From: Candidatus Bathyarchaeota archaeon
GTDB taxonomy: Archaea; Thermoproteota; Bathyarchaeia; Bathyarchaeales; DTEX01
Length of the DNA: 64,000 bases
NCBI GenBank assembly: GCA_963714275.1
Contig: CAVQNT010000005.1
Location: 1 to 64,000 of the forward strand
Reading direction: 5' to 3'
Shown here: in pieces, positions 1 to 64,000 of the stretch
Layout of the letters: each line of letters starts with the position of its first letter
Numbering within the stretch: the first letter of the stretch is position 1
The notes under the pieces: generated by a model
Database searches by the model: none
Seen by the model: only the letters and a program-made list of their open reading frames with translations
What the model was told of the DNA's origin: nothing
Position numbers and translations under genes: made by a program

Positions 1-359
1 TACTATGAGATTTCCGTAGGCGTCAGGTAATCAACGTTGATGCCATATTGACGGAGTATGTCGTATGTCCAAGCATAGGCTACGTCAAGGTCTACATCTG
101 TTGATGGTCGCCTTATGATTACACCCTTAAAATCTTCTCTATTCGAAATTCAGGATTAAAGCGCATCGAAAAAGTCTTCACGTCGAAAGACTTTTTTTAA
201 CGAGTTGCGGTAAAGGTAATTGTGAAATGTAGATAAACCGCCTACAGCTCCAACCCCAGCCTCGTAGGAGTCAACTCTTAACCTGATTGTCATACAGATT
301 TCAACTCATTTCATAGCGATTCGTGAAAGAACATAAGACAACTAGTTATAAAATTAAAT

Positions 360-370
360 AATAACATATG
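360..370 (+). repeat. Candidate attL core AATAACATATG
   Basis: Identical 11-mer at 17526-17536, just upstream of the integrase; could be chance in AT-rich DNA. Confidence 0.35.
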
Positions 371-376
371 TGTGCC

Positions 377-685
377 AGCCACTTAGGATTATTTAACAAG
401 TAACATGTATGATAGGTTAGCAGAGATGTATGAAGGAGACATAATTAAGGAATATCACAAAGTCGCATTGGAGCGAACTTCATAACGAATCAAAAGGTTA
501 GTCAAGAGACCATGCAGGAACTGCAAGCCCAAGTCAAAGAGTCAACTACACAGGTTAGGGAATTAACAGGTAAAGTTGTCAAGAGAGAGAATATTATCGA
601 AATGTTGTTGCAGAATGGAAAAACCAAAGATAAGCAGATTGAAGCGTTAATGAAAAGCATCGAGAATTTAAGGGAGGCTTTATGA
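377..685 (+). pseudogene. Remnant of a tyrosine integrase C-terminus
   Basis: HLG/YLTSNMY (1-nt shift) resembles GHEGYLTEVY of the intact integrase. ORF 512-685 LLQNGKTKDKQIEAL resembles its LLENGDAKDRQITAL. Confidence 0.6.
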
Positions 686-778
686 CACATTGGAGAAGAA
701 GGTCAAGAGTTAATCTTTAGGGCGATATTGCTATTTGAACTTTCCACTTTAAAACCTCATACGCTAGGTTGAAAAGTG

Positions 779-1856
779 TTATTTATGCCACAATAAGTGA
801 ACTACTCTCAGCCTCTTTTGTGCTGGGCGGGTTGGATTGGAGTTTACTCCACAACTTATTTTCGTAACATTGTATTTGGTTATTGAAGTTTTCTTGTTGT
901 AATTGAAGTACTCTGGATTGTCGTTCTTAAGGTTATTGTATTCAGGGGGTTCGAGATGAATGTAATCGATTTCCTTGCCATTCCATTTCATTCGGTTTCG
1001 ATATATCTTGGCATTATCAGTACACGTTTTTGTGTCAAACGATTGAAAGTTGTTTAGACCTATCTTCTTAAGAACATCAACATCGCCTTCTCCAAGAATA
1101 TGTAACCAAGCCTTTTCTCTCTATTTTCTCTCTGATTTTTTCTACTATAGAAGGCTTTTTAACACTTTGATTACTGGAATCTTGACTTTCATCCTCATCA
1201 AAAGAAGTAGGAGCATATGCATAGAAATCAGGTTCGTCTTCATAGTCAAGACCATGTTCTTCTCGATACGAATTGAAAATGTCACGAATTCTTTCTGTAC
1301 AATCAAGAACGTTTTTTCTAGTATATCCTTTAATCACTCCTACAACATGAAAATCCCAATTATATGTGTCCTGAAAATACTCTTTCCATTTCATAGCGTA
1401 TGCAACGTTCTCTATATTCTCGTTGAAACGCTTTTCAAGGAGAGATTTGTCCGTTATTTTATCGACTAGTTGTCCTCCACAGTGAGCACAATAAGGATCA
1501 TACTTTGAATGAATGTCCACACATTGTTCACAATATTTCTTTCCTGGAATATGTCTATGTGGCTTATCTAACGTGAAAATTAAATCGGGGTCACACTTGA
1601 ATTGACTAATCATCGCTTCAGCTTGACTGTGTGGATGATCTGGATGAACTACGATTCCTCCGCTCTCTGCTACCACTATCGAATTTTCAATGTGGATAGT
1701 GTACCCTCAAAACCCGGCGGATCGGTCGGGGGGATTGAAAGGGCATAGTCAACAAAAATAGCGATCCAAATTTATGGCCAGTTAAATGACCGTAAGATAA
1801 TTGAGCCACCATAACTAATAATGGAAAAAAACTTTGACAAAATTTCTTTTATTCAT
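779..1856 (-). CDS. TGT/DpdA-fold transglycosylase-like protein with inserted double Zn-ribbon (frameshifted)
   Basis: Joined frames give VVAESGG, DLIFTLDKP, VVGVIKG, AWLHILG, FQSFDT in TGT motif order; CEQC..CAHC insert; candidate ATG at 1856. Confidence 0.7.
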
Positions 1857-1866
1857 GTTCCCGCAC

Positions 1867-2708
1867 TTAATTGCAATCATACTTGTCATCCAATATTTCT
1901 CCTTCTTCAATGTCGAATTCTTCATAAAGCGGATAAATGACTGGAAAACCGAAATCTTTACTATAAAATTCTGTGAATCCCGCTAGACAGTGAATGATAA
2001 AATCATCAAAGTTGAGTTCTATATCTCCTGTGTTAACTAGGTGTCGATATATTTTAACTAGATTGAGGAACAAGTTACCTCTTATTGTACGCGTTGGTTC
2101 GTTTAGGTTCTTTTTTGACTCCCATAACCATATGTTTTCATCTAAGTCTTCGGGATTTGGTTTAATCCGAGGTTTCAAGTATTTCTGAGTAAATAAGATT
2201 GCCTTGTACGCCTTTTCAACGAGTATCGGAGCTTCTTTTTCTTTTTTGCCCATACTTCAGCGAATGTTTTTTTCATGTCCTCAAGAACTTCAGGTTCAAG
2301 ATCAACGCCGTGCTTACTTTGCAAGTCAGAAATCAAATTTAAAAATTGCAACTTGTTGCAAATTTCGCTTTTTGTGCATATGTTGTTGATGATCCACTTC
2401 CATTTGACTTTGGGATTCTCAATCAATTCTCTTGTTGTTGGTTTACTGAGCTTGTCGGGTTCATAAAGTGCGAACTCGACACAATAACGTAAGGTTCTAT
2501 ACCCCCAATTAAACCCATGTTTCTTTCTTATGGCAGCCGACAATTGAGCATAGTAATCCTGTTTCTCACCATACTTAAGGTTCTTGAATTTCGGGTCACT
2601 GAGTATCTTTCTTCCCATGTCATAGTGCGCTTGCTTCACTACTCGTCTTGATTTAGCAATTAGGTCTGCACATTCATCCAGAAATTCATCATCCCATTCG
2701 AACTTCAA
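1867..2708 (-). CDS. DUF1016/YhcG N-terminal-like domain protein (frameshifted)
   Basis: HYDMGRKIL...KYG...LSAAIRKKHGFNWGYRTLRYCVEF resembles the YhcG N-domain; two overlapping ORFs join at an A-rich tract. Confidence 0.55.
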
Positions 2709-2967
2709 AAATATCCTCCTCGTGCCTATTCTTTGTCGCTAGTTATATATAATTAAACTATGGTTAATCCACTTGTTCAACTCACCATGAATTTTGATGA
2801 TAATGCTTTATGCTTAAACATCATGTTAACTGTAAATATTCTCAATTTATGAAAATCCATTTTGAGGCTATTTTTGAAATTGGGTTTTTCCAAAATAGTT
2901 AAATACCGCTTATTAGAAATAAATTATATAAAATAACTAAATTTTACATAAAACGGAGTTTGTCTTT

Positions 2968-3567
2968 TTGAGCAGTAAAATTGGTTCTTCAGTCCTACAA
3001 ATGCATGATTCGAGTAACATTCTAACCATGCCATATGTGAACGGAGAATCTTCCAGAGGAAAAGTGCTCAACCTTTTAAAGAAGCACAAAGGGGAGGAGC
3101 TGAACATATATAAAATCGCCAAAGAATCAGGATTGTCATGGGTTACAACAAAGACGGCACTGATTGAGTCTCTATCTGATAATATGGTTAGTTATCGGCG
3201 AGTACCCTTTAGAAATGCAATATTATTTAAGTTAATGGAGGTGGACGAAGATATGAATAAAATAGGTAAATCGATATTAAGAGAGAAACCTGCCCCGTCT
3301 GATTTCAGCTTGAGTGAAGCAAAGACAAAACAAGAAGAACAGAAGGCAGAGAAACCAAAAGAGATCAAAGACACCGAAAAGATCAAAGAAAAAATGCCTT
3401 CCGAAACACATCCTGAAGGACAACCAGAGCAAAGTTATCCAGTAGGCTTAGCTGTAAAAAGAGAAGGTAAGGTCGAAGAAAAGAAGGACATAGAACTTCC
3501 TGTGCCTGGGAGACGAAAACCCAAGGTAGCCGAACAGGACATACTCGAAGGCATCATTAAGAAATAA
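2968..3567 (+). CDS. Winged-HTH protein with charged C-terminal tail (possibly two genes)
   Basis: KVLNLLKKHKGEELNIYKIAKESGLSWVTTKTAL HTH pattern; likely start ATG 3028; internal GGAGG before ATG 3252. Confidence 0.6.
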   Translation: MSSKIGSSVLQMHDSSNILTMPYVNGESSRGKVLNLLKKHKGEELNIYKIAKESGLSWVTTKTALIESLSDNMVSYRRVPFRNAILFKLMEVDEDMNKIGKSILREKPAPSDFSLSEAKTKQEEQKAEKPKEIKDTEKIKEKMPSETHPEGQPEQSYPVGLAVKREGKVEEKKDIELPVPGRRKPKVAEQDILEGIIKK

Positions 3568-3750
3568 ACTATCTATCTGTCAAAGTTTTGGTTCCTTTGA
3601 TATAGATATGGAATGTCCCTGACTGTTCCATAAGGCGTGGAAGTTATCCCTCCTCTTCCACGCCATTAGGTTGTTGGTGTGAAAAGAAAGCATCAATGGT
3701 TGTTGTTATCATAGAAACAGCGATAACGCTGTAAATGGAGGAATGAGGAA

Positions 3751-3969
3751 ATGATGGACGTAAAAAGACAATATATAGGTTTTATCCTAGAAGGAAATAT
3801 TGACGATGTTGAGACTTTAAAAGAGTTTATTGAAAAACATACGTCACTTACTATCCGATACATCACTGCCAGTCGCTACTATTTGTTAATAAAACCATCA
3901 CGCATTGATCATACAAAACTTGAATCTCTGAGAGAAAAATTCAAAAACAAGAAGGGAGATGAACAATGA
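3751..3969 (+). CDS. Small hypothetical protein, coupled to the Rep-like gene
   Basis: GGAGG upstream; stop overlaps the next start (ATGA). Confidence 0.65.
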   Translation: MMDVKRQYIGFILEGNIDDVETLKEFIEKHTSLTIRYITASRYYLLIKPSRIDHTKLESLREKFKNKKGDEQ

Positions 3970-5577
3970 CGACACAGTTTGCTCCAAAATTACCTGCTGA
4001 TGTAGATACTAACAAGCTGCCTAAACTGATAAAAGAATTTGAAGACATAGACAATCTAAATAATAGTATTGATTATGTATTACCTGAGGCTCCAAGTGGT
4101 ATATATAATGCAGGTGGAGAAAAATATGAGTTTGTTTATTCTACTACACCATTCACTGAAGAGATACTAAACTGCAACCTTACACAAATAAAAGAATGGG
4201 CAAAAAAAGGAATTAATTTTACACATAGTATAGCGGGATATTTTGAAAAGGAATTTAAGATAGAAAAGGCGGTTGCATATAACCTTTCCTTATTGATTCC
4301 TGACATATATCGTAATCCATTGACTTCATTAGGAATAGAAGAAAATCCGCATTTAGGTCTTTATGTTTGGGGATTGCCAGGCGATTGTAGAGATACTATT
4401 GCAAAATGTTTAGAAAAGGAGTGGTTATACTCAGGAAGATTATCTATGTCAGGACTTGACTCAAGTGTTGGAATATACAAATGCCTGTCTGTTCTAAATA
4501 AGAACATCTTATTGTTAGGAACCGACATAGGAACTGCATCTAAGAATTTAGAAACATGGCAAAAAAAGAATCCAGTAATTATAACAAATTTTCTTTGGGA
4601 CGCGTATGATGTAAGGCATACAAAGAGTGAGGGAAGTGTTGAGTGTCGTAATGAAGGTGCTTCGGCGTTTTTAGGAGGAAATGTTCCTTTAGGAAAAGAA
4701 CCATTCAATGTGAGAGATATAAGTAGAATCATTCAAAGAGAAATTCCGCCATTGAAAGATAGGCGAGCAGAGTTATTGTATAGAGCTGTTTTAAGAGAGG
4801 TTAAACTAAGCACCCTGCAACATTCATTATGGATAAGTTATCATGTATTATGTGCATGTATAATGCAAGGAAGTCTAAATGTAGGCATATTTAAAGGTCG
4901 CAGAACATATGCAAACATTCCGCCTGATATCTATAAGAAAATGGGAGCATTCGTTCTTAAAAAATATCTTGGTAATGTATACGAGTTTTATGACGATGAT
5001 AAAATATTTTCGGAAAGAGAAAAGATACTCAAAATGCTAAAAGAACAAGAGGCAGTTGAGGATGTTAATGCGATTCTGCGAATCTTAACTATGGCAGAAA
5101 TGATCGTAATGGATAGTACTATTGATAATATGCTGAACCGTCCATATGAAGTCCAAGGCAATGACATTCTCGTTTATAGTGTTGAGGAAGATCTAAAAAC
5201 ATTGCAGGTTATAATGGATAATATCTTTTGGCAGAATAAAAGAGATGAATTGCAAGATGAAATGAAAGCACGTAAGGCAAGGGAAACACCGATCTATTTA
5301 GATCCTGTCAAACAATTCTATGAAATTCTTAAAGGAATGCCTGATGAATTATTTTCTCCCAAAGAGACTGTATGGCATGGCGTTAAAGAAAATAGTTGTT
5401 GATAAAGAACTGTTACCCAAAGAAGAGTTCTATGAAGTATATGGAAATAACGAAATGATGATGTCTAACATCAAACTTCGAGGTGCAATAGAGAAACTTG
5501 AAATTATGCATAACATAAAATCTGGAGGTAAGAATCCTGTAAAATACATGTACTCAGAAAAAGAGGGAGTATCATAA
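3966..5577 (+). CDS. Degenerate MCM-like AAA+ replication protein with probable C-terminal wHTH (frameshifted)
   Basis: GLYVWGLPGDCRDT (Walker-A-like), LLLGTD, FLGGN (sensor-1-like), DISRI (Arg-finger-like); followed directly by iterons. Confidence 0.5.
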
Positions 5578-5719
5578 GCATCATGAGCATCATATACAAG
5601 GAGGCACATATCATAAGCATCATAAGCATCATGAACAAAAGGGCAGAAAGGACAGCATTTGAATTTTCCTGCCCTAAAAATAAGTTTGTATATGACACTT
5701 ATGATGCTCATGATGACAC
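5571..5719. repeat. 9-bp iteron array (ATCATRAGC), putative replication origin
   Basis: Two direct triplets (5571-5594, 5610-5636), an inverted set (5691-5714), and a central AGGGCAG/CTGCCCT inverted repeat. Confidence 0.7.
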
Positions 5720-5945
5720 CTAGGAAGGGGTTGTGGAGATTTGATCAACATTGGAAATGTCAAGGTTTTTTGGGTTTATTGATCAACATAAACTTCATGC
5801 TTTTTCAATAATTAATAATGTATATACAGAGAATTTTGGTGATACTTATACCACGAAAAAAGCAGAAAGAAAGGTAACATCTGTTTTTTGGTTACTTAAG
5901 ATGCCTCAACAGAAGTAACGCAACGAGAGTTAATTCTGTCAATAT

Positions 5946-6752
5946 GTGAAAAAAAGATTGGAAGGTGAAACTATGAGTCCGACAATGGAGGAAGAAGCAG
6001 AGGAATTGGTAGGTCAAATCAAGGATTTGAGTGAAGATCAGATAAAGGCAATAGTGAAAGAGATTTCTCTGAATGCTGTTGCAGTCAAGATCATCAAGTT
6101 CTTGATAGTCAATGAGGAGGTCAGTTATGGGAAAGAAATCAGAAAGGCATTAGGATTACATGATATGTCTGTCTACCATTCTTTACATCGATTGGCAGAA
6201 GGTCAGGTAATTATAGTGATGCCACCCGCTGCTTGTGGACGTAAGAATGTAATGTTGAACAAAGAGTTCCCATATGGGAAGATCATAGAGAAGTATAACA
6301 GACACATTGCCAGAAAATACCTATGCAAAATTGTACCTTCTGATAGATTTGTTGACTTGGAAGAATTGGAAAAGGACAAGAGGTTCATTGCTGAGTGCAA
6401 CGCTTATGGATTATCACATCAAGAAGCTTATACCGCGTTGGTAGATGCTCGAGAAGATGTGATTGAAACCACACCATTGTATAATCCATTAAGTAACAAA
6501 CAGATTGGAGTAGCAATAAGGTACAGAGTCAAGGATCTGCTCGGTTGTAGATATTGTGGATCAACAAATCTAAAAATAACATCATCATGGAAAGTGCCTC
6601 GACCCACTGATCCTACCAAATACTTTGTAGCATGCATGTACAAATGTGTTGATTGCGGAAGATCATTCCGAGGATCACAAGAAGAGAAAAAGGCAAAGGA
6701 ACCAAAGGGAGAAACTGATGAGGAGATTATTAAGTCAATAATCAAGGAATGA
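5946..6752 (+). CDS. wHTH protein with C-terminal zinc ribbon
   Basis: EIRKALGLHDMSVYHSLHRL HTH; CRYC and CVDC pairs. Confidence 0.65.
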   Translation: MKKRLEGETMSPTMEEEAEELVGQIKDLSEDQIKAIVKEISLNAVAVKIIKFLIVNEEVSYGKEIRKALGLHDMSVYHSLHRLAEGQVIIVMPPAACGRKNVMLNKEFPYGKIIEKYNRHIARKYLCKIVPSDRFVDLEELEKDKRFIAECNAYGLSHQEAYTALVDAREDVIETTPLYNPLSNKQIGVAIRYRVKDLLGCRYCGSTNLKITSSWKVPRPTDPTKYFVACMYKCVDCGRSFRGSQEEKKAKEPKGETDEEIIKSIIKE

Positions 6753-6755
6753 ACA

Positions 6756-6986
6756 ATGATCCTCGTTTTTTGTAGATTCCGAAGAGAGAATGGATGCAGT
6801 CTAAAGAAGAATCTAAACGTTCAGAACTTACCATCATCTTGTCCTAATAACTCAAAATGTCCATTGTATAATCCAAGGAGAGTAAAGGTGAGGAGTGTGT
6901 TCAGAAAGGAGTCGTTTGGAGCGGAGATACTTACAATAGAAGATGCACGATTAAGCAGTATCCTGTATGAGCCTTTTAAATCTTGA
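6756..6986 (+). CDS. Small Cys-rich hypothetical protein
   Basis: ORF directly downstream of the previous gene, four Cys. Confidence 0.45.
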   Translation: MILVFCRFRRENGCSLKKNLNVQNLPSSCPNNSKCPLYNPRRVKVRSVFRKESFGAEILTIEDARLSSILYEPFKS

Positions 6987-7198
6987 GAATTCGCATCGTG
7001 AAAGACTCTTTCTATAAGAAATTTGATTTAATTCAAATATGGGTTTGGGTTGTGCATTCTACTATGGTGTCAGATGTGTGAGGGAGATGAAATGTCAGAA
7101 ACACGGTGCATATTTGGGTTTAAGGTAAAAATGACTTTTCACTAAATTGTACTTTCATGGTTGTGAAAACCTTGAGTTCAAACATACAAGAAGAAAAC

Positions 7199-7508
7199 AT
7201 GAAATTTTTATCAAAGACACTTTCTATCCTCTTTCCACGATCTGTTGAGAATAGGAAGATAGCTTTTAGAGATATTAATTGAGTATAGAAATCGGATGCA
7301 TACCGAAGCAAGATATGATGCAAGCGAGTGGAGACAGTTTGCCGAACGCTTAGAGATCAGCGAAAGCAAATTTCAAACTGTACAGAATACACTACGAGAT
7401 GCAGGTATGTTAGACAAGAAGGGTGGACATCACGAAGGAGCGTACACAATATCAACAAAGTGGTTAGATGAACTGATCAATGAATGGCATGAGTTTCTTA
7501 CTCAATAG
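7199..7508 (+). CDS. wHTH protein (frameshifted near 7270)
   Basis: FAERLEISESKFQTVQNTLRDAGMLDK wHTH pattern; upstream frame MKFLSKTLSILFPRS. Confidence 0.55.
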
Positions 7509-7548
7509 GTGGAGATGTATGGAAATCTTAGCAAAACATCTGTGGCAA

Positions 7549-7650
7549 CATGGATACAAGCAAACTCTTGAGACATTGATTAACGAAGAAGCTCTATTAT
7601 TCGCCAAGTTCTTAAGGTATAAACGAGAAACATGGATACGAGAATTATGG
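7549..7650 (+). pseudogene. Probable C-terminal remnant of an archaeal solo/MGE-type Cas1
   Basis: HGYKQTLETLINEEALLFAKFLRYKRETW matches my recollection of archaeal solo Cas1 C-termini; the rest of the gene is absent. Confidence 0.5.
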
Positions 7651-7669
7651 TTATGTGAAGATATGACAA

Positions 7670-8614
7670 ATGATTAACTCTAATGGAATTAAAAGCAAAA
7701 TTCACTTTAGAATTTTGAGCAAGAAAGTAACAATTAAAGAATGCAAATACATAAGAAGACTTTTTCTCGAATGCCTAAAGGAAAATCAAGACATAGCCGA
7801 CTTGCTGAATAAAAAATATAAAAATATTCAAGTCTGCTTCTATTACGAAGCAACAGACCTTAATATAGAGAACACTCTAAGAAGCATCTTGAACGATAAT
7901 ACTTATAGATACTCTACCAAGCCCAATCCTGCATTTACGGTAAGTAGAAAGAATATAGGTTGCATAGTTGTATTCATGAAACATCTTAAGGAATACACTC
8001 AAAAAAGAGATGATGTTAAAGACATAGAAAAGTATCAAAAAAATGGCATTTTTGAAGAACTATGCCATTTAGTAGAGCAAAAAGGCGATGGCAGTGTTAA
8101 TCCTAGCCATTATTGGGCGTTATGGAGATTATATGTCAAAAGGAATTTACTATTATATGGAAATGAAATAATTGCACAACTTGACACTGATAGAAATCAC
8201 TATGAAGTTTATTTAATGATGGTAAAGGATTCCCCCAATGATTGGATCGAACGATATTGGAAATATTTTCTAGAAACTTCAGATACTTATAAAAAAAGAT
8301 ATGAACAATGGAAATTCAACACTCCAATAAACATAGTATACGCTAGGCTGATTACGGACTTCTTGCGTGAAATAAATGTTCTATGTGTTGTGGATAAAGT
8401 ACCGAGAGAAAAACTGTCGGATGAAAACAAGGGTAAATTGGATATTTTGATAGAAAAGGGGAACCTTAATGTAGAAAAAAAGAAATCTCTAATAGAAAAA
8501 GACATGGGTAGTGGTGCATTGACACTCATTAATTCATTAGATGAGAGTATATTCAAGACATCCGAATCTTTCTTCGGAGCTGTTCTAGACTTGTGGATAT
8601 CTCTTGGTCTTTGA
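7670..8614 (+). CDS. Hypothetical protein with a zincin-like EELCH motif
   Basis: Intact 314-aa ORF containing IFEELCHLVE. Confidence 0.6.
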   Translation: MINSNGIKSKIHFRILSKKVTIKECKYIRRLFLECLKENQDIADLLNKKYKNIQVCFYYEATDLNIENTLRSILNDNTYRYSTKPNPAFTVSRKNIGCIVVFMKHLKEYTQKRDDVKDIEKYQKNGIFEELCHLVEQKGDGSVNPSHYWALWRLYVKRNLLLYGNEIIAQLDTDRNHYEVYLMMVKDSPNDWIERYWKYFLETSDTYKKRYEQWKFNTPINIVYARLITDFLREINVLCVVDKVPREKLSDENKGKLDILIEKGNLNVEKKKSLIEKDMGSGALTLINSLDESIFKTSESFFGAVLDLWISLGL

Positions 8615-8641
8615 ATTTTATGTGTGTTGAGAGAGAGTTAG

Positions 8642-9781
8642 TTAGAGAGAGGAAGATAGAGATAGACCTTCATAGATCATTCTTAGAGAGCCATCAGAAT
8701 TTAAGAAAAATTCTTCAGGAATACCTTTCTTGTCTATAATGAATCTCCCAACATTCTTGGCAAGCTTTGATAATAAATTTGTGTCTGATGGAAATAGATT
8801 TCTTAGGTTCTCTTGTTCCACAGTCATCTTTCTAAAAAGAAACTCGTTGCAGATAAAGTCAAGAAATCTCGGAACTTGAATTGAAACCATAGGTTTTGCC
8901 AGCAGGCGGTTAGTCAAGTCGATCAAAGACTGATGCATAATCTGGAGGAGGGATTCGAAGCTTATCATAGTCAATTTTTTCAATTTCACCGAATTTTTCC
9001 TTAGTCTTCGCAACAATTATACCATAAGTAGCATCAAGAACCTTCTTTGAGAAATCAGGTGAACCGATGCCAGTAGTTAATAAGTTCACGATATATTCAG
9101 ATCTTTCTAAATCTGTAAAAGAAAATATCTCTTGACAAAGATATACTAAACTCAAAGAAAGCAGAATGCTTGCTTCGTAGATCAACCATCTTGATGCTTC
9201 AGGTTTTGGGTTCTTTGCTAGCATCTCAAGGGCTGTAATTGTTTGTTTCATTCTTGTAGAATTGTCCGTAAACCAAAACCGGGATCGTAAAAACCAATAG
9301 ACTTTGGAAAGCTGCGGGTCATCTTTGATGCTCTGATAATATTTCTGAATTCTTGGCTCATAGAACTCATAATTACAGGACCCTAAAAAATTTGAGGGTA
9401 TTCCGATTTGCTTCTCGAGTTCTGTCAGTCTTGCATAATCTACAGGAAGAACATTCAATTCCTGAGCAAAGCGCTTTACCTTTGAAGGAATAGTCTTTCT
9501 CACAACAAACGAGTTTGATGCTTCAAGATATCTGGAAAGCCCTGACAACCAGAGAATCCTGTCAACAATTCCATTCGACTCACCGCTTTTGCATTCGCAA
9601 ATTGCGATTTCAGGATTGAAACTAGTCGAGAAGCGAATCCCTAAAACATCAATGTCAGTAACATCGACACTTTCAGGGTAGAAATATGACCGTAATGTTA
9701 GGTGGCTCCTCGAAAAAAAGCCTTGATAGAATAAAAGTTCCTAATACGGTATTCAAGTAATATACTCTCAGGAATATTCAC
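8642..9781 (-). CDS. PD-(D/E)xK restriction-endonuclease-like protein (frameshifted)
   Basis: In-frame upstream extension of ORF 8910-9548 reads VTDIDVLG...IAICECKSG; GTG start at 9781 with GAGGTGAGG RBS. Confidence 0.7.
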
Positions 9782-9806
9782 AATTCCTCACCTCTTAGTA
9801 TTTTAA

Positions 9807-11052
9807 TCAAGCGTTTCCTGAGCTTTCATTGAAGACTCTGAAGAGTCCGCTTAGCCTGATTTTGTCCTGCTCAGGATTAATGAAATTACCAGTTTGGAAA
9901 AGCCCTCTTTCATCAAGCGCTACTTGATGACCCAGACCGAGTATTCTCTTATGCTTTAAGACCTCAAGGGCTGTCTTTGCAACATCTTCTTTGACTAGAT
10001 ACATGTTGTATCGGTCAGGCATTGATTTATCTTTCAAAACCTTCACTATGCCTTGATTCTCAAGCAACAAGAAGTCCGTTCCAATAGCAGTGGCTGGTCC
10101 AACCTGACCCTTGCTTATAAGAGCTTCAACAGTCTACAGGATATTTTACCTTTGAAATACTCGAGTAGTGCTGACCGAAACCAATTGAAGATAAGAAGAG
10201 TTTTACATCATCATATATATCTGGTATCAGCGCTTCTCCTCCTAACGAACCCCACATTCTTGGTGTAAACGTAAAACCCTTCTCAATACCAGTCTTGGTT
10301 GAGACCTGACATACATCAATTAAACCTGTCTTTCTCGAGGCAGCGAAAAGATCCTTGGGGAAACCTGAAAGAAGTTCAAGAGGTACTCCTTGATTAAGAG
10401 AAACAGATTTCAGTAGTTGCTCAACTGCCTCTTTTGATCCTTGTCAAGATGTGAAATAAAACCAGTAATATTCTTAGCGTTCTCACCCCAAACATATGGT
10501 GAATATATAAGAGCTGTTGGCTCTAAGTGGCTTTTCTTTAGTATTTGGAAACTTGATTGGAGTTCCAAAGCGATCTCTGCATCTTTTTTATTGAGCCCTT
10601 GTTCTACGAGGGCTTCTGTAAGTTCTCCTTCTGTTCGAGGAATAATCGAGCATTGATCCAGATTAAATATGCTGGCCCTCTCCACATCATTCGCTCCTGT
10701 TGCCTCCCAAACGTCATGGGTTATCGTCAGGATATCATCTTCTGGAGGAATATTTTCTTCAATTCTGTGAATCTTTCCTGTCCCGTCTCTCTTTGTACTA
10801 ATGACACCAGAATTCTCCAGAGTTGGCAAGATCACCATTCTGAGTTGAGTAGGCAGGATTCCTATAGAGGTTGCCATAGCTGAAAAGGATAAGTAATCGT
10901 CGATGATCTCCCATACCTCGCATTCTTGCCATGATTCTTGCGCATTGACCAGCCAATATTGTAGCATCATAGTACGAAAGATAATTACCCGTAAACTCCT
11001 GCAGATGCTTCTGAGTGTCAATTATCCAAGTAGCAGCACGGTCTTTATTCAC
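9807..11052 (-). CDS. Conserved hypothetical protein, probably multi-wHTH (frameshifted)
   Basis: Several frames join into one ~410-aa protein from MNKDRAATWII through GQVGPATAIGTDFLLLENQGIVKV; lies just upstream of the nuclease gene. Confidence 0.65.
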
Positions 11053-11589
11053 TATTCACAACCCCAGAAATATGAACTGAACAAACAGCGATTTAAGAAT
11101 TCTTAAAGTAAGGTAACTTAGAATACAAGAAATGCAAGCCCAATATATGCAAAGATGGGAGTCAGCAGATTAAATTTCACGTATTCTCCTCTTTGTAATA
11201 TTAGTGAGTTTAAACGAATTTAATACCTGGATTATTGCATAAACTTTTGGCATCATTTTGAGGTTCTTTTAACAAATAATGGTTAAATACGACTTATTGG
11301 GACATTTTAATCATATAAAGGAGGTGAAAGTATGAGTAAAGTGATAGGAAAGACAAGAATTCAGAGTCGGTTCCGTTAACACAAGTAGCTCAGGAAGTTG
11401 TCAAGAAGAAACCTCAGGAAATACTGTTGTTCATACTTTACAAAAACGACCGAACACAGGCACAGAAGGCGAGAACATTAGACACGGGTGCGTTGAAGGC
11501 AAGTCATTATATCATAAAGAAAGACCAAGACCGAATGATCATTGAAGAGTCCGAGTTGACAAACACCAAAGAAAGCAAACGTAATCAAG

Positions 11590-11820
11590 TTGAATGGTAG
11601 CAGTTACACACAAGAAAAGAAAAAGGATGGTTCAATAGCCTTAGTCCCAGTGGCAGAGGAAGACATTGAGGGATTTGACATAACGAAAGGAACCAAAGGA
11701 TCGGTTGATACACATGAGATGGTAAAAGTTATCCGAAAGTTCATCAATGATTACGCAGAGAAAGGAATCTATGGACTGTTTGGTGAAGGAGAGAAACTGT
11801 CATTAGAAAAGTGGCGTTAA
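11590..11820 (+). CDS. Hypothetical protein, possibly a decayed fragment
   Basis: Short ORF followed by a T-run. Confidence 0.3.
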   Translation: MNGSSYTQEKKKDGSIALVPVAEEDIEGFDITKGTKGSVDTHEMVKVIRKFINDYAEKGIYGLFGEGEKLSLEKWR

Positions 11821-12120
11821 ATTTTTTTTCTTAGTAAATGTGCTAAATGTTCTAAACTTTTTGGGTATTTTCTCAGTAAACCGAGAATTGAAGATAAAAT
11901 GAGATTTTTAACAGCAAAAGTTTTCACTAATGCAAAATATTTGTGGATTCTGAGAAAAATTAACTTGATTGCTAATAAATATGGTACAGATAAGATAGGT
12001 ATGGTTTTTGCTACATCATATGTTGCTGAATCACTAACAAATACGGAATCTAAGCAGTTAATAATCGCATCAAATCTTGACTAAACTACTCACGGAAAGG
12101 CAGTATGTTTCTCGGTCTGC

Positions 12121-12339
12121 CTACTCTTTATCTACCTTGACTTTCTTTATTTCAATATTACCCTCTTTCTTAGAAACCACGTAACAGCATTCAGAAAGCC
12201 CGATATTTTTCTTTGTCCTAACAATTATAGATTCGCCCTCTTTGATTTTATACGGGACAAATTCCAGTATTTTCCTTGTCTTTTCATATTTTACTGGAAA
12301 GTCTATCGTGGGAATCTTTTTTTCTTTGTCTGTGGACAT
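12121..12339 (-). CDS. Small hypothetical protein
   Basis: ATG ORF 2 nt downstream of the neighbouring ORF, Lys-rich. Confidence 0.5.
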   Translation of the reverse strand: MSTDKEKKIPTIDFPVKYEKTRKILEFVPYKIKEGESIIVRTKKNIGLSECCYVVSKKEGNIEIKKVKVDKE

Positions 12340-12341
12340 GA

Positions 12342-12566
12342 CTATTTCTTCTCTTCAACAATTTTGAAAATCTTTATGGTCTTTCCTTCTTTGCAAACAG
12401 CAATCTTTTCAGGTGCTTCATTAGCAACGGGAATCGTAGAACCAATAACACAAGACCCCGAAGTCATTTTGTTTAGTTTGTCAACATCAAGATTAACTGA
12501 AAAAGAACCGCTATAATTTACTTGCCCCTCTTTCAATTGTAATTTTCTTTTCTTCTGGCATTGCAA
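12342..12566 (-). CDS. Small hypothetical protein
   Basis: Tandem with 12121-12339; start uncertain. Confidence 0.45.
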   Translation of the reverse strand: MQCQKKRKLQLKEGQVNYSGSFSVNLDVDKLNKMTSGSCVIGSTIPVANEAPEKIAVCKEGKTIKIFKIVEEKK

Positions 12567-12950
12567 GCCGCCAAGAATACTTATCGCTCTTTACAGATAA
12601 AGGATTTTCTACAATTCGGAGCGTCAAACTTTGCTCGGTTAGCATACGGCAAACTTCAACCGAATTGACCAAATCGCATGAAGGGTGAGTATTGGCATTT
12701 CAACGAATTCGATACAGAACAGGCAGGGGAGCAGATTTGACAAGTTGCCAGTTAAAGAATTATTTAACCATGAGGATTTTGCTCAACTAACTTTCAAAAT
12801 TATTTAAGCAATTACTTAACTACTGCTCTGCTCAAAATCGGCAATCACCAAAAAGCCAAAAACCTAATGTGGCAGGGGCATTTCTTCTTCAAGATTTGCT
12901 TCTCATAAAATCTTAAAACTGCTTAACTGTAATACTTACATGGTGAAAAT

Positions 12951-13721
12951 GTGTCTCTTTTCGGTTCAAATCTCTCAGAAGTCAATTCACGTTTGTTCGA
13001 GAATTTGAAAAAGACCAAAGCAGTATTTCCCGAAGAAACTGAGAGAATCGAATGGGGTTTAGCCTTAATGCGTGACTTAACCCAAATCACAAAGGAAGCA
13101 TCAAAAGAGTACCCAACGAAGCCAAACCTGCCAGCAAATCACGACCTTTTTGCAAGAAATAGACAGCTATTACTCAATGCCTATACATCCTTACTATTTT
13201 CATGCTATGGAACACAATTTGTGATTTTGAGAACAGTCTTGGAAAATGATAATCTAATGCGATTATTTAACAAAAACCCACAACATGCGTTCGAGTGGCT
13301 TCCAAAGAATCTTCAAGAGCGATTCACCAAGGAAACAAAACTCAAATATGGCAAAACTGGAAAACATGACCAAACCTATTTTCCTTCGGTAGTTAGAGAT
13401 AACGTTTTCGAAGGCGTAAGCAAAGAAAAGGTTAGAAAAGACATCAAGATATTCTATGACCAACTATGTAATTACACACATCCTAACTTCATTGGTTGGA
13501 GAGAACTCACATTCAAGAGGGGAGACGCAGAGTTTGTTATGAATATACCCTGTTTTTCATCTGAGAATGCCGAAACAGCTATTGGGGTTACCCTTTTCCT
13601 AATGCAAGCATCTTTCAAAGCCTTTGCTGAGACCTTTAGAGGTCACTTAGCTGATTTCGCTTATCAGCTTACTGAATGGCAAGATAACTTCAACAAACTA
13701 ATATTGAAATTCAAAGACTAA
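12951..13721 (+). CDS. HEPN-like helical protein (DUF5677-like)
   Basis: ILRTVLE and FYDQLCNYTHPN motifs. Confidence 0.55.
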   Translation: MSLFGSNLSEVNSRLFENLKKTKAVFPEETERIEWGLALMRDLTQITKEASKEYPTKPNLPANHDLFARNRQLLLNAYTSLLFSCYGTQFVILRTVLENDNLMRLFNKNPQHAFEWLPKNLQERFTKETKLKYGKTGKHDQTYFPSVVRDNVFEGVSKEKVRKDIKIFYDQLCNYTHPNFIGWRELTFKRGDAEFVMNIPCFSSENAETAIGVTLFLMQASFKAFAETFRGHLADFAYQLTEWQDNFNKLILKFKD

Positions 13722-14169
13722 CACGTTTCAGGTTACTTCATCTTTTCTTTCCATATTTCAAAGGCATCTTCTGCTAAACCACTAAATAGCGCAAATGACT
13801 ATCAAAAGGCGATGAAAGACATAAACGAAATAGACTTCGCTTGTCCTAACTGTGGAAAAAAGTAAACGTTGAGGCAAAGATATACCAACCTATGAATAAA
13901 ATGGAGAAAGCTTCATTATTCAAAGCATTGGGTATAACATTAGTTGTTACCTATTATATAATTTGAGCACTTACTCATATATTAAAGATGAAAAAGAATA
14001 CACCTATTATGTGCTAGTCCTACTGGTGTATCCGCCAACCGTGGAATACGAACTAGTCTATTGCAGACGATGTGTGACACAGCTTCAAAGTAAGTTTTAG
14101 GTTCAAGACTTTGAACCGCCCCTTCTTTTTAGTTAGCTACTCGACGCTTGTCTTGTTGAATTAAAATGG

Positions 14170-14606
14170 TTACTTAACTTCGTCAGGAAATCCCTTGTAC
14201 TCAACAACATTTAGTTGTTTGAGGAAATCTAAGAAGTCATAGACCGACTCTTGTTTTACAATCTTGCCATCGACTATATGCCATTTATGAATACTGTGAA
14301 CGAGACTTTTTTTCCAGTTGGGGCTAATCCGCGAAATTCACCCAGATGCGTTCCCACTTCTCTGACATGAGCCCAGACATTTTCCTCTTCAGCTATTATA
14401 TCCTCAACAGCCACATGTAAATCAGGAAAGGCTGTCCAGAGCGGAGCCATGAACTGCTCACTCCTATCGATAAAATCCTGTGACATTATTCCATCTAGCA
14501 AAGTGAGATTCTTCGTATTAATCGCTTCAAACACTCTGCGAACAATTGCCTTATTCTCTTCTAGCGACAAGAAGCCTTCATATCTCCTTGAATAAGAAAG
14601 ATTCAA
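14170..14606 (-). CDS. SnoaL-like ester cyclase (frameshifted near the C-terminus)
   Basis: AFPDLHVAVEDIIAEE...GTHLGEFRGLAPTGKKV; shifted frame continues VDGKIVKQESVYDFLDFLKQL. Confidence 0.8.
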
Positions 14607-14611
14607 ATCAA

Positions 14612-15112
14612 TTAAGAAACGCTATGTGCTAAGAGTTTCTTCGCTTTTTGTGTGTATTCAATAACACCTAATTGTTTATAGAAACTCAGTTCATCTGGTA
14701 ATCCCCACGCTTCCATAATCTTGCCATCAACTATGCGTTGGATGTGAACAGACATAAAAGTAAATTTCTTACCAGTAGGGGCTAATCCGCGAAATTCACC
14801 TGTGTGTGTACCCGTTTCCTTAAGGAAAACCCAAACCTTGTCGCCTTCAGCGATTATGTCTTCGATAGTCTCATGGAAATCTGGAAAGCCCTTGAAAAGC
14901 ATAGTCGAGAATTTTTTGACCTCTTCCAGACCCCGTAAATGATTTGTGTGGTCAACATAATCGGGTGCTATTAACTCGTCTAGTAAGTCTAGGTTTCGCT
15001 CATTCAGGGCTTCCAACATCTTGCGAATAATAGCCTTATTCTTCTCTAATGACATAATACATTCACTTCTTTTCCATCCATGTCCTACAAAGGACATATA
15101 CTCCAAGCTCAT
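14612..15112 (-). CDS. SnoaL-like ester cyclase
   Basis: GFPDFHETIEDIIAEGDKVW...GTHTGEFRGLAPTGKK; probable start MSLEKNK. Confidence 0.9.
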   Translation of the reverse strand: MSLEYMSFVGHGWKRSECIMSLEKNKAIIRKMLEALNERNLDLLDELIAPDYVDHTNHLRGLEEVKKFSTMLFKGFPDFHETIEDIIAEGDKVWVFLKETGTHTGEFRGLAPTGKKFTFMSVHIQRIVDGKIMEAWGLPDELSFYKQLGVIEYTQKAKKLLAHSVS

Positions 15113-15197
15113 TCTACACTGTTAGGATATACCCTTTTTTGAAGGAAAGATGATTAAGTAGTCGGAGAAGAAATGAATCGACGTTCAAGGTGATTAT

Positions 15198-15683
15198 GTG
15201 CAGAACAATCTTAAAGAACATTTCGTGAGGCTAGGAGGAGAAAAAGATAAGAACTGTTTTGAGTGCACTCACTTGAATCACGAGAAATTGGAATGTGTAG
15301 TTCCCCACGTTACTCAGCACTCACAAAAAATGAAGAGTGTCATAGACTATACGAAACTTGTGGAGAGTGTAGAGGAGTTGAAGGGGTACGGGGCAAAATG
15401 TCCTTTCTTTAAGGCAGGAAGGTATATGTGGGAGATTAAAAGGGAGATTATGAAGATACTCGAAGAGAATCTGGATGAGGCTTTCGACTCTCACGAGTTG
15501 AAATCAAGGTTACAGTTGAAGGTGTCTGAGGCTGAGAACTTTGAGAAGGCTTTTAACGAGTTGAAATACTTGTATGGTGTGAACTCGTCTGGCGCGCAGG
15601 AGCTCTCTAGAGATGCAGAGCGACTAGGATTGGGTAAATCGTTCTTAGGATTGAGGTCAAACCTAAAATATGGAACCTCATGA
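15198..15683 (+). CDS. Hypothetical protein
   Basis: 161-aa ORF with CFEC and a possible HTH-like C-terminal half. Confidence 0.5.
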   Translation: MQNNLKEHFVRLGGEKDKNCFECTHLNHEKLECVVPHVTQHSQKMKSVIDYTKLVESVEELKGYGAKCPFFKAGRYMWEIKREIMKILEENLDEAFDSHELKSRLQLKVSEAENFEKAFNELKYLYGVNSSGAQELSRDAERLGLGKSFLGLRSNLKYGTS

Positions 15684-15776
15684 ACTTTAAATTGATTGAC
15701 CCAACATTTTCATAATATATGTTCTAACATGAGAATCATGCCAAATATAATAAAAGAAACTGGAGATTGGTAAATA

Positions 15777-16004
15777 ATGGATATAAAGGAACGTTTGGTG
15801 GCTATTGGGAAATCGATTGTTGCATATACAATTTTGGCTATTTATGCTATTGTCTGCTGGTTTTTGGGAGTTAGGGACATTAAATTAATGCTCGTTGTTT
15901 TTTTCGGGGGACTTTTTACTTTTGCCATTGTATTTACTTTATTCAAAGAACTGTCCAAAAAACGAAAAGAAAAGAAGAAACTTCATTCATCAACCATTAG
16001 ATGA
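15777..16004 (+). CDS. Small membrane protein
   Basis: Two hydrophobic segments and a basic tail. Confidence 0.55.
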   Translation: MDIKERLVAIGKSIVAYTILAIYAIVCWFLGVRDIKLMLVVFFGGLFTFAIVFTLFKELSKKRKEKKKLHSSTIR

Positions 16005-16141
16005 AAGACTCCATAAATGTGTGCATTGAATTAGAATCTTAGCCTGTCGAAATACAGATTTTCTCGCCACCGAACTCATAGATGTCTATCTAAGGCGCTT
16101 CAAAACCAAAGATTAAATTAAATTACCAGGTACTAACCCTA

Positions 16142-17386
16142 TTAAATTTTAATCTTTTTCTCTTTAAGGACATCAGCAAGTTCCTTCAAATTAAGCTTCT
16201 TGTCCTCAGGAAGCTGTTCTATTAAATTTAGCATTACTTTAGTATGCACAACATTGACAACATCGAGTTGTTGCTTCATTTCCTTTACCTGTTCCGACAA
16301 TGCAGTAATTTGTCTGTCCTTAGCATCGCCATTTTCGAGTAGTTTGTCAACAACTCTTTCGTTCCTGATAATGGTATCTTGTGATGTTTGAACTTTGGTC
16401 TCTAAAGTTTTGACTTCATGTTGAATAGCAGTAATATCCTGAGTTCCAAATATGGCTAATACATGCTCACCTTTTTGATAATATTCAGCAAGTTGTTGAA
16501 CGGAATATTTCCGATAAACCTCAGTCAAGTATCCTTCATGACCCATCAATGCCTCTACAATGTCAACTGGTATAATTGCACCGAGCTGTGTCCTGAAGAA
16601 TTTCCTCAAACAATGTGGATGAAAAACGTGCCTATGAGTTGCATCATCTAATTGATTAAGTCCAACTTTATCTAATGCCCTGTTCCAAATCTCTAAAGCA
16701 GTGAAATCTGTAAAAGGAAAGAGATATTCATTGTTTTTCGTTTTATCGTGTAGTGTACTTTTCTTCACTGATGTTACAACATATGAACCCTTAACCGTCA
16801 ACCATTCTTTGATGATTTCCTTTGCTTCATTAGAAATGAAAGCAATCCTGCTGTTGCCCGACTTTGTGTATTCACGCTTTATGTTGATGATTGCAGGGTC
16901 TTTATCTAACTCAACATCACTCATTTTTAATTGAAGTGTTTCACCTATCCGCATACCTGAACTACTCAATGTTGTGAACAACGCTTTACCATGCAAGGGA
17001 AGATGTAATAAAATCCTTCTTAGCTCCTCATTACTGGGAACTTTGTCAACCGTTACTGCTCTTGTACCTTTGAACCTCCTTCGTAATCCACGCCAAAACG
17101 CTTGGTCAAATTCAACTTTGTTCTCTAAAAGGAACATTTTAACAATTGACAAGTTTTGCTGTATTGATTTAGGCGGATTGTCTTTTATAGTAATGAAAAA
17201 CTTTTTGACATCCTCTTCGTAATCATGCTCTTGCCTAAAATAGTCACTTGCAACAGTTTCTAACTGTCCTTCACCATAAACAGTCTTTAAAAACTTTTTA
17301 ATGATTGTTTTATAAACCTTGACTGTAGACTTTGCAGTATATTCATTTAAGAAACCTATGCCTTTGACTTCATTCATGCAACACAC
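16142..17386 (-). CDS. Tyrosine recombinase/integrase with C-terminal coiled coil
   Basis: SSGMRIGE, TKSG, HCLRKFF and LMGHEGYLTEVY give the R-K-H-R-H-Y catalytic set. Confidence 0.95.
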   Translation of the reverse strand: MCCMNEVKGIGFLNEYTAKSTVKVYKTIIKKFLKTVYGEGQLETVASDYFRQEHDYEEDVKKFFITIKDNPPKSIQQNLSIVKMFLLENKVEFDQAFWRGLRRRFKGTRAVTVDKVPSNEELRRILLHLPLHGKALFTTLSSSGMRIGETLQLKMSDVELDKDPAIINIKREYTKSGNSRIAFISNEAKEIIKEWLTVKGSYVVTSVKKSTLHDKTKNNEYLFPFTDFTALEIWNRALDKVGLNQLDDATHRHVFHPHCLRKFFRTQLGAIIPVDIVEALMGHEGYLTEVYRKYSVQQLAEYYQKGEHVLAIFGTQDITAIQHEVKTLETKVQTSQDTIIRNERVVDKLLENGDAKDRQITALSEQVKEMKQQLDVVNVVHTKVMLNLIEQLPEDKKLNLKELADVLKEKKIKI

Positions 17387-17525
17387 AAATCATATATTCT
17401 GCCCTGTTATATTTATTCCTATTGGTCAACCAATGTTTAATAATAATATAATATTTAGAATTTGTGAAATATCGGGTCTGAAATTTATGTAGAGCTGATG
17501 TGTTAAGGACCATCTAAAGGCTTGA

Positions 17526-17536
17526 AATAACATATG
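17526..17536 (+). repeat. Candidate attR core AATAACATATG
   Basis: Identical to 360-370; sits at the change from AT-rich to host-like composition. Confidence 0.35.
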
Positions 17537-17592
17537 CAGCGATTAGAAATAAATAGCAAAATCACGAAAAAGATGAACAGGGGCTGCCTTGG

Positions 17593-19098
17593 TTGACGGA
17601 CATCGTGTTTGTATTCGAGGTTCACCAGCCATTCCGTTTGAGAGGAAACTTCTTTTGGGACAATAAGACTGTTCATGCGTCTCAGGAAAGAAGAACTCTT
17701 CCAACATTATTTCGACGAAAAGGTTAACCGAGAAATTTTCGAAAGAACATGCGCCAAATGCTACTTCCCCTCGAACAGGATACTCTTGAACCTGATTGAC
17801 CAATACAAAAAAGAAACCAAACAGGTTAAGGTCGCATTCAGCCTTTCAGGAGTATTTATAGAATACTGCGAAATGTTCAACAAGGACCTGCTGGAAACTT
17901 TCAGGCAGCTCGCTGAAACTGGCTGCGCAGAATTTGTTGGCCAAACATACTATCATTCCCTCGCAAGCCTTTATCCTGAAAGGGACGAATTCGTTGACCA
18001 AGTTCAAATGCATCAGCAGACAATCCGAAGCCTGTTAGGATTTAAGCCAAAAGTCTTTGAGAACACTGACTCCTTTACAACAACATCATTGCGAACACTG
18101 TGGAGAAAATGGGCTTCAAAGGCATCTTCACGGAGGGTGCTGAAAGAATTCTGCACGGCAAGTCTTCGAACTATGTGTATAGACCCGTCGGTTGCGACAA
18201 AATTAAGGTACTGCTTCGTAACTACAAATTAACAGACGACATCGGGTTCAGGTTCTCGTCCAGAATGTGGACCGAATGGCCTTTGACAGCGCCAAAATAT
18301 GCAAGGTGGCTTGCGGAAACACCAGGCGACTATGTCTGCATTTTCCCAGATTACGAGACATTTGGCGAACATCATTGGCCTGAATCGGGCATACACGAAT
18401 TCCTTAGACATCTGCCAGACGAAATTCTCAAGCACAGGCATCTGAGTATGGCAACTCCGTCTGACGTTCTTGAAAGGTATAAACCTGTAGGTGAGATTGA
18501 TGTTCCTGAACTCGGCGGAACGGTTTCGTGGGCTGATGTAAAAAGAGACGCGAGCGGCTGGCTGGGAAACACCATGCAGTGGGCTTACTACCTTTCAGTT
18601 AGAAGACTTGAGCCTTTGGTTAAGGAATCTGAAGACAAGGAATTTCTGAGGTTATGGCGGTACTTCCAAGTAAGCGACCACCTTTACTACATGTTCGCTG
18701 AAGGCGGTGGACCAGGCGAAGTGCACACTTATTTTAGTCCTTATCGGTCAGGAACTGATGCTTATGTGACAGCGCAATCGGCAGTGTTAGACTACGAGAA
18801 CAGGGTCAAACTTGATTCTGAAGCAGCAAACGAACCTTTCCTCTTTTATGAAGGAAAAGGCGAAAAACACTATACAGGGCTGATGACTTGGAGCTTAAAA
18901 GGATTTTCGATGGCTATTCAAAAAGCAAGTCCAAAATCTCTAATGCTCCATAACGACAACGGCGACTTCGAAAAATGGGCTGAAAATTCGCTTCGTGACG
19001 ACGCATTAGCTGAAAAGTTTAGAAAAGTAAGGCTGTCCAAGCTGGAAGGAGAAGAGCTAAGAAAAGCATTAGCAGAAGCCATAAAGAAAGAAAGGTAA
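17593..19098 (+). CDS. GH57 alpha-amylase-family glycoside hydrolase with C-terminal DUF5752-like domain (frameshifted)
   Basis: FEVHQP, QTYYHSLA, FENT, DYETFGEH, SDHLYYM motifs. Confidence 0.9.
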
Positions 19099-19139
19099 AA
19101 GCCAGATTTCAAAAATGCTGGCAGAAGAAGAAAGAAGCA

Positions 19140-19370
19140 ATGAACCCAGTTAATGTTTTCCTTTTAACTTGTAAGTGGTTAAGGAATCGATTAAATAATG
19201 AAGAAAAGTTTCAAGAGAAGCATCTTGAGCCATGTGAACATGTCAAAACAGGTAGCATGGCATATGCAACTTTTAGAGTTGAAAGACGGATTCTTAAATG
19301 CGGAAAATACGTTATGACAGGGTATGCTGATAAACAGATGTGCTTATCCTGCTGCAACATATTAACCTAG
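19140..19370 (+). CDS. Small hypothetical protein
   Basis: ORF only. Confidence 0.25.
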   Translation: MNPVNVFLLTCKWLRNRLNNEEKFQEKHLEPCEHVKTGSMAYATFRVERRILKCGKYVMTGYADKQMCLSCCNILT

Positions 19371-19467
19371 AATCTGAAAAAAAGGAAAAACTTATCAAAT
19401 TTACTAGGGTTTTCCATGAAAAGTCGCATTTGGTTAAAAACCAAGGTCTTTTAGTTTGAATTAGTTT

Positions 19468-21062
19468 TCAGTTGCCTAGGCTTTTTTTCATAGTTTTGAC
19501 AGCGTTCTCTTTTCCCATGTCGACGAAGTATGGTCCAAGCCGCGGTCCTGAAGATGTGCCAAAAAGTACAATATACAGGGTCTTGAAGAACGTTTTTGGG
19601 TCAACATCATTTTTTCTGGATATTTCAAAGATTGCAGCTTGAATTTTGTCAGGGTCACTTGTAGACTGGAGGGTTTGTATGAGCTCTTCGATAGCTGTTT
19701 TTTCCTTCGGGCTTAGTTCAATGAATGTTTCAGTTGCCTCTTTGAAGTCCTCTGCCCAATTAAGAGCATACTGTATCCTTTTATTCAAGTCGGGTTGGGG
19801 CATTTCTTTGAGGATTCCGTAACTATTGACTTTTCCGCAATGAAGGAAACTTCGGATCCTTGTGGGGCTACTTTGGCTAGGCTCACTAAGAGATTGTATG
19901 GAACATGGATGCTTAGAGCAGACGGCGTCTTCGTGTACCAGCAATACTTGAACAAACCCGTAAGTTTCGCCTTTTCCATTTGGTCAGGAATTTTTCTTCT
20001 TCCGAAAAATATGTCTTCGAGTTCGTCGAGTTCGTCCATGTAACGTGGAATGTCAACCACAGAGGTGTTTCGGGTTCCAACAAACCTTTTCAGTGTCAGC
20101 AGAACCATCGATTGGGGAGAACCGTACCTGAACCAAACTTGCGGGGTGAAGACGTTGCCTACGGACTTGGAAATCTTCTTTCCGCCCTTGTCGAGAAACA
20201 TTTCGTACTGGACATGCATCGGAGGTTCGTACCCCAAGATTTCGCGCGAAATTCTGTCGTTGACTCTGACAGAGTCTGCTATGTCTTTGCCGTAGGCTTC
20301 AAACCCTATTTCTAACACTCGCCACCTTGCGGCGAATTCGCCTGCCTTCCAGCTCAGTTTCCCTTCGCCTTTTGTGTAGTCAACTTCGCCTTCGTATCCG
20401 CAGCCCTCTAACCATTTATGCTTGATTTCCATGCCTTCGCACACGTAAAGAATTTTACCTTCGTTTGCAACGAACCTGCGAGCTTTGGTTGTGTAGATTC
20501 TTCCGCACGATTTGCATATTGGAAAGTATGGCAATGCATCAAGGTACTTTTCTTGTCCAGTTTCTTCTTTCACGATCTTTCCTATTTGCTCAGCGTTTTC
20601 CAAGAGCGTGCGGATTTCTTTGTTTAAGAGCCCGTTCTTGTAGATTTCAGCACCTTTCAACAGCCTGTATTTTACTCCAGTCTGATCCAAAGCATCGAGG
20701 AGAAGGCTGACCATGTGTTCCCCGTAGTTTACGTGGCATTTGAAGGGATCAGGAACCTCGGTGACTGGAAAGCCGACGTATTTTTCGAGGCTTTTTGGTA
20801 GTCCAGCTGGGACTTTTCTTAGTCCGTCTTTGTTGTCTGAGAACACGATTAATTCTGAGTTGATTTTTTGTTCCTTGATAGCCAAGGAAACAGCGTAGTT
20901 TCTTGTGACCTCGCATAGGCTGCCGATGTGGGGGATACCTGACGCAGCGACTCCACTTTCAACCTTTATGGGGTTTAAGGATCTACCGAGTATCCGTTCC
21001 CTTTCAATAATGTCTAGGGCAACCTTGTCGTACCATGTTCCGTGACCGATGATTTCATCCAA
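19468..21062 (-). CDS. lysS: Lysyl-tRNA synthetase class I (frameshifted)
   Basis: SGIPHIGS, KISKSVGN, SGPRLG motifs. Confidence 0.95.
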
Positions 21063-21230
21063 AGTTTTCCTTTCCTCAAGATTAAGCTTAAGTAAACATC
21101 ATTGATTGGGGATGCGTTTCAAATAAGATTGTCGGTGACAAAAACCTTCAGAGCTGTTTATTGAAAGGTTCAATGGTTGATTGTTTGTGTGCAAATGGCT
21201 TAATAAAACTGCCAAGAAATATTCTCTTTT

Positions 21231-21677
21231 ATGTCCTTGGACGAATATCGGAGGAAACGGGACTTCATGAAGACAAGTGAACCAGGAGGTGAAGTTATGG
21301 AAGAAGGAAAGAAGGGCGCTATTTACGTCATACAAAGGCATCAAGCCACTCATCTTCACTATGATTTTAGGCTTGAGAGAGACGGAGTTCTAAAGAGCTG
21401 GGCAGTACCGAAAGAACCACCTGTCGAAAAAGGCGTAAGAAGGTTAGTGATGGAGGTCGAGGACCACCCACTTGAATATGCAGGTTTTGAGGGCGAAATT
21501 CCAGAGGGCGAATATGGCGCGGGTACGGTTCAAATTTGGGATAAGGGAACATACGAGACTGAAAAGTGGGGTGAATCCGAAATTATCATCAACATGCACG
21601 GAAGCAAATTGAACGGGCGGTACTGCCTAATCAAGTTTAAGAAGGAAGAGAACAGTTGGCTTTTGTTTAAAGGTTGA
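21231..21677 (+). CDS. Stand-alone LigD-type 3'-phosphoesterase
   Basis: HQATHLHYDFRLE, SWAVPK, EDHPLEY, YGAG. Confidence 0.92.
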   Translation: MSLDEYRRKRDFMKTSEPGGEVMEEGKKGAIYVIQRHQATHLHYDFRLERDGVLKSWAVPKEPPVEKGVRRLVMEVEDHPLEYAGFEGEIPEGEYGAGTVQIWDKGTYETEKWGESEIIINMHGSKLNGRYCLIKFKKEENSWLLFKG

Positions 21678-21728
21678 CGAAGGCTTAATAGAGTTTAGAA
21701 GCTTAACTGAATTCAAAATCGCTTCGAA

Positions 21729-22421
21729 GTGCTGTATGAAATGGCGAAAGAAAAGGCTGTTGTCGCATCGTCTCTACGGAAAGAGTACAGCATCGGCGAA
21801 ACCGTAGTTGAGGCGCTAAAAGGCGTCGACCTGACCATTTTAACTGGCGAGTTCATTACGATCCGCGGTCCGTCTGGAGCTGGAAAAACGACCCTTCTAA
21901 ACATTATTGGTGGTTTGGACAAGCCAACATCAGGCGAGATTTCTGTCCTTGGGCATGATCTGGTTAAGTACGATGAGTATTTTCTTGCGACTTTCCGGTG
22001 CACCAACATCGGCTACATTTTTCAATCATACAACCTAATTTCGACCCTTACTGCAAAGGAGAATCTCGCGTTTCCCATGCACTTGGCTGGGTGGGACGAA
22101 AACAGGATTGAACAAAAGTCAGAGGAGCTGCTGAAACTTGTGGGCTTAACTGGCAGAGCTGACCATTTTCCGTCCCAGCTCAGCGGAGGCGAACAGCAAC
22201 GGGCAGCTTTCGCTCGGGCGCTTGCTAATAATCCGCTTATTTTGTTGGCGGATGAGCCTACGGGAAACCTTGATTTAGACACGGGCTTGAAGGTCATTGA
22301 CATTTTGAAGAGACTGAAAGAGAAGAAGACGATTGTTGTTGTCACGCATGATGAACGTGTCCAGAGGTTGGCGGATCGGACTCTTGTCATGTCAGAGGGA
22401 AAGATTGTCTCTAAGGAGTAA
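21729..22421 (+). CDS. ABC transporter ATP-binding protein (LolD/MacB-like)
   Basis: GPSGAGKT, LSGGEQQR, DEPTGNLD. Confidence 0.95.
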   Translation: MLYEMAKEKAVVASSLRKEYSIGETVVEALKGVDLTILTGEFITIRGPSGAGKTTLLNIIGGLDKPTSGEISVLGHDLVKYDEYFLATFRCTNIGYIFQSYNLISTLTAKENLAFPMHLAGWDENRIEQKSEELLKLVGLTGRADHFPSQLSGGEQQRAAFARALANNPLILLADEPTGNLDLDTGLKVIDILKRLKEKKTIVVVTHDERVQRLADRTLVMSEGKIVSKE

Positions 22422-22430
22422 GCAGGAAAG

Positions 22431-24290
22431 TTGGGTTTTCCAATAAAAGAGCTGACGAGAAGAAAGTTACAGACAACATTAACAATTATGAGCCTCGCCG
22501 TCTGCGTTTCGGTAGCCACTTCACTTGTTCTTTTCGGCGAAAACCTCGGTGTTCAAATTACAGGTTTTTCGACAGGCGGATTAACGGTTGGATTTTCAGT
22601 AATTTTTTCTAGGTTCCTCTTTATTGTGGTTCTGTTAAGCTGCGTCACCGGAGTTCTCGTTGTTTATTTCCTGATGTCCGCGGCTACTTCGGATCGAACT
22701 CGCGACATCGGCATAATGAAAGCCGTCGGATGCCTGACTGATGCCGTCTTTAAACATTTCGCACTGGAGCTTTTGATTCTTGTCTCTGCAGGTTGCTTGA
22801 TTGGGTCTTTTGTTGGGATTTGCCTAAATTTCGTTTCGACTGTCGTGATGAACTTTATGGGTTTCCGTCTCGCAATGGGTTTCTTGAATGTGCAGATGGT
22901 TTTGTTAATTTTTTCTTTGTTCGTCGGCTTTTCTTTTGTTCTAGGCTTACGGTTGACTGCGCAGGCTGCTCGTGTTAAACCTGCTGAGGCGTTGACTCAA
23001 GTTTCAGATGTAATAGTGGTTCAACAATCAAACTTTAAGTTGCCATTCCTGTTTGGGAAGAGTCTTACTGCACGAATTGCCTTCAGGACCTTGCGTAGGA
23101 GATGGTCTATGACAATACGGTCTATTACGTGTCTCGGTGCGGTTATGGTTTTGATGACCGTTATTGTTGTCGGCGGAATAGTTTCTGAGGAAACCATGCT
23201 GAGCTATGTTCAAAGGGCAGTGGGGAGAAACGTGGTTCTCGTAGCCAAGGCTGAAATGGCTGAACATTACGAAAGTTTGCTTGAAAAGTTTCTTCAGTCG
23301 AACCAATCTGAGCCCTTTGATTACCTTAATGCTGAATATGCGATTCCGAGCTCTATTATATCCAAAATTCAGAACATCAGCGGAGTCATTAAGGTTGACC
23401 CTCGATTGGTTTTGGAAAGCACAATAAAAGAAAACCAGTACATCTATCCAGACCCCGACAATCCCGGTCAGTACGTGGTAGTTGGCAACCAGAGACAAGG
23501 CAACGTGGCAGTCATGGGTGTTCACGCTGGGAACCTTATTAGTGATTGGCTGCTTCTCGGCGAAAAAATTAACGACGAAGACTTGAACAATGCGCTGATA
23601 GGAGACTCTTTGGCTGCAACGTGCTTCGCTGACCCTTTAACGCAGAGTTTCAGAGCTTTTAATCACGAATTCCGTACTGTCGGGGTGTGCTTAGACCCGC
23701 TGAATAACGGAATGGTGGTCTATGTGCCCTATGAAGGGTTATCCTCCGTTGTTAACTGCTCAGGCTACAACGTTATTCTTGTGCAGATTAATCCATTAAA
23801 GCGTCCGGGAGCACTTGAGGAGATAGAGAACGCTGTTTCAGGCTCAGACTTAGTTGTGGTTGATTTGGACCAAACCTTGAATAAACAGGTGAACTTCATG
23901 AACCAAATTTGGGCGTCGCTCCTTTCTCTTTCGCTCCTGTCTTTCCTGAGCGCAGTCACTTCGCTTGTGGGTTTCCTTACGCTTTCGGTTTCAGGTCAGC
24001 AGAGAGACTTAGGCATCATGCGTGCGTTAGGTGCAAAACCTGGCATCATATTAAAGGTTGTAGTGTTACAGACGTTCCTGCTTGTCTTATGCGGTGCATT
24101 ATTTGGGTTGCCAGTTGGGATGGCTGTAGTCCTAACGTTTTTGATTCCTGAACCAGTAGTATCCCAAAACGCGGTTGTGGTGATTGCATTGTTGATCTCT
24201 GGGCTGATTGCAGCTTTATGTTTTGCGAGCTTCTTTCCTGGCAGAAATGCTGCTCGTATCCCAATTGTGCCTACGGTTTCAAGAGTCTAA
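22431..24290 (+). CDS. FtsX-like ABC permease
   Basis: Two R-D-x-GIM-x-A-x-G FtsX motifs and multiple TM segments. Confidence 0.9.
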   Translation: MGFPIKELTRRKLQTTLTIMSLAVCVSVATSLVLFGENLGVQITGFSTGGLTVGFSVIFSRFLFIVVLLSCVTGVLVVYFLMSAATSDRTRDIGIMKAVGCLTDAVFKHFALELLILVSAGCLIGSFVGICLNFVSTVVMNFMGFRLAMGFLNVQMVLLIFSLFVGFSFVLGLRLTAQAARVKPAEALTQVSDVIVVQQSNFKLPFLFGKSLTARIAFRTLRRRWSMTIRSITCLGAVMVLMTVIVVGGIVSEETMLSYVQRAVGRNVVLVAKAEMAEHYESLLEKFLQSNQSEPFDYLNAEYAIPSSIISKIQNISGVIKVDPRLVLESTIKENQYIYPDPDNPGQYVVVGNQRQGNVAVMGVHAGNLISDWLLLGEKINDEDLNNALIGDSLAATCFADPLTQSFRAFNHEFRTVGVCLDPLNNGMVVYVPYEGLSSVVNCSGYNVILVQINPLKRPGALEEIENAVSGSDLVVVDLDQTLNKQVNFMNQIWASLLSLSLLSFLSAVTSLVGFLTLSVSGQQRDLGIMRALGAKPGIILKVVVLQTFLLVLCGALFGLPVGMAVVLTFLIPEPVVSQNAVVVIALLISGLIAALCFASFFPGRNAARIPIVPTVSRV

Positions 24291-24329
24291 AAAAAGATAT
24301 ACCAAAAAATTTTTTGTATTTTTTAAAAA

Positions 24330-24692
24330 TTAGGTAGATGCTGGTTTTGGTTGAATCAGTCTTCCCCAGTCGATCTTTTTGGCTATCATTTTTAGGTGGT
24401 TTTTGAGTTTCGTTTCTGCGTCGTCAGCTCCCATGCGTCCTGAGTTCCAGGTGACGAAGGGAGGATAAAATGAAGCTTCCTTGAACTTGGCTTGGCCTTC
24501 TTTGATCTCGAATTTTATGTATCCGAGTTCTCTCAGGTAACAAGAATCGTTGGGGCACAGAACGTCAATTTCCTGCAGTTCACGTTTCAGAAACAACACT
24601 TTGTATTCTTCTGGGTCTTCTATCACTCTGCCGCATGGGCATTGGATGCTTCCAGTTTCCTCAGCCATCTTTTTCACTTCCTTATTTTTCAT
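24330..24692 (-). CDS. Conserved archaeal hypothetical protein (Cys-containing)
   Basis: CPCG...CPNDSC...FYPPFVTWN; overlaps the end of the upstream ABC ATPase. Confidence 0.7.
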   Translation of the reverse strand: MKNKEVKKMAEETGSIQCPCGRVIEDPEEYKVLFLKRELQEIDVLCPNDSCYLRELGYIKFEIKEGQAKFKEASFYPPFVTWNSGRMGADDAETKLKNHLKMIAKKIDWGRLIQPKPAST

Positions 24693-25425
24693 ACTCTTTG
24701 GCAGTTAATACGAGTCCACGTCTTTTTTCGATGTTTTCCACAGTACCATCCCTTAGGAACACAACTCTGTCGCTGATGTCAATCATCTTCAAGTCATGAG
24801 TGGCGCAAATGATGGTTGTTCCACGCTCAGCCTTCAAACGATAAAGAAGCTGAACGATAGCGAAGCCCGTGTTAAGATCCAAGTTTCCAGTCGGCTCGTC
24901 TGCGAGAATGATTGCTGGATTGTTCGCCAAGGCCCTTGCTATGGCTACACGCTGCTGTTGCCCTCCGCTTAACTCGGTGGGTCTGTGGTCAAGCCTATCT
25001 CCCAATCCGACGGTGGTTAGGAGTTCGCCTGCTTTTTCCTGCCTTATCGACTTTGACACGCCCAAAAACGTCATGGGCAACGCTACGTTCTCTCTGGCGG
25101 ATAAGACTGGTATCAGGTTGAAGGTTTGGAAGATATAACCGATTTTTTGGCATCTCAGCCACGCCATGGCTCTTGAGGGAATTTTTGACAGGTCTACGCC
25201 GTCTATGAAGATGTCGCCTTTTGAGGGTCTGTCAATACCGCCTATCATGTTGAAAAGGGTTGTTTTCCCAGAGCCTGAAGGACCCATGACTGAAAGGTAT
25301 TCGCCGTGTGGAATTTCGAGATTTATGCCCTGTAAAGCGTGAACTTCTTCTCCTTTAAGTTTGTAAGTCTTGTGAACATCCACGACTTTAACAGCAGGAA
25401 CTGCTTCTCCCATTACATTATGCAC
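24682..25425 (-). CDS. ABC transporter ATP-binding protein
   Basis: GPSGSGKT, LSGGQQQR, DEPTGNLD. Confidence 0.95.
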   Translation of the reverse strand: MHNVMGEAVPAVKVVDVHKTYKLKGEEVHALQGINLEIPHGEYLSVMGPSGSGKTTLFNMIGGIDRPSKGDIFIDGVDLSKIPSRAMAWLRCQKIGYIFQTFNLIPVLSARENVALPMTFLGVSKSIRQEKAGELLTTVGLGDRLDHRPTELSGGQQQRVAIARALANNPAIILADEPTGNLDLNTGFAIVQLLYRLKAERGTTIICATHDLKMIDISDRVVFLRDGTVENIEKRRGLVLTAKEYEK

Positions 25426-25513
25426 CTCTAGACTTTCTTCATAAATGAAGTGAGGATATTTATATAATTGTTGCCAAAAAAAGGTTTTTTTCCATCATCG
25501 GTTGATGCTTAAA

Positions 25514-25891
25514 TCATACTAAAACGTCGGAAAAAATATTAGTCATCAGCCCCTCAATCTTCATGTATATCGTTTGGGCTGTTTCCACTATTTCTTCGCC
25601 TTTTGACGTGAGGGCGTAAATCCGTTTTCTAACATTCCACCCTCCTTTGATTAATCCTTCCCTTTCAAGAGCGTAGAGCAGCGAATAAACTGAGCCTGAA
25701 CTTGGCAGGATGTTGAATTTGTCGAAGATTGAGGAAATCACGTCGTATCCGCTCATCGGCGCCTTTCTCAGCTCTGAAAGTACGATGATGTCCATGAAAT
25801 TTTTAACGGTCCTCTTCTGTAATTGGCGAAGTAGGTTCTTTCTCTCGGCATGTATGATTTCAAGCATACTTTTTAGCCAATATCTATTCAT
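25514..25891 (-). CDS. PadR-family transcriptional regulator
   Basis: MSGYDVI...SGSVYSLLYALEREGLI...RIYALTSKG. Confidence 0.9.
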   Translation of the reverse strand: MNRYWLKSMLEIIHAERKNLLRQLQKRTVKNFMDIIVLSELRKAPMSGYDVISSIFDKFNILPSSGSVYSLLYALEREGLIKGGWNVRKRIYALTSKGEEIVETAQTIYMKIEGLMTNIFSDVLV

Positions 25892-26030
25892 GTATATACA
25901 TATATAAACTTTTGCATCATAAATCCGTCAAACAAACGAAGATTGCAATAATACATAGAATCCTTTTCACGTATCATGGGATAAACACCGGCATGCATTT
26001 GCGCCTAAAACAACAGAGTGGGTGCGCCGC

Positions 26031-26099
26031 AAAACAGGACAGGTCTAAAACGATGCAACTTGTTGTTCAAAATTGAAATTCGGTTATTGAGCAAAACAG
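26031..26099 (+). repeat. Dispersed intergenic repeat, copy 1 (partial)
   Basis: AAAACAGGACAGGTCTAA...TTGTTGTTCAAAA...GCAAAACAG matches the 27428-27527 and 53065-53164 copies. Confidence 0.65.
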
Positions 26100-26188
26100 T
26101 CTATTTGCCATTTTGTGGCGGCTTAATATAGGAATATACATGAGTGTGATGGTAAAGGTTATCTTTACGTTCTTCAGACCGTAAGGCG

Positions 26189-26704
26189 GTGTACAGAATG
26201 AGTTTATGGAAGTATTCTTTCGGACTTGCATCCAAAGAGCTAGAGGTCACGAAGAAGAAGAAGCAGGCTCTGGACAAATTGTTTGAATCAGCCAAGATTT
26301 CCCAGTCAACCTACGATTACTTGAACACGGAGCTTACTAAGGCAATTTCGGAGCTTGAAGGACACCTTAAGTCGCTTAAAGACCGCATGGATTCAAGGAC
26401 TCAGGAACTTGAAAGGCAAATGAGCACGCTTGAACTGTTTCTGGCAAGCCTCGAGATTCACCATGCTGCTGGCGATGTGGACGACGAAACGTACGAAAAG
26501 CAGAACAATGCCATAATCCTTGGGCTTGAAGCCACAAGACAGGAACTGGATGAAATAGAAGCATCAACAAAAATTATCATGCAGCCAACGAAACCATCAG
26601 CCATGCCGATAGAACCAGAAAAACCTGTTGTTGAAGTCGAAAAGGAAGAGGAAGAAGAACCAGAAATCAGCGAAGACAACGAATCTCGAAATAGAAGACC
26701 CTGA
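26189..26704 (+). CDS. CdvA-like coiled-coil protein
   Basis: KQALDKLFESAKISQSTYD...LELFLASLEIHHAAGDVDDETY. Confidence 0.7.
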   Translation: MYRMSLWKYSFGLASKELEVTKKKKQALDKLFESAKISQSTYDYLNTELTKAISELEGHLKSLKDRMDSRTQELERQMSTLELFLASLEIHHAAGDVDDETYEKQNNAIILGLEATRQELDEIEASTKIIMQPTKPSAMPIEPEKPVVEVEKEEEEEPEISEDNESRNRRP

Positions 26705-26844
26705 CCTCGAAGAGGAATCACTGGAATCTTAAGTCCAAAATTCTATATTCATCTCTTATCTTGAGCTCAATGCTGCGGAGCTCAGAATATTAGAAGCTTT
26801 CATCTTCTTTTTTTAATTGAAAACAAAAATGCTGGCTGTCCATT

Positions 26845-27324
26845 TTGAGCATGGAAATTGCTGAGCTAACCTTTAATCTTAAGACAAGAAGCTTGATGGA
26901 GCTAAGGTTTTTTAGAAAGGACCTTAAGTTCAAATGCCAACGCTGCGCAGTTTTCTGTTGCAGGCTCGGTGAACCAGTGCTTAACGTTAAAGACCTGCAA
27001 AGGCTTAGACAATCTGGTACAAAAGAAGAAAATTACGGAAAATCCAAGAAAGACAATGTTGGAATTTGTCTAAAAGAAACGGAAAATGGGTCATGTGTCT
27101 TTCTGGAATACGACGATGAATTCAAGCAACATGCGTGCTCCGTTTACGGCTTCAGACCAACTCTTTGCAGGCTTTACCCGTTTGAATTCACGTTAACGGG
27201 TCCCGGCATGGGAGTTTTAAAAATTATTCCATGCTGCAATGGCCTAAATACGGTAAATATGGAACTGGTTGACCAAAATTTTATCGAAAAAAACCTGTTG
27301 GAATCAATCATCAACTCTCTTTAG
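26845..27324 (+). CDS. YkgJ/FliB-family cysteine-cluster protein
   Basis: CQRCAVFCC, CVFL, CSVYGFRPTLCRLYPF. Confidence 0.88.
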   Translation: MSMEIAELTFNLKTRSLMELRFFRKDLKFKCQRCAVFCCRLGEPVLNVKDLQRLRQSGTKEENYGKSKKDNVGICLKETENGSCVFLEYDDEFKQHACSVYGFRPTLCRLYPFEFTLTGPGMGVLKIIPCCNGLNTVNMELVDQNFIEKNLLESIINSL

Positions 27325-27427
27325 ACAGATTGAGGCTGTTCCTTCATAAAATCTAAGCTTCGTTTTTCTAGAATGCATGAATCAGGCATATTGACATAAT
27401 TCATTGTTGATGCTGCCTTGAGCTCTG

Positions 27428-27527
27428 TTTTGTTCATCAACTGGCTTTGCTTTTTGAACAACAACCAGCACTGTCTTAGACCTGTCCTGTTTTGTGTGAC
27501 ATTAGAGTTTTCCGTTTATGTGACAAT
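27428..27527 (-). repeat. Dispersed intergenic repeat, copy 2
   Basis: Reverse complement aligns over ~100 bp with 53065-53164. Confidence 0.8.
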
Positions 27528-27604
27528 TGCTTAGACAATCATGTTTATTGGTTTCCCCCTCGGATTTTTTTTACCTTGTTTTCCTTATTGAAAATTTAAG
27601 TCAG

Positions 27605-27681
27605 TGGGGTCGGCCCGGATTTGAACCGGGGTCAAGAGAGCCCAAGTCTCCTAGCCTAAGACCAAGCTAGCCGACGACCCC
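27605..27681 (-). tRNA. tRNA-Pro (TGG)
   Basis: GGGGTCG acceptor stem, anticodon arm GGAGA-CTTGGGC-TCTCT, GGTTCAAATCC T-arm. Confidence 0.93.
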
Positions 27682-27911
27682 GAAAGCACTGTACCTTTTT
27701 TGGTAGGAACCTGCATCTTGGCAGCTTATATGAGTCTTCTTTCTTTGTGTGCTTCAGACTTTTTAAGGGTTTTAGTGTCTCTGCAGATAAGCTTTTCACT
27801 AATAAAATGTCAGCGACATAGATTTATTACCACAGGAATCTTAAAATCAAAAGATAGGTGTTATTAAGTTAAGAAGAATTTGAGACAATAATTCAGCGGA
27901 AGTGAAAGTGT

Positions 27912-29078
27912 ATGAAATCAAAACCAGTCAAATTCGGCGTTGTAGGCTGCGGAGGAATAACGAACGCCTACCACATTCCGAGAGAGCTTGTTCCCCTGTT
28001 GATTCAGGAAAAAAAGGCTGATCTGGTAGCGGTCTGCGACTCTATTGAGGAAAGAGCTAGGCTGACCAAGGAGCGATGGCACGCAAAAAACTTCTACACG
28101 GATTTCGACATGATGCTTGAAGAAGCCGACATAGACGCAGTAATCATCGCAACAAGCATGAACACTCACGCCTCGTTAGCCATAAAAGCAGCGAAGGCAG
28201 GAAAACACTTCTTTGTACAGAAACCCATGGCGACAAACATGAAGGACGCTGACGCCGTGGTCGAGGAAACACGGAAAGCCAAAGTTAAAGCCCAAGTAAG
28301 ACCTGACACCCCGCTTGTCACTGTTTACAGGAAGTCACGCGAAATCATAAAAGAAGATCACATCGGAAGACCGTTGTGGTTTCAATCAGGATTCGGAAGG
28401 GACGCGCCTGACTGGGGCGCTGAAACCTTCTTCAGCAAGGAAGCTGGTGGAGCCCTGTTCGATCTCGGCGTCTACTCAATCACTCCTGTCACGTTCATTT
28501 TGGGTCCAGCTAAACGTGTTGTTGGACTGGCAACCATATCGATTTCCACCCGTTCCATCATGTCAAAGGACGTTTACACGAAAAATCTAACCGACTACCT
28601 TAAAGGAGGACAATACCGAGTTTGGGACCCCAGTCTTCCACATGAAGATGTCAAAATTGGGGCTGAAGACAACACCTTCACTCTGCTGGACATGGACAAT
28701 GGATGTTTAGGTTTGATTATCTCTAACTTCATCATGCCCCACGGATTGAGACGCCCTATTCCGGAAGCAAGCCTCGAAGTATATGGTGAACAGGGAGGAC
28801 TGATCGTTGGAGGAGTCGCAGGTTCATCACTATCGATACTTTCGCTGAAAAAAGACAGCAAATACCAAACACCGCATGAAGAATCTGTGGGTAGCTGGTA
28901 CCACTTCGGAACCATGCCGCCTGGAATGAACCAGCTTGTGCACTTCGTTGACTGCATCGTGAACGACAAAGATCCTTTGCCGAACGTGGAATGGGGAAGA
29001 CACATAAGCGAAATCATGATCAAATCCATCGAATCAGCAAGAACAGGAAAAGCCCTCAGCTTGGAAAGCACCTTTTAA
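27912..29078 (+). CDS. Gfo/Idh/MocA-family oxidoreductase
   Basis: GVVGCGGI, QKPMA, GGALFDLGVY. Confidence 0.92.
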   Translation: MKSKPVKFGVVGCGGITNAYHIPRELVPLLIQEKKADLVAVCDSIEERARLTKERWHAKNFYTDFDMMLEEADIDAVIIATSMNTHASLAIKAAKAGKHFFVQKPMATNMKDADAVVEETRKAKVKAQVRPDTPLVTVYRKSREIIKEDHIGRPLWFQSGFGRDAPDWGAETFFSKEAGGALFDLGVYSITPVTFILGPAKRVVGLATISISTRSIMSKDVYTKNLTDYLKGGQYRVWDPSLPHEDVKIGAEDNTFTLLDMDNGCLGLIISNFIMPHGLRRPIPEASLEVYGEQGGLIVGGVAGSSLSILSLKKDSKYQTPHEESVGSWYHFGTMPPGMNQLVHFVDCIVNDKDPLPNVEWGRHISEIMIKSIESARTGKALSLESTF

Positions 29079-29115
29079 TGAATATTCGGAAACTTTTCTC
29101 TCGCTCCATGAATAA

Positions 29116-29788
29116 CTAAAACGTCAGTGACCAAGACGCGTACGTTTTTGCCAGCATGAGTATTATGAAGGAGACTAGGGGAACGGTGATGTTGTCGTCG
29201 ATGGGTTTGTACTCGTAGTGTTCTATGAACGATGCCACTGCCCCCACGAACATTCCAGCTGAACCTAACGTTGTGCCCACGGTTATTGAAAAAGCAGCCA
29301 TGGCTAGGTTTCCCCACCATGACTTGGTTCTTTTTTTGTAAATGTAGTTTCTAACTACTCCTGTGATTGCGTCTCCGACCGACATGAAGAGGACAGGCAA
29401 TATGCCAAACCAGAAGTCGCCTCCGGATAGCCACCAGCCAAGACTGATTATTACGCCCCACATTATACAAAACGAGACTTCGTACATGTTTTCTTGGGTT
29501 TGGAACCAGTACATGATTTTCCCGATTCTGTGTGGAATATAGATGAAGATCGCCAGCAACATGGCCATGACGAAGGGCAAAATTGCGGTTTTAAAGACAA
29601 AGGGAACTATGACTGCGCAGACTCCTCCTGCTAACGTGTGTATGACCTTTCTGTTGTAGTAGACCACGACGAAATGTTCGACACCCCTTTTCCTCATCCA
29701 CCTGTAAAGCTTCCTCGTCAAGACTACAGCAACGAAAATTACTCAGCTGAAAAGTAAAGCCGTCACAACGACTTCTCCAACTGACATC
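29116..29788 (-). CDS. Dolichol/phytol kinase-like membrane protein (in-frame TGA at codon 15)
   Basis: RKVIH, SVGDAITG, KSWWG, DDNITVP; the ATG 29788 frame is interrupted by one TGA. Confidence 0.8.
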
Positions 29789-29918
29789 ATACAAGCATAA
29801 TGGACGATGCAATGAAATAATAAATTTTTGGGAGAAGTAGAAAAAGAAAAGTTTGAATAAGGAACCTACTATTCCGACTTCTATAAGTAGCAACACATTA
29901 TTTGTTTACGTGAAGAGG

Positions 29919-30090
29919 TCAAATGATTGCTTTTTCCTTAAGGTATTCGCGAATGCAGAAGTTCAGAAAGCCAGTTAAGTCTTCTTACTCCGTTCTTTAA
30001 CTTTAGATCTTCCTTGTGTTCGTCATAGTATTTTCTTGCTCGCTCATAGATCTCGTCTGGAACTACGATAGGTCTCCAACCGTCAGCCAT
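29919..30090 (-). CDS. Small ribbon-helix-helix-like protein (frameshifted)
   Basis: MADGWRPIVVPDEIYERARKYY...LTGFLNFCIREYLKE; GGTGGTG RBS. Confidence 0.5.
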
Positions 30091-30293
30091 TCTCAATCAC
30101 CACCTTTATATCGATGAATTTACATCCGATTCCTATATTAATACTGGTCTTTATTGGTCGAAATACATAACGGGGAAATATTTAAACATTATGGATATTT
30201 ATATACAAATTTTTGTATAAGCCTTGTGCGTCATCATAACAGAAGTCATATATCTATTTATTACTTCGAGTATATTTTAAACATTCCCATTAA

Positions 30294-30313
30294 TTCATGT
30301 TATATAACATGAA
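30294..30313. promoter_or_regulatory. Perfect 20-bp palindrome TTCATGTTATATAACATGAA, candidate operator
   Basis: Lies between the divergent RHH-like gene and moaA. Confidence 0.45.
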
Positions 30314-30480
30314 AAATGATTAATTACTATAGGAATATACGTTTTTGATATGGCTTATAAGCAAGAATATAATTAATTCCTCTAAAAAATCTGAACAAAA
30401 CGTCTGCCTAAATATTAGTTTACGGTTATAATTATAGGCAAAGATATCGTGCATTTTTTCGTTCATGGAGTAAAAACGCG

Positions 30481-31395
30481 ATGCTGACTGACCCTTACGG
30501 AAGACCGATTGAAAGCATCCGAATATCGGTCACACAAAGGTGCAACCTTGGCTGCTTTTACTGTCACCAAGAAGGCGAGGCTTCGAAGCATGGTAAAGAG
30601 ATGACTCCGGAAGAAATACAACGCGTAGTAGAGATTGCTTCCTCATTCTCTATTAAGAAGGTTAAATTGACTGGCGGAGAACCCCTTGTAAGAAAAGACA
30701 TTTTCGACATCATACGCAAAATCAAGTCCACGCGAGGAATCAAGGAAGTATCAATGACAACGAACGGCATCCTCTTATCAGACAATGCAGAAAAACTGAA
30801 AAATGCAGGTCTCGCAAGAGTTAACATCAGCCTCGACACATTGAATGTGGAAAAGTATAAACTTATCACAGGCTTGGATGCCTTTGAGAACGTGATTTCT
30901 GGCATTAGAACCGCAGTGAAAGTTGACCTTTGTCCAGTAAAAATTAACATGGTTTTACTTAAGGGTCTGAACGAGGATGAGGTTGGCGACATGATAGGAT
31001 TTACTAGCGAAAACGGCTTAATTCTTCAGATCATAGAGTTGGAGTCGCTAGCTGAAACAGAAGCTTACATGAAATATCATGCTGAACTGGAGAAGGTGGA
31101 AAATTACTTAAAAAGCGTGGCAGAAAAGGTTGTTGTGCGGCGAATGCATCATCGACGAAAATACTTCCTCCGCGAAGGAGGCGAAGTTGAGGTTGTAAGA
31201 CCCATGCATAACACCGAGTTCTGCCGACACTGCAACAGGATAAGGGTGACTTCGGACGGAAAACTTAAACCTTGCCTTTTCCGAAACAACAATCTCGTAG
31301 ACTTCGTGGGTCCCTTGAGAAATGGCGCATCAAACGAAGAATTGAAAGCCCTATTTTTCGAAGCTGCCAAAAGAAGAGCACCTTTTTTCACTTAA
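30481..31395 (+). CDS. moaA: GTP 3',8-cyclase
   Basis: CNLGCFYC radical-SAM motif, TGGEP, C-terminal FCRHCNRIR...KPCL. Confidence 0.95.
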   Translation: MLTDPYGRPIESIRISVTQRCNLGCFYCHQEGEASKHGKEMTPEEIQRVVEIASSFSIKKVKLTGGEPLVRKDIFDIIRKIKSTRGIKEVSMTTNGILLSDNAEKLKNAGLARVNISLDTLNVEKYKLITGLDAFENVISGIRTAVKVDLCPVKINMVLLKGLNEDEVGDMIGFTSENGLILQIIELESLAETEAYMKYHAELEKVENYLKSVAEKVVVRRMHHRRKYFLREGGEVEVVRPMHNTEFCRHCNRIRVTSDGKLKPCLFRNNNLVDFVGPLRNGASNEELKALFFEAAKRRAPFFT

Positions 31396-31466
31396 CCATA
31401 CTCGAAAATTTTTTACTTATAATTTCTTATCCTACTTTAGAATTCATATTAATAGGGTGAAACAGG

Positions 31467-32515
31467 ATGCCCAAACAATTAAAATTCGGGATTATCGGCA
31501 CAGGTGTAGGAGCAGAATTTTGTGCCCGAGGATTCTCAACGATGCCTATGGATGGATTACTAAACTCGTGGCTGTGACAAGCCGAAGCGAAGATCATGCT
31601 GAGGAGTTCGCTCGCAAGTGGGGGGTTAAGCTTTGGTACATTGACTACGAAGAAATGATGCAGAAGGCTGATCTAGATGCGGTTGTCATAGACTCTCCTC
31701 ATTTTCAACATTTTCAGATGGCCAAGGACGCCATTGATGCAGGATTAAATGTTCTGGTTGACAAGCCAATGGCAATCAATCTTAAAGAGGCGGACATGAT
31801 GATTGAGGCTGCCAAAAACAAAAAAGTAAAGCTAGGCGTCATCCTGCAGTCTCGCTTTGATCCAGTTTACAGAAGAATAAAGACTGCGGTTGAGGAAGGA
31901 AAATTTGGCCATCTCATTCTGGGAGATGCTGTCGTAAAATGGTACCGCACCCAAGAGTACTACAGCAGTAATCCTTGGAGAGGCTGCTGGGCAACGGAAG
32001 GAGGAGGAGCCCTCATAAACCAGGCAATCCACACGATTGACTTGCTTCGCTGGATTATGGGACCGCCAAAATGTCTGTGGGCTCAGATGGATGCTTTTGC
32101 TCATAAAATCGACGTTGAAGACCTCGCTGTGGCAGCTATCCGATTCGAAAACAACGCCTTAGGAACAGTTCATGGAAGTACAGCCATCTATCCCGGTCTT
32201 CCCACGAGACTGGAGATTCACGGAACAAACGGCACAGCAATCGTAGAAGGCGAAAGGCTTAGGAGATGGGCAATTCTGGGCGAGAAAGAAGAGGTTGCGG
32301 AGGGCGAAAAGGAGGGCTTAAAATCTTGGGCTAGTCCTGAACTTACTCCAGCAACTCACCATGTGTCTGTAATCGTGGATTTCGCTAAAGCTGTTTTGGA
32401 GGATAGGCAGCCTTACGTGGATGGGGTTGAGGGTAGAAAATCGTTGGAGCCTGTAAAAGCCATTTATAAATCTGCCATGACACATATTCGTGTTGACTTT
32501 CCGTTGAAGGAGTGA
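31467..32515 (+). CDS. Gfo/Idh/MocA-family oxidoreductase (N-terminal frameshift)
   Basis: FGIIGTGVG in the upstream frame; DKPMA, GGGALINQAIHTID. Confidence 0.9.
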
Positions 32516-32521
32516 AGGCGC

Positions 32522-33313
32522 ATGAAGGTTTTTATCATGACGGATCTGGAAGGCGCAACCGGCGTGTCCGGAGAATGGAACGACTTCAATCCCGGAGGCA
32601 GAGAACACGATTCTGCTAGACGATTTTTAACGGGCGACGTCAATGCCGCCGTACAAGGCGCGTACGAAGGCGGCGCAGACGAGATTACGGTTCTTGATGG
32701 TCATGGGGCAGCGTTCAGCATATTACTTGAAAACTTGGATCCTAGAGCGCAGCTCATTCGTGGCAGAAGGTCTTCGGAGCTCGAGGGACTGGATGAGTCT
32801 TTCGGCTTAATGTTTGGTGTTGGCGCCCATTCTATGGCTGGAACTCCCGACGGTCTTTTGACTCACACTTTGTCTCATCTTGAAATAGACAATGTATGGC
32901 TTAACGGACAGCTTATTGGAGAAATAGGGTTATGGGCTACCTTAGCTGGACAATATAATGTGCCGTTGGGGCTAATGACAGGCGATTTGGCTGCGGTCAG
33001 GGAAGCCCGAATTCTGTTGAAAGAAATTGAAGCGGTTGCCGTGAAAGAAGCCACAAGCCGATTTGCCGCCAGATGCCTTCACCCTCAAGTTTCATGGAAG
33101 CTAATACAGGAAGCAGCAAAAAAAGCAACAGCGAAAGCTGAAACGTTCAAACCCCATAAACCAGAGACTCCGATGGAACTTAAGGTTGAGTACCACAACA
33201 GCGAACGTGCCAATAAAGTTACAGAAAGAACCGGCGTTGTCAGAATCGACGGCAGAACAGCCTCTGGCACAGGAAACAACATCATGGACATCTATAAAAC
33301 ATTATTATCTTAG
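32522..33313 (+). CDS. M55-family D-aminopeptidase (DppA-like)
   Basis: TDLEG, DGHG, GAHS, LTHT motifs. Confidence 0.9.
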   Translation: MKVFIMTDLEGATGVSGEWNDFNPGGREHDSARRFLTGDVNAAVQGAYEGGADEITVLDGHGAAFSILLENLDPRAQLIRGRRSSELEGLDESFGLMFGVGAHSMAGTPDGLLTHTLSHLEIDNVWLNGQLIGEIGLWATLAGQYNVPLGLMTGDLAAVREARILLKEIEAVAVKEATSRFAARCLHPQVSWKLIQEAAKKATAKAETFKPHKPETPMELKVEYHNSERANKVTERTGVVRIDGRTASGTGNNIMDIYKTLLS

Positions 33314-33544
33314 AAAAATAATAAAGTGCATGAGAATCAAAAAGTTCAGGAATAAGATTAACCTGTTTACTATTTCATATAGTACGTTTGATGGTCAATA
33401 GTCAGCTAGCCAATTGAAACTCTGGAGTCTCTTTGGTCAACATAAATACTTAAAGCAGTCAACACAACTATGAAGTTAGGTGCCAGGAACCAAAGTTTAT
33501 GCTTCTAAAGAAATGTATATTTAGAAACGGGAAGGCTGGAAACA

Positions 33545-34420
33545 TTGCATGTTAACATTCCAACTAAGCGTTGCCCAAGGCTTTCTGTAGCAGTTTCTGC
33601 GTCGATCGTTTCGGACGTTCCGCACCTGAGGGAGAAGACTTCAAAAATCGGTTTTGTCGGGCGGGCTTTAGCCATGTTCCGCGTGGACGAAGTCATAATT
33701 TTCTCCGATGCCTCAGCTCAAAGCCAAGCTCGGGACATTGAGCTCGTCGCCACTTTGCTGTCTTACCTGGAAACCCCGCAGTACCTTAGGAAACACCTTT
33801 TCAAGATTAAGCCTGAACTAAGTTACGGCGGGATTCTACCTCCCCTACGAACCCCCCACCACCCTCTACGGAACCACGAAAAAGACTTAATAGTCGGGGA
33901 ATGCCGTGAAGGCGTGGTAGTTTCCCGCAACAATAAAGGAATCTTTGTCGAGGTAGGCGTTGAACGACCCGTTATAATCCTCAACGAGAATGTTTCTTTG
34001 AATTCGCGGGTGACGGTTAGAATAATGGAGAAGGGCAAACACTTCAGAGGTCAACTGATTACGCCTGACGACGTAGACCGTTATTGGGGATACAAGGTAA
34101 CAGTCGCAAACAAACCATTAGGGCGCATGTTAAGAGACCAATCTTTTGACTTCGTTATTGCCACATCACGGCTTGGAGAACCCTTCATGAAGGTTGCGGA
34201 CAAAATACGGACCGAATGGGACAAGTCTAAGTGTGTCCTCGTCGCCTTCGGAGCGCCATCAAAAGGTCTTCACGAAATTGTGAAGCAGGAAAAACTTGAC
34301 CTTGCAGACCTGGTGGACTTTGTCGTGAACACGGTGCCGAACCAAGCGACCGAGACAGTGCGAACCGAAGAAGCCCTATACGCGACCCTTGCTGCCCTTA
34401 ATTTGTTGATGTCTTCTTGA
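33545..34420 (+). CDS. SPOUT RNA methyltransferase (DUF171 family)
   Basis: YLETPQYLRK, LPPLRTPHH, NTVPNQATETVRTEEA. Confidence 0.9.
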   Translation: MHVNIPTKRCPRLSVAVSASIVSDVPHLREKTSKIGFVGRALAMFRVDEVIIFSDASAQSQARDIELVATLLSYLETPQYLRKHLFKIKPELSYGGILPPLRTPHHPLRNHEKDLIVGECREGVVVSRNNKGIFVEVGVERPVIILNENVSLNSRVTVRIMEKGKHFRGQLITPDDVDRYWGYKVTVANKPLGRMLRDQSFDFVIATSRLGEPFMKVADKIRTEWDKSKCVLVAFGAPSKGLHEIVKQEKLDLADLVDFVVNTVPNQATETVRTEEALYATLAALNLLMSS

Positions 34421-36385
34421 CTCGTAGTGGAAATTCGGTATTTTTGGGTTTCAGAAGTCTTGTTTGTTCAATAAAGGTGCTCATTAAATGTTGTTTCTGT
34501 GTGTTGTCCAAGAAGCGTATCCAAACCATCATCGGTCCAGGTTCACGGTTCGCCCAAGCAAAATAAGGAATAACGGTGAATTCGGCAGTTCGTATTCTTT
34601 GCGACACATCAGTAAACCGTTGATAAAGATGGTCTTCAAAGCCTTCGGTTTCAGCTGCTAAACCCTCGCCCTTAATGGCAACCACACCATTAAGGAGGTC
34701 TAGCATCCACTCAGTCCTAATTTTAGACCTCGACGAAATTGCAATGTTACAGATGTTGCATCCTGGATTGTCAACCTGTTCAACACAATAAATAAGCGGT
34801 CCCCGCATCAATGCCACTCGGTCAGTATTCTCAGTTACGAACGGATGGCACAATATGTACTCAACAGGCAATGGTAGAGAAAGCCTGACCTGGTCTCCAG
34901 ACCTCCAAGAGCGATTCATCTCAACGTATGTTCCTGGCTGAAATTCCCCCTCGAAAGTTTCACCATTAACTTCAATCTTTGGGTCGTGGCTCCAACCTGG
35001 AATGCGAAGAAAAAGACTGAAATTCATTTTTTTACCAGTTTGAACTGTGACCTCAATTTCTCCGTCCCAAGGGTAGTCAGTCCGTTGGACAAGCGTTAAT
35101 TTTTCTCCTGAAAAATTAAGGTCTACAGTGCTTTGAACGTAAAGGTTTATCCAAACGCCTTGGGATGACGTGCTGTAAATGTAACCTGATAGTTGGGCAA
35201 GTAAACGGGCGATGTTGGATGGACAACAGGCGCATTCAAACCATGGTTGACGACGATGCCCTTCTCGGTCTGAAAGAGGATTCACGTAGAAGTACTCCTG
35301 ACCATCAAGCGAGATTCCCGACAATACACCATTGTAAAGGGCAAGTTCCATGACATCAGAAAATTTCGCCTCTCCCGTAATAAGCAGCATGCGCCAGTTC
35401 CACATAACATTTGCAATCGCTGCACACGTTTCAGCGTAAGCAGTCGCATTTGGCAGTTCATAATCGTCACCGAAGGATTCACCAGCATGTCTCGCACCCA
35501 ACCCTCCAGTGACATACATTTTCTGTCTCGTCATGTTGTCCCAAAGGTGGAGAAGCGCAGTTAATAGGGATTCGTCGCCTGTTTCCATGTAGACGTCCGC
35601 TGCGCCACAATTCAGATAGATTGAGCGGACAGCATGTCCAACGATTTTGTGCAGTTCACGAAACGGTTTGTGATCAATGTGATAGGCACCTCCACCGATC
35701 AACCCTTTTCCCCGCTGATCGATGAAGAAACACGCTAGATCCAGGTATTCCTTGCGTCCGGTTGTCCTAAAAAGTTCTACAAGCGCCATCTCAATCTCTG
35801 GATGCCCCGAAGTTCCCAACTTTTTATTTGGTCCAAAGGTGTCTCGAATGTGGTCTAAGAATCGGCAGGCAATGTCTAGGAGAGAACATTCCCCTGTTGC
35901 CCGATAATGTGCTATGCTTGCTTGTATCAGGTGTCCCGCGCAATATAGACTCGTGCATGTCCCGAAGGTTAGTCCACCTTTCCTTCTTACGATCAAAAGA
36001 AAAATACGTGTTCAAGTAACCGTTCTCATCTTGTGCATCCCCAATATCAACTATTATCTGCGTAATTAAGCGATGAAGTTCATCGGATTTTTTTCCCGCA
36101 ATCGAAAAGGCGACTGCTTCAACCCACTTGTAAACATCAGAATCGTTAAAAACTAATCCTTTGAATTCAACCTTCATCTTACCCGAGGCGCGACGGAAAT
36201 TATCTATTCGGTTAGTTTCCTCAAGAAGTCTTGAACTGTGAAGGTAAAGTGGTTTCACGGAGCATTTGTTGCCTTGGCGCCCAGAATCTGTCTTCTAAAA
36301 GCACTCTTTCTATGGGTACTGGACGCAGCCTCGCATAAGGACTATACGATGTATCTGTAATATATGTTGAGCCAAATTTTTTCAT
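34398..36385 (-). CDS. GH127 beta-L-arabinofuranosidase-like protein (frameshifted)
   Basis: DSDVYKWVEA, GHPEIEMAL, GHAVR, YAETCAA, CACCP. Confidence 0.92.
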
Positions 36386-36461
36386 GAAAGCCTATCCTCA
36401 GAAACAATGTTTCCTTCTTTCATAAAAGCCTAAATGCTGCTTTTTCGTGAAAATTTTCAGG

Positions 36462-38702
36462 CTATTCGTAATACTCTGTTAAAGCCTGCTGTTCAGCCTT
36501 TTCTTCAGTGGACAGTTTCTCCCAGTCTTCGCGTTTCACGTAACCGCCGATTTGCTCCCTAATTTTCTTTGCAACCGCTGGACCAATCAGGGGGAGACCT
36601 GTAAGCGTGCTGAGTGGTACTCTCTGCAGATCCTCGAATGTTTTAAATCCTGCGTTATACATTACTCGGGCTCGCGCTCTGCCTACGCCTTCAAGCTTCG
36701 TTAGAGGTAGCAGTTCAGCCTTTACTCCTTTCACTACTCTTTCCCGTATCTCCATAATTCGGGGCAAGATGTCCTTGTGTCCCAGAAGCCTTGCTAGCTC
36801 AGAGACTGCTGTACAATAGCCACTCCGCTGTGGCGATTAAACGGTAAAGGTCTCCAGGTTCAACACTGAATGTCTCGATCATCTCGTCCTCGGAGGTTTC
36901 GTCAGCCCAAGCCTTGAAAACGAGGGCTGTTTTCACTTCGCCTAAAAATTCTTCGTAGTTGACTCTGTCCGCCCACTCGTCCGGCTGCTCAAACAGGAAT
37001 TCACCAGTGTGGTTTTCTGCGTACATCGCGACCTTTTCGAGTTCTCGGGTTGAACAGCGGAGCTTAGGAAACATGTCCGGAGTGTGCGCCACCATGTGCA
37101 TGAAGCTCGAGTTCCGAGAGCTTCGGTGCCCTGTTGGTTAAGCCGTCGCGGATGACTATGGCTGACACTGGGTCAATGTAAAGCTGGGAAATCCTTCTGC
37201 CGAACCGGGTGGCTTGGATGTTAGGTCCGTCGACCTCGATCATTTCTTCGTCGTAAAGAAACTTCAGAATCTTGGCGATGATTCCCTTGATGGCTCGAAG
37301 GTCGTACTGGAAAGCGTAGAGGGTCTTGCCGAAAAAGTCGTAGACGCCTTGCTCTGAACGGGCAAACTCTGACGCTATTGTGGCTAGAACGTGGGTTCTC
37401 AGAATCTTTTCGACGCCAAGCTTTGACCAGATCCGCTCAGGCTGGGCGAGAACGTCACTCGTGAGGAGGTAGTCCATCTCCTCTTCGGTTTTGGCGACCA
37501 AGACAGATTCGCCGATCTTGTCGTATTTGGGTCGCCCCGCCCTTCCAACCATTTGTTTGTACTCAATCACGCTTATTGGGTAGTAACCGTACCCAGGGTC
37601 GTAACGCCTGTAATTGCTGATGATGACCATTCTCGCTGGCAGGTTTACGCCAAAAGCAAGCGTCGGGGTTGCCGTGAGAACCTTTATTCTTCCGTCCCTG
37701 AACGAATCCTCAATTAATTTTCGGTGCGTCGCTCCTAAACCAGCATGGTGGAATGCAACGCCGTCCTTAACGAGGTCCGCCAGTAGCATGCTTATTCTTG
37801 TCTTTTCCCCTGAGCCTGCGATGGATTCTGAAATGTGCTCCAACGATCTGTGCATAACCTTCGAGAGGACTTTGCCAACTTCAGGCGCTGCTTTTTTCGC
37901 CAAGCCAACTGATTCTCTTCGGGTAGATGCGAAAATCAACGCTTGTCCGCCTTGTTGGATGCTGTGTAATGCGAGATTGATGGGTGGGTTGCTTGACAGT
38001 TTCTCTATTTTCGCTGAGTCGCCGTCCTTAAATTGAACCTCTAAACCTTGTAGGACGCCTTCTCTTAATGTAACTGGTCTCCACTGCGTCGAAACTGGAA
38101 CAGCTTTCAGCCACTCTGCGATGTCCTCAGCGTTTCTAACCGTTGCGCTTAAAGCCAACACTTGAACGTTCGGGTTCACCTGCAGCAGACGGGCTAGGAC
38201 AACCTCCAGCGTCGGTCCCCTGTCCGCGTCGTTTAAGAGGTGCACCTCGTCCGCGACCACAAGCGTAAGGTCGTCCATCCACTGAGCCCTGTGCCTAAGC
38301 AGAGAATCGCACTTCTCGTTCGTGGCGATGATGATGTCGAACCTTGCCAGCCAAGGGTCGCCGCTGTCAAAGTCACCTGTGGTTATGCCCACTCTGAGTT
38401 TTCCACCATTTGGCTTCTTTAAAGATTCGTACTTCTTGAATTCGGCGTATTTTTCGCTAGCAAGGGCTCTAAGAGGACATAAGTAAAGGACTTTACCGTT
38501 CCTTTCTATAACGTGTTTAACTGCGCACAACTCTGCTACAAGCGTTTTTCCCGAAGCCGTAGGACTGGTTAAAAGAAGGTTCTTTCCATCCAGCGCCCCA
38601 GCTTTTATGGCTTCTTCCTGTGGCGGATAGAGGCTCTTTGATGCCTGAGTCAATTAGCAGTTGTTTCGCTTGTTCAGGTATGCTCAGCTCTTCGGATAAC
38701 AA
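36462..38702 (-). CDS. hel308: Ski2-like helicase Hel308 (frameshifted)
   Basis: PTASGKT, DEVH, FHHAGL, QMVGRAGRP, C-terminal HhH. Confidence 0.92.
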
Positions 38703-38730
38703 GTTTTAACCCTTTTTTCTGGGCGTGAGC

Positions 38731-40770
38731 CTAGGTTTTCTTCAGGTATCCTTCTCTTGGTTCGTAGATTGTGCCCTCTCTTCTCAGTAGACTCAATAGC
38801 CTTTCAGCTTCTATTCTGTCAATGTTGAACGCCGTAGCCAACCTATCAACAAGGTCGGACCTCTTCACTGCGCCTGTTTCTCTTTCCATATCAACCAGCA
38901 CGTTCAGGATTACCCGGAGTTTGTCCTGTAAGCTCTTGGGTTTACCAGTCATGATTATGTCGATGTCGATTTTGTGCGAAGTAACGTCGATGCCTGACTC
39001 TTCCAAGGACCACTTCATAATCGCGATAGCGTGGACCGCATCCTCAGTAATGACTTCTTCCCTCAAAGCAGCCTTCGCCCTAGCCTCAGATATCCTTACC
39101 AAAGATTCTAACTGGCGAGCAGTGATGGCGATAGGTGAACCCTCAACCTCGCTGGCGGAACGCATCTCCAAATAGAACTCCTTCAGCCTGTTGAAAGCTT
39201 CCTGAGTAAGAACAGGCGTGATTCCCTTGGCATAGGCGATGTACTTCCTTAAGAGGTCTGACGAAATAGGCGGCTCTTCTGGTGGAGCTTGACGCATGTG
39301 GAGATCAAGAATGTGTTCACTCATTTTGGTGTCCCGTTCTTTTTCAGGAACATCCTTCATCACGAAAATCAGATCGAACCTCGAAAGAATCGTAACTGGA
39401 AGCGAAATATTCTCAGCCACCGTCCTGTAAGCATCGTACCTTCCAAGCGCAGGGTTAGCAGCACCTAGAATAGCCGCACGGGCATTCAGGGTCGCCACAA
39501 TTCCTCCCTTCGCAATGGAGATCGTGTGCTGTTCCATAGCTTCGTGGATGGCAACTCTGTCTTCAGGTCGCATCTTGTCCATCTCGTCTATGCACGCTAT
39601 ACCTCTGTCCGCAAGAACAAGGGCGCCTGCTTCAAGTGTCATTCCGCCAGTTGCTGTGGGCAAAACAGCTGCGGTGAGCCCAGCTGCTGTGGTTCCTCTT
39701 CCACTGGTATAGAGTCCCCTAGGCGCAATCTTGGGCACATATCTTAAAAGCTGAGACTTTGCTGTACCGGGGTCTCCGACCAATAGGACGTTAGGTTCGC
39801 CACGTATGCTGATGTCTGGCAGGTGTTTGGGGACTCCTCCGAAAAGAAGGTACATTATTGCCTCCTTGATGTGCTCGTAGCCGTAAACAGAAGGCGCGAT
39901 GGAACGGATAATTTTCTCGTGCACATGCGGATCTCTGGATAACTCAAGAATCTGCTGCTCCTCCTCAGGCGTAACACTGAGTGATTCAAGTTCCCTTCCC
40001 GTTGAATCAATAAAGTTCGCCTCTATGTAAAGCGGAAAAGCTCTTGTTTTCCCCGTTTTTGAGGAAGCTTTGGTTTCCGTGTGGATGATGCCTATTACGT
40101 AAACGCGGTCGCCTGGTCTGGCAAGGTCAACAAGATCTTTTCCTATAAGCTGAATGTCTAAGGAACGTGGTGTTTGTCCAGGAGGTAGCTCCTCAGGATA
40201 TTCTTGGATGCGAAGCTCCTGCGAGTCAACGAACTCGGACTCTTCTTCTACCAGCTCAAAGTTACTCGTGTTCTTGCATGCTGGATTTGTACATTTCGAT
40301 GGAGAGGTTAAAAAATTGCCCGATTGGGGAACCTCTATCGTTTCTTCGCATCTGTTACATCTAAAAACAGCCTTTGTCACAAACGGTCTGACATTTGTTG
40401 CTCGGATGACTATGCCTTCTAACAATTCAAGCTTACCAATATGATCAGAGCTAAGTTCCCGTAAAGGAATCTTATAGGGAATGCCGCGAATTCTGACTTT
40501 AACTCCCTGTTCCCTAATTTTTTCAGCGTATTCAGGATCCTGTATCTGCAGCTGATCGAAGGTCGCGTTGTTCCCGTATTCCAGGAACTCTTCGGGTTTC
40601 TCAAGCAAACCCTCAACCAACATGCTGTCAAAAATGTCAAGGTCGTTAAAATCAAGAACCAACGAAGTGTCGCCGTTGATTGCCATCTGCGAGATTCTCT
40701 GTCGGTACTTGTCTGTTTTAAGGAAGCTTTGGAACCTTTCTTGAGGTTTATCTAAAACCAGTTCGGTCAT
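38731..40770 (-). CDS. mcm: Replicative helicase MCM
   Basis: GDPGTAKS, IDEMDKM, SRFD, Zn finger. Confidence 0.97.
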   Translation of the reverse strand: MTELVLDKPQERFQSFLKTDKYRQRISQMAINGDTSLVLDFNDLDIFDSMLVEGLLEKPEEFLEYGNNATFDQLQIQDPEYAEKIREQGVKVRIRGIPYKIPLRELSSDHIGKLELLEGIVIRATNVRPFVTKAVFRCNRCEETIEVPQSGNFLTSPSKCTNPACKNTSNFELVEEESEFVDSQELRIQEYPEELPPGQTPRSLDIQLIGKDLVDLARPGDRVYVIGIIHTETKASSKTGKTRAFPLYIEANFIDSTGRELESLSVTPEEEQQILELSRDPHVHEKIIRSIAPSVYGYEHIKEAIMYLLFGGVPKHLPDISIRGEPNVLLVGDPGTAKSQLLRYVPKIAPRGLYTSGRGTTAAGLTAAVLPTATGGMTLEAGALVLADRGIACIDEMDKMRPEDRVAIHEAMEQHTISIAKGGIVATLNARAAILGAANPALGRYDAYRTVAENISLPVTILSRFDLIFVMKDVPEKERDTKMSEHILDLHMRQAPPEEPPISSDLLRKYIAYAKGITPVLTQEAFNRLKEFYLEMRSASEVEGSPIAITARQLESLVRISEARAKAALREEVITEDAVHAIAIMKWSLEESGIDVTSHKIDIDIIMTGKPKSLQDKLRVILNVLVDMERETGAVKRSDLVDRLATAFNIDRIEAERLLSLLRREGTIYEPREGYLKKT

Positions 40771-40785
40771 GTTGGCAACCTTCTC

Positions 40786-41333
40786 TTAAAGGATTTCGCG
40801 TCTCCATTCATTAATGATTTTGTCAAGCTCCTCATAGAGGGTCTGCTCTTCAGCAGTTAGGCTTCGCAATATTTGTCCTTTTTGACCCGGCGTGGAAGCT
40901 AATGTGATTATTTTTTTGAGCCTGCAATCAGCAATGTCTTTGGAGAGCTGCTGTACATGTTCATACTCTCTCATCTTTTCGGGGCTGCTTTTTGAAACGC
41001 CTTTCAGGTCTTCAAGCACCCGCCGCAGCCTAGGATAAAAATCGTCAGGAAGAGTGGAAAGGTTGCTTATGGGCTGAATGCGTTCCCTGTGAAGAATCGG
41101 GTAAAGCCCGGAAGCGTTCAAAGTTTCCTCTCTAGGACGGACTAATCCAGCTTTCTCTACTCACGTGCTATCCAAAACCTGATCTCGTACCCGTTTCCTT
41201 CATCGAACGGACCAACCTTTAAGCCGGTGAGCTCAATCTCAGGCGAACTTCTGACTGCAACCACCTTTATGGGTTTATTCTCGAATGAGGCGTCAGCGTC
41301 CTTTATTGGCGAACGGGCATTCTCGGAAGACAA
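40786..41333 (-). CDS. GINS subunit (GINS23-like, frameshifted)
   Basis: Upstream of mcm; LSTLPDDFYPRL...RLKKI...LTAEE. Confidence 0.7.
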
Positions 41334-41727
41334 GTCTTTAACCTTCTGTTACCTTTAGAAGCATACAATAATAAATGACACACATATAAAAGTTGAAGTG
41401 ACCAATATAGAACTTAAAACCAAGACTTTTTTAGGCTTAAAACAGCGAATCGCTAAGATTTTGAGGAAAAGATTCTATACATTATTGTATCTGCCGTTCA
41501 AACGTGGTTTTTTGTGTTCCAAAAGAAATGAATATTTGCGTCGCAAAACAGCCTATCTTCGGTCACTGAATGTTACACAAAAATTGAAATCTGATGTCAT
41601 ACAAAACAGATAGTTAAGAAAAGCCATTCTTCTAAAGACTCAATGTGATTATGCAATGATTTTTTAGGCTGTTTAAAGATAGGATACTTCGGGAAAGAAT
41701 TACGATAAAAGTCAAGGATGACCAACG

Positions 41728-42330
41728 TTGAAGCTTCATGTCCACAAAAAAGCCTTCAGAGCTTTAGGGATTTCTGAAAGCTTCGTCAAAGGCGAAAGCG
41801 AAAAGTCGGTTCTGGCAGGCGTGGTAATGCGGGCAGACAAAGCCATCGACGGATTCGTCTTCGCTGAGGCAACGGTAGGCGGGATGGACGCCACAGAAAA
41901 AGTGATTGGGATGCACAAAACTTTGGGAAGAGACGACGTAAACGTGCTTCTGCTGAATGGCTGCGTCATCAGCTGGTACAACGTCGTCGACCTACACAAA
42001 GTTGCCGAGGAAACTGGACTTCCCCTAATCTGCGTCACCTACGAGGAGTCTGAGGGTCTCGACAAATACTTCAAAGAACTGTTTCCAGAAGACTGGGAAA
42101 GCCGCGTCCAAGTCTACCACAAGAACAAGGAAAGGACGCCGCTGGAACTAAAAACTGGGCACATCATCTATGCAAGGTTCTTGGGAATGAGCTTAGAAGA
42201 AGCGAAACAAATCCTTGACAAGTTCACGTCTCACGGCGCCATTTCAGAACCCTTAAGAGTAGCCCGCCTTTTAGCAAGGGCGACAGTAAAGACATTGGTG
42301 CCAAAAGGTCACACAAGAACGCATAGTTAA
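41728..42330 (+). CDS. DUF99 / endonuclease V-like protein
   Basis: GISESF, VGGMDAT, NVVD, EPLRVARL. Confidence 0.85.
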   Translation: MKLHVHKKAFRALGISESFVKGESEKSVLAGVVMRADKAIDGFVFAEATVGGMDATEKVIGMHKTLGRDDVNVLLLNGCVISWYNVVDLHKVAEETGLPLICVTYEESEGLDKYFKELFPEDWESRVQVYHKNKERTPLELKTGHIIYARFLGMSLEEAKQILDKFTSHGAISEPLRVARLLARATVKTLVPKGHTRTHS

Positions 42331-42375
42331 ATTCATAATGTTTTACCTCAGCTGAGTTACAACGAAGGGACATGA

Positions 42376-42810
42376 ATGTCTGGGTCTCTGGAAAGAAAAA
42401 TGGAAGAGATACAGCACATTCTAGAAAACCTGATTGCTGAAGCAGCAAACGGAACGCCCATAATTGTCGAGGGACCGAGAGACCGAGAAAGCTTAGAAAG
42501 GCTCGAAGTGAAAGGCGACGTAATATCCGCAAAAACAAAAGGAAAAACATTGTTGGATACGCTTCAGGAGATCGAAGACCGCAACAAAGACGAGGTCATA
42601 CTGCTCATGGACTTTGACAGAAGAGGCAAAGAAATGACCGCACATCTTATTAAGAATCTTGAAAAAAGTCGAATCAAAACAAACCTCGTTTTCTGGAAAA
42701 AACTTTCAAGCCTCGTTGGACGCGACATCAAAGACATAGAAGGTCTAGCCACATTCATTCAGACGCTTAACAAAAAAATAGGGAAGGACGCATCAAACTT
42801 GAGTCTTTAG
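42376..42810 (+). CDS. Small TOPRIM-domain protein
   Basis: IIVEGPRD, LMDFDRRG. Confidence 0.88.
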   Translation: MSGSLERKMEEIQHILENLIAEAANGTPIIVEGPRDRESLERLEVKGDVISAKTKGKTLLDTLQEIEDRNKDEVILLMDFDRRGKEMTAHLIKNLEKSRIKTNLVFWKKLSSLVGRDIKDIEGLATFIQTLNKKIGKDASNLSL

Positions 42811-43085
42811 AAATTGATGTTACCAAGAGCTTACCTTCAAACACAAATTTATTAGGATTTTATATAAGAAAAAGTGTTCAGCAAGTAAGCTAGAAGCATC
42901 CCATTATGTGCTTGTATAATGAACGTAAAAACCGAATCTTTTTTATGTATGTATCTCACGTATATGGTGAGAGGTTTGTTTATTAAACCTCGTAAAAATT
43001 AGACTCAATAATGAACATTAAACGAATCATTACTTGAGGAATCAAAAAAAATGAAAATAATAGGAAACAAAGAGGTGTATGTTAA

Positions 43086-44222
43086 TTGTCTTTTCAACCT
43101 TTCACGGTTAAGTATGTTATCCGTGCAAAATTCAACGTTGAAGGAGTCGTCGAAAAACCCGACGTAATAGGAGCAGTTTTCGGGCAAACAGAAGGACTGT
43201 TCGGAACAGAACTTGACCTAAGGGAACTGCAAAAATCAGGAAGAATCGGAAGAATCGAAATCGACCTTAGATCAGAAAAGGATAAAACAGACGGCTCAAT
43301 CAACATCCCAACAAGCCTAGACAGAGTCTCCACTGCCATAATAGCAGCAAGCATAGAAAGCATAGACAGAATAGGTCCGTGCCAAGCAATCGTAAACTTG
43401 GTCAAAATTGATGATGTTAGGGAAACAAAAAGGAAAGCCATCATCGAAAGAGCCAAAGAAATCCTACACAACTGGAACCTCGAAAAACGACCAGAAACCG
43501 AAGAAATATTCCGAGAAGTCTCCGAAATCCTGAAAACCACAAAAGTCGAAACTTACGGTCCAGACAAATTGCCAGCTGGACCAGAAGTCAACTCTTCAAA
43601 AGAAATAATCATTGTAGAAGGAAGAGCTGACGTAATAGTTTTGATGAAACTGGGAATCCAAAACGTCATCGCATTAGAGGGAGTAAAAATCCCAGAAACA
43701 ATCATAAGGCTGACAAGAGAAAAAGAAGCCACAGCATTCCTAGACGGCGACCACGGAGGAGACCTGATTCTTAAAGAACTCCTGCAAGTAGCCAGCATAA
43801 AGTACGTTGCGAGGGCACCAAGCGGCAAAGAAGTCGAGGACCTAACAGCAAAAGAAATCGAAAATGCCCTTCAAAAGAAGATACCGATCGAAGAAGCGAA
43901 GGAGAAAAAGAAGAAAAGAAAAAAGGTCCTTGTACCCAAAGAAATCGTAGATGCAGCCAGTAAACTCAAGGGAACACTTGAAGCCATTCTCCTCAACGAG
44001 CAAATGAAAGAAGTAGGTCGAATGCCAGTCAGCGAACTTGCGGATAAAATCCGAGAAGCAGAAAACGTGAACACCGTTGTCTTCGACGGCGTCACCACAC
44101 AGAGACTCATAGACGTCGCAAGCGAAAAAAACATCAAGTTCCTAGTTGCAGCCCGAATATCCGAGGTCGTGAAACAGCCATTAAACGTGAACCTGCTGAC
44201 CTTCGAGGAAGTGTTGGAGTAG
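43086..44222 (+). CDS. dnaG: Archaeal DnaG
   Basis: DVIGAVFGQTEGL, VEGRADV, DGDHGG. Confidence 0.95.
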   Translation: MSFQPFTVKYVIRAKFNVEGVVEKPDVIGAVFGQTEGLFGTELDLRELQKSGRIGRIEIDLRSEKDKTDGSINIPTSLDRVSTAIIAASIESIDRIGPCQAIVNLVKIDDVRETKRKAIIERAKEILHNWNLEKRPETEEIFREVSEILKTTKVETYGPDKLPAGPEVNSSKEIIIVEGRADVIVLMKLGIQNVIALEGVKIPETIIRLTREKEATAFLDGDHGGDLILKELLQVASIKYVARAPSGKEVEDLTAKEIENALQKKIPIEEAKEKKKKRKKVLVPKEIVDAASKLKGTLEAILLNEQMKEVGRMPVSELADKIREAENVNTVVFDGVTTQRLIDVASEKNIKFLVAARISEVVKQPLNVNLLTFEEVLE

Positions 44223-44228
44223 CCAAAT

Positions 44229-44539
44229 CTACGCTAGGAAGTCAGTGAGAGTCTTAGGCTGCTTGGGCGACTCCGCTTCAAGGAGTACCTATTCATCTAC
44301 GTTAAACATCGATAGAATCCTTAAAGCAGCTGGAACAACCTGGTTTGAAATATAGTATTCTTTGTCCACCTCATCGTACGAAGCGAAAACGTAAGGCTTA
44401 ACCCTTTCGTAAAGTTCCCCCATTCCACGAGTGACGACGTACCCAACCTTATCACCGACCGCAAGGTCCCAACCTGAGTTAATCAGCATTTTCGCTGCCT
44501 GCACATGAGGTGCGTTCACTTCGTACTGTTCTAGCTCAC
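44229..44539 (-). pseudogene. Orphan C-terminal fragment of a family B DNA polymerase
   Basis: PHVQAA...GDKVGYV...EYYISNQVVPAALRIL, an in-frame TAG, then PIP-like QPKTLTDFL; no upstream polymerase sequence. Confidence 0.8.
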
Positions 44540-44648
44540 TATTTAATATCATTGTTATTAAAAATGAATCTTTTCATCGAGTATTATGAGTAATTTAATA
44601 TTTATTAGAAGCGAAGTTCAGAAAGCTTATAAAACAATGTAAGAATTT

Positions 44649-47600
44649 ATGCTAAAGGGTTCAATAATGACAGTCCAAACGAAATGCCTCGTTGCCTTTG
44701 TTCTTTTATTCGCCTTAATCAACCTTCACATCGGTCCAGCTTCAGCGCAGGACACACCCCTCGTTTACGGTAAAGTTGTTGACGTCAAAACTGGACTGTC
44801 AATTTCTGACGCACATGTCGTTTTTTGGGACGCGGAGAAACTTGAGCCACCGACACTAGGCAATGGACACTACTTGACGGACGAAAACGGTAAGTACAGC
44901 ATCCCCGCTGGTTACTTGAGAGTTGGAAAAACCTATTACGTGTATGCTTTTCAAGGCGACTTCGAAGCTAAAAATGTCGAATATGTTCCCTCAAACAGGA
45001 GAACAATCCGTCTCGATACAAGCGAACCGCGGAACGTTTCGTTCTCGCTCTTCCCTGGTGCGATGGTTGAATGGGAAGGCACCGCTTATCTCGTTCAAGC
45101 CTTAAGCCCTGAGGACCGCGCCATAAAGATGACGGCGTTGTCTAATGTTACTGTTGAAGCCTCTTCGATGAGCGAATATGGAGATTCCGCTGAAATATAT
45201 TATATCAACCTAAGTCACAGAATAGCCATAATTCCTGCTGACACATCTGTTGTTTTGGAAGCAGAAATATGGTATTATTCAAGCGATCCGACTAGATTAT
45301 TTCCAGTTGACATGGAAGTTTTCCGTATTTATAATGGTTCGTTGCCCTTCTTTCTGCATCAGGGTGAACTGTTCTCTTTCAGAGTTCCGACATATAGTCT
45401 CAGAAGAGGCGTTGAATACGCTGAGAACAGGTATGTTGACATTACGTCTCAAGTGGATAGAGCGCAAAGCATCGGATTCGTCTTGTTTGGCGAAAGGCGT
45501 TCAATAAATCAAGCGCACCAATTAATCATAGAGGCTAGCGCCAGTCTGTCAACTGCCCGTACTGACATTGAATTTCAAACTGTTTGGCGAGACATACGTT
45601 CAGCGTTAACCACATTTAACGAAGTTTCCAATAAGCTTGCGATTGACCGTCAGATTGGTGAAGTAGGTGCTGCTTACTTGTCCGCTATTATGGCGGCTTT
45701 CAGCGCGGTGCTGGCTTTCTTTTTGTTTGAGGACAACCGAAAGAAATTTTACTCGAACATATTAATTTATGCAGCCTTTCTAATCATCCTATACTTCATT
45801 TACCCAGGTGCACACATAATTATTGACGAAAACTTCTTCCTTTTTCTTCCATCTGTTTTCCTTTCGTTTTTTGGAATAATGGCGATCGTCTTCGGAATTC
45901 CACGGATTTGGAGAGAAAGGATAATTGAGGGCGAAGTGTCTTGGAGGAGCGCGATCACCGTAATTTTCTCGATGGGGAAACGGGAAATAAAGCGTAGAAA
46001 GATACGGGGATTCTTCACCTTATTATCGATTGTTATACTTGTCTTAGCCTTCGTTTCCTTAACGTCATTCGGTTCGGCTTATGGTATGGTAGCTGATAGA
46101 CTAACTGCGACTGCACCCTCAGACGGCGTCATGGTAAAAAGAATGGTGAATGTAACATCTCCTCTTTCTAGTCCGCTAGGATTTTTTGATCCTACAGCGC
46201 TTGCTCAATGGGCAAGCATAAGTAATGTTGCGGAAAGACTCAAGAATCCTCCTGACGCTAACCCCGTTGTTAGGTTGGTTAATCCTAGAACTGGAACAGA
46301 CTGGGTAATTTACGGAGTAATGGGCGTAACGCCGTCAACCGAAAATATGTATACTGGTCTGAATCAGACAGTGGAAGCTGGCGGAAGATACCTCAGCAGC
46401 AACGTCTTGGACGAAGTTTTGTTAACGACTAGTGAAGCAACTCAGACTAGGCGTGGAACTTGGGCAGAATCTGACCCTTGATGTTTTGGGCACTGGAATT
46501 TCGAGGCAAGTCACGGTTGTTGGATTCGTCAACGATAATCAATACACAAATCTAATCGACATGGACGGCAATAACTTTGGTCCTCTTCGCATTGAAAGCG
46601 GGCAAGTAAGAAGATGCAATAACACCGAAGTAATTTTTTTGAACACTGTGACAGCCAAAAACATTCAAAGTCTGATTGATGCCAAGTATGGGTCAAGCGC
46701 GAAGCAGTTTGTTGTCCTCTCTGACTTTGTGTTCCGGCCCTCAGGCGGGATGAACACGGGAATAATTATTCCCCTTGCACGAAACCTCATTTACTGGTTC
46801 GCCTACGATGTTCTGGCTTCGACTAACGGAGTTATAACCTACTATCACATTGGTTCCTATTTTGAACTCAAAGGGGCAGCGGAACTCCTGATTCCGTTGA
46901 TTATGGTTGGCTTGAATGTCGGTATGGTGATGATGAACGCGGTTTATGAAAGAAGAAAGGAAATTCGCATCCTCTCCATGCTTGGGCTAAACCCAACCCA
47001 CATTGGGCTAATGTTCGTCGCCGAAGCCGTCATACTCGGCATGGTCGGAGGCAGCCTAGGCTACCTCATTGGACTCGGATTCTCAAGAACCATGGTGCTT
47101 TTCGGTCAAGAACTCATGGTCAGAGAGAAGCTAGAGTGGTGGTGGAGCGCAGCTGGCTTCGCGCTGGCAATGACAGCCTCAGTCGTGTCGTCCATTAGAC
47201 CCGCAGCGTTAGCAGTCAGCACATACACCCCGTCCATGGTTAAGAAAGTCAAAAGAACAGAAAAACAAACCAAGGTTCGTAGAGAAGAAATCTTCAAAGT
47301 TTACCAAGGAAGACAGCTGAGCATGCCCGTGAAGGTTCTTACAAGCGAAAAAGAGTTCTTCATCAGCTTCTTCCTTGACAGACTATACGAGCTTAAAGAT
47401 GGGTTTGTTGAACGCGTCGAAAACGTGGTGCAAGTCCCAGAAACTGAGGACGTCAAGGGAGAACTTGTGCTGGCAATAAACTTTGACTATGCCTTCGGAG
47501 CCACAGGAAGAGAGCGGGGAACCAAAAACAGTCTTGTCATGACGAAAAGCCCGAACGAAGACTATTACCGCGTCAGACTGGTTTCTGAGCCAGCAGTCAT

Positions 47601-47700
47601 GGGGTTACCCGAAACCGTGATCGAAAGAACAATCGATCTCATCCACGAAACCTGCCTGCTGTGGACAAAAGACAAAGGAAAATATTTAGGCACCGTTTAA
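44649..47700 (+). CDS. Large FtsX-like ABC permease with N-terminal extracellular beta-sandwich (frameshifted)
   Basis: Signal peptide, VYGKVVD..TG..I pattern, AVYERRKEIRILSMLGLNP. Confidence 0.85.
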
Positions 47701-47839
47701 TCCTATGGCATCTAGGATTTTTTAGTGAGTGTTAAGAGACAATCCTTTTTCTTGACATAAGGGATTGTGAGCTTATCGTATCAATTGCTGTTTGAACATG
47801 TACAAATGTAATTTATTCCATATTTTAAAAGTACACGGT

Positions 47840-49096
47840 TCACAGACGGTCAAGTAAACCAATCAGCTCGATCATGGCTCTGCCCGTGTGATAAGCTGCC
47901 TTCCAAGTGTGCGCCTTGTCGCCGACAAGTTTACCGTCGGGAAGGACAGTGTCGAACCATTCGCCGTTTTTCCAGTCTACTTGGTGTTTTTCGGTCCAGT
48001 CAAGAACTTTATCGAAATGTTCGAGGTAAACTGAGTCCTTAAACAAATTGTACATGTGAACCATCGTGACCAAAGCTTCAGCTTGTACCCACCAAATTTT
48101 GCCTAATCGGTCAGCGGGCTTGTTGAATGGTCCATTGTCGTAGATTCCGCCTTTTTCTGCGTCAGACCCAAACTCCATGCAGTAGTCATACACGGTTCGG
48201 AAAAAGGTGGTTAACACGCTTACGGGCATCTGCACCGCCTTACAGGCTTCTTCTATGAGCCATATGGCTTCGATGTTGTGTCCATAAGAGATTCTGTCCA
48301 CCTGAGGACCTTGCATGGGGCTCCAGTCGAGTTTGTGAAGGTCAGTACAGGCGCCAACCTTCATCCGTACCACAGTATTGCTTAGGATAAGGATTAGCTC
48401 AGTTAGCCGCTGTTTAACGAGAGGGTCTTTTGTAGCCATGTAAAGCACAGTGAATGCTTCAAGCAGGTGAAGATGAGTGTTCATTGTCTTAAAATCCATG
48501 CCGGGAGCCAAAGCCGTCTGCATGTCCATTTTAAGTAACGACCAGTCGGGGCTGAACAACTCACGGTACCCACCATATGTTGCGTCATACGCATGTTTTT
48601 CAATAAGGTTGAACAATTGTTTGGCGTTGTCAAGCGCTTCAACATTTCCGCTGGCAATTGCGTATTCAGAAATGGCGTAAAGCGCGAATGTTTGACCGTA
48701 CAGGTGTTTGAATTGTCTCTGGATGTGACCTTGCGGGTCCATTTCCCAGAAGAAGCCACCATACTTTTGATCCCACATTTTGTCACGCAGAAACCTGAAT
48801 CCGTGCTCCGTAGCCTGCAAGGCTTCTTTGCCTGCCCAGCCAGCCTCGTGGAGCTTCGAGAAGTACCAGACCATCCGCGCCTGAGAGACTATCATTTTCG
48901 GTCCGTCCCCCTTTGGTTTGCCATTAACGTCGTGGTTCAGGCAGTAGCCGCCTTTCTCCTTGTCTATTGTCGCGGGATACCAGAACGGCATGATGTTTTT
49001 GGTAAGAATCTTCTCCAATCGGTTTCTTGTTGTTTTTATCCATTTGTTAGAAGGAATTTTTGCCATCGGCTCATCAACCTCAAACAATCTTAACAA
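47840..49096 (-). CDS. AGE-family epimerase (cellobiose 2-epimerase-like)
   Basis: QARMVW, MNTHLHLLEA, SYGHNIE, WWVQAE, WKAAYH. Confidence 0.9.
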   Translation of the reverse strand: MLRLFEVDEPMAKIPSNKWIKTTRNRLEKILTKNIMPFWYPATIDKEKGGYCLNHDVNGKPKGDGPKMIVSQARMVWYFSKLHEAGWAGKEALQATEHGFRFLRDKMWDQKYGGFFWEMDPQGHIQRQFKHLYGQTFALYAISEYAIASGNVEALDNAKQLFNLIEKHAYDATYGGYRELFSPDWSLLKMDMQTALAPGMDFKTMNTHLHLLEAFTVLYMATKDPLVKQRLTELILILSNTVVRMKVGACTDLHKLDWSPMQGPQVDRISYGHNIEAIWLIEEACKAVQMPVSVLTTFFRTVYDYCMEFGSDAEKGGIYDNGPFNKPADRLGKIWWVQAEALVTMVHMYNLFKDSVYLEHFDKVLDWTEKHQVDWKNGEWFDTVLPDGKLVGDKAHTWKAAYHTGRAMIELIGLLDRL

Positions 49097-49178
49097 GTGT
49101 GTTCTTATTGAATATAAAACTTGATTGACGCTTGATATAAGATGCGTATGTTAAGAATCCATAGACTTGACATGGACG

Positions 49179-51018
49179 TTATTTTTGGTAAAGGTCTTTG
49201 GCAATGTGACCTAACCCGTATTTTTCAAGGGTCTCAGGGAGAGGTTTACCTGAGCCTGTCCCAGCCCATTCCTGTGTAGTAGGCGTCAAGCATTTTGTCC
49301 CAATCGTCTAGTAGGCTTTTGTCTTTGCTTGGACCCGAATAAGGGGTCGACCCGTATCTCGGTGATGGCTTATCCAAGTCTTTGCCTACTATGCCATGTT
49401 TGACATTGAAAGCCCTCAGGAGATGGACGATTCTTCGACCAGCAGTAAATGCTTCGTCATACGAGAAGTCCCATCCTGTTACTGCTGATAATGCTTGAGA
49501 CAGAAGCTCCACGTTTGTTCTCGAGTTGAAACGGCACACAACCAACGAGTCCTCAAAAATCATTCCTCCCTTGTCGTGAATGTTTGCTTCAGCAATGTCT
49601 TTCCAATATGGAGTGGACCTAATGGTGGGGGGACTCCCCAAGTTTCAAGCGTTCCCGTGTTCGAGATGACTGTGTCAAACATTTCAGTCCACCTGTTGCG
49701 GTGGTCGTGCCCTCGAGGCGAGTTTCCCTTCATTGTGTGAATAGCGAAGTTTGTTGCTTCGCCGCCTATTTTTTGGGCAGACCGCATCGCTCCTTCGCTT
49801 AGTGTCTCGCCTATTCCTTGCTTGTTTGCGATGAGGTTGAGAAGAAGCCTTGCTGCCTCAGCGTTTCCCCACGAGAGGTCAAGGTTGTTCAGTTGCTCCT
49901 TCGTGAGAATGCCTTTCTCGTAGCATTCCATGGTGAACCCGACGACCCATCCAGCCTCGTTTGTCTCTAAGCCTAATCGGTCGACCTCTTTACTGAGCAT
50001 CATCGCCGCATCAATGTCATCCTGCCCTATTTGTGACGACCAAGCTGCAAGCTGTTCATACTCGGGCTCTTCCAAAACCTCGCCAATGTACGGTCCTTCA
50101 GTAATCTTCATCATGTCGCAGTGATGAAGCTGGCAAGCCCAACAAGAGTTTCTGCCGATGGAGTATTGTCCCCTAATGTATTCGGCGCCAAACTTCTGCA
50201 ACTTGGTTTCACCAATTTTCCACATGCTTGTTGTGTAGTTTTTCACAGGTAGCACGCCAGTACCAACGTTTGGAGGAATGTTCCAGAGGGTCCCATAATT
50301 GTAAAGCATCTTGTTTTGTTCCTTAACGTTTTCAACCAGTTTCTTAGCGATCTCTCGAACCCTGTTGGGGTTCTTTATTGAGATTTTTTCTTTGTCCCTT
50401 CTGATGGCTATCGCCTTAAGGTTCTTTGACCCCATTACCGCTCCAGATCCATTATGAGAAGCTCGAGTGCCCGTAATCAAAAAATACGCCAGCAAACTTG
50501 ACAAGGTTCTCCCCAGCTGGACCGATTGAGGCAACAGCCATGTCCCGTTCTCTGCACCCGTGGGCATGTTTCACAAGGTCCGCGGTTTTGTAAGTGTCCA
50601 TTCCTTTGAGCCATTCAGCGTCTTTTAGATCCGCAGATTCAGAGTCTATGTAAAGATACTTGGGGCTCTCGACTTTTCCGTGGATTACTATGCCATTTAA
50701 TCCGCACAATCTAAGGTAAGCTCCGAAATACCCGTTTGCTTGGCTGCATCCAGCGCCGTTGGTGAGAGGACCTTTTGTTACGACCGAGACTGAGCCTGAA
50801 CCTCCAATCGGGGTAGCATTAAGTGGACCAGCAGCGATAATCAGTCGGTTCTCTGGATTAGACCATTCAATTTCCGCTGAGACTTCGTCGTAAAGAATCT
50901 TGGCTCCTAATCCTGTGTCTCCAATGAACTGTCTTAAAATTTTCTCAGGCAATTTTTGCCTTTCCACTTTGTTTTTACTTAGGTCAACTTTTAGGATGCT
51001 TCCCTCGTAGCCCGTCAT
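49179..51018 (-). CDS. Aldehyde ferredoxin oxidoreductase-family protein (frameshifted)
   Basis: SIGPAGEN, GAVMGSKNLKAI, EPEYE, DSLVVC. Confidence 0.92.
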
Positions 51019-51085
51019 TTCTTGAACACAAACCAAAAATGCTAACCGAAGCCATAAATAATTAACGTTTACCGAGGGATCATGT

Positions 51086-51301
51086 TTGAAGGTTAAACGG
51101 GAAGGCGCAAAAATCATTGTCACTTGGCAAAGAACAAAAACTGAAGACGCTGAAAAAGCAAAAGAACTTTTCACTAAGCTTACACGAGAAGGATGGCTTG
51201 CGTTCCTGTTTTTGGGCGATGAGAACCGTCAACAAAGAGTTCTTGAATTTAACCCAGAACACGGAAGGCTTCGGTTCATACCGCTTTCTGAAGGCGGTTA
51301 A
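51086..51301 (+). CDS. Small hypothetical protein ending in Gly-Gly
   Basis: 71-aa ORF ending LRFIPLSEGG, divergent from the AOR gene. Confidence 0.65.
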   Translation: MKVKREGAKIIVTWQRTKTEDAEKAKELFTKLTREGWLAFLFLGDENRQQRVLEFNPEHGRLRFIPLSEGG

Positions 51302-51414
51302 TTTTTGTGTAACAATATGTTTCGTTGAAGACTTCGAAACCAAATATTTATATGACAAGTCTGAAGGATATCGTTCGGGACAGAAACTAAAGCGTATGTT
51401 GGAAGGGTGATTGT

Positions 51415-52270
51415 ATGGTTATTGCAGTAATAGGTGCAGGTGTCATCGGTAGCGCTGTGGCAAAAGCCTTGGTTCAAAACGTTGTAGCAGACAAAATTGT
51501 CGCGACTGATAGTCGGGTAGAACAGCTTGTTGAGCTCAAAAAGGTCGGCGTCGAAACAATGACGGATAACAAAAAAGCCGCATCAACCGCAGACACAGTA
51601 ATACTTTGCGTGAAGCCAAAAGACGTTAAGGCTGTCCTCGCAGGAATTCGAAACGAAATCAAAGATAAACTTGTATTATCAATGGCTGCTGGCGTCAGCC
51701 TATTTTTGCTGGAGAAAGGTGCCCCGAAAGCGAGGTTCGTTAGAGTCATGCCTAACCTGGCAATCCTCGTGCGCGAATCTTTCATAGCTTACTGTGCAGG
51801 AACCAATGTTACTAGTAAAGACAAAGATGCAATAAAGAAAATTTTGGGCACGATGGGAACCTTTGTTGAAGTTGAAGAGGACAAAATGGACGCTATAACA
51901 GCTCTTAGCGGTTGCGCCCCCGCCGTTCTAGCAACATTAACAGAAGCAATAGTCGAGGGCGGAATTGAGGCTGGACTGCCCCCAGATTTGGCTTTAGCTG
52001 CTTCTGCTCAATCTATGGTTGGAACTGGCAAGCTGTTGCTCGAAGCGAAAAAGTCTCCAGTCTGAAATTACTAGAATGGTTGCTACGCCAGGCGGAGTGA
52101 CAGAGGAAGAGCTTATGGAGCTGGCAAAGTTTCCCTTACAGCAAGCTTTCATTTGTTCTTTACAGGCGGGGACTGAAAAATCCAAAAGAATAACTCAGAT
52201 TCTAGTCTGCGGAAGACCAGTGAAAAATGGGTTATTAATTGTCGACTTAAACTCTGTCGGTTTTCATTAG
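51415..52270 (+). CDS. proC: Pyrroline-5-carboxylate reductase (frameshifted)
   Basis: IGAGVIG, RVMPN, TALSGCAPA, VATPGGVT. Confidence 0.9.
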
Positions 52271-52798
52271 GTCCCGAAGTCTCTCGACGCCTTGAATCTG
52301 CTTTATGTATCCTGCCACGCTTTTAGGAAGAAGGGTCGTCCAGCTTTTGTCCTGAACCATTCTTTCCCTAATCTCGGTTGAGGAGCACTGTTCCCTTTTG
52401 AAGAACGGAATTGCTTTGACGTCGAAGTTCGATTCTATGAAGAGTCTCCGCGTCAAGGATTCATTTGAATAGACAACGTTGAATTTTGGTACCAGCGAAC
52501 AGACGTGGGAGACCCAGATTCCGTGAATTTCGAGGTCAGCAACAGGAATAATGTAGAATCTGGATGGGTCAACGCTTGCTTCGTCAAGCGCCATCCTTAT
52601 CATGGTGATTCTCTCGCCTGCCGTGAAAGGGTTCCTCAACGTGTGGCTTTCAAGGGCGCTTCCAACCATGATGATGATTTCGGATGAGTTTTCAAGGATA
52701 TGTTGAACAGCTTCTAGGTGCCCGAGGTGAAAGGGTTGAAACCGACCCGGATACAAAGCTCTTTCAAACTCTTTTTTCGTGTAAGGAGAACTGCTCAT
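52247..52798 (-). CDS. Nicotinamide-nucleotide adenylyltransferase (NadM-like)
   Basis: GRFQPFHLGH, NPFTAGER, SSTEIR. Confidence 0.92.
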   Translation of the reverse strand: MSSSPYTKKEFERALYPGRFQPFHLGHLEAVQHILENSSEIIIMVGSALESHTLRNPFTAGERITMIRMALDEASVDPSRFYIIPVADLEIHGIWVSHVCSLVPKFNVVYSNESLTRRLFIESNFDVKAIPFFKREQCSSTEIRERMVQDKSWTTLLPKSVAGYIKQIQGVERLRDLMKTDRV

Positions 52799-53064
52799 TC
52801 CATCGCCACCATTACCCAGAGATTAATCGACAGAGAATGTTATGTTCGAGATTTATTACTTTTGCCAGAAAATTCGGTCAGACCGCAAATCCGCAGCTTT
52901 TCCACTGATTCTTATTATATAGGAAAATTCTGCGTAGTCACGGAAATTGAAAAATCGATGATAAATTGATGAAATACTATATTATAAAAATTCTACCTCA
53001 CTGAACAGACTCTTACCTATGTTTGCGCCATAAAACAAACCTAAGCTTTTCTGCATCGACAGTT

Positions 53065-53164
53065 ATTGTCACACAAACGGAAAAACCTATTGTCACACAA
53101 AACAGACAGGCCTAAGACGGCATTGTTTGTTGTTCAAAAAAGCAGATTCAGTTGTTGTTCAAAA
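53065..53164 (+). repeat. Dispersed intergenic repeat, copy 3
   Basis: Two TTGTCACACAAA and two TTGTTGTTCAAAA units; aligns with the reverse complement of 27428-27527. Confidence 0.8.
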
Positions 53165-53282
53165 ACCTGATGGATGTCAATATAAAGATAATAAAATATT
53201 AATAATAAAATTTAAACCTCAAACCCAAACTAACTCTCTTTCAATCTCTCTTTAAAAAAAGAAACATCGGCTTAGAAGAATT

Positions 53283-53402
53283 TTATTTTTTATCTGGTAG
53301 AATTACGACTTTGCCTTGTTTGCACTTCTTGATATATTCCGCAATATGTTTCTCGGCTTTTCCACGTTGCCTTCGCCTTGCGAATCCTTCTCCTTCTGTC
53401 AT
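53283..53402 (-). CDS. Possible 39-aa basic peptide
   Basis: MTEGEGFARRRQRGKAEKHIAEYIKKCKQGKVVILPDKK with GAAGGA upstream. Confidence 0.3.
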   Translation of the reverse strand: MTEGEGFARRRQRGKAEKHIAEYIKKCKQGKVVILPDKK

Positions 53403-53617
53403 TTCCTTCGCCTTAAAGTTTTCATCGGGGATGAGAATGAGAAATTAACTACATATGAGGATAAAACTTTTTTGCCAAATCTGATTTTTCTTCCATCCCA
53501 TTACATAATAATTTTCCCATTATATGGTTTTTTCCAATAAGACATTGCTTCATAAAAAAAGATGAATGTAGCAGGAAGAAGTCCGTTAAACCTTATTATT
53601 AATAATAATAGGATTTT

Positions 53618-54377
53618 GTGAATGCAGCTTTTGTTGGCGAAAATGTTTTAACTTTGGCGAAAAGACTACTTTCGGTTCTGACGATGAGGGTCTCATCAAA
53701 AAAAATTGCGCTCGTAAGCGTCTTCGCAGCCTTGCACGCCGTGTTGTACCTGCCATCTTTTGAGCTTTGGCGAAGCTGGAGCATCTACTTAGAACCCGTT
53801 GAAGGAATAATCCTGGGTCCGTGGGTAGGATTCGCCTCCGCCTTTGTGGGAAGCATGGTTGCTAGGGCAGTTAAACCTTCAGAATTGTGGTTGTTCGGCG
53901 TAATCGCTGAACCCTTAGGCGTAATGGCGTGCGGGTTCATTGCGAAGAAACAGTGGAAGCCTCTGCTGGCGATTTACGTTTTCATGTTGGGAGCATACTT
54001 CGCGCATCCTTTTGGGAGGAGGTTTCCACTCTGGACCATTCTGGACATCCTAGGCTGCGTTGGTGCTTATTTTCCCAGTGACGATGATGAGTAAAAGGTT
54101 ATTCGAAGAAAACAACCGTTTCCTTCCCTTCACCTTTCCCCTTGTCGCCTTTATTGGAACGGTGACGGACGCTTTAACAAGAATTTTTTTGTTGGTACCT
54201 GTCGGTTTGTATACTGTTTTCGGTTGGCCAGCGGAAACGGTCTATTCCATGTTCATTTTAGGAGCAGCCGACTCATACATCGAAGATATCCTGGTCATAA
54301 CAGTCTCGTTCATAATTGGTGCACCCTTGATTGCGGCTCTAAAAAAAGTACTTGCGTTAAAACAGCCTTTGAGCTAA
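53618..54377 (+). CDS. Membrane protein, ECF S-component-like (frameshifted)
   Basis: IALVSVFAAL...GIILGPWVG pattern, multiple TM segments. Confidence 0.6.
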
Positions 54378-54533
54378 AGAATAAAGAATCTGTAGAAGCC
54401 TAAAATCGAATCCACCTCTTAAACAGCTGATTTTAGATAAAGCGGTCTTAGTAAAACAGAGTTTCTTTAAATATCGCGGGATAATTCTTATAAACCACCA
54501 TGCATCTGTTGAATGAAAGTCGGTGAATGCGTA

Positions 54534-55007
54534 TTGCCAAAATGGGGATACTCCGTGATAGGGTTAGACCCTGAAACGACCGTTAAGGCCAGCGGAAGAG
54601 AGCTAAAAGTATCGCCTAAAGCAGCAGTTGAAGTGTGCACGGCAATCAAGGGAATGAAGCTCGACGAAGCCAAAACGTTCCTCGAGCAAGTCCAAAAGAA
54701 AAAGAAAGCAGTCCCCTATAGAAAACACAGAAAGACGCTTCCTCACCGAAAAAACCTCCAAACAATCGCTGCTGGAAGATACCCCGTTAAGGCGGCAGGC
54801 AAAATTTTAGAAGTTCTCGAAAGCGCCGAATCAAATGCCATGTTCAAAGGCTTAGACACTGAACGTTTGAAAGTGGCTCACGCTGCAGCTTATCCCGGAA
54901 TTAAGGTGGAGAGGTTTATTCCCAGAGCCATGGGGAGGGCGACACCTCGGAATGACATCTTGTGCCATGTGGAAATTGTTTTAGAACAGGTGGGAGGAGA
55001 AGTTTAA
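54534..55007 (+). CDS. rpl22: 50S ribosomal protein L22
   Basis: VSPKAAVEVC, GRYPVKAA, PRAMGRA. Confidence 0.95.
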   Translation: MPKWGYSVIGLDPETTVKASGRELKVSPKAAVEVCTAIKGMKLDEAKTFLEQVQKKKKAVPYRKHRKTLPHRKNLQTIAAGRYPVKAAGKILEVLESAESNAMFKGLDTERLKVAHAAAYPGIKVERFIPRAMGRATPRNDILCHVEIVLEQVGGEV

Positions 55008-55781
55008 TTGTCTTCCATTAAACATTTTATTGAAGAATCAATCAGAAAAACGGGCGTAGACGAATTTTTGTGGAAAGAATTTGAAAGAGCAGGCTACGGA
55101 GGCGTAGACATAACAAGAACTCCGCTGGGCACAAACATAGTCGTCTACGCGATGCGTCCAGGTATAATCATAGGACGAGGGGGTACAACGATAAAAAATC
55201 TAGCACAATCATTAGAAACCAATTTCGGATTACCTAACCCACAAGTCTCGGTAGCAGAAATCGAAGTCCCCGAACTAAACGCTCAAGTTATGGCTTCACG
55301 AATCGCGTCCACTCTTAAACGGGGCGTGCATTTCCGCAGGGCAGGTTTCTGGGCACTCACCCAAGTAATGGAAGCAGGAGCGTTAGGAGCCGAAATAATC
55401 ATAAGCGGAAAACTGAGGACTGAACGAGCCAGAAAAGAAAAGTTCCGCCAAGGATTTGTACCAAAAAGCGGAGAGCTCGCTATAAAGTACGTAAGAAGAG
55501 CAGTTGTTCACTGTCAAATGAAACCAGGAATATTCGGCATTAGAGTTTCAATAATGCCTCCAGGAATTGAATTTCCCGATCAAGTCAAGATACTGGAAAT
55601 AGAACCCGAACCGCAACCTCCAAAAGAAATTGTTAAAACACCCGAGACAACATCTGAAGAAAAAGCTGAGAAAACAGAAGAGGTTACTCAAGGGCAAGAG
55701 GAACAGTCAGAAGATGAAACTTCGTCTGAAGAAGCATCTAAAGTTGACACTGAACCCCAAGAGAAGGAGAGCGAAGCCTAG
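55008..55781 (+). CDS. rps3: 30S ribosomal protein S3
   Basis: RPGIIIGRGG KH domain, GAEIIISGKL. Confidence 0.97.
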   Translation: MSSIKHFIEESIRKTGVDEFLWKEFERAGYGGVDITRTPLGTNIVVYAMRPGIIIGRGGTTIKNLAQSLETNFGLPNPQVSVAEIEVPELNAQVMASRIASTLKRGVHFRRAGFWALTQVMEAGALGAEIIISGKLRTERARKEKFRQGFVPKSGELAIKYVRRAVVHCQMKPGIFGIRVSIMPPGIEFPDQVKILEIEPEPQPPKEIVKTPETTSEEKAEKTEEVTQGQEEQSEDETSSEEASKVDTEPQEKESEA

Positions 55782-55997
55782 ATGCCGATGAAGAGGATGC
55801 GGGAAATCCGCGAGATTTCGGACGAAGAACGTTTAAAGCGGCTTTCTGAGCTGAAAACTGAGCTTGTGAGAATGAAAACTATGGTGAAGGCTGGAGGAGC
55901 AATTGAGAATCCTTCTCGGATTCGTGAACTCCGAAAAACGATTGCCCGCATCAAGACTGTGATGAACGAAAAAACGGAAAGAGGTAAACAAGAATGA
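55782..55997 (+). CDS. rpl29: 50S ribosomal protein L29
   Basis: NPSRIRELRKTIARIKT. Confidence 0.95.
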   Translation: MPMKRMREIREISDEERLKRLSELKTELVRMKTMVKAGGAIENPSRIRELRKTIARIKTVMNEKTERGKQE

Positions 55998-56276
55998 CCG
56001 TTACGCCGACAATTCTTCAACATGAGTTTATTGGTCTCGAAGCAAAAGTCGTACGTCAGCTCAAATCAGAGTCAGATAGGAATACGGGGGAAAGTCTTGA
56101 ACGAGACCCAAAAGACTTTGATAATATCACATAACGACAAAGAAAAACGCATAATCAAGGGAACATCAACGTTCCAATTCACGTTTCCTGACAAAACCGT
56201 GATTGAAGTAGAAGGCAAAGTCTTGGTTGGACGACCAGAAGACCGTGCCAAAAAAATTGTAAGGAGAAATTGGTGA
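55994..56276 (+). CDS. rnp1: RNase P protein subunit Rpp29 (frameshifted)
   Basis: HEFIGL, GKVLNET, GRPEDR; conserved operon position. Confidence 0.88.
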
Positions 56277-56587
56277 TGGCAAAAGCAACAGGTTCAGAAA
56301 AATCATGCAGTGATCCTAACTGCCCGGTCCACGGCTCACTTAAAACGAGAGGCAGAGTCTTAGACGGCGTTGTTACAAGCGCAAAAATGGACAAAACCGT
56401 CATAGTGCGAAGGGACTTCGTGTATTATGTCCGTAAATACAAACGTTATGAAAGACGACACAGCCACATTCCCACTCACAATCCTCCATGCATAGGAGCC
56501 TTAGAAAACGACCATGTAAAGATAGCAGAATGCAGACCCATCAGCAAAACTGTTTCATTCGTCATCATAGAAAAGACAGGAACGTGA
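56276..56587 (+). CDS. rps17: 30S ribosomal protein S17
   Basis: CSDPNCPVHG, KYKRYERR, ECRPISKT. Confidence 0.96.
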   Translation: MAKATGSEKSCSDPNCPVHGSLKTRGRVLDGVVTSAKMDKTVIVRRDFVYYVRKYKRYERRHSHIPTHNPPCIGALENDHVKIAECRPISKTVSFVIIEKTGT

Positions 56588-56594
56588 GCGACTA

Positions 56595-57034
56595 ATGGCA
56601 GCTAAAGCAAAAGGAAGAGGCTTACTAGCCAAAGGAACAGTCGGATACAGAATGAAAATTACAGCTGGATTGCCAGTTGGCTCAATGCTTAAGTGCACAG
56701 ACAACTCAGGAGCAAAGGCTCTCAGGTTAGTTCAAGTCACAAGATACAAGGGAAGGCTTAGACGTCGCCCGTTGGCTGCCGTAGGCGACATGATCGTCGT
56801 TTCAGTTAGACGAGGAACCCCTGACATGAGAAAAAGCTCTTCAGAGCCGTCATAGTCAGACAGGTCAAACCCTTCAGGCGACCTGAAGGAAACTGGGTGC
56901 AGTTTGAAGACAACGCCGCGGTGATACTAACGCCGGAAGGCGAGATGCGAGGCTCAGAGATACGTGGTCCCGTGGCGAGAGAAGCAGCTGAAAGATGGCC
57001 CAGAATTGCGAGCGCCTCGAGCATGATAGTGTAG
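56595..57034 (+). CDS. rpl14: 50S ribosomal protein L14 (frameshifted)
   Basis: DNSGAK; FEDNAAV and GPVAREAA in the shifted frame. Confidence 0.95.
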
Positions 57035-57052
57035 GTTCAAGGTGAAGTTGAC

Positions 57053-57532
57053 ATGAAGCTGAAGACGAAAAGCCCAAGCAAACAGAGGAAAAGGCTTTAC
57101 ACAGCACCTTATCATAGCCGTAGCCATATTTTTTCAGCTCATCTTTCTTCTGAACTAAGGGGTTCGCATAACTCTCGAACCATGCCGGTAAAGAAAGGGG
57201 ACACAATAAGGGTTCTTCGAGGCGACTATAAAGGGTTCGAGGGCAAAATATTGAGAGTCAACCGTAAAGGTTACAGAATCATTGTTGATGGTATAAATAG
57301 AGAAAAAGCAGACGGAACCTCTATTCCGGTAGCCATTCATCCCTCAAAGGTTGAAGTTATCCGATTAGACCTTGACGATAAATGGCGTGATAAAATTCTT
57401 CGACGAAAAGGACCAGAAGAAGAGGAAAAGCCTCTAGAAAAACCTGTGGAAAAACCAACTAAAAAGGTAAAAAAACGAAGCACCAAAAAAAGAACCTCTG
57501 AACAACCTGAAAAAATAGCGGAGAAAGAATAA
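57053..57532 (+). CDS. rpl24: 50S ribosomal protein L24
   Basis: PSKQRK, KGDTIRVLRGDYKG, IHPSKV. Confidence 0.95.
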   Translation: MKLKTKSPSKQRKRLYTAPYHSRSHIFSAHLSSELRGSHNSRTMPVKKGDTIRVLRGDYKGFEGKILRVNRKGYRIIVDGINREKADGTSIPVAIHPSKVEVIRLDLDDKWRDKILRRKGPEEEEKPLEKPVEKPTKKVKKRSTKKRTSEQPEKIAEKE

Positions 57533-57533
57533 C

Positions 57534-58296
57534 ATGGGAAAAAAAGGCGGAAAAGCCCACCTAAAACGAGAAGCAGCTCCCGGATTCTGGCCAATTCACA
57601 GAAAGGAGCTCATGTGGACCATTAAGCCTACGTCTGGTCCTCATCCCATTCATCAATGCATCCCTTTAGTGATTATGGTTCGTGAAGTCCTTGGTCTAGC
57701 TCAAGACGAGGAAAGAAGCGAAGAAAATTGTTTCGCAGAGCAAAATTAAGGTTGATGGAAGAACCATCCACGATGAACGTTTCCCCATAGGGCTAATGGA
57801 TGTTGTTTCCATTCAAGAGATTAACCAAAACTATCGCGTTGTTCCGTCAGAGAAAGGGTTAATCCTCCATCCAGTAAGCGAGGACGAAGCAAAATTCAAG
57901 ATTTGCAGGATTGAAAACAAAAAAACCTTGAATAAAGGAAACATTGAGCTTAACCTTCATGATGGTAGAAACCTGTTGGTCCATGTTGAAAGTGCACATA
58001 AACCGGATGAAGACGTTTACAAAACTTTTAACAGTCTAAGGATCAGTGTTCCAGAACAGGAAATTCTCGAGTATTTGAATCTGGAAAAAGGGAATCTGGC
58101 AGTCTTTGCTGATGGTAGCAACATTGGAAAATATGGAACAGTCACATCAATCGAAGAACAGACAGGGCAGAAACGAAGGAACTTTCTCATAACAATACAA
58201 AACGAAAAAGGCGAAGCCTATCAAACAATACTCAAATATGCAATTACTGTTGGAGACAAAAAACTGAAAATAACTATGCCTAACAAGGAGGCTTAA
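57534..58296 (+). CDS. rps4e: 30S ribosomal protein S4e (frameshifted)
   Basis: HLKREAAPGFWPI, GPH, LNLHDGRN. Confidence 0.95.
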
Positions 58297-58300
58297 TGAA

Positions 58301-58840
58301 GTGGGGTCAGTAGAAACCAGCGAAAAACAATATGATAATCCGATGCTGAAGCCAAGAATTGTTAAAGTGGTCGTGAACTCTTCAATCGGCAAATCAGGCG
58401 AACCCCTTGACAGAGCCATGAAAATCATAGAGGACCTAACTGGGCAAAAACCGTGCACGAGAAATGCCAAAAAAACTTTGAGGGAATTTGGCATCAGAAA
58501 GAAAGAGCCCATAGCCTGCATTGTCACGTTACGTGGCGAAAAGGCAAGGGAGTTCTTAACTAAAAGTTTACGGGCGGTTGACAATCAGATTTCTCAACGA
58601 TCATTCGATAAACAAGGCAACTTCTCTTTCGGTATCAAGGAACACATCGACATTCCTGGCACCAAGTACTCTCCAGATTTAGGCATTATCGGCATGGACA
58701 TTTCAGTGACTCTCGAACGACCTGGGTACAGAGTGAAACACAGGCATCGAGCAAGTGCCAAAGTGGGTTCGCAGCATTTATTAACCCCCGATGAAGCCGT
58801 ATCATTCTTGAAAGACCAATTCGGTGTGGGAATCACGTAG
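58301..58840 (+). CDS. rpl5: 50S ribosomal protein L5
   Basis: [26 protein letters not shown]. Confidence 0.96.
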
Positions 58841-58851
58841 GAGCGTCTGAC

Positions 58852-59016
58852 ATGAACGCACAGAGCACAAAAAAGGAACGGAAATTCGGCAAAGGAAGCA
58901 GACCGTGCAGAAGATGCGGGTCTTACGGACCCGTAATTCGGAAATACGGTCTTAACCTTTGCAGACACTGTTTCAGGGAAGTTGCTGAAAAATTGGGTTT
59001 CAAAAAGTATCAGTAA
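58852..59016 (+). CDS. rps14: 30S ribosomal protein S14
   Basis: 54-aa ORF below the track cutoff: [11 protein letters not shown]...LCRHCFRE. Confidence 0.95.
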
Positions 59017-59031
59017 TGAAGGGAAACACGA

Positions 59032-59416
59032 ATGGATACAGTCGCAAACGGTTTAATAACAATAATGAACAACGAGCTGAAGAAGAAAGAAAGAGTGCAT
59101 TATTGCTCCTGCTTCAAAACTCCTAGGTAACGTGCTAAGAATCATCCAGATGAACGGTTACATCGGAGAATTCGAGTTCATTGACGATGGACGCTCCGGA
59201 AAAATCAGAGTGCAGCTTCTCGGTAGAATAAACAAGTGCGGCGCCATCAGACCGAGATTTGCGGTGAAGACTAAAGACATTGAAAAATGGGAAAAATCGT
59301 TCCTTCCGTCAAGGGACATAGGTGTCATCGCAGTTTCAACGTCCAAAGGCGTCATATCGCACAAAGACGCTGAACAAAAAGAGGTTGGAGGGCTGCTCTT
59401 AGCCTTCGTATATTGA
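59032..59416 (+). CDS. rps8: 30S ribosomal protein S8 (frameshifted)
   Basis: [29 protein letters not shown]. Confidence 0.95.
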
Positions 59417-59431
59417 CTTGGAGGACATGAT

Positions 59432-59977
59432 ATGTCTCGTTTGGAAACTCGGACCGTCCAGATTCCTAAGGAAGTAACAGTTACGTTAGATGGTAAAATA
59501 ATCGAGGTTAAGGGTGAGAAAGGGCGTCTAGTTAAAGATTTTTCTCAGACTTCCATCGTTATCCGAGTTGAGGAAGGCGAGATAACTGTTTCAGCCCTGC
59601 GACAAAAAAGAAAAGAGTCCGCTCTCGTCGGAACCATTTGTTCTCATGTGAACAACATGATAAAGGGGGTAACAAAAGGTTTCACGTATAAACTTAAAAT
59701 CGTCTTTTCTCACTTCCCGATTTCAGTGAAGGTTCAGGGAAATCGTGTCGTCATTGAAAACTTCATTGGAGAAAGGAATCCGCGTGCAGCCAACATAGTA
59801 GGCGACTCCTCCGTTTCAGTGAAGGGAGACGATGTCATAGTTAAAGGCGTTAACATCGAAGATGTGAGCCAAACTGCCGCCAACATTGAGCAAGCTACAA
59901 TTGTGAGGCGAAGAGACACACGAAAATTCCTTGATGGAATCTACGTTTTCGAAAAGCTAGAAGGGATGGTTGATTGA
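59432..59977 (+). CDS. rpl6: 50S ribosomal protein L6
   Basis: NMIKGVTKGF, FLDGIYV. Confidence 0.96.
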   Translation: MSRLETRTVQIPKEVTVTLDGKIIEVKGEKGRLVKDFSQTSIVIRVEEGEITVSALRQKRKESALVGTICSHVNNMIKGVTKGFTYKLKIVFSHFPISVKVQGNRVVIENFIGERNPRAANIVGDSSVSVKGDDVIVKGVNIEDVSQTAANIEQATIVRRRDTRKFLDGIYVFEKLEGMVD

Positions 59978-60414
59978 CTGAGCAAAAACGAGACACGGCG
60001 GCACTTCTTAAGAAAAGAGAAAAAGAGAAGAGCAAGAATCCCAAGTTTCTTCGTCAAGAGAGCTGGCGGTATAAACGTCTCAATGAAAGCTGGAGAAAAC
60101 CACGCGGCGTAGACAACAAGATGCGAAAGAAGGTCAAAGGATGGCCTAAATCGCCCGGAAGTGGCTACCGTGGACCAAAGAGCTCAAGGGGATTGCACCC
60201 TTCAGGATTCATGGAAATCATGATTCACAACATTGATGACTTAGGCAAGGTTAAACCAGAATCGGAAGCAGCAAGAATAGCCCATACAATCGGTAACAAA
60301 AAAAGGATCGAAATACTCAATAAAGCCAGAGAGATGGGAATTCACGTTCTGAACCCAAGAAAATTCAGAGAATTAGAGAAACCATCCTCTGAGAAAAAGG
60401 AAACTAAGGAGTAG
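59974..60414 (+). CDS. rpl32e: 50S ribosomal protein L32e
   Basis: WRKPRGVDNKMR, RGLHPSG. Confidence 0.95.
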   Translation: MTEQKRDTAALLKKREKEKSKNPKFLRQESWRYKRLNESWRKPRGVDNKMRKKVKGWPKSPGSGYRGPKSSRGLHPSGFMEIMIHNIDDLGKVKPESEAARIAHTIGNKKRIEILNKAREMGIHVLNPRKFRELEKPSSEKKETKE

Positions 60415-60441
60415 AAACACCGCGTTGGAGAATGATTTGTT

Positions 60442-60894
60442 ATGAGTTTAGTGAGCCAACGTCGCATGGCTGCGGAGATACTGAAGGTGGGCGAAAACAG
60501 GGTGTGGATTGACCCTGAAAGAGCCGACGATGTGGAGTTAGCCATATCAAGAGAGGAAATCAGGAGACTTATCCGAGACAGAGCCATCAAAAAGATGCCT
60601 GAAAAAGGAATAAGCAGAGCACGCGCTCGACGTATTCATGATAAAAAAGTTGCTGGAAGAAGAAGGGGACAAGGAAGCCGCGAAGGAACAAAGGGCGCCA
60701 GAACTCCCTCCAAGGAGGCGTGGATGAAAAGGGTGAGAGCGCAGAGAAAGAGGCTCCGTGGACTAAGAGACTCGCACGCACTTAATGAAACCGTCTATCG
60801 GCAGCTATACATTATGTCAAAAAGTGGTTCATTTCGTTCGGTGGCAGACCTTGATCGTTACATGGAAGCTCATGGTCTTAGGAGGAAAAGGTGA
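60442..60894 (+). CDS. rpl19e: 50S ribosomal protein L19e
   Basis: QRRMAAEILKVGENRVWIDP. Confidence 0.96.
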   Translation: MSLVSQRRMAAEILKVGENRVWIDPERADDVELAISREEIRRLIRDRAIKKMPEKGISRARARRIHDKKVAGRRRGQGSREGTKGARTPSKEAWMKRVRAQRKRLRGLRDSHALNETVYRQLYIMSKSGSFRSVADLDRYMEAHGLRRKR

Positions 60895-61502
60895 TGAGTA
60901 AAGGCCCAACATACAACGTTCCTTACCGACGGCGGAAGGAAGGAAAAACAAACTACAGCCTAAGAAAAAGGCTAGTGGTATCAGGACTTCCGAGGATTGT
61001 TGTCAGAAGAACCAGCAAAAACATCCTAGTTCAATTAGTGGAACCTGACATTAAAGGCGACAAAATTGTCACCTCAGCTCATTCTGGCGAATTAAGAAAG
61101 AAATACGGCTATCTTGGAAGCCTCAACAACCTTCCAGCTTCGTATCTAACGGGACTGCTTTGCGGATACAAGACTAAAGCCAAAGATGTGAAAGTAGCCG
61201 TCTTGGACATCGGTCTGCAGATTCCGTCCAAAGGAGCAGATGTCTTCAGCGTCTTGAAAGGCCTTTTGGATGCAGGAGTTGAGGTTCCTCACAACGAAGA
61301 GGTTTTGCCAGACGAGAAAAGAATTGCTGGCGATCATATCGCAAAATATGCTGAGCAACTTTCTGCTAATCCAGACGAATATACCCGTTTTTTTTCAGCG
61401 TACACAAAAAGAGGGCTTTCTCCAGAAAAAATCACGGAACACTTCATCAAAGTCAAGGAGAAAATAGCCTCAGACTTCAAGAAACCATCAAAGAAGACCT
61501 AG
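60891..61502 (+). CDS. rpl18: 50S ribosomal protein L18
   Basis: RRRKEGKTNY, NLPASYLTG, VLDIGL. Confidence 0.96.
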   Translation: MMSKGPTYNVPYRRRKEGKTNYSLRKRLVVSGLPRIVVRRTSKNILVQLVEPDIKGDKIVTSAHSGELRKKYGYLGSLNNLPASYLTGLLCGYKTKAKDVKVAVLDIGLQIPSKGADVFSVLKGLLDAGVEVPHNEEVLPDEKRIAGDHIAKYAEQLSANPDEYTRFFSAYTKRGLSPEKITEHFIKVKEKIASDFKKPSKKT

Positions 61503-61509
61503 CCTTGTT

Positions 61510-63375
61510 TCATGGATTTTTAAGTTCCAAGTTTACGTGGTAGAGGTCCCCTTCGATTCCATATTTCATCTGGTATCCTGATTTCCTGAAAATGTGGAAC
61601 ATTCGGTTATTATCCTTCAAGACCCACGCTGTGAACTTTGTAATTCCATACTTCTGTGCTGTCTCAGCTAAATATCGGAAAAGCGTTGTGCCTAAACCTT
61701 GGTTTTGCCAGTCGTCCCTGACTAATAGTGCCACTTCAGCTAGGTCAGTATTTGGGACGCGCGAGTCACTTCCTATTGCGATTATGTTTTCTCTTTCCTC
61801 TTCTGTTGTTGTCCCCACCAGAACCATCTCATTCTTATAGTCCACGATGACGTAAGGCCACACACGTTTCAGAGGCATGGTCTTCAATGAGCCGAGGTAA
61901 CGTTTAGTGACAGCATCTTTTGACAGCGAATAGAATAGATGCTGCTTCAACGTTGCGTCTGAAGGCTTAATTGGGCGTAACACAACCTTTGATCCGTTTT
62001 TCAATGATACATTTTTGACAAGTTCCTCTGGATACTCAATTTCTGGGAAGGACATAACTTCCTGAGGAACATAACGATGGTTCTTTGCCCAAGCCAGCAG
62101 CTCATTCCTGAACTTGGGAAAGGCGACGTTAATTAGCGAAAGCGCCCTTTCCTTTATCGCTTTCCCCTTCAACGCTGCAACGCCATATTCTGTGATCACA
62201 TAATTTACGTCGCCTCTTGTCAACACGACTCCTGCACCTTTAGATAAAAAAGGCTTAATACGTGTGACTTTCCCCTTCTTTGCGGTTGACGGAAGCACCA
62301 TTATGGCTTTTCCGCCATTCGACATGTTGGCTCCCCTCATGAAGTCCGCTTGTCCTCCTAAACCGCTGTAGAAACGGTAACCCAAAGAATCCGAACAAAC
62401 CTGACCCGTTAAGTCCACTTCCAAAGCTTGGTTTATCGCAACCATCTTCTCGTGCTGGCTGATCACAACTGGGTCGTTTACATAGTCTGACTCGTAAAAC
62501 TCCACCATTGGATTATTGTCAATGAAATCGTAAAGGCGCCGGGTTCCCATCGCAAAGGAAGCAATTATCTTTCCTCGGTTTATCGTCTTTTTCGAACAGG
62601 TGACAACACCATCCTCAACTAGGTCAACGACCCCTTCCGTCAGCAACTCTGTATGTATACCAAGATTTCTTTTGTCTCCCAATGAGTCAAGGACAGAATC
62701 TGGGACACTTCCTATCCCAATCTGAAGGGTCGACTCGTCCTCCACCAAGTCTGCCACGTGCTTTGCGATTCTGCCAGAGATTATGTCCTGTTCAGAATGT
62801 GGAGTTTCAAGAATCGGTTCATCGTGTTCCACGATCACGTCAACGTCGTTTACATGGACGAAACTGTCACCTAATACTCGGGGCATCTCTCGGTTCACCT
62901 GTGCAATCACGAGCTTAGCCTTCTCGGATGCTGTCTTCGTGATTTCAACCGAAACTCCTAAGCTGCAGAAACCGTGTTCATCAGGGGGCGTAATCTGAAT
63001 GAGAGCCACGTCGATGGGAACCATACCCTTAGCTATGAGTTTAGGCAGTCCAGACAGAAAAATTGGAGTATAGTCCGCTCTTCCCTCGGCGACCGCTGAC
63101 CGCGTGTTGATTCCGACAAAAAAGGCGTTTAAACGAAACCTGTCAGAATAGATGGGCTTTGCATAGGGCGCAACACCCAGAGTGTGAACGTGAAGAATTT
63201 CGTTGTCCGCGAGATGGTTGGCTTTCTCAACAAGCCCGTTGACGAGGAATTGGGGTTCGCCGCATGCTGATCCAATGAAAATGTGGTCGCCAGTTTTTAT
63301 CAGACTAAGGGCTTCGTCAAGGTTCTTCTTCTTTTCGTCATATGACCTTCGACGCAATTCATGCGCAGCATTCAT
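61510..63375 (-). CDS. Acetyl-CoA hydrolase/transferase fused to a GNAT domain
   Basis: TLQIGIG, GIHTE, SGLGGQADF; C-terminal VRDDWQNQGLGT. Confidence 0.9.
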   Translation of the reverse strand: MNAAHELRRRSYDEKKKNLDEALSLIKTGDHIFIGSACGEPQFLVNGLVEKANHLADNEILHVHTLGVAPYAKPIYSDRFRLNAFFVGINTRSAVAEGRADYTPIFLSGLPKLIAKGMVPIDVALIQITPPDEHGFCSLGVSVEITKTASEKAKLVIAQVNREMPRVLGDSFVHVNDVDVIVEHDEPILETPHSEQDIISGRIAKHVADLVEDESTLQIGIGSVPDSVLDSLGDKRNLGIHTELLTEGVVDLVEDGVVTCSKKTINRGKIIASFAMGTRRLYDFIDNNPMVEFYESDYVNDPVVISQHEKMVAINQALEVDLTGQVCSDSLGYRFYSGLGGQADFMRGANMSNGGKAIMVLPSTAKKGKVTRIKPFLSKGAGVVLTRGDVNYVITEYGVAALKGKAIKERALSLINVAFPKFRNELLAWAKNHRYVPQEVMSFPEIEYPEELVKNVSLKNGSKVVLRPIKPSDATLKQHLFYSLSKDAVTKRYLGSLKTMPLKRVWPYVIVDYKNEMVLVGTTTEEERENIIAIGSDSRVPNTDLAEVALLVRDDWQNQGLGTTLFRYLAETAQKYGITKFTAWVLKDNNRMFHIFRKSGYQMKYGIEGDLYHVNLELKNP

Positions 63376-63495
63376 GAGAAAAACACCTTTATTAATATCG
63401 CATCGTCACCTAAATAAGAATCAGCCACACATAAATATTAGACAATGCCCTCATAAGGCGCACCGTAACAAGCCAAACTTTAACGAGGTTAACGC

Positions 63496-64000
63496 ATGAA
63501 GCTCGAAGCCTTCTTTAAGCCAAATTCAATCGCCGTGGTAGGAGCAAGCAGGGAGCCAGAGAAGGTAGGTCACAGAATATTCAGAAACCTCGTTGAAAGC
63601 GGATTCAAGGGTAAACTTTACCCAATCAACCCAAAAGCAGACGAAATACTAGGCATAAAATGTTATGGCAATGTCTCGGATGTCCCAGACCAGATTGATC
63701 TCGCCGTGATTGCTGTTCCCGCCAAGATCGTGCCAACGCTAGTCTGAGGAATGCGGAAAAAAAGGCATAAAAGGAATAGTCGTTGTCTCAGCAGGATTTA
63801 GCGAGACAGGCAGAGAAGGCACACAGCTAGAAAAGAGCTCTCGCTGTGTGCCAGAAATACAATATGCGAATGCAGGGACCAAACTGCCTCGGATTCATCA
63901 GTACCCAAAGCAACATGAACGCTTCTTTCGCTGCAGTCAAGCCTACCGTTGGAAACATAGACTTTTATTTCACAAAGCGGGGCTTTGGGAAGTGCGATTC
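63496..64000 (+). CDS. ADP-forming acetate--CoA ligase alpha-like subunit (frameshifted, runs off the window)
   Basis: PNSIAVVGAS, YPINP, SAGFSE, GPNCLG, SQSGALG. Confidence 0.88.

Follow-up and report, generated by a model that had tools for sequence, protein, structure and literature searches.

The window, i.e. the whole stretch of 64,000 nucleotides that was analysed, carries close to its left end a segment of about 17.2 kb whose GC content sets it apart from the surrounding DNA (0.34-0.39 against 0.41-0.50). This integrated element harbors the remnant of a TGT/DpdA-like gene. The following features were identified in and around it:

9..305, minus strand: left host flank, gene of which the contig start leaves the 5' part (tblastn with the C7 paralogue)
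360..17536: integrated element, about 17.2 kb (GC profile, direct repeats)
360-370 and 17526-17536: 11-bp direct repeats AATAACATATG, candidate att sites
783..1856, minus strand: TGT/DpdA-like gene remnant (three-frame translation and frameshift-aware alignments to relatives)
1867..2708, minus strand: upstream neighbor gene of the remnant, function unassigned, split once in a K/A-run
16142..17386, minus strand: tyrosine integrase (PF00589, E 1.5e-16; phrog_1 integrase, E 8.5e-27)
17675..19098, plus strand: GH57 gene of the right host flank, read in two frames (PF03065 on both halves)

The word AATAACATATG occurs four times in the 2.64-Mb assembly. The left flanking gene is 80% identical over 99 aa to a 477-aa open frame on contig C7 (tblastn), and this homology stops inside the left repeat. 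Because of the flanking repeats and the end of the C7 homology in the left copy, the element seems to be whole within the window, and not truncated by the contig start. By eye, the 477-aa C7 paralogue is glycosyltransferase-like. Apart from the integrase and a weak HNH-like row, the other ORFs of the element gave no Pfam or PHROG match. The gene directly upstream of the remnant shows weak similarity to the one that precedes a family member at another locus, L032 (BLASTP E 3e-5, 21% identity over 159 aa).

The gene remnant

The remnant can be read only across at least five frame changes and one in-frame TAA (1772-1774). Its path was traced by frameshift-aware alignment to the relatives P0002, P0003, P0006, P0009 and P0011. 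All features lie on the minus strand and are given from the N terminus:

1690..1856, minus strand: shredded N-terminal part, fragments across three frames
1854-1856, minus strand: the only upstream ATG, in yet another frame than FFPLL
1816-1830, minus strand: FFPLL fragment, first segment of the P0002 alignment path
1775-1813, minus strand: YGGSIILRSFNWP fragment, after a frame change and before the TAA
1727-1771, minus strand: IWIAIFVDYALSIPP fragment, after the TAA
1690-1719, minus strand: RRVLRVHYPH fragment, with a frame change on either side
1080..1706, minus strand: largest open piece, 209 aa, containing ESGG, TLDKP, CxxC..CxxC and VIKG
1656..1667, minus strand: ESGG, with Glu where DSGG has its general acid/base Asp
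1560..1574, minus strand: TLDKP, with Asp at the place of the base-recognizing Asp (D130 of DpdA; role as given in the available text of PMC10164549)
1479..1532, minus strand: CxxC-x10-CxxC zinc-ribbon-like insert (CEQC...CAHC), after the TLD strand
1326..1337, minus strand: VIKG, its Lys taking the position of Gln or His in the family (H181 of DpdA)
1155..1283, minus strand: two acid-rich inserts, DIFNSYREEHGLDYEDEPD and SFDEDESQDSSNQSVKK, unique to this copy in the alignments
1112..1120, minus strand: A-run at which the reading passes from frame 2 (...KIREKIE) to frame 0 (EKAWLHILG)
907-1117, minus strand: second piece, frame 0, containing WLHILG and SFDT
1091-1108, minus strand: WLHILG, in the frame-0 piece
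1031-1042, minus strand: SFDT, whose Asp corresponds in position to the catalytic nucleophile
786..915, minus strand: C-terminal part, frame change near 903-915, then frame 2
849-908, minus strand: C-terminal helix motif of the family, LQLQQENFNNQIQCYENKLW, frame 2
783-785, minus strand: stop codon of the remnant, frame 2

Relative to P0002, the breaks fall near 1814-1830, 1720-1746, 1689, 1112-1118 and 903-915, and the N-terminal fragments align with 'FFPLFGSSTPFWPWKTIFVEFGYLP...DLRVHYKH' of this protein. The first-pass annotation had recognized five TGT-family motifs, in a given order, after joining frames. All five were found in that order on the minus strand and their coordinates were fixed; they do span frames, but the gene is more broken than such joining implied. 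The same annotation had correctly noted the Glu for Asp in DSGG, the CxxC..CxxC ribbon insert and the missing canonical CxCxxC site, which does not occur after SFDT in any frame used. It had, however, implied a C terminus in a frame-0 tail ending at 779-781, whereas the true one lies in frame 2, where LQLQQENFNNQIQCYENKLW leads to the stop codon.

As judged by sequence comparison, the motifs of the remnant are not due to chance, since the 209-aa piece matches the intact P0002 (313 aa) with an E value of 5.8e-27 and 46% identity (phmmer), and a profile built from ten intact relatives, termed A2, matches the two main pieces with 1.1e-24 and 1.5e-7. The pieces alone matched no TGT model in Pfam (no PF01702 row), NCBIfam or a phmmer search of the PDB; phrog_887 was their sole PHROG match (E 0.069), and a word-index homologue search with the 209-aa piece returned only its own gene call.

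A small family with ESGG

An exhaustive search of 1.84 billion representatives yielded ten proteins at E <= 0.001, one of which was the window's own gene call, so the family is small even with the window fragment included. Counting metagenome loci, the set comprises 13 distinct intact members and one partial member, with lengths of 251-376 aa. Their scores with A2 range from 227 to 383 bits; the TGT-like group that comes next does not exceed 77 bits.

ESGG stands in place of DSGG in all 14 members, and none of them has the CxCxxC zinc site. Among the invariant positions are E-S-G-G, the TLD.P Asp, the H, L and G of WLHLLG, and S-F-D. At the 'QG' site Gln is found in 10 and His in 3 of the 13 intact members, with Lys in the window copy. 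The CxxC..CxxC insert is shared by the window copy and three of the 14 members (P0002, P0003, P0004).

DpdA is treated as a signature of 7-deazaguanine DNA modification, and its three active-site Asp residues and zinc site are described as conserved. To our knowledge, the general acid/base place is occupied by Asp in all described TGT and DpdA enzymes, and we know of no enzyme with Glu there that has been assayed; a D89E mutant of E. coli TGT reportedly retained some activity. The available text of Gedara et al. 2023 (PMC10164549) states that the three Asp are invariant in TGT and DpdA alike; in DpdA, D95 is the general acid/base, D130 and H181 contact the base edge, D256 is the nucleophile, and C368, C370, C373 and H395 are the zinc ligands. 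In the family the nucleophile (D280 of Z. mobilis TGT, D256 of DpdA) is matched by the invariant Asp of SFD, which aligns with IDMFD of bacterial TGT and TSID of DpdA in the PDB profile search, and the base-recognizing D130 by the invariant Asp of TLD.P. With Glu for D95 and without the zinc site, the family thus departs from TGT and DpdA at two defining points.

Predicted fold

For the family, a TGT-type TIM-barrel fold is predicted. The AlphaFold2 model of P0002, built with A2, has a pLDDT of 84.8 and a pTM of 0.84, the CxxC..CxxC insert being modeled with low pLDDT (52-71). The 209-aa window piece, folded together with relatives, reached a pLDDT of 78.9, with values below 50 at residues 171-181 in the region of the acid-rich inserts. 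Foldseek with the half-barrel model of the window fragment listed RuBisCO first (1.3e-3) and TGT second (2.0e-3), with no match at E <= 0.001. An exhaustive structural aligner gave bacterial DpdA (7ui4_A) as the best match of the fragment. With an ungapped alignment over the first 14 residues of the fragment, its residue 14, which is the Glu of ESGG, would fall on DpdA position 95. For the family, structural matches were also obtained to proteins from Vibrio phage nt-1, from Cellulophaga phage phiST and from a rudivirus of the Sulfolobales.

Relation to known TGT and DpdA enzymes

The family is a rare and so far undescribed branch. According to the profile searches, DpdA is the nearest known family, but the branch lies outside it. 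In a PDB search with the family profile, 7ui4_A ranked first (E 1.9e-7), with bacterial TGT (2e-4) and ArcTGT (0.017) behind it. The DpdA models of PADLOC (best E 3.3e-14) and NCBIfam (NF041059, best E 7.6e-16) each matched ten of ten members, TIGR00432 (TgtA) four and phrog_887 (the PHROG queuine tRNA-ribosyltransferase) one. P0002 scored 48.7 bits against NF041059, where the cut-off is 200, and covered only positions 147-263 of 406. The Pfam TGT model PF01702 gave a row in seven of nine relatives, of which only P0008 (38.9 bits) passes the cut-off of 26.3. No row at E <= 1 was obtained among the nine relatives for PF20314 (DUF6610, DpdA4) or PF23859. Among 50,697 phage and archaeal-virus records tblastn found no match to P0002, and scans of IMG/VR with A2, P0011 and P0009 found no relative. 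A literature search on further DpdA subfamilies and on preQ0 and transglycosylases of archaeal viruses, including those from metagenomes, yielded no description of the branch; supplementary lists of viral DpdA lay outside this search. Two Paenibacillus loci from genome contigs were rejected as distant and belong to a different set of TGT-like proteins, which has DCG and CxCxxC motifs.

Bacterial DpdA (Salmonella Montevideo, 7UI4) shares with the family the TGT-type TIM barrel, the nucleophile and the base-reading Asp, and both are devoid of tRNA-binding domains. Yet bacterial DpdA has Asp95 where the family has Glu, a CXCX2CX22H zinc site and a large Ins8 domain (413 residues in the 7ui4_A chain), both of which the family lacks at its length of 251-376 aa, and His181-Gly where the family has Gln or His and the window copy Lys. 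Furthermore, the bacterial Dpd system includes dpdB and dpdC, none of which was found near family genes. DpdA1-DpdA4 of phages and archaeal viruses, as far as they are covered by the text available of PMC6884629 and PMC10516641, are likewise short viral TGT-like enzymes, which carry the Asp motif instead of ESGG. The same two sources count 76 'group 3' phages in which, as in the window's element, the TGT-like gene is a singleton.

The core motifs of ArcTGT (TgtA, 1IQ8) align one to one with those of the family at 65.6 bits (DSGG/ESGG, LDYP, IQG, LHLFG/LHLLG, FDSA), and the archaeal setting is common to both. In the alignment of A2 with a 542-aa archaeal open frame of ArcTGT length, 'imvESGG' is paired with 'IMTDSGGYQ', 'TlDyP' with 'ILDYP', VIQG with PIQGG, LHLLG with LHLFG and 'SFDsa' with 'TFDSA'. 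In contrast to ArcTGT, the family proteins are about half as long, have Glu instead of Asp, lack the C1, C2 and PUA domains and the zinc site, and are encoded on viruses and integrated elements. ArcTGT-like open frames in a scan of the phylum measured about 480-590 aa.

In a tree made by a quick method, whose rows include one spurious antisense ORF (Arc_L009_-_2373_453), ArcTGT formed a separate clade (SH-aLRT 100) and the ESGG family could be placed on one side of a branch with support 0. We relied on this tree solely for branch lengths and for the pairing of the window copy with P0002 (SH-aLRT 97).

Gene neighborhoods and putative function

The most informative neighborhood is that of P0009, with whose locus the window's element shares no gene except the TGT-like one. 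This locus, L031, is a 20.9-kb section of a metagenome contig of 42.6 kb, and its genes all run in the same direction:

L031:2516-3451: QueC, upstream of P0009
L031:3674-4078: PTPS/QueD, upstream of P0009
L031:4402-5058: QueE-like radical SAM gene, upstream of P0009
L031:5788-6501: FolE2, upstream of P0009
L031:9283-10020: PCNA, on one side of P0009
L031:10001-11047: P0009, in a one-strand virus-like block
L031:14070-15116: RFC, on the other side of P0009
L031:15304-17784: PolB, on the other side, beyond RFC

Upstream of P0009 there are also another radical SAM gene, a GT2 gene and a gene for the primase large subunit. In the loci L032 and L033 the family member adjoins a tyrosine-integrase-like gene, and the remaining members are found on contigs of 1.7-3.7 kb.

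Since P0009 lies beside FolE2, QueD, QueE and QueC in a virus-like contig, the family probably consists of DNA 7-deazaguanine transglycosylases. In making preQ0 and encoding a single TGT-like enzyme amid its replication genes, such a virus resembles the 'group 2' DpdA phages in the available text of PMC6884629, where DpdA is encoded together with FolE, QueD, QueE and QueC. The assignment to DNA draws on one genomic neighborhood and on profile matches below threshold. The first-pass annotation had proposed a divergent DNA-modifying transglycosylase, possibly with a different base substrate. Membership in the TGT/DpdA superfamily was confirmed, while the DNA role is a best guess from the que-linked relative; nothing points to a different base, and the genes next to this relative make preQ0.

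We infer the DNA substrate, the base and the role of the Glu as follows. In intact members the Asp of SFD would attack C1' and displace guanine, as in the double displacement of TGT and DpdA, with the Glu of ESGG serving as the general acid/base and the Asp of TLD.P reading the base edge. A preQ0-type base would then be inserted, and the 7-deazaguanine could protect viral DNA from restriction. There is no CxCxxC..H zinc site in the branch, and in the sub-branch that includes the window copy a CxxC..CxxC ribbon follows the TLD strand.

Could the host of the window's element provide the base? The first-pass annotation had invoked host precursors and had correctly stated that que and dpdB/C genes are missing from the element; Pfam and tblastn with QueC, QueD and FolE2 of L031 found no que gene in it. 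The host assembly (91% complete) likewise shows no QueC (best 25-28 bits, cut-off 150) and no PTPS/QueD, FolE or FolE2, and tblastn with the three L031 proteins gave no match in it. As there are no genes for preQ0 synthesis in this assembly, host precursors are unsupported. Among 41 genomes of the host's order, QueC was above the cut-off in six. The assembly does contain its own TGT gene, split into two frames. By analogy to phages with a singleton DpdA and to STSV2, salvage of a 7-deazaguanine base is possible.

Decay or assembly error

The assembly is error-prone, and some or all of the breaks in the remnant could be artifacts, because three of them coincide with runs of T7, C6 and A4. To gauge the background, the host was compared with 165 ORFs taken from a complete genome within its order, resulting in 50 orthologue-like matches with 63.8 kb aligned. 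These conserved genes contain 20 frame changes (0.31 per kb), spread over 17 of the 50 with a maximum of two per gene. In the TGT-like gene, a stretch of 1.07 kb contains five or more of them in addition to a stop codon. A Poisson estimate for at least five breaks is about 3e-5, and below 1e-3 when the rate is doubled; the figure is crude, since errors may cluster. Moreover, four of the 21 family-invariant residues are changed in the window copy (K98R, K140L, D179T, G201A), one of the breaks hits another invariant column (G220), and the two acid-rich inserts are unique to it. In the alignment used for this count the N-terminal segment 1773-1812 was read in the wrong frame, which leaves the counted columns unaffected. 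Its terminal branch in the quick tree measures 1.44, that of its sister P0002 0.40. The proposal of the first-pass annotation implies a working gene; with its breaks, lost invariant residues and long terminal branch it looks like a pseudogene.

A different explanation is that the gene is intact in the cell, the breaks being errors of the long-read assembly, and that a working DpdA-like enzyme uses a salvaged base. The rate of frame changes in conserved genes and the position of breaks at homopolymers speak for this, and the host GH57, TGT and LysRS genes are also split. Furthermore, the catalytic motifs are all kept in the window copy (ESGG, TLD, WLHILG, SFD), and there are precedents for the use of a base from elsewhere: in the available texts of PMC10516641 and PMC6884629, the Sulfolobus virus STSV2 has DpdA and a host without the pathway, yet dCDG is present, and Salmonella phage 7-11 encodes only DpdA and contains some dADG. 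However, the number of breaks exceeds the maximum seen in any of the 50 conserved host genes. In homopolymer density the gene is no more than about 1.2- to 1.8-fold above the host part of the window. The TAA is no indel, neighboring genes of the element of 1.2-1.4 kb are open, and the window copy has the four changed invariant residues and the long branch. Public reads (two runs, 151-nt contigs) cover positions 1360-1647 alone, where they have no indels; no break is covered. We consider an intact gene rather unlikely, and it is fairly likely that the window copy is a real pseudogene. Most likely it is inactive and left over in a host that lacks synthesis of the base. The reading that we favor on balance, with some reservation, is that of a decayed copy of a gene for a short TGT-fold transglycosylase from the branch nearest to DpdA, whose intact members would act on DNA.

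Other targets and reactions

The family might instead act on tRNA, as a pared-down viral ArcTGT that places preQ0 in tRNA and thereby tunes translation. The best reverse profile score was indeed obtained with frames of ArcTGT length (65.6 bits, ESGG through SFD), most members have Gln-Gly as in TGTs and not the His-Gly of bacterial DpdA, TIGR00432 matches four of the ten members, and one source labels P0002 as 'queuine/archaeosine tRNA-ribosyltransferase'. But at 251-376 aa, compared with about 480-590 aa, the proteins have no room for the tRNA-binding C1, C2 and PUA domains; the DpdA models match all ten members and score best; the P0009 gene lies among replication genes; and the phage TGT-like genes tested so far all act on DNA, according to the text available of PMC10516641. 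This makes tRNA quite an improbable target. We give even less credit to a changed reaction, in which the switch to Glu and the loss of the zinc domain would reflect another base (CDG, DG or a non-deaza purine) or base excision. It would fit the replacement of an Asp called invariant in TGT and DpdA (PMC10164549, available text) and the lack of the zinc site in all 14 members, as well as the second radical SAM gene and the GT2 gene beside the que genes in L031; DpdA3, too, is thought to accept bases besides preQ0 (PMC10516641, available text). Yet P0009 is accompanied by a complete FolE2-QueD-QueE-QueC set, which is indicative of preQ0 or one of its derivatives, the nucleophile and the base-reading Asp are kept, and Glu for Asp is a conservative change.

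A bolder view, which we regard as unlikely, would make the ESGG proteins without zinc site another subfamily of DpdA, found in viruses and integrated elements of mesophilic archaea that are uncultured. Their Glu general acid/base and, in one sub-branch, a zinc ribbon on the catalytic face would then be tied to a changed base or target specificity. If this were so, the window would show the gene decaying in a lineage mostly without preQ0 synthesis.

Taken alone, the window copy contributes hardly more than a case of a gene decaying in a setting without synthesis of its substrate. The branch as a whole, naturally Glu-bearing and zinc-site-less, would extend DpdA-like systems to viruses of uncultured archaea that are neither halophilic nor Sulfolobus, and would be new in two ways. 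It would offer a natural test of the role of the Asp. As its members fall under the Pfam and NCBIfam cut-offs (one of nine is above that of Pfam) and were unmatched in the phage records and IMG/VR, it would also widen the sequence rules by which 7-deazaguanine DNA modification systems are found.

Frame changes across the host assembly

In the whole-genome comparison, frame changes were found in 17 of 50 conserved genes of the host assembly (G000), a rate of 0.31 per kb. Three genes split in two illustrate this, two of them in the window:

Window 17675-19098: GH57 gene, split in two
Window 19468-21062: class I LysRS gene, split in two
G000:C1:8854-9826 (host contig C1): the host's own TGT gene, split in two

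Each broken gene, anywhere in this assembly, has to be checked at read level.

Supply of 7-deazaguanines

The host possesses a TGT gene, and no QueC, QueD/PTPS, FolE or FolE2 was found in its assembly, which is 91% complete. Within the host's order (G000 and 40 other genomes), QueC exceeded the cut-off in only 6 of the 41 genomes. For its 7-deazaguanine bases the host lineage may rely on salvage.

The preQ0 pathway is complete on L031 (L031:1-20918), the one-strand, virus-like contig that encodes the ESGG-family member P0009. Directly upstream of its QueC lie an extra radical SAM gene (342 aa) and a GT2 glycosyltransferase gene, and a DUF488 gene of the active N3a subclade is located downstream of PolB. 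This gene content hints that the modified base is tailored further.

Repeats and possible mosaic structure

A repeat of about 80 nt at window 7552-7640 recurs, at 75-83% identity, on six or more contigs; it may be a MITE, or else a conserved leader or peptide. Also within the element, window 15139-16018 (881 nt) is 95.8% identical to G000:C2:393569-394449, and the SnoaL-like genes at window 14274-15112 come from a family with multiple copies in the host. On its right side the element may be mosaic with host DNA. At the contig start, window 10-368 is a 96%-identical copy of G000:C7:120419-120777, which spans the 5' end of a gene on host contig C7 together with the sequence upstream of that gene. 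Sequence shared with window 10-368 also borders a low-GC block on C7 (about 120.8-128 kb), possibly another element, sitting at a site paralogous to this one.

Other TGT-like groups

In two Paenibacillus loci (L002:6642-10630 and L003:6589-10546) TGT-like genes occur as adjacent pairs, one gene of about 692 aa and the other of about 313 aa; a DCG motif and a CxCxxC site are present in both. This pair is a group apart, distant from the ESGG family. Another DpdA-like group, from the phylum of the host, is formed by the short archaeal TGT-like frames of L006 (G380:C4) and L008 (G115:C1), about 313-318 aa long, in which DSL or DSM replaces DSGG and the His-Gly site reads VAHGWN or VVHGWN.
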